Assembly (NCBI GenBank): GCA_020638575.1
Contig: JACKIH010000003.1
Location: 3,044,461 to 3,068,460 of the forward strand
Direction of reading: 5' to 3'
Length of the DNA stretch: 24,000 nt
From: Rhodospirillaceae bacterium
GTDB taxonomy: Bacteria > Pseudomonadota > Alphaproteobacteria > DSM-16000 > Inquilinaceae
In this document: positions 1-24,000 of the stretch, one piece after another
How positions within the stretch are numbered: position 1 is the first letter of the stretch
Layout of the letters: each line of letters starts with the position of its first letter
Made by a program: the position numbers and the translations under genes
The notes under the pieces: generated by a model
Seen by the model: only the letters and a program-made list of their open reading frames with translations
The model's database searches: none
What the model was told of the DNA's origin: nothing

Positions 1-1
1 T

Positions 2-739
2 GCAATCGGCGGTGACTATGATGAACTAGTCTCGCTCAAAACATTGCAGCGATTCCTGGCTGATTCAAACCGTACGGACGATGCATTTGTGGGGCGTTGC
101 CAGAGTTTTCTTGATATTCTTGCGCCACAGCCCCCGGTCGATGGGATTGGAATTGCAATTCAGAAATTCTTAATCCACGAAGATGAGGCCAGGTACGGCC
201 GCAAGTTTGATTTATGCGGCTTCTACATGTGCTATGAGAGGTTTTTTGACGTCCCACTTCATCACCAGATATTTGAGAAATTCTGTACGGCCCGGAAAGG
301 GAAGCCGCCCATCCAGCCAAGTGGCTATGATCTATTCAAACAGACGGATTTTGAGGAGATGGAAGGCCTAGTGATCCAGCTTACACCAATCCCGGCTTCC
401 GTGTGCGTCGGGGTGCGCCAACACGAGATATCCAGTAATGTGAATTCAGTAGAATTTATCAATATTGCATCGCAATACGCTGAATTCGGCGATCCACCTC
501 ATAGTGATATACAAAGAAACGGGATACTGATCCCGACCAGTGATTGGGCCAGTCTTATGATAATGGTCGGAATCTTGGGCATTGAATTCTATCGAATGCA
601 AGTGACTAAGTTTGATCCGATTGTTCTGCGGGGAATATTAGTTCCTAGTCTACACCCATACTACACCGATGAAAGCGGCGAGATGCGGATTGCATGGACG
701 CCGCCGACCGAGATCAGGCTGGAAAAGGTGGCCGATTAG
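2..739 (+). CDS. hypothetical protein, 5'-partial (frame open to the window edge)
   Basis: Frame is open from nt 2 to TAG at 737-739. The track ORF at 44 starts on an internal TTG. Visibly AT-richer than the backbone. No motif recognised. Confidence 0.45.
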   Translation, partial: AIGGDYDELVSLKTLQRFLADSNRTDDAFVGRCQSFLDILAPQPPVDGIGIAIQKFLIHEDEARYGRKFDLCGFYMCYERFFDVPLHHQIFEKFCTARKGKPPIQPSGYDLFKQTDFEEMEGLVIQLTPIPASVCVGVRQHEISSNVNSVEFINIASQYAEFGDPPHSDIQRNGILIPTSDWASLMIMVGILGIEFYRMQVTKFDPIVLRGILVPSLHPYYTDESGEMRIAWTPPTEIRLEKVAD

Positions 740-1069
740 ATTGGGGCTCTTCATATCTGGCACGTCTGCGTGCTTGCCTGAGCGCCAATAGTGGACGGTC
801 CGGCGCCCGCGATCTCCCGGGCACTCTATCTTCCGTCTGATCCACTCCGTCTCCCGCATTTCGATCGGAACCACCCGCAGCGCCAGACCTTGCGCGACGC
901 TGACGGATGACGCGGACCGCATCGGTCAAGGCATCCACCCGTTTCCATCCCTTCGCTGCGCTCGGGCGGACCCTCGGGCGGAGCCTCCTTGACCGCGTTC
1001 CGTCGCATCCGCCGGGACGCATCGGCATCGGCTGGCGCAGGGCCGGCCCGAAACCGAAAGGAGACCAAC

Positions 1070-1306
1070 ATGTTCAATCAAACAAAAAACGCAGCAAGCA
1101 AGAATTCCGCCGGCAAACGTCCGCAATACCGGGTCTGGCTGGTGCAGGACGCGCCGGACGGCGGGACCGACTGGATCGAGCTGGCAGGCCTGTGGCCCAC
1201 CAAGTCGGGCAAGGGCTTCAAGGGCAAGCTTATGAACTCCCTGGCAGTCGCAGGAGACCGCATCGTGGTTCTGCTCGCGAACGCAAAAACCGCCAAGGAG
1301 GGCTGA
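1070..1306 (+). CDS. DUF736-family small protein (typical ICE/plasmid backbone gene)
   Basis: ATG at 1070 preceded by AAAGGAG (1058-1063 region). Sequence MFNQTKN...WIELAGLWPTKSGKGFKGKL resembles DUF736. The longer track ORF from 989 lacks an RBS. Confidence 0.75.
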   Translation: MFNQTKNAASKNSAGKRPQYRVWLVQDAPDGGTDWIELAGLWPTKSGKGFKGKLMNSLAVAGDRIVVLLANAKTAKEG

Positions 1307-1349
1307 GCCATGACCGACATCTCAAACAGCTCACCATATCCACAAACCG

Positions 1350-1380
1350 GGCAGGGCCGCGCACATCGCGCGGCCTTGCC
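1350..1380 (+). terminator. 13-bp GC-rich hairpin downstream of the DUF736 gene
   Basis: GGCAGGGCCGCGC-acatc-GCGCGGCCTTGCC (one G.T wobble), 44 nt after the stop. Weak T-tract (ATTCCGTTCC), so terminator function is uncertain. Confidence 0.4.
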
Positions 1381-1613
1381 ATTCCGTTCCAATTCCTTCA
1401 ATCCGCGAACCAGACTCGCATGGTCTCTACAGGAGTCGATGGGGAGATGCCGTATTGATGGTTATCGAAACAACGATGCCAAGAAGCCTAGCAACCCACG
1501 CGAAGGTGCAATTGGCGCATGCGACCGAACTGGCATCTGCCGCGTCCCGTCGACGAAAAGAGAAATAATTCTATCTATTTCGCTGGATTCCGATTTGGCC
1601 CAGTCGCGATACT

Positions 1614-2342
1614 TCAAAAAAAATCTAGTACGGTCTCACCAGTATCCAATACTGCACTTTTGTCGGCGCCTTGTTCCAGTGCGAACTTTACTAGTTCATA
1701 TCCAGAGTTCCAATAGGCGAACAATGGAACTCCTATCCGATCCATGTTGGAGTTAAATGAAAATATTCTTCCAGCAAAATTTACGTCTGCGCCGTATTCG
1801 ATAAGTAAATTAGCTATGTGGACAAGAGATATTTCGCTTTCGGCTTTCCCGCCAGCAAATAGACAATGTAGTGGCGGCGGAGATGCTTGTGTATTCGTTG
1901 CGGCTCCCGCGTCGAGTAGAATTTTGATAATCTCTTGATTTTCGGTTCGACTCCTGACAAACAAACATGCGGTTGAAAGAGGCGGGAGACTTCCTGTGCC
2001 CGGTTGAGTGTCCCAATCTATTTCAGCTCCACAACCAATCAAATAGGAAACTACGCTCAGCTTAGACTTAAGGGCTGCGCCTCCGATCAAGCGCCAGCAA
2101 TCAAGATAGTCGCGCTTGTTGTTCAACTCTAAATTTATATCGAACCCTGATTCAACTAGGATTTTCAATGCGGGAGAAACTACTCGCTCATCCGATTGAT
2201 CCAAGGCGAGAATGTACGGGTGAGGCAATCCATGCCGGAAAAAATTTCTAGGATTTCGGGTTCCCTCGTGCCTTAAAGCTTGCCTTAGTCGGCGCCAGTT
2301 TTGACCATTGATCGCATCTACTACATCACTATAGACAGACAT
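1614..2342 (-). CDS. ankyrin-repeat protein
   Basis: Repeated ankyrin-like helices ending in G-A-D/N turns: LVESGFDINLE, LIGCGAEID, LLDAGAATN, LIEYGADVN, ALEQGADKS. AGGAAG RBS 4-5 nt before the ATG. AT-rich islet. Confidence 0.7.
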   Translation of the reverse strand: MSVYSDVVDAINGQNWRRLRQALRHEGTRNPRNFFRHGLPHPYILALDQSDERVVSPALKILVESGFDINLELNNKRDYLDCWRLIGGAALKSKLSVVSYLIGCGAEIDWDTQPGTGSLPPLSTACLFVRSRTENQEIIKILLDAGAATNTQASPPPLHCLFAGGKAESEISLVHIANLLIEYGADVNFAGRIFSFNSNMDRIGVPLFAYWNSGYELVKFALEQGADKSAVLDTGETVLDFF

Positions 2343-2359
2343 GGTGCTTCCTACATGTT

Positions 2360-2539
2360 CTATCTACTTGGGTTTGAGTCGAGCCAACCTCTTGCAAATT
2401 CCATTACGTCTCCTTTGTTCTTTGTTGTTACTCCGATATTTCTCCCGTCAACGTAAACTTCTCCGGACTTTTCATCCCAGGAGACTTTTCTAGTTCTTCC
2501 GTTGCTCGACTTCACCTTGCCGAGTTGTTGTATGCTCAT
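2360..2539 (-). CDS. small hypothetical protein (59 aa), upstream of and co-oriented with the ankyrin gene
   Basis: Internal ATG at 2539 with AAGGA 8 nt upstream. 17-nt gap to the ankyrin gene start. No recognisable domain. Confidence 0.4.
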   Translation of the reverse strand: MSIQQLGKVKSSNGRTRKVSWDEKSGEVYVDGRNIGVTTKNKGDVMEFARGWLDSNPSR

Positions 2540-2835
2540 TCTGTGGGTCCTTGCATTGTCAATTTTGACAACGGGTTGAGCCGCGCTCCGCCAAGCCTGA
2601 TGCCCAGGGGGCGGTCTCAAGAGGAAGAGATTTTAGATTGCATCGTTATGAGATACAATCGGTGAAAGGTCAAAACTCAGAAGGTTTCAGGCAAAAGTAT
2701 TTTAACAAGTCTTCAATTAGCCGGCGGTGCGAGCTGCGTCGTTTTTTGTAGATTAAAAAGGCGAATATGCGTAAGTGAGGGCACGTAATCTCGCGTATTG
2801 GAGGCTCACGTCGGCCTAGGCGTGGTCGAACTCTG

Positions 2836-3141
2836 ATGCCCGACCGACGCGGCTACCGTATGCGTCTGGATTTCCGGCTGAGGTGGCAGGGCGTCGCCGT
2901 TCGCGGCACCTACGACGCCTCTCCCCATTTCAATCGCCGCGACCGCTTGTATCTGGAGGCGGAGCTGCCGCTCTTTGCCGACAACGAGCGCTATCTCGTC
3001 ATCTGGTTCGGACCGGTCGAAATAGCAGCCGATCCCGCGATGTTTGCGGAGATGGCTGAAGGCTGGCTGGACGAGGCTGCCGAGGAGCGTGGCCTGCATC
3101 CCGACGATCTGATCCGCTACCGGCAGGCCAGCCTGTTCTGA
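2836..3141 (+). CDS. hypothetical protein (about 100 aa) upstream of the transfer-origin region
   Basis: High-GC ORF with plausible globular sequence (MRLDFRLRWQGVAVRG...EMAEGWLDEAAEERGL). Start ambiguous (2836 or 2860). The overlapping minus-strand ORF 2806..3309 looks like a shadow. Confidence 0.5.
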   Translation: MPDRRGYRMRLDFRLRWQGVAVRGTYDASPHFNRRDRLYLEAELPLFADNERYLVIWFGPVEIAADPAMFAEMAEGWLDEAAEERGLHPDDLIRYRQASLF

Positions 3142-3370
3142 TCCGGCATGCTTCCCAAGAGCCCTCGCGTCAGTCGGCGTCAGAGGTTTTTTCGTGTCTT
3201 TGCCCAGACGAATGTGCCCCGTGTCCAAAACTTGTCCAATCTCCCAATTGATGATAGAAGTGCTTCCATAACAACGGCTTTTCTTGTGGCTGGGCGATTT
3301 GTTAAGCATATTAAGTAAATCCTAAGCTTGGTCTCCCACAATAAAGAAGAAACATGGGTAGGGGCGGATG

Positions 3371-3690
3371 CAAGATGTGCGCGGGGACCCCGCGCCATCT
3401 TGGCAAGGGGGGCTCAAAGGCCGCCCCCCGTTGCATCCCCCGCTTGTGCGGCGCGCGCCAAGGACACTGACCTAGGCGGTCAGGTCCGGCGGCACCCCAC
3501 GCAGCGTTTCGTCGCTGCACCACGACCAGGACCGGGAGATTTACCTCTCCCCCTGGACCGCCCCATGCACCAGCGTTTCGCCGCTGGATCACGACCAAAG
3601 GCGCTGTCCGCCCTTTGGATGCCCGGACCGGGAGATGGCGCTCTCCCGGACCATCGCGGAGCGTTCCGGCGCTCCACCACGGCTGAGCAG
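3371..3690. other. candidate oriT / relaxosome assembly region (multiple inverted and direct repeats)
   Basis: Lies directly upstream of mobC and the relaxase. Long IR at 3371-3402; GGGGGGC/GCCCCCC hairpin at 3407-3429; three related hairpins at 3501-3518, 3570-3587 and 3658-3675; exact direct repeat GGACCGGGAGAT at 3529-3540 and 3625-3636. Confidence 0.5.
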
Positions 3691-3725
3691 GCGTCGTCCA
3701 CCGCGCACGAGAAAGGAGGCATCCC

Positions 3726-4079
3726 GTGGCGCGCAGCGGTAGCGAAAACCGGCAACGGCAGATCGCCCTGAAGGCCCGCTTCAGCGAAGCGGAGGCCGAG
3801 CTCGTGCGCGCCCAGGCCGATGCCGCCGGTGTGCCCGTTGCCGGGCTCATTCGCTACGCCGTGCTGGAACAGACGCCGCTCAGGGCCACGCGCACGCCGC
3901 CTGCCGACTGGCAGGAAGTGGCGCGGCTTGTGGCGGCCCTCGGCACGCTGGCAACCGACCTGCGGCAGGCCGCTTCCCAGACCGATGACGAGACTGCGAT
4001 CGCAGCCGTCATCGCCGCGCAGCGCGACCTTACGGAGCTGCGGGTCGCCGTTCTGCGTGCTCTCGGGCGTGAGCCATAA
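3726..4079 (+). CDS. mobC: MobC-family relaxosome accessory protein
   Basis: GTG start 6 nt after GGAGG (3715-3719). Motif RFSEAEAELVRAQADAAGVPVAGLIRYAVL is typical of MobC. Sits immediately upstream of the relaxase. Confidence 0.8.
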   Translation: MARSGSENRQRQIALKARFSEAEAELVRAQADAAGVPVAGLIRYAVLEQTPLRATRTPPADWQEVARLVAALGTLATDLRQAASQTDDETAIAAVIAAQRDLTELRVAVLRALGREP

Positions 4080-4089
4080 GGGGGCGGCC

Positions 4090-5622
4090 ATGATCCTCAA
4101 AGGCAATACCCGCGCCAATGGCTCCGATCTCGCCACCCACTTGCTCAATTCCTACGACAACGAGCGGATCGAGCTGGCGGAGATGCGCGGCACCATCGCC
4201 GACGATCTCCACGGCGGGTTCGCCGAGATCGAGGCGATTGCCGCCGGGACGCGCGCGACAAAGCCCTTCTACAGCCTGTCGATCAATCCCGGCGAGCCGC
4301 TGACGCGGGAGCAGTATTTCGAGGCGATCGACGCCATCGAAACCCGGCTAGGATTGACCGGGCAGCCGCGCGCCGTGCTGTTCCACGTCAAGGACGGGCG
4401 TGAGCATGCCCATGCCGTCTGGTCGCGCATTGACGGCGTTCAGATGCAGGCCGTGCACATGGCCCATGACCGCCGCAAGCTGTGCGACATGGCCTGCCGC
4501 CTCGCCGACAAATTCGGGCATGAGCTGCCCGACGGCCTGAAAGCCTGGCGCGACAAGACCGGCTTCGAAAAGCAGGCATTGGAGCCGAGCTTCGCCGACG
4601 CAGCCATGCAGGCACGGACCGGCACCTCGCCCGAAGATCGCCGCGCAGAAATCAGCGCGCTCTATCAGGCCTCCGACAGCGCCGCCGCGTTCCGGCAAGC
4701 GCTGGAGGAGAAGGGCTATGTGCTGGCCAAGGGCGACCGGCGCGCCTTCGTGGTGGTCGACCGTCAGGGCAATGTGCACAGCCTCTCACGCTACCTGAAA
4801 GGCGTGAATCGGAAGGAGCTTCAGGCCCGCATGGCCGGGATCGATGTGAACGGACTGCCGTCCGTCGATCAGGCCAAGCAGGAAGCCTTGGCGCGCGCTG
4901 CCGCTGCCGAAGACCGGGCACGCGAACAAAGAACCCGCGAGCAGGCGGAAAAGGCGCGGGATCAGCAGGCGCAGCGAGAGCGCGAGGCGGCACAGCAGCG
5001 CACAGATCTTTCGGGCGACCATGCCAGGCGCCGCGCCGAACTGCGGCAGGAAGAGCAGGAGCTGCTGACCCTTCAGCAGTCGGAACGGCTTGTCCTGCAT
5101 GCGGCCCAGGATACCGAGGCGGGCGGGCTACTGTTCCGTGTGCGCTCCGCCGTGTCCGACCTGATCGAGCGGACGCCGGGGCTGCGCTCCGTGCTCTCGC
5201 ATATCACCGCCCGGACGGGGCTCGATCCGCGCGAGCGGCACACGCTGGAACGCGACGCGCTCTCCCGCCGCCACGACCGCGAAAAGCAGGCCATGGCTGG
5301 CCGCAGCCGCGCGCTGGAAAAGATCGAACAGCGCGAACGGAACAGCCTGGAGCGGGATCTCCGGCGGGAGAACGCGCTGGCACTGATCGCCGAGCGGGCG
5401 CTCATGCAACAACAGCAGCAGGGCTGGCGGGCGACCGATCCTCGTCTTCTTGAGGATGACGGCCTCGCCACGGCGTTCAATGCGGCGGCGCAGGGTGCCG
5501 ATGATGGTGATGATGGCGATGACACGAGGACAGCGAAGAAGAGCTGGAAGGCCCGCGCCGATGGCTTTGGCAGCCGCCGGAGCCGCAAGCGCGGCTTCGG
5601 ACACCGCCGCGATGACGAGTAG
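4090..5622 (+). CDS. relaxase/mobilisation nuclease (MobA/VirD2-type, MOBQ-like) with a coiled-coil, charged C-terminus
   Basis: ATG at 4090 after AAGGGGG. N-terminus MILKGNTRANGSDLATHLLN, candidate catalytic Tyr in KPFYSLSINP, and His motif REHAHAVWSRID. The track start at 3820 overlaps mobC and was rejected. Confidence 0.9.
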   Translation: MILKGNTRANGSDLATHLLNSYDNERIELAEMRGTIADDLHGGFAEIEAIAAGTRATKPFYSLSINPGEPLTREQYFEAIDAIETRLGLTGQPRAVLFHVKDGREHAHAVWSRIDGVQMQAVHMAHDRRKLCDMACRLADKFGHELPDGLKAWRDKTGFEKQALEPSFADAAMQARTGTSPEDRRAEISALYQASDSAAAFRQALEEKGYVLAKGDRRAFVVVDRQGNVHSLSRYLKGVNRKELQARMAGIDVNGLPSVDQAKQEALARAAAAEDRAREQRTREQAEKARDQQAQREREAAQQRTDLSGDHARRRAELRQEEQELLTLQQSERLVLHAAQDTEAGGLLFRVRSAVSDLIERTPGLRSVLSHITARTGLDPRERHTLERDALSRRHDREKQAMAGRSRALEKIEQRERNSLERDLRRENALALIAERALMQQQQQGWRATDPRLLEDDGLATAFNAAAQGADDGDDGDDTRTAKKSWKARADGFGSRRSRKRGFGHRRDDE

Positions 5623-5650
5623 CACCTGACAGCTTCGGGGATGAGGGCGG

Positions 5651-6979
5651 CTACTCCGTCTGCGCAGACTCCGGCAGCGTGAGGGCGGCCAGCCGCTGTC
5701 TGACGGCGCGGTTCACGCTGTCGTGGATCGCTTCCGGGAAGTCCGGCGGCAGCGCCTGTGCAATGGCATCCAGCGCGCTTTCGGCCCGGTCTGCGACCTC
5801 CGCTATGGCTTCGGCAACGAGCCGTTTGGGCAGCCGGGCTCTCTCGCCGGTCTGCATGAAATGCCGGGCCAGGATCTCCGCCATGCGGTAGTGGCGGTTG
5901 GCGCCGACGGACATCGCCAGCTTCATGCTCTTCTGTGTGATCTGCCCGTCATCAAGGCTCGGCTGAGCGGTCAGGATATCGTAGAGCGGGGTCAGCCGGT
6001 ATCCGCCGCCAGGGCTCAGGAACACGCTGAAATTCTTGGCATGGCCGTCGGTCGCGCCGATCAGCCAGAAGACAAGCTGCGCCTTGAGGAATGTCTTCTG
6101 GTCATCCGCCGGCCGGTCGCTGCCCTTGAGCAGGTCCAGGATATCGACCATGCCCGGCCCGCCATCCGCCTGGTATTTCAGGCTGGGGGGGACGGACAGG
6201 GCCTGGCAGCAATCCTCCTGCGGCAGGCGCAGGAGCCGCCCGTCCTTCGTCCAGCGCCGATCAAAGCGTTCGACAACGAGCGCCTTCGTCTCCCCGAACT
6301 GCGCCATTTGCGCTGCGCCCACCGGCAGGCCGAAGGCTTCCGCCAGCTTGAGGCAGTAGAATTCGTTCTCGACACTGTCCGAGAGATCGATCCCGTTCGG
6401 CAGGCGGCCGATCTGTTTCTTCAATATGTGTGTGGTCGGCGTCGTGCCGTGCGGCTTGTGCCAGCGCCCCTCATGCCAGAGCAGCGCGGTCTTTTCCTGT
6501 GCACCCGCGACCGATATCCGGAAATCATCGTCCCGGCTCAGACCCAGGGGAGCCTTGACCAGGCTGAGCAGCAGCGCCTCGATCTCCTGCTCACCAATGG
6601 CAGTGCCTTTGATCCCGCCGGAAGGATCGGGACCATCATCATCCCCGGCGATGAATTGCAGTGCGCCGACACAGTCCCGGCCGATGGCAGCGAGCAGGCT
6701 GTAGGCATCCGCGCCGTGCGCGCCGACCTTCTCCGCGACGCGGCGGCGCAACGCATCGGAATCGGGCAGCAGGTTCTCGAACACGGCTATGACAGGCGCC
6801 CCGTGATAGGGCTCTTCGCGCAGCGGCAGCGAGAGCGAGATCGGCAGGGTGTGGTCCCAGCCGAGCCAGCCCTTGTCGTATTGGAAGCTGACCGCGCCGC
6901 TTGGCGCCTTGGTCAGGTGTCCGACCATGCGGCTGTTCAGGAGCACGCGCAGCGGCGCGTATTGCGCCCGGCGCGGCAT
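5651..6979 (-). CDS. hipA: HipA-family Ser/Thr kinase toxin
   Basis: N-terminal HipA coupling region (LLNSRMVGHL...FQYDKGWL), catalytic loop GATDGHAKNFSVFL. ATGA overlap with the upstream HTH gene. Confidence 0.9.
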   Translation of the reverse strand: MPRRAQYAPLRVLLNSRMVGHLTKAPSGAVSFQYDKGWLGWDHTLPISLSLPLREEPYHGAPVIAVFENLLPDSDALRRRVAEKVGAHGADAYSLLAAIGRDCVGALQFIAGDDDGPDPSGGIKGTAIGEQEIEALLLSLVKAPLGLSRDDDFRISVAGAQEKTALLWHEGRWHKPHGTTPTTHILKKQIGRLPNGIDLSDSVENEFYCLKLAEAFGLPVGAAQMAQFGETKALVVERFDRRWTKDGRLLRLPQEDCCQALSVPPSLKYQADGGPGMVDILDLLKGSDRPADDQKTFLKAQLVFWLIGATDGHAKNFSVFLSPGGGYRLTPLYDILTAQPSLDDGQITQKSMKLAMSVGANRHYRMAEILARHFMQTGERARLPKRLVAEAIAEVADRAESALDAIAQALPPDFPEAIHDSVNRAVRQRLAALTLPESAQTE

Positions 6980-7227
6980 CAGAAGATCTCCTCAAGGGCG
7001 GTTTCGCCTGTGCTCCGGGACAGAACCCGGCATTCGAGGCCGAGTGCCGCGAGGACGGCCAGCAGGCTGTCGAGCCGCGCCGCCGGGTTGCCCGTCTCCA
7101 TCAGCGAGATGGTCTCCTGGCGCAGGCCCGCGCGTGCGCCCAGCTCGGTCTGTGTCCAGCCGCGCTGTTTGCGGGCGCGCCTGATGATGGCGCCGATCTG
7201 TTTCGGTGTGCGGGCAAGCTCAGTCAT
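6979..7227 (-). CDS. hipB: HipB-like XRE-family HTH antitoxin
   Basis: HTH segment IRRARKQRGWTQTELGARAGLRQETISLMETG. 1-nt overlap with the hipA start. Confidence 0.85.
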   Translation of the reverse strand: MTELARTPKQIGAIIRRARKQRGWTQTELGARAGLRQETISLMETGNPAARLDSLLAVLAALGLECRVLSRSTGETALEEIF

Positions 7228-7233
7228 ATGCCC

Positions 7234-7343
7234 ATTATGACCTGATTCCGATAAAATAGCAATATCGGATCTAACGCATAATCATGGAATATGGTCTATC
7301 TCGCATAAATAGACTTTATCGGAATTGGCGCATAATATGGGCG
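7234..7343 (-). promoter_or_regulatory. hipBA promoter/operator region
   Basis: On the minus strand: TTGCTA (7262-7257), 17-nt spacer, CATAAT (7239-7234), ending 6 nt before the hipB ATG. Perfect IR TCCGATA-N9-TATCGGA at 7247-7269. Three 27-bp tandem units starting at 7263, 7290 and 7317, each with TAT(C/G)G..-CGCATAA(T/A). Confidence 0.5.
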
Positions 7344-7362
7344 GCCCCGCACGGGGCGGGGC
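7344..7362. terminator. GC-rich hairpin between the exported-protein gene and the hipBA control region
   Basis: GCCCCGC-acggg-GCGGGGC, 7-bp stem, 18 nt past the stop of the 7380..7895 gene. Poor U-tract. Confidence 0.35.
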
Positions 7363-7379
7363 ATTTCATGCGGCGAACC

Positions 7380-7895
7380 CTAATCGGAGACCGGGATGCG
7401 CGCGAACGGGATGTCATGGATGACACGTCCGTCCGCCGTCTGCGAGAAGGCCCGCAGATTGACGCTGGCCCGCCCGCCGGCAGTCCCGCTCCCGCTGTCA
7501 TCGGCCGCAATCCGGAACTCATAGAGGACGCCGGGGGCGAGGACCGTCCAGGTAACGTCCTCATAGTACGCGATGCAGTGATCAGCCGGGTGAAAGCAGC
7601 TCGCGAGCCCGAAAATTTCAAACTGCCGGGGGTCCCGTTCCCCGGAAACCAGCACCACCGACTCCCGCGCCGAGACGAGGAAGAGGGTGCTCTCCTCGCT
7701 CCTGTTCATCACGCTCATGTCAAAGACGATCGCCGAGCCATCCACGACCGATGCCGTGTCGATGCCGATCACAATGTCGCCCGCCTCGCGGGACGAGATC
7801 AGGCCGACCTCCAAGCTCTCTGCGCCGCTCTGGGCATGCGAGGAGCCGGAGGCAATGCATACGATTGTAATCACGGTAGCGAGACGAGGCAGCAT
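7380..7895 (-). CDS. exported protein of unknown function
   Basis: Internal ATG at 7895 gives MLPRLATVITIVCIASGSSHA/QSG, a signal-peptide-like N-terminus. The longer track ORF to 8027 adds an implausible leader. Confidence 0.5.
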   Translation of the reverse strand: MLPRLATVITIVCIASGSSHAQSGAESLEVGLISSREAGDIVIGIDTASVVDGSAIVFDMSVMNRSEESTLFLVSARESVVLVSGERDPRQFEIFGLASCFHPADHCIAYYEDVTWTVLAPGVLYEFRIAADDSGSGTAGGRASVNLRAFSQTADGRVIHDIPFARIPVSD

Positions 7896-8131
7896 GGCGG
7901 ATATCGAAATCTGTGAGGATGCGGAACAACTATAGCATATCATCCGCCGTACTCCCCAAGTCCCATCACGGCAAAACCGCTTATCCATCGCTTTCTCCCC
8001 AAATTTACGGAGCCGCTGCTCGGACATTGCAGAGCATCACCGGCGGCCTTGGCATCAGCCTGACCCACTTCGATGCATGAGTAGATCTCGAGGAATTGTG
8101 CTTATCGGGTAATCTCTAGCTTTCAATTGTT

Positions 8132-9007
8132 CTATTCAGTCTGACTCAGCGAGCGGTCAAACTCTTCCCGATTGGCGATCACAAGCGGCGCCTCTTGAGG
8201 TTCGTTCAATATTTCAGCAACATCGAGACGAAGTCGTTTCTTGAAATAATATAGCATCGATCTTCGAACACTTATCTCGATAACATTATCGTTCATCTCG
8301 AAGTCATGCTCTATTATCTTTTGCTGCAACAAGGGGAGCGCCGGATTTGCTTTTAGAAAAACCTTAAATACCTCTTGCCATCGGCTGTCCTCGTGACCGC
8401 GTGCCTGCAGTTCGCCGCCAATTCGGCAGTCCAGGCAGCGCGAGACAAGAAAATCTTTGAACGTCCTATCGATATGGCAAAAGGCACGCACATGCCACCG
8501 AATGCCGTCACTTCCGAAGGCGTGTGGACTAATTTCTCGCCACGCCGGATTTGCGCGCCTAGGATTCATCGACTGATAGTAGATTTCCACAGCCCGGCCC
8601 AATCTAACTGCGGCGAGAAGCGTGCGAAGAAGCTCCGGATCAACGCGGCGGTGTGGGATCGGGAGGCAGTCCGCGTCGGGAAGCTTCGAAAGCCAAGTCT
8701 CGCTGACGAGTAATGTTCCGTCGGCTACAGATCGGAGCTGAGAAAGATACCGATCCGGATCGGGTTTCAGGAAATGCGGCCTAAAGGCGGGGGCGGCGAA
8801 ATAGCGCTTTCCACTCTTATCGTAAGCCATGTTCCCTGGCGCCAATTCTTGATACAGGCGGAGGTCTTTTGAGGCCTGCGGCACCGAAACGCCGAAGTAG
8901 GTGCGGATGTCCGACCTGTTGATACCGCCTTCCCAGAATAACCGGAATTCGATGAACTCAAGCCGTTGCTCCACACCCCAGCGCAGGTCCGGCGTGCGCT
9001 CCTCCAT
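8132..9007 (-). CDS. BrxR/CapW-family transcriptional regulator (wHTH + WYL + C-terminal dimerisation region)
   Basis: N-terminus RLEFIEFRLFWEGGINRSDIRTYFGVSVPQASKDLRLYQ (BrxR-type wHTH). WYL-domain core YYQSMN...REISPHAFGSDGIRWHVRAFCH. Divergent from a defence operon. Confidence 0.85.
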   Translation of the reverse strand: MEERTPDLRWGVEQRLEFIEFRLFWEGGINRSDIRTYFGVSVPQASKDLRLYQELAPGNMAYDKSGKRYFAAPAFRPHFLKPDPDRYLSQLRSVADGTLLVSETWLSKLPDADCLPIPHRRVDPELLRTLLAAVRLGRAVEIYYQSMNPRRANPAWREISPHAFGSDGIRWHVRAFCHIDRTFKDFLVSRCLDCRIGGELQARGHEDSRWQEVFKVFLKANPALPLLQQKIIEHDFEMNDNVIEISVRRSMLYYFKKRLRLDVAEILNEPQEAPLVIANREEFDRSLSQTE

Positions 9008-9036
9008 GCTCTTATCCTTTCGCCGACGGTGCGTAT

Positions 9037-9077
9037 AGAAACTAGATTGACAGCCAAACGCGATGCGTCTAGTTTCT
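9037..9077 (+). promoter_or_regulatory. operator plus promoter of the DUF2188-qat operon
   Basis: Perfect 10-bp IR AGAAACTAGA (9037-9046) / TCTAGTTTCT (9068-9077). It encloses TTGACA (9047-9052), and 17 nt later TAGTTT (9070-9075) lies inside the right arm. Confidence 0.55.
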
Positions 9078-9121
9078 TATCTCATCAATCGTATGCCGTC
9101 AACTCAATGCCGGAGGGCGCG

Positions 9122-9364
9122 ATGCCCAAGAACGATCGCTACGTCGTCAAGCATGGCTCCGACTGGGCCGTAAAGAAGGGTGGTGTTGAGCGCCCCCAGA
9201 GCGTGCACGGGACGCAGGCCGAAGCCGAACGCACGGCCAAGGAGACCGTCAGAGGTCTTGGTGGAGGCGAAGTCCGCATTCAGGGCCGCGACGGTAGGTG
9301 GCGCGACTCCGATACGGTGGCGCCGGGCAACGACCCGTGTCCGCCGCGGGATAAGAAACACTAG
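9122..9364 (+). CDS. DUF2188-family small protein
   Basis: ATG at 9122 5 nt after GGAGG (9112-9116). Sequence YVVKHGSDWAVKKGG...HGTQAEAERTAKE...EVRIQGRDGRWRDSDTVAPGNDPCPPRD fits the DUF2188 pattern. Confidence 0.7.
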   Translation: MPKNDRYVVKHGSDWAVKKGGVERPQSVHGTQAEAERTAKETVRGLGGGEVRIQGRDGRWRDSDTVAPGNDPCPPRDKKH

Positions 9365-9397
9365 CGGAGGGCCAGCCTCCGCTGCACGGAGAAGGTA

Positions 9398-11257
9398 ATG
9401 TGGCCGGACAACGAGACAGCGCAGGATTTCCTTAATTTCTCCGGGGTCGCAGATACGGTCGCGGAGATCATCATTCAGGCAGACGGCCGACCCATCTCGA
9501 TCGGCATGTCCGGTGCGTGGGGCGTTGGCAAGTCGTCCATGATCAGGCTTGTTCGCGGCGCGTTTGACGGGCGTGCGAAGGGCCGCGCCGGCGATTTCAT
9601 CTTCGTCGAGTTCAATGCCTGGCTTTATCAGGGTTATGACGACGCGCGCGCTGCACTGCTGGAAGTTATTGCCACCGAATTGGCCGATGAAGCGGAACGG
9701 CGCAAAACCGGTATCGACAAGGCCAGAGAGCTGCTCGGTAGGGTGAACTGGTTGCGGGCGGCCAAATTGGCAGCCGGATCGGCGATGGCGCTCGCTCTCG
9801 GTCTCCCGCCAGTCGGGCTTGCGGGTGATGTGTATCAGATCGGCAGCAGAGTTCTGGCGGGACAGGCCGATCAACAGACAGTGGGGGATGCACAGGAGGC
9901 TGTTCAGGAGATCGGTAGCGAGGCGGCTGGCTTGCTTAAGCCCAAGACCGCGCTGACCCCGCCCAGAGAAATACATGCAATCCGGGAATGCTTCGAACAA
10001 ACCCTCTCTGAGATGAACGTGAAGCTGGTCGTCCTGATTGATGACCTCGACCGTTGCTTGCCGCCGACGACAATCTCAACGCTCGAAGCCATTCGCCTTT
10101 TCCTCTTCCTTAAGAACACCGCCTTCGTCATCGCCGCCGATGATGCGATGATTAAGCATGCGGTGCGTAGCCATTTCGACGGCGTCGACGACAAGCTGGT
10201 CACCAACTACTTTGACAAACTCATTCAGGTGCCCATTCGCGTGCCACCACTGGGCACACAGGAAGTGCGGGCATATATGATGCTGTTGTTTGTCGAGAAC
10301 AGCGCCCTTGAGGAAGCTGCCAAGGAAGTCATCCGCAGCAAGACGTGCGCCCAGTTAGCGCAGACCTGGCGCGGGCAGCGGGTCGACCGGGCTTTCATGC
10401 AATCGGCCCATCAGGGCCTGCCGCCCGAGCTGATTTCCCGGTTCGATACGGCGGAACGGTTGGCCCCACTCATGACAACGGCTTCGCAGATTGCCGGCAA
10501 TCCCCGGCTTATCAAGCGGTTTCTCAATGCGCTCTCGATACGAATGGCCATTTCAACTGCTCATGGCGTCGGTGTCGACGAAGCGGTCCTCGCCAAGATG
10601 CTGTTGTTCGAACGGTGCGCTCCGCCTTCGGCGTATGAAGCGCTGACTCAGGCAGTCAACACGGACGACGAAGGAAAGCCGCGAATACTTGGTCCCTGGG
10701 AAGACGCCGCACTTGGCGGTGCCGAACTGGACCTTGATGAGACCTGGGACGACGCGTTCATCCGCGAATGGCTGACAGTTCCGCCGCGCCTTGCCGATAT
10801 CGACCTTCGCGGGGTCTTGTATGTCAGCCGCGAACACGCGCCACTGATCACGCCCGAGGATCGCCTATCCTCCGAAGGGGCGGAAGTCCTGTCTGCGATC
10901 CTGGAACATCCGGATATGGCGGCAGCGATGCATGAGCGTTTGACTCGTCTGCCGCGGCCCGAGGCGACCATTGTCATGGATCGCCTGCTGGAACGTGCCC
11001 GCCAGATACAAGAGTGGGGAACTCCGCCGATCCTCGACGCCTGTATCGCCGTTTGCGCCGCCGATCCAACGCAGGGCTCGCGGCTCGCCGCCTTCCTGCG
11101 CGAGCGCCCCGCCAGCCAGATCAAGCCTGGAATCGTGCCAAAGATCGGCGACCAACCTTGGGCAAAGGACGTGTTGGGCGTCTGGAACGCGTCCAATGTA
11201 GCGGCGCCCGCAAAAGCGGCCATAACACGGGAGCTTAAGAAGCATGGGAACGTCTAA
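9398..11257 (+). CDS. qatA: KAP-family P-loop NTPase, QatA-like
   Basis: Walker A GMSGAWGVGKSS, FVEFNAWLYQGYDD, Walker B VVLIDDLDRCLPP. RBS GGAGAAGG before the ATG. Position and size (619 aa) fit QatA. Confidence 0.85.
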   Translation: MWPDNETAQDFLNFSGVADTVAEIIIQADGRPISIGMSGAWGVGKSSMIRLVRGAFDGRAKGRAGDFIFVEFNAWLYQGYDDARAALLEVIATELADEAERRKTGIDKARELLGRVNWLRAAKLAAGSAMALALGLPPVGLAGDVYQIGSRVLAGQADQQTVGDAQEAVQEIGSEAAGLLKPKTALTPPREIHAIRECFEQTLSEMNVKLVVLIDDLDRCLPPTTISTLEAIRLFLFLKNTAFVIAADDAMIKHAVRSHFDGVDDKLVTNYFDKLIQVPIRVPPLGTQEVRAYMMLLFVENSALEEAAKEVIRSKTCAQLAQTWRGQRVDRAFMQSAHQGLPPELISRFDTAERLAPLMTTASQIAGNPRLIKRFLNALSIRMAISTAHGVGVDEAVLAKMLLFERCAPPSAYEALTQAVNTDDEGKPRILGPWEDAALGGAELDLDETWDDAFIREWLTVPPRLADIDLRGVLYVSREHAPLITPEDRLSSEGAEVLSAILEHPDMAAAMHERLTRLPRPEATIVMDRLLERARQIQEWGTPPILDACIAVCAADPTQGSRLAAFLRERPASQIKPGIVPKIGDQPWAKDVLGVWNASNVAAPAKAAITRELKKHGNV

Positions 11258-12116
11258 GTCCGGTACAGGGCCAGGGCCAGGCGTTCCTCTTGTGCCGCCC
11301 TGGGTACCCGATCCAGCTCCGCCTGCACCTCCTCCGGGGGACGACGGTTCAGACAATTCCGGCAACAACGATTCCGGCGACCAAGACGAGCAGGCTCAGC
11401 CGGATTCAGTTCCACCGGCTTCTGCACCCGCGCCCCAGGCACCGCATGCGAGGTTCGGAGGTGCGCGCGCAAATCTGGGCAACTTTGCCCGCACCGGCTC
11501 GCCGGACGATATGCGACGCGGTCTGGGTCACTACGTTCACAGAGGCTATGGCGGCGCGCGATATGCTGCACAGCGAATGGGGGGAACGGCACGAACTGCC
11601 GGTACTCTCTACGGCGCACTGTCCTCTGCGGCGGCAGGACAGGCGGCCGGGCCGGGCAGCCCGTTTGATCCGGCTCTCTTAGCTGGGCGCTCCGCCGATG
11701 AGGTCATGGACGCCTTGGTAGAGGCTGTCCGTCCCGTCGATGGCACGCAGGATGCAGAAGCAGGCCGTGGCGCAATTCGCGATGCTCTTTCCGAGTTGCT
11801 CAACCGGTTCCCTGATGCCGATCTGTTGAGTCTCTCGGAGGAGCAGCGCCTATTCGCAATCGAGCGCTATCTGGCCCTTGATGTTTATGGGCGTTTTGCG
11901 CTCGACCTCGGCAAGACTGTGCAGGAGAAGGCGCCCAGCGCCACGGCTGCTCTATCACGTCTGAAAGAGATCAAGGACTACATCAAGGAAACGGTTTCGG
12001 CGCAATTCAGAGAGCTCAAAAAATCCGGGGAGTCACCAGGTGCGCGGCGCGTATCCGAAATGGCGAATCAAGCCCTGCGTGACACGTTTGCGGTCTTCGA
12101 GGGGTACGCCCAATGA
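11244..12116 (+). CDS. qatB: QatB-like protein (no known enzymatic domain; disordered P/G/D-rich N-terminal third)
   Basis: Sits between the KAP NTPase and the QueC-like gene. 14-nt overlap with qatA and ATGA overlap with qatC. Begins MGTSKSGTGPGPG. Confidence 0.7.
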   Translation: MGTSKSGTGPGPGVPLVPPWVPDPAPPAPPPGDDGSDNSGNNDSGDQDEQAQPDSVPPASAPAPQAPHARFGGARANLGNFARTGSPDDMRRGLGHYVHRGYGGARYAAQRMGGTARTAGTLYGALSSAAAGQAAGPGSPFDPALLAGRSADEVMDALVEAVRPVDGTQDAEAGRGAIRDALSELLNRFPDADLLSLSEEQRLFAIERYLALDVYGRFALDLGKTVQEKAPSATAALSRLKEIKDYIKETVSAQFRELKKSGESPGARRVSEMANQALRDTFAVFEGYAQ

Positions 12117-13393
12117 GAATTGTCTGTGCACCGGAGGATCAAGGATTTCAGGCAGGCCGGACCGCCGACCTCGGTGTTGTTCTCTATGGTCACACCAACG
12201 ATCCCCAGTCCGCATCTGTTGGTGCGGCGGTACGTGACATCATCCAGCGCCGCAAGCTGAAGCCGGCGGCACGTGCCTGGGACCTTTTGACCATAGCCTT
12301 ATCTGTCATTGCTGCCGACACCGGTGCGCGCCGTAGCGATAGCCCCGACGGTTGGACCCGTCAGCTCAATCTCGACATCACAGTCGGCGACGCCGCATTC
12401 TGGACGTCCCAAAGCGAATTGCTGGTTCGCCAGCTACACTTCCTGACGACCGATCTCTGGAATCTGTCGTTCTCCGGGGGCGGCATTCAGCCCGTCCCCG
12501 AAAAGCCGACTGCCGAGCCTGATCAGGACAGTGTTGTCCTCTTGTCGGGCGGTCTCGACAGCCTTGTCGGCACGATAGATCTCGTGACAGCACACAACAA
12601 GAAGCCTTACGCAGTCAGTCAGGTATCGCAGGGAGATAAGAAGACACAATGCTTTTTCGCTTCAAAGATCGGGGGCGGATTGGGCCATCTCCAGCTTAAT
12701 CACAACGCGGACTGTCCTGGCGAGAACGAACGCTCCCAGCGGGCAAGATCGATTATCTTTTTAAGCTACGGTGTCCTATTAGCAACTTCCCTGGCGCGCT
12801 ACTATGAAGGCGGTGATGTTACTCTCTATGTATGTGAAAACGGTTTTATCTCGATAAATCCTCCGCTTACCGATGCGCGCCTTGGCAGTCTGAGTACGAG
12901 AACGACTCACCCTGTCTTTCTTGGCCTCTTTCAGCAGCTTCTTGATGCCGCGGGTCTGCGCGTGACGATCAAGAACCCCTATCAGTTCTGTACAAAGGGC
13001 GAGATGCTTAAAGGCTGTGTGAGCCAGCAGTTCCTGTTCAAGTATGCGCATGTGAGTACAAGCTGCGGACGATATGCTCGGAACGGCTATAAGCATTGCG
13101 GACGGTGCCTTCCTTGTCTTATTCGCCGTGCCGCATTTGACGCCTGGGGCGTTGCCGACCAGACAGAGTATGTCTTCGCCGATTTAGCGCGTGACGATAA
13201 AGATCACGCCCAATATGACGATGTCCGCTCAGCGGCTATGGCCGTAGCTGCAGCGAAAACCGAAGGACTGGCGGCATGGGCCGGACCGTCACTCAGTACT
13301 GCGCTCTTGGGCGACATCACCCCCTATAGAGGTGTTGTTGGACGCGGCCTCGACGAACTAGCTTCCTTCCTTCGGAAGGCAGGCGTGAATTGA
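12113..13393 (+). CDS. qatC: QueC-like PP-loop ATPase, QatC-like
   Basis: PP-loop VVLLSGGLDSLVGT in the C-terminal half. Cys cluster CGRYARNGYKHCGRCLPCLIRR, like the QueC zinc site. Extra roughly 140-aa N-terminal region. Confidence 0.85.
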   Translation: MRIVCAPEDQGFQAGRTADLGVVLYGHTNDPQSASVGAAVRDIIQRRKLKPAARAWDLLTIALSVIAADTGARRSDSPDGWTRQLNLDITVGDAAFWTSQSELLVRQLHFLTTDLWNLSFSGGGIQPVPEKPTAEPDQDSVVLLSGGLDSLVGTIDLVTAHNKKPYAVSQVSQGDKKTQCFFASKIGGGLGHLQLNHNADCPGENERSQRARSIIFLSYGVLLATSLARYYEGGDVTLYVCENGFISINPPLTDARLGSLSTRTTHPVFLGLFQQLLDAAGLRVTIKNPYQFCTKGEMLKGCVSQQFLFKYAHVSTSCGRYARNGYKHCGRCLPCLIRRAAFDAWGVADQTEYVFADLARDDKDHAQYDDVRSAAMAVAAAKTEGLAAWAGPSLSTALLGDITPYRGVVGRGLDELASFLRKAGVN

Positions 13394-14157
13394 TCGATTT
13401 CCACTGTCACATTGATCTCTATCCAGACCCACAACACGTTGCCCGCGCATGTGATGCTCGCGGTCTTCACGTGCTCTCGGTGACGACAACACCCAGCGCC
13501 TGGCACGGCACTTCAGCTCTTGCGCATGGCAGGATCCGTACAGCCCTTGGCCTCCATCCGCAGCTTGCACACGAACGGCATGGGGAACTTGCTCTGTTCG
13601 AGGAGCTGCTGCCGCAGGCGCGCTATGTCGGAGAGATCGGGCTTGATGGCGCACCAGAGTTCCGCGCCAACTGGCAGGTCCAGGAGACGGTCTTTCGATG
13701 CATCCTGGATGTCTGTGCCAAAGCTGGCGGGCGGATCATGTCGATCCACAGCCGGCGTGCGAGCAAGGCTGTACTTGACTGCCTTGCGACGCAGCCGGAT
13801 TCGGGCGTTCCGGTCCTGCACTGGTTTTCCGGTACGACGCGCGATCTCGACAGGGCCATTGAATTCGGGTGCTGGTTCAGTGTTGGTCCGGCCATGCTGA
13901 GGGGAGAGAGAGGGAGAGCATTGGCTGCGCGAATGCCCCGCGAACGTGTCCTCACAGAATCGGACGGGCCATTTGCACAGATCGAAGGGCGATCAGCCTG
14001 GCCCTGGGAAGTCGACAGAGCCGTAGCCGGACTGGCAGCCTTGTGGGGAATCGACGAGCGCAAGGCACAGGTGGTGCTGGACGACAATCTTCGGCACTTG
14101 GCCCAATGGTCCCGAGCAGGGCGTGCCGAGCCTCCAGATTCCGGGATGCGAACGTGA
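13390..14157 (+). CDS. qatD: TatD-family metal-dependent hydrolase/DNase, QatD-like
   Basis: TTG start overlapping the qatC stop (TTGA). Motifs MIDFHCHIDL, YVGEIGLDG, MSIHSRRA, VLHWFSG, LTESDGPF. Confidence 0.85.
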   Translation: MIDFHCHIDLYPDPQHVARACDARGLHVLSVTTTPSAWHGTSALAHGRIRTALGLHPQLAHERHGELALFEELLPQARYVGEIGLDGAPEFRANWQVQETVFRCILDVCAKAGGRIMSIHSRRASKAVLDCLATQPDSGVPVLHWFSGTTRDLDRAIEFGCWFSVGPAMLRGERGRALAARMPRERVLTESDGPFAQIEGRSAWPWEVDRAVAGLAALWGIDERKAQVVLDDNLRHLAQWSRAGRAEPPDSGMRT

Positions 14158-15728
14158 CGGGCTCTGTCGTCTATCTGTTTGTCGACACCAACCTTCTCAT
14201 CCAGTGCCGTCCTCTCGAGCAACTGGACTGGTCGCCATGGAGCAACTTTGAAGAGGTGCGGCTGATTGTATCTAATCCGGTCCTGCGAGAGATGGATTAC
14301 CGCAAGAATAAGGGCCAGGACCGCCTCGGTAGTCGCGCTCGGGCAGCATCAGCCATGTTTCGCAAGATGTTGCCGGACGGGCAGAAGACTATTCGGGAGA
14401 GCCGACCGCGCGTCCTTCTCTCCATCGAGCCTCAGCACCGATATAGCAGGGACCTCGAAGACCGGCTGAACTACGATGAGCGCGACGACCAGCTCATCGG
14501 CACTATCCACGAATTCGCAAGGGGCAATCCGGGTAGCGATGTGCGGCTGCTGACCCATGATACGACCCCGCTCTACTCGGCCCGAGCCCATGGGTTGGCA
14601 GCGGCGGTGATACCCGACGACTGGCTGCTGCCGCCCGAAAAAAGTGAAACCGAGAAAGAGCTGTCGGCGCTGAAGGCGGAGAATGCCCGGTTGAAGAAAG
14701 CCGAGCCTTCCTTCGCGGTACGATGCGCAAACACCGAAGGGACCGAAATCACGCGCTATGAAGGTTCGTATACGAGGTACGAGCCGCTGACAGACGACGA
14801 CGTAGATGGTCTGATGGCGCGCCTGAAGGAGTGCTTCCCTCCTGAGACCGACTTCGGGCCAAGAGAGCCTGCGGAACGCGATGCACCGCCGGTGGGCGGG
14901 TTGCGCGTTTCTGGCATGAAGCAGATCTTCACACCGGCCACGGACGAAGAAATCGCAGAATATCTTGGCGAATCATACCCGAACTGGCTGACAAAGTGCG
15001 AAGAAATCCTGCGAAACCACCATTGGACGCTTCAAAAAGAAGAAACTGTACTGGCCTTTGTATTCCTGGCTGAGAATAACGGCACTCGCCCAGCGACCGA
15101 TGCTCTGATCACAATCGAGGCTCAGAGCCAATTCGAGGTTAGGCCTCCTCCGTCAAAAAGGCGCGATGAGCAACAGAGCGACGATGATGACGGGCCGCGC
15201 ATGCCCGAGTTGCCGCGTCCGCCCGCAGTCCCTCATGGCCGCTGGCGATCGTCAGTCGGCAGCCAGTCAACTGGCCTGTACACAACCATGCTCCAGCGCT
15301 CCCTCCGCGGCATGCCGGGTTTTGCCGGCTTTGGCAGTAGCGTATTTGACGAGAGAGTCCTGCAACCTCCGATTATTCCCCCACTACATGATCCAAATGC
15401 ATTCTACTACAGTTCGGGCCGGTCGGGCGTGCCTCAAGAATCCTTCGCCCTGGAATGTGATCAGTGGCGCCACGAAGACGGGGAAGAGCCGTTTGTCGGT
15501 GAGATCTGCGTGCCTGCCGGTCAGCAAGAGGCCAAGGGCGCACTGATCTGTCGTATCCAAGCAAGCAACCTCTCCAGAGCCGTGTCCCTCAAGATTCCGG
15601 TGCACATAGCCATCGAGCATGTCCGAGCCTTTGACGATGCCGAGAAAATGGTCGAGGCCCTGACAATGCGACCGAGTTTTCGGATCAAGCCATCTTCAGG
15701 ACAATCCGGCACAGGCGGATCTGCCTGA
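14154..15728 (+). CDS. PIN-like nuclease domain protein with coiled-coil linker and unrecognised roughly 320-aa C-terminal region
   Basis: GTG at 14154 overlaps the qatD stop (GTGA). N-terminus VVYLFVDTNLLIQ, then VLREMD, ERDDQLIG and LLTHDTT give the four acidic PIN positions. The track start at 13869 lies inside qatD. Confidence 0.65.
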   Translation: MTGSVVYLFVDTNLLIQCRPLEQLDWSPWSNFEEVRLIVSNPVLREMDYRKNKGQDRLGSRARAASAMFRKMLPDGQKTIRESRPRVLLSIEPQHRYSRDLEDRLNYDERDDQLIGTIHEFARGNPGSDVRLLTHDTTPLYSARAHGLAAAVIPDDWLLPPEKSETEKELSALKAENARLKKAEPSFAVRCANTEGTEITRYEGSYTRYEPLTDDDVDGLMARLKECFPPETDFGPREPAERDAPPVGGLRVSGMKQIFTPATDEEIAEYLGESYPNWLTKCEEILRNHHWTLQKEETVLAFVFLAENNGTRPATDALITIEAQSQFEVRPPPSKRRDEQQSDDDDGPRMPELPRPPAVPHGRWRSSVGSQSTGLYTTMLQRSLRGMPGFAGFGSSVFDERVLQPPIIPPLHDPNAFYYSSGRSGVPQESFALECDQWRHEDGEEPFVGEICVPAGQQEAKGALICRIQASNLSRAVSLKIPVHIAIEHVRAFDDAEKMVEALTMRPSFRIKPSSGQSGTGGSA

Positions 15729-15912
15729 TATTCCTGCTATTGAGCCATGGTGACACCCGGTGCGGGGGTGCGTCCGGCACAAGAGCCGGACCGGGCTCTC
15801 GTGAACCGAACCCCGGCTCTTCCGGGTTTCGGCCATACGGCTTCGATCCCTTGCACATACCAGTGGACAGCGCCATTCCGGCGCTGAACTTCCTATTGAA
15901 CATAAGGGGTTA

Positions 15913-15931
15913 GGGAAGGCGCCGCCTTCCC
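15913..15931 (+). terminator. GC-rich palindromic hairpin downstream of the qat-PIN operon
   Basis: GGGAAGGCG-c-CGCCTTCCC, followed by TCCCTTGG. 185 nt after the PIN gene stop. Confidence 0.35.
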
Positions 15932-16070
15932 TCCCTTGGCGCGCCTTCTGCCGGACCGGCAGGGCCGCGTCCGGCGCACGACCGCTTCGCTGGTCATGCC
16001 CCGGTCCGCAACCCGGCTGGCCCCACAAGCCGCACCGACCCACACCTATCCGTTCCTCGCCGGAAGGGCA

Positions 16071-16088
16071 GGGTTGCATGTGCAACCC
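16071..16088. promoter_or_regulatory. palindromic candidate operator upstream of the DUF2958 gene
   Basis: GGGTTGCA-TG-TGCAACCC (16 of 18 positions symmetric), 32 nt upstream of the ATG at 16120. Confidence 0.35.
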
Positions 16089-16119
16089 ACTTCCAATGGA
16101 TTTACGAAAGGAACGGACC

Positions 16120-16479
16120 ATGAAGCTACTTACAGATTCTCAATACAAAGCCCTGCTCCGCAACGGAGAACTGCGGAAACACTTCGAAAAAGAGGGGAAG
16201 GTGGAGCCTGATTTTTTTCCCGTCGTCAAACTCTTCACGCCCGATGCGTCCTGCACGTGGCTGCTGACGGAGCTTGACCCCGACGATCACGACATTGCCT
16301 TCGGGCTGTGCGATCTCGGTTTCGGCTGTCCGGAACTCGGCAGTGTTCGGCTCTCGGAATTGAAGGCCGTTCGCGGAAAGCTGGGTCTCCCGGTAGAGCG
16401 CGATCTTCATTTCTGCCCCGGCAAGACCATCGGCGACTACGCCGATGAGGCCCGCGCCGCCGGTCACATCAAGGCATAG
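16120..16479 (+). CDS. DUF2958-family protein (conjugative-element backbone)
   Basis: ATG at 16120 after AAAGGAA. Sequence LFTPDASCTWLLTELDPDDHDIAFGLCDLGFGCPELGSVRLSEL matches the DUF2958 pattern. Confidence 0.8.
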   Translation: MKLLTDSQYKALLRNGELRKHFEKEGKVEPDFFPVVKLFTPDASCTWLLTELDPDDHDIAFGLCDLGFGCPELGSVRLSELKAVRGKLGLPVERDLHFCPGKTIGDYADEARAAGHIKA

Positions 16480-16488
16480 GGGGCGGCC

Positions 16489-17154
16489 ATGGATAGACAG
16501 GACCTGAAAAACACAGGTGAGGGCGGGCAGCTCGGATTCGACATGCTGCTCTCCACCGCAATGGCCGAAAACGAGGCGCGGCGCTTCGAGCGCGAAACCG
16601 CACACCTGCCGGATACACTCGAAGAGGCGGTACCGTTCTTTCGCGGTTTGATCGAGCGGCACCACGCCGCGATGATGGCGGCTGACGTGGATGAGACCAT
16701 GCGCCTTCGGAACGAAGCCGACTTGCTGGCCCAGCGCGTGAACGGGGGCGACCGGGCCATTCTGGCCGACGAGAATGCGCCGGGCCGTGTATTGGAACGC
16801 GAAACCGCTGCCACGCCGGGAGATGTGCCGCTGTGGGGGCAGACCGGCAATTTCGAGATCCCGGTCTGCGGCGCGCGGGTGCGGATCGAGCTTGAAGGCG
16901 TTTTCGGTATTGGCACCGGGTTCGGATACTGGCCCGGATTTTCGGCCCATGCCGTCGATCCCGCTGCGCCCTTTGTCAGCCCAACCGGCTACCGTAGCTT
17001 CCTCGGTCAGTACGCGGGTCCCGTGCCGGGGCTGACCCCGGACCAGTTCGCGGCCCGGTCCGTCGAAAACTACGTCGCGGACGCCCTCAAAGGATGTCTG
17101 GTCGCGATCAAAAGGGAGTATCACCCGAACCGCGGGGAGGCGGGGGAACCATGA
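16489..17154 (+). CDS. hypothetical protein (221 aa), co-transcribed with the DUF2958 gene
   Basis: RBS GGGGG 9 nt after the DUF2958 stop. ATGA overlap with the following gene. No motif recognised. Confidence 0.6.
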   Translation: MDRQDLKNTGEGGQLGFDMLLSTAMAENEARRFERETAHLPDTLEEAVPFFRGLIERHHAAMMAADVDETMRLRNEADLLAQRVNGGDRAILADENAPGRVLERETAATPGDVPLWGQTGNFEIPVCGARVRIELEGVFGIGTGFGYWPGFSAHAVDPAAPFVSPTGYRSFLGQYAGPVPGLTPDQFAARSVENYVADALKGCLVAIKREYHPNRGEAGEP

Positions 17155-17471
17155 ACGTCCTATTTGTCTGCACTGCCAACAAGCTGCGCAGCCCGACCGC
17201 CGAAGCGGTCTTCTCGGGGCGGGAGGGAGTTGCCGTTCGCTCTGCTGGGCTCGATCCGGCAGCGCCGCGTCGCCTCACCGAAGAGCTTGTCGCCTGGGCT
17301 GACCGCATCTATGCCATGGAAGACCGCCACCGCCAGAAGATCCGGAAGAAGTTCCGCAAGGCGCTCGGGGCAAAGCCCATGGTGACGCTGCATATCCCCG
17401 ACGAGTACGAGTTCATGCAGCCCGAGCTGATCTCGTTGCTCACGGAGCGGCTGCCGGATCTTGGCGGTTAG
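17151..17471 (+). CDS. short LMW phosphotyrosine phosphatase / ArsC-like protein (106 aa)
   Basis: P-loop VLFVCTANKLRSPTAEAV (C-X5-R-S). Shorter than canonical LMW-PTPs. Confidence 0.7.
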   Translation: MNVLFVCTANKLRSPTAEAVFSGREGVAVRSAGLDPAAPRRLTEELVAWADRIYAMEDRHRQKIRKKFRKALGAKPMVTLHIPDEYEFMQPELISLLTERLPDLGG

Positions 17472-17673
17472 GCGTTTCCGAAAAGCAGTGCTGTAGTGCC
17501 TGCGGCGGCTGCGGCGTTAGGAGCGCTCTATGCCATCGCGCCGCGCGCCACGCCGCCAATAGCCGCTAATAACGTAGCCTCAGTATTGTGTTAGAGTGGC
17601 GGGTCCGCGTTGGATTTTCGCGTGGCTCAGGGTGGCGGGCCCCGCAGGAACTCCCGCTAATGGCACGCATAGA

Positions 17674-17702
17674 TTGCAATTGGTGTGGCGAGATGGAATA
17701 AT
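17674..17702 (+). promoter_or_regulatory. candidate sigma70-type promoter of gajAB
   Basis: TTGCAA (17674-17679), 17-nt spacer, AATAAT (17697-17702). It encloses the GTG at 17685 used by the longest ORF. Confidence 0.3.
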
Positions 17703-19622
17703 TGCGCCTGCTATTTGTGCGGGGAGAGGTGCATTGCGCATAAGTCATTTAAGAATAAAGAATTTCCGGGGATCAAGGAAGCGACGATTTTTCTTCCGAA
17801 GCATGCAGTATTAATCGGAGATAACAATACCGGTAAGACCACGCTGCTTGAAGCAATTGACCTTGTTCTCGGTCCTGATCGCCTCAACCGGATGCCGCCG
17901 GTAGATGAGCACGATTTCTTTCAGGGGCGCTATCTGCCTGTTCAGGTCGGCGCCGAAGGCGTGGCCGATGATGAAGATCCGGGGGCAGACAGCGAAAAGG
18001 ATGCCGTAGCAGCAGAACATGCGCCCGCTGAAGGTGAGCACAGCGAAGAAGCCCCAACCATTCGCATTGACGTGACAATCGTCGATCTAAGCGGCGAACA
18101 GCGGGCGCACTTCGGAGATGTAGTCGAGTTCTGGGATAATAATGACCGACAACTCTATGAGAAACCAGATCCAAAGGGCGTCGATCCTGCGCATATCTCT
18201 GAAGCCATACGTGTAACTTTTCTCGGCTGGTATGAACTTGGGGAAGACGACTTCCAGGGGAAGACTTTTTTTACGCGAAGTCTGACGGAAGGTGATACAG
18301 GCGAGCCGTTCAGAAGGACCGATAAGCAGCGATGTGGCTTCCTGTACCTCCGCTCTCTTCGGACCGGCTCACGCGCTCTAAGCCTCGAAAGGGGCAGTCT
18401 GCTCGACATCATTCTGCGGCTAAAAGAGCTTCGCCCGCAGATGTGGGAGGCAACGCTCTCTCATCTGGCTGAGTATGACGTTGCCAGCGATCCGGCACTC
18501 GGTATTACGGGTGTCCTGGAAAGCATCAATGCGTCTCTTAAGAAATATGTGCCAAAGGAATGGGGTATTCACCCCCATCTCAAAGTCTCCAACCTCACCC
18601 AAGATCACCTGCGCAAGGTCATAACCGCGTTTATCGCAACGGGTGACGGCGATCATGCCGCCCCGTTTTACCGGCAGGGGACAGGAACGCTGAATATGCT
18701 TGTCCTGGCGATGCTTTCCCAGATCGCCGAGGGCAAGCAGAACGTCATCTTTGCCATGGAAGAGCCTGAGACTGCGATACCGCCCTATGCGCAGAAGCGC
18801 ATCGTCCATGAGGTTCGCAAGCTTTCAGCCCAGACAATCTTCACATCACATTCCCCGTATGTGCTCGAAGAGTTCCAGACAGAAGAAACTGTCGTGCTTC
18901 GCCGCGAAACACACGGCGCTCTGAGGCAAGCCGATATCAAGCTGCCGGAAAGCCTGAAGCTGAAGCGATACCGGCAGCAGTTTCGCACCCGTTTCTGTGA
19001 AGGCCTTCTTGCGCGCAGAATCCTAATTGCTGAGGGCGCTACCGAAGCACAATCCTTTCCAGTGGTCTGTCGTCGGCTCTCCGAGATTAACTCAACTAAG
19101 TATGCTTCCCTTGAAGCTCTGGGCATATGCATCATCGATGCTGGAAGTGAGACGCAGATAGCCGATCTCGCCAAACTATATTCAGGTCTTGGTAAGCGAG
19201 TGTTTGGCCTGTGTGACAAGCAGGATGTGCAAGCGGAAGCGGCCATTGCCGCCGAAGTTGAGGCCTTGTTCATGCATGGGGAGCACGGCTTTGAGGATCT
19301 GATACTCAAGAACACGACCGAAGACGCCCTCAAGCGTTATGCTGGGGCCGTTGCATGGCCGCCACACCTTCAGCATAAGCACCCGAACCCCAGAATAGAC
19401 ATCCAAGCGGCCATCGCGGATTTGTTCGAGTGGGGGAAAGCGAACTGGATTGCCGCGGACTTCCTGGCGCAATGCACTGAAGCCGAAATGCCTGAATGGC
19501 TTCGGGAAAAGGCCTCAGAACTGAAAACGCTCTGTGACCCACCATCGGCGGCGGAAAACAGCGCTGACGGCAGTGAAGGCGCAGAGCCGGAGCCAGCTGC
19601 AGGGGACGCGGATGGCGATTAA
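17685..19622 (+). CDS. gajA: GajA (OLD-family ABC ATPase + TOPRIM nuclease). The longest intact ORF is given; the ancestral start appears to be TTG 17734 in another frame (see findings)
   Basis: Walker A GDNNTGKTT, FAMEEPETAIPP, TSHSPYVLE. TOPRIM motifs RRILIAEGATE and ICIIDAGSE. Followed by a UvrD-like gene with an 11-nt overlap. Confidence 0.8.
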   Translation: MARWNNCACYLCGERCIAHKSFKNKEFPGIKEATIFLPKHAVLIGDNNTGKTTLLEAIDLVLGPDRLNRMPPVDEHDFFQGRYLPVQVGAEGVADDEDPGADSEKDAVAAEHAPAEGEHSEEAPTIRIDVTIVDLSGEQRAHFGDVVEFWDNNDRQLYEKPDPKGVDPAHISEAIRVTFLGWYELGEDDFQGKTFFTRSLTEGDTGEPFRRTDKQRCGFLYLRSLRTGSRALSLERGSLLDIILRLKELRPQMWEATLSHLAEYDVASDPALGITGVLESINASLKKYVPKEWGIHPHLKVSNLTQDHLRKVITAFIATGDGDHAAPFYRQGTGTLNMLVLAMLSQIAEGKQNVIFAMEEPETAIPPYAQKRIVHEVRKLSAQTIFTSHSPYVLEEFQTEETVVLRRETHGALRQADIKLPESLKLKRYRQQFRTRFCEGLLARRILIAEGATEAQSFPVVCRRLSEINSTKYASLEALGICIIDAGSETQIADLAKLYSGLGKRVFGLCDKQDVQAEAAIAAEVEALFMHGEHGFEDLILKNTTEDALKRYAGAVAWPPHLQHKHPNPRIDIQAAIADLFEWGKANWIAADFLAQCTEAEMPEWLREKASELKTLCDPPSAAENSADGSEGAEPEPAAGDADGD

Positions 19623-21438
19623 GCTGACTACGAAGCAACGTGACGTCCTCACTGCGGATGGCCACCTTTTGGTTACTGGAGGACCCGGCTCCGGTAAGAC
19701 TACAATTTCGATAATGAAAGCAGCGCAAGCGGTAGACAAAGACCTATCCCGTGGGCAGCGCGTGCTTTTCCTAAGCTTTACTCGCGCTACTGTTTCACGC
19801 GTTGTGGAAGCCATTCAATATGAACATCAATTGCCGCCCGAACAACGCAAGCGGATCGAGGTCGAAACCTATCACTCTTTCTTTTGGCGCATCATAAGAG
19901 CTCACGGTTACCTGCTAGGTTTGCCGCGTCGCCTCACACTTCTTCCTCCACCCGCCGAGGCCATCGCCCTTTCCTCAATAAGGAATGAACTGGGCGCTGA
20001 TTCAAAGCTCAGCGCCGCGGCGGTCGCCGAGAAACAGCGACGCGTAACCGCTGAACGTGAGCGTCTGGCAATGGAAGAGGGCCGTGTGTGCTTCGACCTA
20101 TTCGCCCGTTACACAGGTGCTATCCTCCATGGTAGCGAACGCATCCGCCAACTCGTCTCCAACATGGTCCCCGTGATCGTCCTGGACGAGTTTCAGGACA
20201 CGAATGCTGACCAATGGAATGTGGTTCAAGCCTTGGGCCGGCATTCTCGGTTGATCGCGCTGGCTGATCCGGAGCAGCGCATCTACGATTTCCAGGGTGC
20301 CGACCCTGAGCGCCTCAATCACTTCCGTGAAGGGTTCGTCCCGACGGAGATTGATCTTAGCGACGACAACCACCGAAGCGCCGGAACTGAGATAGGGCTG
20401 TTCGGGAACGAGATACTGCGCGGGAGATTTACGCAGGAGAAGTATGTTGGCGTATGTCGTTTTGGCTATCCGCCGAACGGTGACCAAGCTTTTACGGAAC
20501 TTGTAATGCGTGTCTATAAGGCACGCAGTCGTCTAGCAAAGAGCAGCAAGAAGGATTGGTCTTTGGCAATCCTTGTTCCAACGAAAAAGATGACGCGTCT
20601 TGTTGCGGACAAGCTTCGGGAACCGCCAGCCGGAATGACGGCCGTACCGCATTCCGCTGTTGTAGAGCTCGAAGGCGCAATTCTCGGGGCAGAACTTATT
20701 GCGTTCCTTTTGCAACCATCTTCAGGCGGTCGGGATTTTGGGCGGTTCCTCGATTTGCTGTGCAACTATTTTCAGGGTAGAGGCGGCGACGAACCGGGTC
20801 AGGGCGACCTTAACACAGCCCAGAAATTCCGCGATGCCTATGCCGACTACGTGCAGCGTCAGACGGAAGGTAAAGCGATGCGAGGCAGTAGCCTTCTTGT
20901 CAGCACGCTTGCCACTTATCAGCGGGCTCGAGCCCTAGGATTGACAGGTGATCCCGACGTTGATTGGCGATCCATGCGGTCTCTCCTCGAGAATGGGGAA
21001 TGTTCGCGGCTTCAGGCGCTCGCCCACGAGGTAAGGAATCTGCGTTTACTGGATCGGGGCACCCAGCTTCGTCAGGGGTTGGCGGATGATTGGCGAACGA
21101 ATGGGTCTTACTCGAACGCGCTATCAATTGTGAAACATGCTTTTGTTCAAGAACATTTTGCGACAATCCAAAAGCCGGAAACCGGCGTTATTGTTATGAA
21201 CATGCATAAAGCCAAAGGAAAGCAGTTTGACGAAGTGATAATCTTTGAGGGCTGGCCACGGCTTGTTAAATGGAAGATTGTCGCGAATCTGGATCGTATT
21301 GTCCGGTCCAACGACCTGGACTATGATAATGATCAATCGCGACAAAATCTTCGGGTGAGCGTGACGCGCGGGAAATCTCGCACGACGATCCTTACGCCAA
21401 AGAATAATCCCTGCGTTCTCTTACTCAATCGCGCGTGA
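19612..21438 (+). CDS. gajB: GajB (UvrD/Rep-like SF1 helicase)
   Basis: Internal ATG at 19612 gives MAIKLTTKQRDVL. Motifs VTGGPGSGKTT, VIVLDEFQDTN, MNMHKAKGKQFDEVIIF, LRVSVTRGKSRTTIL. Confidence 0.85.
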   Translation: MAIKLTTKQRDVLTADGHLLVTGGPGSGKTTISIMKAAQAVDKDLSRGQRVLFLSFTRATVSRVVEAIQYEHQLPPEQRKRIEVETYHSFFWRIIRAHGYLLGLPRRLTLLPPPAEAIALSSIRNELGADSKLSAAAVAEKQRRVTAERERLAMEEGRVCFDLFARYTGAILHGSERIRQLVSNMVPVIVLDEFQDTNADQWNVVQALGRHSRLIALADPEQRIYDFQGADPERLNHFREGFVPTEIDLSDDNHRSAGTEIGLFGNEILRGRFTQEKYVGVCRFGYPPNGDQAFTELVMRVYKARSRLAKSSKKDWSLAILVPTKKMTRLVADKLREPPAGMTAVPHSAVVELEGAILGAELIAFLLQPSSGGRDFGRFLDLLCNYFQGRGGDEPGQGDLNTAQKFRDAYADYVQRQTEGKAMRGSSLLVSTLATYQRARALGLTGDPDVDWRSMRSLLENGECSRLQALAHEVRNLRLLDRGTQLRQGLADDWRTNGSYSNALSIVKHAFVQEHFATIQKPETGVIVMNMHKAKGKQFDEVIIFEGWPRLVKWKIVANLDRIVRSNDLDYDNDQSRQNLRVSVTRGKSRTTILTPKNNPCVLLLNRA

Positions 21439-21612
21439 GATTCTGGCGATTGAGGCCCTGGGAAGAAAGGACACTGGTCTGGATTGGTGCGGATTAGGCA
21501 GTCTGCTTCAACGTGTCTGCCTGTAGAGAATGCCGGGATCACTTTTCAGCCTCTTGCGGTCCGGAAACCGAAGTCCAAACCGAGCCCCCGCAACCAACCG
21601 CCTAATCTGTCC

Positions 21613-21643
21613 AGCCCGCCAGGCCCCAACCCGGCGGGCTTTT
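21613..21643 (+). terminator. rho-independent terminator
   Basis: AGCCCGCC (21613-21620) / GGCGGGCT (21633-21640), followed by TTT(G)TG. Confidence 0.7.
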
Positions 21644-21658
21644 GTGCGTCTACACAAA

Positions 21659-21713
21659 TCGCGGACACCACGCGCCGGACACCACTCGCCGGACACCACG
21701 CGCCGGACACCAG
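21659..21713. repeat. about 4 tandem copies of a 14-bp unit (G/T)CGCCGGACACCA(C/G)
   Basis: Copies at 21659-21671 (13 nt), 21672-21685, 21686-21699 and 21700-21713. GCGCCGGAC is the reverse complement of the first 9 nt of the CRISPR repeat. Confidence 0.8.
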
Positions 21714-21755
21714 GAGCCATCATCGGCCCCGGCGGTGTGAACCGAAACGGAACAG

Positions 21756-21792
21756 GTCCGGACGACCTGCCCGCACAAACGCGGATTTGGGC
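21756..21792 (+). repeat. degenerate (ghost) CRISPR repeat
   Basis: GTCCGGACGACCTGCCCGCACAAACGCGGATTTGGGC is exactly 37 nt with 25/37 identities to the repeat consensus. Two further positions match variants seen in repeat 7. Confidence 0.55.
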
Positions 21793-22008
21793 TCGACAGA
21801 GCCGCTCCGACCACGGAAAGTTGAGCGTTTCGGCGGGGAGAAATGCCGGAATCGCTGTTGGAAACAGTGTATCTTATTGAATAGGAACGAGAATCTGGGG
21901 ATTTTCGGGCCTGTTGGGGCGTCGGATCGCCGAAACCGACCATCTGTCCCAGCAGCGTTGGAAAGCTACCCGAAAAGCTCAAACAGATCATGGGCTTCTG
22001 GAGGATGA

Positions 22009-22688
22009 GTCCGGCGCCCCTGCCGCCATCAATGCGGATTGAGACTCGGATTCGTACGTCATATCCAGGCGCCCGTGTCCGACGCCCTTGCCGCCATCAA
22101 TGCGGATTGAGACTTCTTGACCACCTCGTCGATTCCCTCCTTGAGTCCGGCGCCCCTGCCGCCATCAATGCGGATTGAGACGCCGCCGATGAGGTCGATG
22201 ATCCCCCACGTGGGTCCGGCGCCCCTGCCGCCATCAATGCGGATTGAGACCTCAGTTGATAGGTCATGATAGTGAACAACGGGTCCGGCGCCCCTGCCGC
22301 CATCAATGCGGATTGAGACCGCGGGTCTGCATGTTCGAGACCACCCCGACATAGCCAGTTCCGTCCGGCGCCCCTGCCGCCATCAACGCGGATTGAGACT
22401 CGAAGCGTTTACCGCATTCCGCAATGTACGCCGTCCGGCGCCCCTGCCGCCACCAACGCGGATTGAGACCGGAACAACGGAGACCCCGCCCGGGGATACG
22501 GTCGAGGATTAAGTCCGGCGCCCCTGCCGCCATCAATGCGGATTGAGACCTCGACGGGATACCCATCTCCTCCTCCTTGCGTCCGGCGCCCCTGCCGCCA
22601 TCAACGCGGATTGAGACTTAAGATCCGGTCGGTTGGAACAAGATTCACCACGTCCGGCGCCCCTGCCGCCATCAATGCGGACTGTCCG
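22009..22688 (+). CRISPR. CRISPR array, 10 repeats of 37 bp (GTCCGGCGCCCCTGCCGCCATCAATGCGGATTGAGAC), 9 spacers
   Basis: Repeat starts: 22009, 22077, 22145, 22214, 22283, 22363, 22433, 22513, 22581, 22652. Spacer lengths: 31, 31, 32, 32, 43, 33, 43, 31, 34. Strand assigned from the ATTGAGAC 3' end. The last repeat diverges in its final 8 nt. Confidence 0.9.
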
Positions 22689-22696
22689 GCCTGTCG

Positions 22697-23641
22697 TTAC
22701 TCTTGGGCGATGGCCGTTCCGATGTGCGCCGGAGCCAGAAGCCGGTACCGCCCAAGGCCCAGCGCCGCCCGTCCGCCGGCATGGGCGGTTTGCCCCAGCG
22801 CCAGGAGCGCCATGAATAGGGGGGACGGGGCGGGGATCCAGAGGTCGCCCAAGAGACCGACAGTGACGTCGGGTCGGGCGTACCCACTCGCCGAATGCCG
22901 CGCCTTGGGCGGCGCAGGCCGGCCAGCGACGTGCCACTCGGCGTGTGCTCCCAGTGCTTCGGCCTCGGCGTCCAGCGTTTCGCTATCCGCTGCCAAGGTG
23001 ACGCCATGCCATAGCGCCAGGCCCGAGATGCGGTTGGAGAGGCTTTTCAACAAGCTCGCGGGCCGTGCATGCGGCTCGTCCCCGGCGCGAACCAGGACGG
23101 GGGTGTCGAAACGCAAGATGGCGCCCTGGCACAAATCCACCAGGGGCACGCCATTGGCCCTTGCGATTTTGCGATCGCCGATATCCAACGGCCGGCGCGT
23201 GCCTTGGATATCGACGCCTGAGCGAAGGCCGTGCACCAGGCCATCGGCCGCTTCTCCGGCCCAGTCGCCCGCCACGCCGAAGAGCGTCAGGTCGACAAGC
23301 AGATCCGCACCCAGCCGGCCAACCTCAATGACGAAGGGTTTGGGGAAATCCATTCCCCCTCGAAAAGTGCCCTGGGTGTTGTGGAACAGGTCGTAAGCGC
23401 AGGGGGGAGACCACGGACAGGGCGCGCCGCTTTGGGCCTGTTGCGAGGCCGTCTGCCACAGGGCGGTCAACCACGCCCCGCGAATGCGCGCAGGTAGCTT
23501 GGGATGGCTGGCCAGATGCCCGGCGCCAGTGCAGCATACGGTGACTCGCGTCATCTGCCACAACGCGGCCAACTCTGCGACCGACACTGACGTATCCGCG
23601 CCCGCGGCCAAGTAGCTGCGAATTTCGCTGCTCTCGGTCAT
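22697..23641 (-). CDS. cas6: Cas6-like RAMP endoribonuclease (DUF2276-type)
   Basis: Abuts the array. Segments LPARIRGAWLTAL, CPWSPPCAYDLF, PKPFVIEV, and a C-terminal glycine-rich loop GQTAHAGGRAALGLGRYRL. Start uncertain (23641 or 23554; the track start at 23851 is unlikely). Confidence 0.65.
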   Translation of the reverse strand: MTESSEIRSYLAAGADTSVSVAELAALWQMTRVTVCCTGAGHLASHPKLPARIRGAWLTALWQTASQQAQSGAPCPWSPPCAYDLFHNTQGTFRGGMDFPKPFVIEVGRLGADLLVDLTLFGVAGDWAGEAADGLVHGLRSGVDIQGTRRPLDIGDRKIARANGVPLVDLCQGAILRFDTPVLVRAGDEPHARPASLLKSLSNRISGLALWHGVTLAADSETLDAEAEALGAHAEWHVAGRPAPPKARHSASGYARPDVTVGLLGDLWIPAPSPLFMALLALGQTAHAGGRAALGLGRYRLLAPAHIGTAIAQE

Positions 23642-23795
23642 TCTTCCGAAGCGTCCTTGGCGCTGGTTGGCTCGGGTAGTACTGGCATCAATTTTTGCAG
23701 TATATGCGCGACAGACAAGACACATCGCAGTGGAGGGTGCGGCAGGCCCAAAGCGCACAACGAACACGAACTCCACTTTTTGACGGCGCCTTGAC

Positions 23796-24000
23796 TTAAG
23801 GCTTCGGCTCCAGGCGGTGGTCACAGGCGCCAATATCGCGGCCGTAGTCACGGGCTGCCCGGAATTCGCTCTTGGGGTCGAGGCCGGCCTCGCGATCCCG
23901 CTTCATTTGGTGGGCAACGCCGGCGCGAAGCCGGTCGAGGTCCTGGGCTTGATCGGCCCGTGCCCGGTCGATTGAGCGCCGCAGGGGCCGGCGCTCTTCG
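23796..24000 (-). CDS. 3' end of an unidentified gene running off the window
   Basis: Minus-strand frame is open from 23999 to the TAA (complement of 23796-23798): ...DRLRAGVAHQMKRDREAGLDPKSEFRAARDYGRDIGACDHRLEPKP*. Not in the track because it lacks a start in the window. Confidence 0.4.
   Translation of the reverse strand, partial: EERRPLRRSIDRARADQAQDLDRLRAGVAHQMKRDREAGLDPKSEFRAARDYGRDIGACDHRLEPKP

Follow-up and report, generated by a model that had tools for sequence, protein, structure and literature searches.

A probable mosaic defence locus in a Rhodospirillaceae bacterium: a BrxR-DUF2188 regulatory cassette, a canonical qatABCD operon and a PIN gene

The locus at positions 8132-15728 of the window, the 24,000-nucleotide stretch of Rhodospirillaceae bacterium DNA analysed here, is probably a mosaic of three independent modules (a regulatory head, qatABCD and a PIN gene) within a defence island that belongs to a mobilisable element. 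As judged by sequence comparison, the modules are already known individually, and the locus is a mosaic and not the new seven-gene Qat system that a sequence-only reading of the same DNA had proposed. Gene content, motifs, operator conservation and, by comparison with other loci, the module boundaries were established directly. The locus lies between HipBA and Gabija, a relaxase adjoins it, and from about 7500 to about 21500 of the window the GC content is down at 55-60%. In another locus, L182, a relaxase 58% identical to that of the window lies beside a regulatory cassette of the same kind carrying TIR cargo.

Table 1. Features of the locus, with positions counted from the first nucleotide of the window.
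Feature	Position	Strand	Size and start	Details
brxR, BrxR/CapW-family regulator (wHTH-WYL-WCX)	8132..9007	-	291 aa	Divergent from operon; Pfam WYL 1.7e-8; PADLOC WYL 5.4e-13
Putative BrxR operator	9037..9077			Perfect 10-bp inverted repeat AGAAACTAGA / TCTAGTTTCT; arms 9037-9046 and 9068-9077; 21 nt between
Putative sigma-70 promoter of DUF2188-qat operon	9047..9075	+		TTGACA, 17 nt, TAGTTT; read from sequence
DUF2188 small protein, first cistron	9122..9364	+	80 aa	Pfam DUF2188 5.7e-17; PADLOC PDC-S16 1.1e-18
8-bp GC-rich hairpin	9363..9383			AGCGGAGG-GCCAG-CCTCCGCT; cassette/cargo junction, directly after DUF2188 stop codon
qatA, KAP-family P-loop NTPase	9398..11257	+	619 aa	Pfam KAP_NTPase 6.4e-64; PADLOC QatA 3e-152
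qatB, predicted substrate or partner of QatC	11244..12116	+	290 aa	PADLOC QatB 3.4e-41
qatC, QueC-like PP-loop ATPase	12113..13393	+	426 aa	PADLOC QatC 2e-95
qatD, TatD-family nuclease	13390..14157	+	255 aa, TTG start	Pfam TatD_DNase 1.8e-43; PADLOC QatD 2.7e-94
Stand-alone PIN_4-type nuclease gene	14154..15728	+	524 aa, GTG start	Pfam PIN_4 6e-10

The seven open reading frames, their domains and their overlaps were found as the sequence-only reading had described them (Table 1). The genes agree exactly with those of an independent public call on the same contig, and the domain and family E-values (Pfam, PADLOC) lie well past chance. From DUF2188 through the PIN gene all genes run in one direction and are closely packed: a gap of 33 nt separates DUF2188 from qatA, qatA and qatB overlap by 14 nt (11244-11257), and the qatB/qatC, qatC/qatD and qatD/PIN junctions overlap by 4 nt each, the last reading GTGA. 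Between qatD and the PIN gene, a scan of the window found neither a terminator nor a recognisable promoter. The hairpin behind DUF2188 has no T-run on the plus strand and therefore does not qualify as a canonical operon terminator; it was missing from the junctions of the TIR-cargo cassettes that were compared.

The central four genes had been assigned to QatABCD, reportedly an anti-phage system of Gao et al. 2020, and by their profile matches and motifs they are an intact canonical QatABCD anti-phage operon, apparently functional. The same four proteins stand in the same co-directional order A-B-C-D with overlapping junctions, and all four match their PADLOC models strongly, the QatA match spanning residues 1-590 of the protein and positions 1-592 of the 593-position model. 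QatB, QatC and QatD also score over their NCBIfam cut-offs (153 against 100 bits, 320 against 280 and 337 against 230, respectively), whereas QatA, at 452 bits, departs from the canonical system in falling under the 600-bit equivalog cut-off. The functional motifs are kept. QatA has the Walker A motif GAWGVGKS at residue 39, QatB begins with MGTS followed by a Pro/Trp-rich tail (first residues MGTSKSGTGPGPGVPLVPPW), and QatD has its HxH motif as HCH at residues 5-7 and a C-terminal tail length inside the family range of 241-263 aa. In QatC, SGGLDS at residue 145 and the Cys cluster CGRCLPC at residue 329 are both invariant in 24 homologues; more than 100 QatC homologues are 62-77% identical. 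PMC13279940 describes a disordered N-terminal tail of QatB that begins with MGTS, a motif reported to be essential for defence, and the HxH motif of QatD is described in PMC13434339. QatBC structures are covered by PMC13279940, PMC13376578 and PMC13639016, and QatD by PMC13434339.

Other Qat loci, taken as the best 80 of at least 566 confirmed matches from metagenome contigs and 47-78% identical to the Qat of the window, all (80/80) have the order qatA-B-C-D and the same overlapping B/C and C/D junctions, and they are flanked by unrelated restriction-modification, BREX, AbiE and integrase genes. Relatives of BrxR, DUF2188 and the PIN protein were found by tblastn, phmmer and profile HMM in none of these 80 best loci, only 38 of which include 1.3 kb or more of sequence before qatA and only 34 of which include 1.8 kb or more after qatD. 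In the reverse direction, qat genes lie within 10 kb of PIN homologues in 0 of 33 genomes. The window differs from these relatives in having a BrxR/DUF2188 head directly before the operon and a PIN gene gapless after it; beyond the sampled loci, BrxR-Qat or Qat-PIN pairings that are rare or distant may occur.

Synteny of DUF2188 and PIN homologues with qat genes elsewhere had been set beforehand as the test of a genuine seven-component, WYL-controlled Qat variant, in which DUF2188 and PIN would act as subunits, the PIN nuclease would be a second effector, and translation would be coupled across five or six proteins. That every gene is intact, that the genes from qatA to PIN are tightly packed with 4-nt overlaps and that no internal terminator or promoter was found all speak for such a system, but no such synteny was found, DUF2188 follows BrxR and not Qat, the GTGA start comes with the PIN family itself, and Qat in published work is a four-gene system with QatBC as its minimal core. 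The seven-component reading is largely refuted by synteny and we regard it as highly improbable; the mosaic of modules is preferred.

The regulator divergently upstream, which had been proposed to be of BrxR/CapW type, carries the precomputed Pfam families WHD_BrxR, WYL and BrxR_CTD, and by this wHTH-WYL-WCX architecture is a genuine member of the BrxR family. Its identity to the BrxR proteins of other BrxR/DUF2188 cassettes is 49-57%. The inverted repeat beside it overlaps the putative promoter facing DUF2188-qatA, the TTGACA and TAGTTT elements of which sit between and within the arms. We infer this promoter from its elements: in the intergenic alignment, TGAC within the -35 and TAGTT within the -10 never vary, and a consensus promoter scan made no call for it. 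The putative operator repeat is kept in register in 8 cassette loci, both arms having invariant columns, and in the window its motif was observed once against 0 expected. Among the fetched loci, 11 of 12 carriers of the motif are cassette loci and the twelfth, L112, resembles a chance match, in a pattern that skips the window and L179 as both read TAG where it needs TAT.

In its domain architecture, its position beside a defence operon, its inverted repeat overlapping a promoter and its link with mosaic defence islands, this regulator resembles the published BrxR/CapW proteins (PMC9122601; bioRxiv 10.1101/2021.12.19.473356; 10.1101/2022.01.04.474952; PMC11662680). BrxR proteins act as repressors through inverted repeats and occur beside many defence systems, and Qat was not found among the systems given as BrxR-associated in that literature (PMC9122601). 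The regulator here is divergent, whereas the published ones are leading genes of the operons they regulate; the site has 10-bp arms and a 21-bp spacer, against 11-bp arms and a 5-bp spacer at the pEFER BrxR site (PMC9122601); and the subgroup is tied to DUF2188 as first cistron, a domain unmentioned in the BrxR papers in a full-text search. Given a genuine BrxR regulator, an inverted repeat at the promoter and co-directional tight packing, BrxR control and co-transcription are plausible here. The suggestion of a WYL-controlled Qat is plausible to that extent. The same head also precedes unrelated cargos.

DUF2188 was confirmed as the first cistron, with GGAGG 6 nt upstream of its ATG, and the protein matches two PADLOC PDC-S16 models over its full length, the second at 6.8e-17. 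Close homologues, 69-90% identical, have a divergent BrxR about 105 nt away in 12 of the 13 loci with sufficient upstream sequence, and the pairing is seen in L179, L181, L182, L183, L185, L187, L188, L189, L190, L193 and L126; L191 has a close homologue without BrxR, a solitary copy beside an integrase. The intergenic region of the cassette is conserved in its inverted repeat, TTGACA, TAGTTT and GGAGG. Its cargo is Qat in the window and elsewhere TIR_2 with a protein of about 510 aa, a CBASS phospholipase-cyclase-E2 set, a 371-aa protein with SMODS, or a DUF4365 set. More distant DUF2188 genes lie beside other regulators or beside none, and only 1-2 of 40 BrxR loci in viral contigs have DUF2188. 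Because DUF2188 co-varies with BrxR and the operator before unrelated cargo, it belongs, on this comparative evidence, to the BrxR regulatory cassette and not to Qat.

A comparable arrangement is known, as DUF2188 was previously noted behind CapH/CapP regulators before diverse putative defence operons (Lau et al., bioRxiv 10.1101/2022.04.27.489752). There too a small DUF2188 gene has a divergent defence regulator on one flank and, on the other, cargo that varies and includes cyclases and TIR proteins, and a Methylocaldum plasmid with XRE-DUF2188-Vsr/Dcm/GIY-YIG has an arrangement similar to this theme. The present cassette differs in that its regulator is a WYL protein and not a pair of HTH protein and metallopeptidase, and in that its DUF2188 subfamily is unusually conserved, the homologues found being 74-90% identical.

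The role of DUF2188 is a guess, since its structure model gave no informative structural match. One alternative is that DUF2188 is a single-gene defence or effector protein (the PADLOC candidate PDC-S16) that shares the BrxR-controlled promoter and is not a regulatory partner. The strength of the PDC-S16 match, the solitary copy in L191 and phage-encoded relatives (phrog_3220 and 21 viral contigs) favour it, as do its listing among putative effector domains of Thoeris islands (bioRxiv 10.64898/2025.12.03.692087) and a defence link made by Burroughs and Aravind, as cited in bioRxiv 10.1101/2022.04.27.489752. We consider an effector role unlikely: the protein has 80 aa, no catalytic motif and no structural match, its subfamily is nearly always paired with BrxR and a conserved putative operator, and larger cargo is always downstream in the subfamily. 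It is conceivable, and we put it forward tentatively, that brxR, operator and DUF2188 make up a plug-and-play cassette on conjugative or mobilisable elements, with swapped abortive-infection cargos and DUF2188 as a required partner of the WYL repressor. TIR, CBASS, SMODS, DUF4365 and Qat may then be cargos exchanged behind one head, and DUF2188 may be an anti-repressor, a feedback factor or a relay of an infection signal, and not a defence effector.

The last gene, as had been recognised, encodes a PIN-like protein with a GTG start overlapping the qatD stop. This start matches the N-termini of 26 aligned homologues. The protein has an N-terminal SMG6/Nmd4-like PIN domain, a helix, two beta-sandwich-like domains and a conserved QWRH motif, and across 27 sequences there is no variation in its acidic residues D11, E46, D48, D111, D112 and D136. 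In Foldseek searches with an AF2 model (pLDDT 80.7), the PIN domain matched SMG6, Nmd4 and AF0591 (E 5e-5 to 1e-3) and also Rrp44, and there were further matches to Ig/macroglobulin-like sandwiches. The protein shares the PIN fold and conserved acidic residues with the SMG6/Nmd4/Rrp44-type PIN_4 domains, and PHROG gave a weak match to the PIN part of PhoH-like proteins. Unlike the PIN-PhoH (YlaK-like) proteins it has no PhoH ATPase, the helix and two beta-sandwich-like domains standing in its place, and unlike either group its gene is solitary, partnerless and without a match in PADLOC or NCBIfam.

Homologues of the PIN protein number 345, the best 120 of which are about 50-64% identical over nearly their full length. 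No conserved neighbour was found in 33 loci. The closest homologues follow a Gabija-like pair in an ICE, lie among transposases or lie near an integrase, and in 12 further genomes the gene is surrounded by mostly housekeeping genes. Almost every close homologue begins with a GTG or TTG codon and an A after it, which gives a built-in TGA. The GTGA at the start is thus a trait of the PIN family and does not argue for integration with qatD. Most likely the PIN gene is a passenger on the operon's transcript and not a Qat component. A locally evolved functional partnership with Qat may nevertheless exist, given the 4-nt overlap and the failure to find a terminator or promoter after qatD. The family of about 520 aa might represent a single-gene defence or toxin module that has escaped recognition, translationally coupled to whichever gene lies upstream.

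PIN domains are classic toxins, and the gene might instead be the toxin of a toxin-antitoxin or abortive-infection pair, partnered by qatD here or by a small overlapping upstream ORF elsewhere. Of 21 loci with close homologues, about 10 have an upstream ORF on the same strand that stops exactly at the built-in TGA, and a 74-aa gene is called there in L115. However, long spurious ORFs ending at a fixed TGA are expected in high-GC DNA, the upstream ORFs share no homology with each other, the 33 loci showed no conserved neighbour cluster, and no gene is called at this place in L116 or L117. At 524 aa, with sensor-like beta-sandwich domains, the protein also stands apart from VapC toxins of about 130 aa. 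A VapBC-type pair was rejected, as the 33 loci have no conserved adjacent antitoxin gene, and we judge a toxin of a pair to be decidedly unlikely.

With the PIN gene as passenger, a working of the locus can be proposed. The head would consist of brxR, an inverted-repeat operator over the -35 and -10 of the outward promoter, and DUF2188 as obligatory first cistron, with qatABCD as cargo inserted 33 nt past the DUF2188 stop codon. By analogy with the published behaviour of the family, a BrxR dimer on the operator would repress the promoter, and the WYL domain would sense a phage- or damage-derived cue that releases BrxR; for the related CapW, PMC11662680 gives ssDNA as what is sensed. A single transcript would then yield DUF2188, QatA-D and, via read-through, the PIN protein. 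Defence would be that of ordinary Qat, QatC acting on the MGTS N-terminus of QatB, with QatA as NTPase and QatD as nuclease. DUF2188 may serve the regulatory head and not Qat, for instance by partnering BrxR as an anti-repressor or a feedback factor, and the PIN protein presumably works alone.

The biology of Qat gains little from this locus, its operon being canonical, and the case is a caution to annotators of defence islands that extra genes should not be taken as new Qat subunits. It also flags a widespread, uncharacterised family of 520-aa PIN proteins. The part deserving attention is the BrxR-DUF2188 cassette. DUF2188, so far only a 'defence-associated' domain, emerges as a candidate partner of WYL repressors that is open to testing. 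The same head of BrxR, operator and DUF2188 appears to drive at least five unrelated defence cargos, a concrete, sequence-defined example that lends support to the view that the regulation of defence comes in modules which can be exchanged on mobile elements.

The open reading frame map of the locus reproduced exactly the seven genes and coordinates proposed in the sequence-only reading, and it also agrees with the gene calls publicly available for the source contig, which belongs to a Rhodospirillaceae MAG. The gene overlaps of 14, 4, 4 and 4 nt along qatA-qatB-qatC-qatD-PIN are real in the sequence, and a gap of 33 nt separates DUF2188 from qatA. A megablast search of positions 8000-16000 against plasmids gave no matches and so supplied no annotated near-identical record. 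A scan of the window for tRNA genes found none.

Features of the window and the evidence for their identity
Feature	Position	Strand	Evidence
Ankyrin-repeat gene	1614-2342	-	window scan
Relaxase, MobA/VirD2-type	3820-5622	+	window scan
HipA-like kinase toxin and HTH pair	5651-7227	-	HipA_C 2.3e-54, Couple_hipA; 82-aa HTH_3 partner directly upstream of HipA
187-aa ORF	7380-7943	-	no Pfam, PADLOC or PHROG match
Regulator (brxR)	8132-9007	-	Pfam WYL; precomputed Pfam families WHD_BrxR, WYL, BrxR_CTD
Inverted repeat, first arm	9037-9046		AGAAACTAGA
Inverted repeat, second arm	9068-9077		TCTAGTTTCT
DUF2188	9122-9364	+	Pfam 5.7e-17; PADLOC PDC-S16 1.1e-18
Junction hairpin	9363-9383		8 bp, GC-rich
QatA	9398-11257	+	PADLOC 3e-152
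QatB	11244-12116	+	PADLOC 3.4e-41
QatC	12113-13393	+	PADLOC 2e-95
QatD	13390-14157	+	PADLOC 2.7e-94
PIN	14154-15728	+	Pfam PIN_4 6e-10
Three small genes	16078-17471	+	see text
Gabija pair, complete	17685-21438	+	PADLOC GajA 2.5e-254, GajB 1.6e-227
Putative 384-aa ORF	22697-23851	-	weak Cas6 C-terminal domain match, PF10040 5.2e-7
Rival ORF to the preceding	22536-23396	+	

The QatABCD core that had been recognised from the sequence is upheld by PADLOC matches to all four proteins and by retained motifs. QatB, QatC and QatD exceed the curated NCBIfam cut-offs; QatA scores 452 bits, under its 600-bit cut-off. QatB begins with MGTS and has a Pro/Trp-rich tail, and work in P. aeruginosa has shown this N-terminal glycine motif to be essential for defence (PMC13279940). 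QatC retains SGGLDS and the CGRCLPC cluster, QatD the HxH motif and QatA the Walker A motif. Compared with 80 related metagenome loci, the closest of at least 566 matches, QatC is 47-70% and QatA up to 78% identical, and nearly all of them keep the gene order A-B-C-D and abut at their junctions in the same way. The Qat core is thus canonical and, judged by its sequence, looks functional. A short qatD tail was considered as an insertion scar and rejected, since the 255 aa of QatD in the window fall inside the normal variable range (241-263 aa).

The regulator, the DUF2188 gene and the PIN gene have a different distribution. No relatives of the three were found in the 80 Qat loci by tblastn (E <= 1e-3), nor by phmmer and a PIN profile (E <= 1) or by BrxR and DUF2188 profile HMMs (E <= 0.1); the sequence available reaches 1.3 kb or more upstream of qatA in 38 of these loci and 1.8 kb or more downstream of qatD in 34. 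Their flanks vary, with restriction-modification, BREX, AbiE and integrase genes among others. In the literature, no paper was found to combine BrxR with Qat, the Qat and QueC papers make no mention of PIN, WYL or DUF2188, and the QatC cluster of a QueC neighbourhood supplement lists KAP_NTPase and TatD only. The locus had been proposed to be a seven-component Qat variant. The canonical operon in that interpretation stands, but the seven-component system does not, as the extras occur in none of the 80 related Qat loci and qat genes near none of 33 PIN homologues. The Qat operon here is canonical and unusual only in its BrxR-DUF2188 head and appended PIN gene; the locus represents a known system in a regulatory and mosaic variant.

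The 524-aa PIN protein is a member of a well-conserved family; of 345 matches found, the best 120 listed are about 50-64% identical to it over nearly their full length. Within 10 kb of the PIN homologue, none of 33 loci from representative genomes carried qat, BrxR or DUF2188, and clustering of all flanking ORFs in these loci gave no conserved neighbour. The three closest homologues that were looked up differ in their surroundings: one follows a Gabija-like pair within the defence island of an ICE, one sits among transposases, and one occupies an islet close to an integrase. Mostly unrelated housekeeping genes surround the PIN gene in 12 further genomes. Given these varied settings and the lack of synteny with qat in the loci compared, the PIN gene is not supported as a Qat component, by the very condition that the sequence-only reading had named as its refutation. 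Nor does its 4-nt overlap with qatD speak for integration. In nearly all close homologues (L001-L033 and L115-L117 among the loci fetched for comparison, and the window at 14154) the start codon is GTG or TTG and the next nucleotide is A, so that any in-frame upstream ORF ends at the built-in TGA, as one does in about 10 of 21 loci. From sequence, this GTGA/TTGA start may reflect a trait of the PIN family, either translational coupling or expression that is kept low. In the protein model (pLDDT 80.7), a PIN domain of SMG6/Nmd4 type with invariant acidic residues is accompanied by a helix and two beta-sandwich-like domains. The protein is most likely an RNase that acts autonomously and carries sensor domains of its own. 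Plasmid tblastn searches with PIN and with DUF2188 returned distant relatives only.

DUF2188 follows the regulator. Its close homologues are strikingly conserved (74-90% identity over 80 aa), and 13 loci including the window had a homologue 69-90% identical and sufficient upstream sequence. A divergent WHD_BrxR-WYL-BrxR_CTD gene lies about 105 nt away in 12 of them (the window, L179, L181, L182, L183, L185, L187, L188, L189, L190, L193 and L126), the exception being a solitary DUF2188 adjoining an integrase (L191). The BrxR proteins are only 49-57% identical to that of the window, in contrast to their DUF2188 partners (69-90%). Homology between the loci extends as far as the DUF2188 stop codon, and each cargo starts beyond it. 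The commonest cargo is a TIR_2 protein of about 480-500 aa with a protein of about 510 aa without a Pfam family (L181, L182, L187-L190, L193), a pair that may be an uncharacterised TIR-based system. A UvrD-like helicase sometimes follows the pair, and a relationship of the 510-aa partner to PIN was rejected (0 tblastn matches). Other cargoes are a DUF4365-led trio, a 371-aa protein with SMODS, and a CBASS phospholipase-cyclase-E2 operon; qatABCD was found as cargo in the window only, among the loci examined. Since BrxR adjoins it, the cargo differs and homology ends at its stop codon, DUF2188 is, on sequence grounds, assigned to a portable regulatory head and not to Qat, of which it had been taken to be a part. 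Among 40 BrxR loci in viral contigs, only one or two have DUF2188.

The intergenic DNA between brxR and DUF2188 is conserved across cassette loci and comprises an inverted repeat, which is perfect in the window, TTGACA, a 17-nt spacer, TAGTTT, a GTCAAC box and GGAGG before the ATG. Among the fetched loci the operator motif was found in cassette loci, with one apparently chance match inside L112, and it was absent from the other BrxR loci, those without DUF2188. A promoter scan did not flag the conserved promoter, and terminator-like sites were not more numerous than in shuffled sequence. The hairpin lies exactly at the junction of the DUF2188 stop and the Qat cargo; it might stabilise the RNA, serve as an attenuator or be a scar left by recombination. 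A hairpin is present in L179 too, within a 90-nt junction; TIR-cargo cassettes have junctions of 9-16 nt and no hairpin.

Proteins of the BrxR family repress as dimers, binding inverted repeats at the promoters of defence genes (PMC9122601), and the related CapW is reported to be released by single-stranded DNA (PMC11662680). As the arms of the putative operator lie around and partly over the -35 and -10 elements of the outward promoter, steric repression of the DUF2188-qat transcript by BrxR would be the obvious reading. No terminator or promoter signal was found before the PIN gene, so it is probably a co-transcribed passenger and would be induced with Qat in this locus. Qat would be expected to act as published, with QatC acting on the QatB N-terminus, QatA serving as a KAP NTPase, and QatD working as the reported NTP-inhibited exonuclease and AP endonuclease (PMC13434339).

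The Gabija pair, which starts 2 kb downstream of the PIN gene, and the HipBA-like pair confirm the region as a defence island, and from roughly 7500 to 21500 the GC content is only 55-60%, down from about 65-68%. In L182, a BrxR|DUF2188-TIR cassette has as neighbours (10216-12689) a relaxase 58% identical to that of the window together with NikA-like and Ank_2 genes. This suggests that related mobilisable or conjugative elements have a cargo hotspot in common. A HipBA-like pair also adjoins such a cassette in L181. The small genes between PIN and Gabija encode a DUF2958 protein (7.3e-41), of a family common on conjugative elements, a 221-aa protein without a match and a low-molecular-weight phosphatase-like ORF that looks truncated. 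The putative Cas6-like ORF lies in the high-GC flank. The 187-aa ORF directly downstream of brxR may be a second, BrxR-side cargo; elsewhere this side carries N6_N4 methylase and ResIII (L179, L189, L190, L193) or SNF2 and DUF1156 (L182). On a viral contig (L135, 2150-8921), a BrxR homologue (47% identical) faces an operon ending in a 632-aa QatC-like protein (PADLOC QatC 3.9e-56). The operon, in which QatA, QatB and QatD were not detectable, may represent another QueC-family defence system that BrxR controls.

The AF2 model of DUF2188 (pLDDT 79.7) has a beta3-alpha-beta fold. Foldseek gave no significant match, weak likenesses to HicB-N and Cas1-N (E >= 0.09) were rejected as uninformative, and no homologous solved structure was found by sequence. 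As DUF2188 co-varies with the regulator and not the cargo, we favour as a hypothesis a role tied to BrxR, for example feedback or anti-repression. None of the BrxR papers covered by a full-text literature search came up for DUF2188. DUF2188 has been noted behind CapH/CapP regulators and before varied putative defence operons (bioRxiv 10.1101/2022.04.27.489752), an observation that the BrxR-operator-DUF2188 cassette extends, and a Methylocaldum plasmid shows the same theme (XRE-DUF2188-Vsr/Dcm/GIY-YIG). This reusable cassette is the most interesting by-product of the analysis.

Follow-up and report, generated by a model that had tools for sequence, protein, structure and literature searches.

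PrrC and RloC are anticodon nucleases that are embedded in type I restriction-modification (R-M) loci, and they join an ABC-ATPase to a HEPN-like nuclease. The Qat system, as described in the published papers, consists of four genes. Our search of the literature for proteins in which a PIN domain is joined to a C-terminal module of the kind reported here turned up only other PIN-containing systems (Menshen NsnC, HEC-03 and HEC-09, DS-3 and DS-5), and no paper or experimental report on the family itself was found. Embedding in other defence operons has been put forward as a predictor of defence function, or ‘guilt by embedding’ (10.1101/2024.01.29.577857). Here we consider a gene that lies at the 3′ end of a Qat operon, in a window of 24,000 nucleotides from a Rhodospirillaceae bacterium (contig JACKIH010000003.1).

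The gene occupies positions 14154..15728 of the plus strand, which also carries all further features given below unless otherwise stated, and is complete, with a GTG start at 14154, a TGA stop and a product of 524 amino acids; translation agrees with the position first assigned to it, and the gene is also called on the source contig. The first-pass annotation had left room for an internal ATG as the real start. Such a start is unsupported, because the first residues line up with Met1 of the homologues and because NCBI calls the identical 524-residue protein from a Rhodospirillaceae MAG (100% identity and coverage; P0001 in our set). Upstream lie qatA (9398-11257), qatB (11244-12116), qatC (12113-13393) and the TatD-family gene qatD (13390..14157), all assigned by PADLOC, the first three also by gene calls and QatD with an E-value of 2.7e-94 and a Pfam TatD_DNase match. 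The GTG of the PIN gene overlaps the qatD stop codon in the sequence GTGA. The upstream operon, with qatABC at 9398..13393, supplies the transcript for the PIN gene; because of the overlap the gene must be co-transcribed with qat, and is probably translationally coupled to it. Gabija genes lie on its other side, so that it stands between two defence systems, downstream of a BrxR-type regulator. A minus-strand open reading frame of 332 codons convergent on the PIN gene (16126-17124) has no homologues, is absent from the gene calls of the source contig and was set aside as spurious.

The N-terminal 160 residues (14154..14633) form a PIN domain, as had been proposed from the order of the acidic motifs, and both profile and structure searches bear this out. 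The Pfam family PIN_4 (PF13638) covers residues 10-150 with 40.4 bits against a gathering cut-off of 21.9 (E 4.4e-10), and 35 of 36 divergent members of the family match it too; the PHROG match is to the PIN domain of a PhoH-like family. The AlphaFold2 (AF2) model has a Rossmann-like alpha/beta/alpha PIN fold with pLDDT values of about 90 and above over residues 1-160, and Foldseek places it on the solved PIN domains of 3i8o, SMG6, AF0591, Nmd4 and Rrp44 (TM(target) 0.5-0.63), with a probability of 1.00 and TM(target) 0.54-0.63 for 3i8o, 2hww (SMG6), 1o4w and 8rdd. Each of the four motifs first noted holds an invariant acid: D11 (codon 14184-14186), E46 (14289-14291), D111 (14484-14486; D112 is adjacent) and D136 (14559-14561). 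This D-E-D-D set stands in the canonical order and is kept in 46 of 46 sequences in one alignment (A1) and in 34-36 of 36 in another (A3). The domain resembles those of PhoH2, SMG6 and Dis3 more closely than it does VapC, and it is probably a metal-dependent endoribonuclease. That RNA rather than DNA would be cut is drawn only from the related PIN_4 enzymes.

Beyond the PIN domain, the description of the C-terminal half as unrecognisable has held for every library searched. No match was found in Pfam at E <= 5 with 17 members as queries, in NCBIfam, PADLOC or PHROGs, in phages by tblastn, or among PDB sequences by phmmer or profile hmmsearch. Yet these C-terminal residues, about 340 in number, are conserved among homologues and fold confidently in the full-length AF2 model, in which the geometry between the domains is uncertain (pTM 0.50); modelled alone from 17 sequences the half gave a poor model (pLDDT 57) and no Foldseek match with E < 0.001. 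Three parts can be distinguished. The first is a linker (14634..14711) with a conserved helix at residues 165-182 and a WLLPPE...EP motif that is kept even in distant plasmid homologues; the coiled coil predicted at this point appears in the model as a single helix. A small alpha/beta subdomain follows (residues 187-296, 14712..15041; pLDDT 85-95), with invariant Y270, Y275, W278 and C282 and no structural counterpart in the PDB by Foldseek. The third part, residues 297-491 (15042..15626), is an Ig-like beta-sandwich, recognised from the AF2 strands, from invariant columns (N308-x-G310, P356-P357, D413-P-N415, C435-x-x-W-R-H440 and A470-x-N472) and from Foldseek of the full-length model, which returned integrin, complement MG, PapD-like and TTHA1873 sandwiches.

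Two hypervariable loops interrupt the sandwich. The acidic loop at residues 332-352 (15147..15209) is disordered, with pLDDT below 50 at 336-348, a median net charge of -7 and 39% Asp and Glu, and its pairwise identity is 0.28 against 0.66 for its flanks. The acidic, proline-rich ‘spacer’ noted earlier consists of this loop and the invariant P356-P357 motif that comes after it, and the C-terminal half as a whole is not a spacer. The second loop, at residues 370-410 (15261..15383), is of low confidence (pLDDT below 50 at 370-408), has a pairwise identity of 0.22 and is mostly missing from homologues of 450 residues carried on plasmids. The core of the sandwich is conserved to the same degree as the PIN domain (0.63-0.66 against 0.67). 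A Cys/His metal site was considered and set aside as unsupported: although the 500-residue family never varies at C18, C282, C435 and H440, these residues are lost in the distant plasmid homologues. We infer a regulatory or sensory role for the C-terminal module, whose most likely task is to control the nuclease or direct it to its target.

The combination of PIN domain and C-terminal module is a fixed and conserved architecture. A word-indexed search gave 345 homologues and an exhaustive HMMER search 873 representative clusters, far beyond chance; the 873 clusters, defined at 50% identity, were obtained with the C-terminal half as query, and nearly all are of about 500 residues and match at residues 185-500. 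Four plasmid proteins of 450 residues are full-length distant homologues (hhalign, probability 100%, E 5e-47). One apparent alternative architecture, a protein of 745 residues (P0180), is a membrane-protein reading frame run into a copy that has no PIN domain, and is probably an artefact of gene calling or assembly. Chromosomal islands, ICEs and plasmids all carry members, which are scattered over Alpha-, Beta- and Gammaproteobacteria and Gemmatimonadota.

This distribution bears on the possibility that the protein, in the manner of PhoH2 or YacL, processes RNA in housekeeping or stress and merely happens to be encoded in a variable region. Its nearest PIN relatives (PhoH2-type, SMG6, Dis3 and Nmd4) act in RNA turnover, the core of the C-terminal module is strongly conserved, and housekeeping genes, guaB-guaA for example, flank some of the loci. 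However, the spread is patchy at 40-64% identity and comes with no conserved synteny, a pattern scan that recovers only close relatives found the gene in just 6 of 185,579 species genomes, copies are carried on plasmids and ICEs, and the housekeeping genes at one such locus (L001) are upstream of the PIN gene. We regard a housekeeping role as the least probable of the explanations considered, and scarcely credible.

The overlap with qatD raises the question of whether the protein belongs to Qat. It could be a lineage-specific fifth component, an additional effector nuclease or sensor, as one reading of the first-pass annotation had it; the co-transcription and probable translational coupling would fit such a role, and there is no promoter-like site upstream of the PIN gene. 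The comparison with other genomes speaks the other way. Co-occurrence with qatD was not seen outside this operon: Qat genes are present at 0 of 42 homologue loci, 39 of them screened by tblastn with QatA-D and three plasmid loci (L040-L042) read from their annotation. The three closest Qat operons (L044-L046), whose QatD proteins are 73-75% identical, all end at qatD and have no PIN gene. The closest homologue of the PIN protein, at 64% identity, sits between Gabija-like and PRTase/RT genes, and in two other genomes the gene lies directly 3′ of hsdS. QatA-D all match PADLOC families strongly, whereas the PIN protein matches none at E <= 0.01. We conclude that the gene is independent of Qat; that it should be a fifth component is very improbable.

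The junction itself can be placed within an extended tail of qatD, at 14107..14144. Similarity of qatD to the three related operons ends at or before 14106, and the QatD tail is 8 residues longer than in those relatives; similarity to the other PIN loci begins at 14145 and is confined to the gene itself. Since no similarity to other loci extends past the ends of the gene, the junction looks secondary. Across the boundary from qatD to the PIN gene the GC content runs on without a break, so composition speaks neither for nor against a recent insertion.

Elsewhere the family keeps varied company. At one locus (L005) the order is hsdM-hsdS-PIN with a gap of 16 nucleotides, and at another (L023) the gene follows hsdS after 30 nucleotides, so that, with qatD here, same-strand placement in or directly after a defence operon occurs in several unrelated genomes. 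Other neighbours of defence type include PD-T4-7, an HNH-NACHT protein, OLD/UvrD, a reverse transcriptase, a type I R subunit, ABC-3C genes and Gabija-like genes; those of the mobile or toxin-antitoxin (TA) type include HipAB, Fic, integrases and T4SS genes. At most loci the gene stands alone in a variable island, and most family members are not beside R-M genes. No conserved partner gene emerged: the window flanks had no tblastx matches at any locus, the upstream neighbour is different in every locus (qatD, hsdS, RepA, a deaminase, guaA or none), and an unrelated reading frame of 74 codons occurs at one locus only (L007). By inspection, the family occurs mostly in defence or mobile-element contexts.

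At several loci the only neighbours are TA, mobile-element or housekeeping genes, and with such loci a role in addiction, or in some other conflict between mobile elements, is therefore equally compatible. The protein might then be a self-contained addiction module resembling a fused TA pair, in which the PIN domain would be the toxin and the C-terminal module an antitoxin in cis, and which would stabilise ICEs, plasmids and islands instead of protecting against phage. PIN is the fold of the classical VapC toxins, the loci have no separate antitoxin gene, the gene is often carried on plasmids and integrative elements beside relaxases, T4SS genes and integrases, and classical TA pairs (HipAB, ParE, VapBC, PemK and Fic) are found nearby. 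Against this, the protein is 3-4 times as large as a VapC, its Pfam family is PIN_4 and not a VapC-type PIN family, and it recurs in or beside genuine defence operons (Qat, type I R-M, Gabija-like, NACHT and PD-T4-7). An addiction module is unlikely on balance, though of the rivals it deserves the most attention. Since many TA systems act in defence themselves, this explanation overlaps with the one we prefer.

That explanation, which we hold with a little better than even confidence, is of an autonomous, horizontally mobile, single-polypeptide nuclease module that is controlled by its C-terminal part, would cut RNA on attack, and rides on qat without being a Qat component. In the resting state the C-terminal module would keep the nuclease inactive or away from its substrate; on attack by a phage or mobile element RNA would be cut, and growth or phage replication stopped. 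One observation weighs against this: the sandwich core is as conserved as the catalytic domain, which would be unexpected in a phage sensor that evolves fast and agrees better with a conserved cellular ligand or substrate. In this genome the cassette would have been appended to qatABCD at its 3′ end and would be expressed from the qat transcript through translational coupling at the GTGA overlap. That a single-gene defence protein might act independently and make use of the qat transcript had been the alternative offered at the outset, and the evidence favours it as regards independence and a mobile or defence setting; for defence itself we infer a candidate abortive-infection or other defence effector.

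A bolder version holds that this is a new single-protein immune sensor-effector, with the Ig-like scaffold displaying two hypervariable loops, recognition freeing the PIN RNase, and the cassette inserting into defence operons. The loops at residues 332-352 and 370-410 would recognise molecules of phages or mobile elements, or the acidic loop might instead act as a nucleic-acid mimic that auto-inhibits the enzyme. The cassette would spread by inserting within defence operons such as Qat and type I R-M, or at their 3′ ends, would make use of their promoters, and could serve as a back-up of the host operon, as PrrC does for EcoprrI. We think this version doubtful as a whole.

The tight coupling of qatD to the PIN gene carries a caution for research on Qat: it is a local fusion, and the PIN gene should therefore not be read as a Qat effector. 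The arrangement illustrates concretely how one defence cassette can nest within the operon of another. The family escapes current tools, namely PADLOC, NCBIfam and, beyond the PIN domain, Pfam, and if it is a true defence system it would extend the catalogue by a single-gene system that is widespread. The C-terminal module, being a conserved domain that has no family assignment, could merit a Pfam entry of its own and may represent a novel means of controlling a PIN nuclease.

How, then, does the protein compare with what has been described? With QatABCD it shares physical coupling to qatD in this one genome, but it is not met with Qat elsewhere and has no Qat HMM match. With the PIN_4 nucleases (PhoH2-type, SMG6, Nmd4 and Dis3) it shares the HMM match, the intact D-E-D-D set, the fold and the fusion of the PIN domain to a larger module, which in those proteins handles the substrate. 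It differs in having no PhoH ATPase, TRAM, RNB or 14-3-3-like partner domain; the PhoH P-loop ATPase found at the C-terminus of PhoH2-type proteins is absent, with no Pfam match beyond residue 150, and its place is taken by the predicted alpha/beta subdomain and Ig-like sandwich that match no library. VapC of VapBC has the same fold and catalytic acids and likewise occurs on mobile elements and islands, but is about 130-150 residues long as compared with 524 here, where PIN_4 is the best Pfam family, and no conserved antitoxin gene of the VapBC type is adjacent at the homologue loci examined.

Among defence candidates, DS-3 and DS-5 (DefensePredictor) and HEC-03B and HEC-09 (PADLOC) are likewise single-protein or embedded systems with PIN or NYN domains, although none of the families of PIN-containing systems in PADLOC v2, such as HEC-03 and HEC-09, matches this protein. 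DS-3 also resembles it as a PIN-type RNase that has no cognate antitoxin and is presumably auto-inhibited until infection; it is set apart, by its description only, in that its PIN domain is split between the N- and C-termini. DS-5, again separated by description only, and HEC-03 each need a second protein. PrrC and RloC differ in fold, the present nuclease being a PIN protein, and in that most members of its family do not adjoin R-M genes. What they have in common is an RNase gene that lies within a type I R-M operon or immediately 3′ of it, as at the two hsdS loci, or is placed likewise with another defence operon, as here; by analogy this placement hints at a back-up function linked to the operon that hosts the gene.

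The PIN protein is the product of a 524-codon open frame on the plus strand at 14154–15728, as the first-pass annotation had proposed from sequence; its translation, a Rhodospirillaceae MAG protein with the same 524-aa product (P0001, 100% identity and coverage) and the gene calls of the source contig all agree. The four genes before it are qatA, qatB, qatC and qatD (PADLOC E values of 3e-152, 3e-41, 2e-95 and 3e-94), and some 2 kb further on PADLOC identifies gajA and gajB. The GTG start shares the tetranucleotide GTGA with the TGA of the preceding gene and has a GGGA 7 nt upstream. The suggestion that the real start might be an internal ATG is unsupported, because Met1 of the homologues aligns with the first residues of the PIN protein, and the next in-frame ATG is M47, a start that would lose the invariant D11.

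Four motifs at the N-terminus had been read as the acidic quartet of a PIN domain, and this assignment holds. The Pfam PIN_4 match over residues 10–150 scores 40.4 bits (gathering score 21.9), and there is a further match to the PIN domain of PhoH-like proteins in a PHROG. All 46 aligned homologues have D11, E46, D111, D112 and D136, and the acidic residues are retained in 34–36 of 36 more divergent members. In the full-length AlphaFold2 model built on the 46-sequence alignment (mean pLDDT 82.5) the PIN domain exceeds 90, and Foldseek superposes the model on the solved PIN domains of 3i8o, human SMG6, AF0591, Nmd4 and Rrp44/Dis3 with a probability of 1.00 and a TM relative to target of 0.5–0.63. 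Taken together, the Pfam match, the invariant acids and the structural matches show that the four motifs are the true catalytic set. The PIN_4 active site is intact, and the protein, an apparently active PIN nuclease, belongs with PIN_4 and not with VapC.

The C-terminal half was said to carry no recognisable motif, and database searches concur: the C-terminal 340 residues found no match in Pfam for 17 family members, even at E ≤ 5, nor in NCBIfam, PADLOC or PHROGs, and PDB sequences gave nothing by phmmer or profile. This region is nevertheless conserved and is folded confidently in the full-length model, where a helix at residues 165–182 (the ‘coiled coil’ of the first reading, here in a monomer model) leads into a small alpha/beta subdomain (187–296), a beta-sandwich (300–491) and a terminal helix (493–505). 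The sandwich has Ig-like or MG-type matches in Foldseek, namely integrin, complement C3 MG domains, PapD-like proteins and TTHA1873 (E 4e-4 to 5e-3); the alpha/beta subdomain has no Foldseek match. When the C-terminal half was modelled alone, on 17 sequences, the sandwich collapsed (pLDDT 57.4, compared with 82.5 for the full-length model on 46), which could reflect alignment depth or a real reliance on contacts with the PIN domain.

Two segments of the sandwich, 336–348 and 370–408, have a pLDDT below 50. The first falls within what had been described as an acidic, proline-rich spacer. This loop of the beta-sandwich is acidic family-wide (median net charge −7, 39% D/E), and the P356-P357 motif after it is invariant. 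Pairwise identity is 0.63–0.66 in the sandwich core, close to the 0.67 of the PIN domain, and drops to 0.28 in the acidic loop and 0.22 in the second loop. A deeper alignment repeats this pattern of a core conserved like the PIN domain and two hypervariable loops. The C-terminal residues invariant at that depth are Y270, Y275, W278, C282, N308, G310, P357, P360, C435, W438, R439, H440 and N472, several of which, on our reading of the model's secondary structure, would lie at strand ends or turns.

A full-length search returned 345 homologues, the best 120 of which have 50–64% identity and are about 500–530 aa long. The C-terminal half alone, in an exhaustive search of 1.84 billion representatives, recovered 873 clusters. 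Since nearly all of these are about 500 aa long and match at residues 185–500, and PIN_4 is present in 35 of 36 sampled divergent members, the fusion of the nuclease to the conserved C-terminal module is fixed. The sole apparent exception, the homologue P0180, looks like a gene-call artefact. The family extends to plasmids: tblastn found 450–460-aa ‘PIN domain-containing proteins’ of Acidovorax, Phyllobacterium, Rhizobium and Blastomonas, and a first impression that the similarity was confined to the PIN domain was overturned by profile-profile comparison, which identifies them as full-length homologues (probability 100%, E 5e-47, 427 columns). They have in common with the family the WLLPPE linker and the N-x-G, P-x-P-P, C-x-x-[WF]-R-H and A-x-N-L motifs. 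No relatives were found in phage records, and we found no paper on the family.

Is the protein a fifth component of Qat, one of the two readings first suggested? We gathered 42 family loci from species genomes, metagenomes, exact-protein look-ups and plasmids. In 39 of them tblastn with the window's QatA–D detected no Qat gene, and the annotation of three further plasmid loci contains none, so that Qat genes are absent from all 42. Conversely, among QatD homologues on long contigs, the closest three (73–75% identity) each belong to a Qat operon of four genes that is not followed by a PIN gene, and the two structural papers on Qat describe a system of only four genes. In the closest of these relatives (L044, 1–10833) a type I R-M system encloses the whole of qatABCD, with hsdM-hsdS on one side and hsdR on the other, a further case of one defence system inside another.

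DNA and tblastx similarity of the window to three family loci (L007, L014 and L001) is limited to the PIN gene (14145–15712 against L007), and its flanks match no family locus. Conservation of QatD in the window extends to about residue 240, after which its tail is 8 residues longer than those of its closest relatives, and qatD DNA similarity to relatives is over by 14106. The join between Qat DNA and the PIN cassette thus lies at about 14107–14144, within the qatD reading frame; GC content shows no step between the two genes. The extended tail (14107–14157) reads across the junction into the cassette. We read the junction as a secondary fusion that would have created the translational coupling. 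The same coupling could be taken to mark an accessory serving Qat in this genome only, which is unlikely for a gene whose relatives, in the 42 loci gathered, reside without Qat.

The PIN family is mobile as a single gene and resides in islands of defence genes and mobile elements. No neighbouring gene is conserved among the loci inspected, and the settings are variable islands and mobile elements. In L005 a SLFN/AlbA_2 gene, hsdM and hsdS precede the PIN gene, which follows after 16 nt, with PD-T4-7 further along; in L023 it lies 30 nt after hsdS and is followed by an ImmA/IrrE-DUF4411 pair. L007 carries OLD-TOPRIM/UvrD genes, an SMC-like ATPase with a metallophosphatase, a PRTase-CE gene, a reverse transcriptase and T4SS genes, L013 a Dam-type methylase with DUF7690/7687 genes, L014 an integrase, Fic and HipAB, L009–L011 ParE, FitA/VapC and PemK genes, and L020 a plasmid RepA. 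In both L029 (7001–13146, where a 1457-aa HNH-NACHT protein follows) and L027 (4955–8413), the gene 100 nt before the PIN gene encodes a 648-aa protein that neither Pfam nor PADLOC matches. The plasmid relatives adjoin a type I R subunit, a reverse transcriptase, IS elements, or DEAD/DEAH helicase and ABC-three-component genes. On the Blastomonas plasmid pBSY18_4 (L042, 1873–6329) a distant family gene, adjoining ABC-three-component-system genes, overlaps the end of a 1028-aa DEAD/DEAH-ResIII helicase gene by 4 nt; the family may thus have a two-gene form. Across 15 loci, 127 ORFs neighbouring the PIN gene were scanned together and included type I R-M subunits, RmrA-like regulators, a MADS component and integrases, intermixed with housekeeping genes at island borders; this is a qualitative picture. 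That the gene encodes a housekeeping RNase is unlikely given the patchy distribution and lack of synteny. Embedding of unknown genes in known defence operons has been a successful predictor of defence genes (10.1101/2024.01.29.577857), and the PIN protein matched none of the models from that study in a PADLOC search.

In the window, the order is relaxase, HipA/HipB, BrxR-type WYL regulator, Qat, PIN gene, three small genes and Gabija. The regulator (WHD_BrxR, WYL and BrxR_CTD; 8132–9007, minus strand) is divergent from and upstream of an 80-aa DUF2188 gene (9122–9364, plus) that precedes qatA, and may control the whole plus-strand block of 9122–21438. Between the PIN gene and gajA, all on the plus strand, are a DUF2958 gene (16120–16479), a 221-aa protein without a family (16489–17154) and a 106-aa protein that weakly matches LMWPc, a low-molecular-weight phosphatase family (17151–17471). 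The longest ORF in this gap, of 332 aa on the minus strand (16126–17124), has no homologue in 5.8 billion proteins, is absent from the source-contig gene calls and is probably spurious, an antisense frame such as high-GC DNA contains. The 390 nt after the PIN stop contain GC-rich hairpins at 15778–15803 and 15912–15932, including a perfect 10+10 palindrome (AGGGAAGGCG/CGCCTTCCCT); they have no T-run, were unflagged by a terminator scan, and are possible transcript ends or protein-binding sites. The first 3000 nt have a GC content of 0.50–0.53, against 0.64–0.68 at 3001–7000, encode an ankyrin-repeat protein (1614–2342, minus) along with several ORFs that match no family, and may have been acquired separately. 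A MobA/VirD2-type relaxase (3820–5622, plus) and the HipA/HipB pair (5651–6979 and 6979–7227, minus) immediately precede the defence block, so the island probably belongs to an element that is mobilisable or integrative; across the whole window, neither a tRNA nor an Rfam match was found. With such company the PIN gene may be a mobile-element addiction module, an explanation that overlaps with our main reading of a defence nuclease.

For a defence nuclease of this kind, the PIN_4 relatives PhoH2, SMG6 and Dis3 offer a guide, as they act on single-stranded RNA by Mg/Mn-dependent catalysis; we infer by analogy that the PIN protein would do likewise. Because an antitoxin gene is absent, its activity would have to be controlled in cis, the same argument that the DefensePredictor authors made for DS-3, an unrelated single-protein PIN system. 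The C-terminal module is the only candidate for controlling the nuclease or targeting its substrate. Conservation of the sandwich core argues for a conserved ligand, whether a cellular RNA or protein or the PIN domain itself, and, more speculatively, the two hypervariable loops could hold specificity, with the acidic one perhaps a nucleic-acid mimic.

These results contradict nothing in current understanding. The family makes a good and testable candidate for a defence function, and may also count as a new domain family, at a time when defence candidates of such a sort are predicted in thousands. The PIN protein shows every feature of the PIN_4 superfamily that we examined, whereas one defining feature each of Qat components, VapBC toxins, PhoH2 and the PADLOC families is absent from it, so it belongs to none of these. 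In its presumed working it most resembles other antitoxin-less PIN or HEPN single-protein effectors: a nuclease effector joined to a control module is already a known type, and the C-terminal domain here is undescribed. In its placement within defence operons the PIN gene is like PrrC, which sits within the prr type I R-M locus.

Follow-up and report, generated by a model that had tools for sequence, protein, structure and literature searches.

The locus analysed here raises the question of why the gajA gene of an otherwise standard Gabija defence operon should encode its conserved first strand in one reading frame and its ATPase in another, and what this offset means for the function of the system. 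The window (the whole stretch of DNA that was analysed, 24,000 nt from a Rhodospirillaceae MAG) looks like a defence island on a mobilisable-looking element. It carries a MobA/VirD2-type relaxase (3820-5622), HipA (5651-6979, minus strand), a WYL/BrxR-like regulator (8132-9007, minus strand), an intact QatABCD (9398-14157), a PIN-domain protein (14154-15728) and, adjoining a Cas6-like gene, a CRISPR array with 37-nt repeats (22009-22688). A DUF2958 protein and a small phosphatase-like gene are listed between the PIN-domain protein and Gabija. Judged by its sequence, the Gabija locus is of the typical two-gene kind, with gajA, encoding a predicted OLD-family ABC-ATPase/Toprim nuclease, followed by gajB, encoding a predicted UvrD-like helicase, which is the same organisation as in the operon of the reference system, GajA/GajB of Bacillus cereus VD045 (PDB 8sm3, 8jq9, 8wy4; Antine et al., Nature 2024, PMC10781630). 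The PADLOC profiles for GajA and GajB are covered end to end by the genes in the window, in the case of gajA when its two frames are joined into one protein.

Translation of the window showed the split between the N-terminal strand and the Walker A region as the initial annotation had described it. All Gabija features given here are on the plus strand. A strong SD, GGGGAGAGG (17721-17729), lies 4 nt 5' of TTG 17734, as had been described, and could also serve the ATT at 17733. From the TTG, the frame reads LRISHLRIKNFRGSRKRRFFFRSMQY up to the stop at 17812-17814; it begins with the conserved strand (M)RISHLRIKNFRG, which corresponds to the TTG and 12 further codons (17734-17772), and continues into an out-of-frame tail, SRKRRFFFRSMQY, that is terminated by the TAA at 17812-17814. 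The predicted product of this frame is a peptide of 26 aa. The ATPase is in the -1 frame. Here the longest ORF, from GTG 17685 to 19622 (645 aa), runs one base behind the TTG frame (...IAHKSFKNKEFPGIKEATIFLPKHAVLIGDNNTGKTT; ...CIAHKSFKNKEFPGIKEATIFLPKHAVLIGDNNTGKTT) and carries IKEAT through Walker A to Toprim. In this frame, the gajA body (17772-19622) is predicted to encode, starting with IKEAT, an ABC ATPase with a dimerisation insert and a Toprim domain, with the Walker A motif GDNNTGKT at 17820-17843 and the stop codon TAA at 19620-19622. A GGGG run is found at 17768-17771, and fusion of the two frames behind the Gly codon yields a protein of 629 aa with the N-terminus MRISHLRIKNFRGIKEATIFLPKHAVLIGDNNTGKT. 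The beta1 'IxNFR' strand that precedes the ATPase is present when the frames are joined and missing from the continuous ORF. GTG 17685 has no SD and, as had also been pointed out, falls within a plausible promoter, in the spacer of a TTGCAA-17 nt-AATAAT site with a TG before the -10 hexamer (17674-17702). This site, the sole sigma-70-like match in 17300-18000 (9/12 positions; shuffles, mean 0.4), is a candidate promoter by its match to the consensus.

Several comparisons identify the out-of-frame start as that of GajA. Residues 2-13 of 112 homologues were used to build a PSSM, with which all 12-mers of the 24-kb window were scored in the six frames. The 12-mer at 17737 reached 32.2 bits with the runner-up at 5.8 bits (mean -36.7, sd 8.2), a match to the N-terminal strand that is far beyond chance, whereas the peptide encoded in the ORF frame over the same bases scored -19.8 bits. 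Against the PADLOC GajA profile PDLC00086, the joined protein matched positions 1-589 of 600 (861.5 bits), 18 bits better than the GTG 17685 ORF, which matched positions 9-589 only (843.6 bits), and the Pfam families AAA_15, SMC_N and DUF2813 matched from residue 1 only in the joined form. At the C-terminal end, the OLD-like Toprim was found as Pfam PF20469 (OLD-like_TOPRIM, residues 425-495, 35.4 bits against a cut-off of 23.2). The window's gajA falls into PDLC00086, a proteobacterial subfamily, with a low-complexity acidic insert (residues ~70-105), and B. cereus GajA is distant from it in sequence (phmmer E ~5e-05, over the N-terminal stretch only). Even so, residues 1-48 of the solved B. 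cereus GajA (8wy4, 8jq9) align without gaps to residues 1-48 of the joined protein (MKFSNITIKNFRNF...GMNDIGKT), in the same N-terminal register of M1, F11, R12, G29 and GK[TS]. The spacing F11-R12...G29 given in the initial annotation is therefore correct; the difference from B. cereus is that codons 1-13 in the window are out of frame with the remainder. An AF2 model of the joined protein (35-sequence alignment, mean pLDDT 59.3, low confidence) placed strands at residues 2-11 and 14-20, which lends weak support to two N-terminal strands. Considering the frames, the PSSM, the profile, the homologue N-termini described below and the alignment with B. cereus GajA, 17734-17814 appears to be the remnant of the ancestral gajA start.

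Use of the joined protein as query returned thousands of relatives, and N-termini were compared in the best 120 of these. The canonical strand, M-x-x-x-x-x-x-I-x-N-F-R-G followed by the Walker A glycine as residue 29, was found in 112 of the best 120, and the consensus N-terminus, MRxCRLxIxNFRG[IV], stands 28 residues before that glycine. A start with the aberrant MAHKSFKNKEFPG was seen in only one of the best 120, P0001, which is MCB9959716.1, the window's own gene. As a group, the homologues neither start like the GTG 17685 ORF nor lack the IKNFR strand, whereas the initial annotation had named such N-termini as evidence against its reading. The comparison was extended to DNA with 85 homologous loci, 80 from species-representative genomes and 5 metagenomic. 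All 85 were uninterrupted from the start codon to Walker A, none had a frame switch, and the distance was 28 codons in all 80 species-representative loci. In the 79 tabulated loci, the start codon was TTG in 31, ATG in 26 and GTG in 22, and the TTG starts of homologues were, like TTG 17734, preceded by purine-rich SD-like runs. The window's gajA lacks such an uninterrupted frame from the family start codon, as one base is missing in codon 13. A frameshift common to four homologues with 'MLP.HAVLIGDNN' starts (P0004, P0006, P0073 and P0102) was considered and rejected, because their DNA is in frame from TTG starts that had been missed by gene callers.

These comparisons bear on the possibility that the change is real but tolerated, with a GajA that is made from ATT 17733 or GTG 17685 and works with the non-canonical N-terminus (M)AHKSFKNKEFPG. 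In the public record, the gene is indeed annotated in this way; GenBank MCB9959716.1, a 629-aa product annotated by NCBI, starts at ATT 17733, one base before TTG 17734, and the frameshift is thereby hidden behind a rare ATT start. The ATT lies behind the same strong SD as the TTG, F11 and G13 are kept by chance in its frame, and there is no further decay of the gene, all of which speak for a tolerated change. However, ATT is a very weak initiator that would have to compete with the overlapping TTG, and GTG 17685 has the drawbacks of position and of a missing SD already described. Moreover, the replacement peptide is the one that scored so poorly against the PSSM of the family N-terminus, R12 and the hydrophobic pattern of I3, L6 and I8, which are kept in 112/120 homologues, are lost, and no homologue was found with such a start. 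A tolerated change is therefore regarded as rather improbable, although a minor fraction of the protein could start at ATT 17733 and have an N-terminus rich in lysine (MAHKSFK...).

To define the lesion, the DNA of the window was aligned with that of seven homologues from the start codon to Walker A. The alignment has a single gap column, which is in the window and falls in the codons for Arg12 and Gly13, where the window reads CGG GG- ATC and the homologues CGN GGN ATC. Across the 79 tabulated loci, the Arg-Gly codons were CGG GGC in 13, CGA GGC in 12, AGG GGC in 9, CGG GGA in 2 and CGG GGG in 1, among others; a further CGG GGA was found in locus L045, outside this census. On the alignment and the codon census, exactly one base is missing, the third of the Gly13 codon (17768-17773), be it G or otherwise. 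The window's CGGGGATC can result from CGG GGN ATC when the last base of the Gly codon is lost, whichever base N was. The initial annotation had proposed a 1-nt deletion relative to the ancestor and had placed it in the G run. The deletion itself is well supported by the one-gap alignment, the profile coverage, the 85/85 in-frame loci and the alignment with B. cereus GajA, but its placement in the G run is unjustified because loss of an A (CGG GGA ATC) or of a C (CGG GGC ATC) would give the identical sequence. A change from G5 to G4 is just one possibility, with which loss of A or C appears equally compatible.

The length and distribution of the G run also speak to homopolymer phase variation, which had been raised as a further reading and in which slipped-strand mispairing would turn Gabija on (G5) or off (G4). 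The G run at or beside the shift lies right at the beginning of the gene, where contingency tracts are typically found. In this the gene resembles the phase-variable restriction-modification genes of Neisseria, Haemophilus and Helicobacter, in which the frame would likewise be set by the length of a G run close to the 5' end of a defence gene. Homopolymers become hypermutable from roughly 7-8 nt, and contingency tracts are typically of at least 7 nt. By contrast, runs of G4 or G5 are far below the hypermutable length, and G4 is the ordinary in-frame state in 26/79 homologues and G5 in 3/79, where the run is normal Arg-Gly coding sequence in a third of the family. Both available assemblies have G4 and no other allele was found, which, as a comparison of two assemblies, shows no variation in length at the assembly level, and no on-allele was present in any collection searched. 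Phase variation is consequently considered most improbable.

It was also asked whether the missing base is missing from the organism at all. If the offset were a sequencing artefact, the organism's gajA would be intact (e.g., CGG GGG ATC) and a base of the G run would have been lost at the read level, in both assemblies. The MAG is a single contig of 3,957,062 bp, which suggests long-read data, and long-read data are prone to homopolymer error. That gajA is otherwise perfect and gajB intact, and that the shift lies at or beside the G4 run, would also fit an artefact. A second assembly of the locus is available, since the other member of the gene's 90%-identity cluster was called by Prodigal (645 aa) on a contig assembled by Logan for run SRR12358676. 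In Logan, each SRA run is assembled separately from those 31-mers that occur two or more times in its raw reads, followed by simplification with Minia3 (PMC12424806). The contig, of 15,438 bp and recorded in 2 samples, corresponds to window 7685-21637 with 100.000% identity over 13,953 bp (0 mismatches, 0 gaps) and contains GAATTTCCGGGGATCAAGG with the GGGG. Because the GGGG recurs in this assembly, which was made independently from raw reads, an error of the assembler or of polishing is unlikely, and a 15-kb error-free de Bruijn contig of 31-mers implies that the reads were accurate. The assembly is also not riddled with indels, because in the neighbourhood QatA (1-592 of 593), QatB, QatC, QatD and GajB (2-572 of 574) are each covered by a single full-length match to a PADLOC profile, and no other frameshift occurs in ~9 kb of well-modelled neighbouring coding sequence. 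In addition, G4 or G5 is short for systematic homopolymer error, and the ancestral base was possibly not a G.

The MAG and the Logan contig may nonetheless come from the same run, in which case a systematic miscall in the G run would be common to both; no paper was found in the literature that describes run SRR12358676 and its sequencing technology. Further copies of the locus were sought in several collections. No intact allele of the window's gajA was present in the protein collection searched, where the 90%-identity cluster consists of the two frameshifted gene calls only and the nearest protein outside it is 80% identical. A lookup of the exact GajB protein for other contexts returned the same Logan contig alone, an exact 36-nt pattern had no match in the JGI metagenomes and hence gave no population variants, and no plasmid record matched 17500-19700 by megablast. 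The reading as sequencing error put forward in the initial annotation is thus weakened as regards the assembler, and less so as regards the reads themselves. Overall, we judge an artefact to be unlikely, though it retains an appreciable share of the probability, and we infer that the deletion is present in the cells, and not merely in the reads.

A base that is missing in the cells could be compensated during translation, and programmed or facilitated -1 frameshifting that holds a toxic nuclease at a low, regulated level was therefore weighed. Because the ATPase frame is open across the overlap, any -1 slip between 17734 and 17812 would give the long product. A single tRNA could re-pair after slipping at either of two sites, tRNA-Gly on G_GGA with NFRG-I as the result and tRNA-Phe on U_UUC with NFPG-I, and the N-terminus of the slip product would read MRISHLRIKNFRG-I.... 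Unstimulated slippage is normally far below 1%, and the elements that could stimulate it were not found. By inspection, the upstream-frame codons AAT TTC CGG GGA TCA contain no X_XXY_YYZ heptamer, and no GGAGG-like run that could act as an upstream SD-like element is present within 17740-17765. The predicted structure downstream is weak; for 17773-17832, the MFE was -5.6 kcal/mol (z = +0.85), with 166/200 shuffles as stable, and a 100-nt window gave z = +0.51. Rfam and tRNA scans of the window gave no match. A GGAAG...CTTCC hairpin was considered as a stimulator and rejected, as it is the weak structure just described (z = +0.85) and as a stronger 8-bp version occurs in two loci that are in frame (L002 and L007; z = -2.9 and -3.5), which indicates that the hairpin is unlinked to shifting. 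None of the 85 homologous loci needs a shift, and the shift is therefore not a conserved feature of the family.

The gene shares with dnaX and with the -1 sites of IS3 and IS1 transposases the arrangement of two overlapping frames that are joined by a -1 shift, but it differs from them in having no slippery heptamer, upstream SD, hairpin or pseudoknot, or conservation among homologues. Programmed frameshifting, which the initial annotation had offered in the form of a -1 slip, is thus very improbable here. The same holds for the related proposal that the offset is maintained to throttle the translation of a nuclease that may be toxic to its own cell, in a crowded defence island, with low-level GajA arising from slippage at U_UUC or G_GGA or from competition between ATT 17733 and TTG 17734; the chance of this is put very low.

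The explanation that we favour, with somewhat more than even confidence, is that a Gabija operon of otherwise standard make-up was recently inactivated by a genuine deletion of one base. Inactivation is the best supported of the four readings given in the initial annotation. Ribosomes that load at the SD and TTG 17734 would make the 13 residues of the first strand and then run out of frame to the stop at 17812-17814, and most ribosomes are expected to be in this frame, which ends after 26 codons. Re-initiation downstream of this stop was considered and rejected as a rescue of the ATPase, because the next in-frame ATG, GTG or TTG lies beyond the codons for Walker A. With an early stop and no re-initiation, full-length GajA with its proper N-terminus would not be made at normal levels. 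The solved GajAB complex shows that the first strand of GajA is one of eleven in the ABC ATPase sheet that wraps a central helix (PMC10781630), and, from what is known of ABC-ATPase architecture, swapping this strand would be expected to cripple folding or ATP sensing.

The consequences may extend to gajB (19612-21438), which is predicted to encode an intact UvrD-like helicase of 608 aa (PADLOC GajB PDLC00104, 755 bits, E = 1.4e-227). With its ATG at 19612, gajB shares 11 nt with the end of gajA, an overlap suggestive of translational coupling between the two genes, and upon early termination in gajA this coupling would probably be lost. Gabija is thus most likely switched off, or severely weakened, at this locus.

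The state of the remaining sequence bears on the age of the deletion. Across 33 other homologues, 229 columns are invariant, and the joined GajA deviates at only 1 of them (R290Q), which is within the range of 0-8 deviations found for intact homologues in a leave-one-out comparison, and the frameshift is the only lesion found in gajA and gajB. A sole lesion must be very recent, or not real, or tolerated; if the deletion is real, the absence of other decay in gajA or gajB argues that it is recent. Two observations nevertheless tell against real inactivation. No relaxation of constraint is seen over the remainder of gajA, which fits an artefact or a tolerated change equally well, and ATT 17733, with the same SD and in the ATPase frame, makes some full-length product possible, albeit with an aberrant 12-residue N-terminus.

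A recent inactivating deletion would be an ordinary kind of event. As in other pseudogenised defence genes, there is an early single-base indel in an otherwise intact, horizontally carried gene within a defence island, but in contrast to these, the window's gajA shows no secondary decay, is not flagged as a pseudogene and is annotated with an ATT start. The offset would have greater significance only if it were a device for regulated expression, for which no support was found here. For the annotation of defence systems, the locus has a practical value, in that a PADLOC- or DefenseFinder-style census would list this Gabija among the systems that are present and intact; automated counts would be misled because the gene call with the ATT start conceals the frameshift by which the ATPase loses its conserved first strand. 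Provided that the deletion is real, this gajA would be a defence gene caught just after its inactivation and before further decay, and, beside intact QatABCD and CRISPR loci, it would provide a small data point on the turnover of defence islands.

The genes located 5' of the defence genes, at 3820-9007 of the window, encode mobile-element and regulator proteins, namely a MobA/VirD2-type relaxase (3820-5622) and, both on the minus strand, a HipA toxin kinase (5651-6979) and a WYL/BrxR-like regulator (8132-9007); the GC content falls to 0.46-0.53 in positions 1-3000. These genes are followed by a complete QatABCD defence system at 9398-14157, for which all four genes were found to be full length based on PADLOC profiles, namely qatA, encoding a KAP NTPase (9398-11257), qatB (11244-12116), qatC, encoding a QueC-like protein (12113-13393) and qatD, encoding a TatD-like protein (13390-14157). 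Directly 3' of qatD, a gene at 14154-15728 codes for a protein of 524 aa that carries a PIN_4 domain at its N-terminus; this gene was not matched by PADLOC and may represent an unclassified defence or toxin gene.

Downstream of gajB, a 14-nt unit (CGGACACCACGCGC) is repeated four times in tandem at 21662-21715, between gajB and a CRISPR array, and the contig assembled by Logan from run SRR12358676 stops at position 21637, shortly 5' of this tandem repeat. In the CRISPR array (22009-22688), a 37-nt repeat, GTCCGGCGCCCCTGCCGCCATCAATGCGGATTGAGAC, occurs 10 times at a spacing of 68-80 nt, and a degenerate copy resembling this repeat is located at 21756-21796. No Rfam CRISPR-DR family matched the array above threshold. 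The array is adjoined by a Cas6-like ORF of 384 aa (22697-23851, minus strand).

In GenBank, gajA is annotated at 17733-19622 as a 629-aa "AAA family ATPase" (MCB9959716.1) that starts with ATT 17733. As this start is located one base 5' of the ancestral TTG, the annotation shows the frameshifted gene as an intact one and does not mark it as a pseudogene. In this GajA subfamily (metagenomic loci L001-L005 and genome loci L007-L086), TTG and GTG starts are frequent, accounting for 31 and 22, respectively, of the 79 loci tabulated. The TTG start has been overlooked repeatedly by gene callers, leading to a shortened protein that begins "MLP.HAVLIGDNN" in the homologues P0004, P0006, P0073 and P0102.

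Two intact homologues, L002 (163-183) and L007 (460-480), carry an 8-bp hairpin, GGAAGCAA/UUGCUUCC, over the K-E-A...L-L-P codons, directly 3' of the Phe11-Arg12-Gly13 site where the window lacks a base. The 60-nt fold has an MFE of -15.9 kcal/mol (z = -2.9 and -3.5, respectively), and the window copy is degenerate. This hairpin could be a translation-rate element, or it could have arisen by chance from the codons used.

Another homologue, the 590-aa Logan protein P0012, begins with a peptide (MLLVRIASIECHRLTSTTFSKGAICPP) that looks out of frame and is followed by GajA sequence, which suggests a frameshift at a different place in this gene. In metagenomic locus L001, the gajB call (4835-5767) encodes no more than 310 aa. 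Disruption of Gabija genes may not be rare in assemblies.
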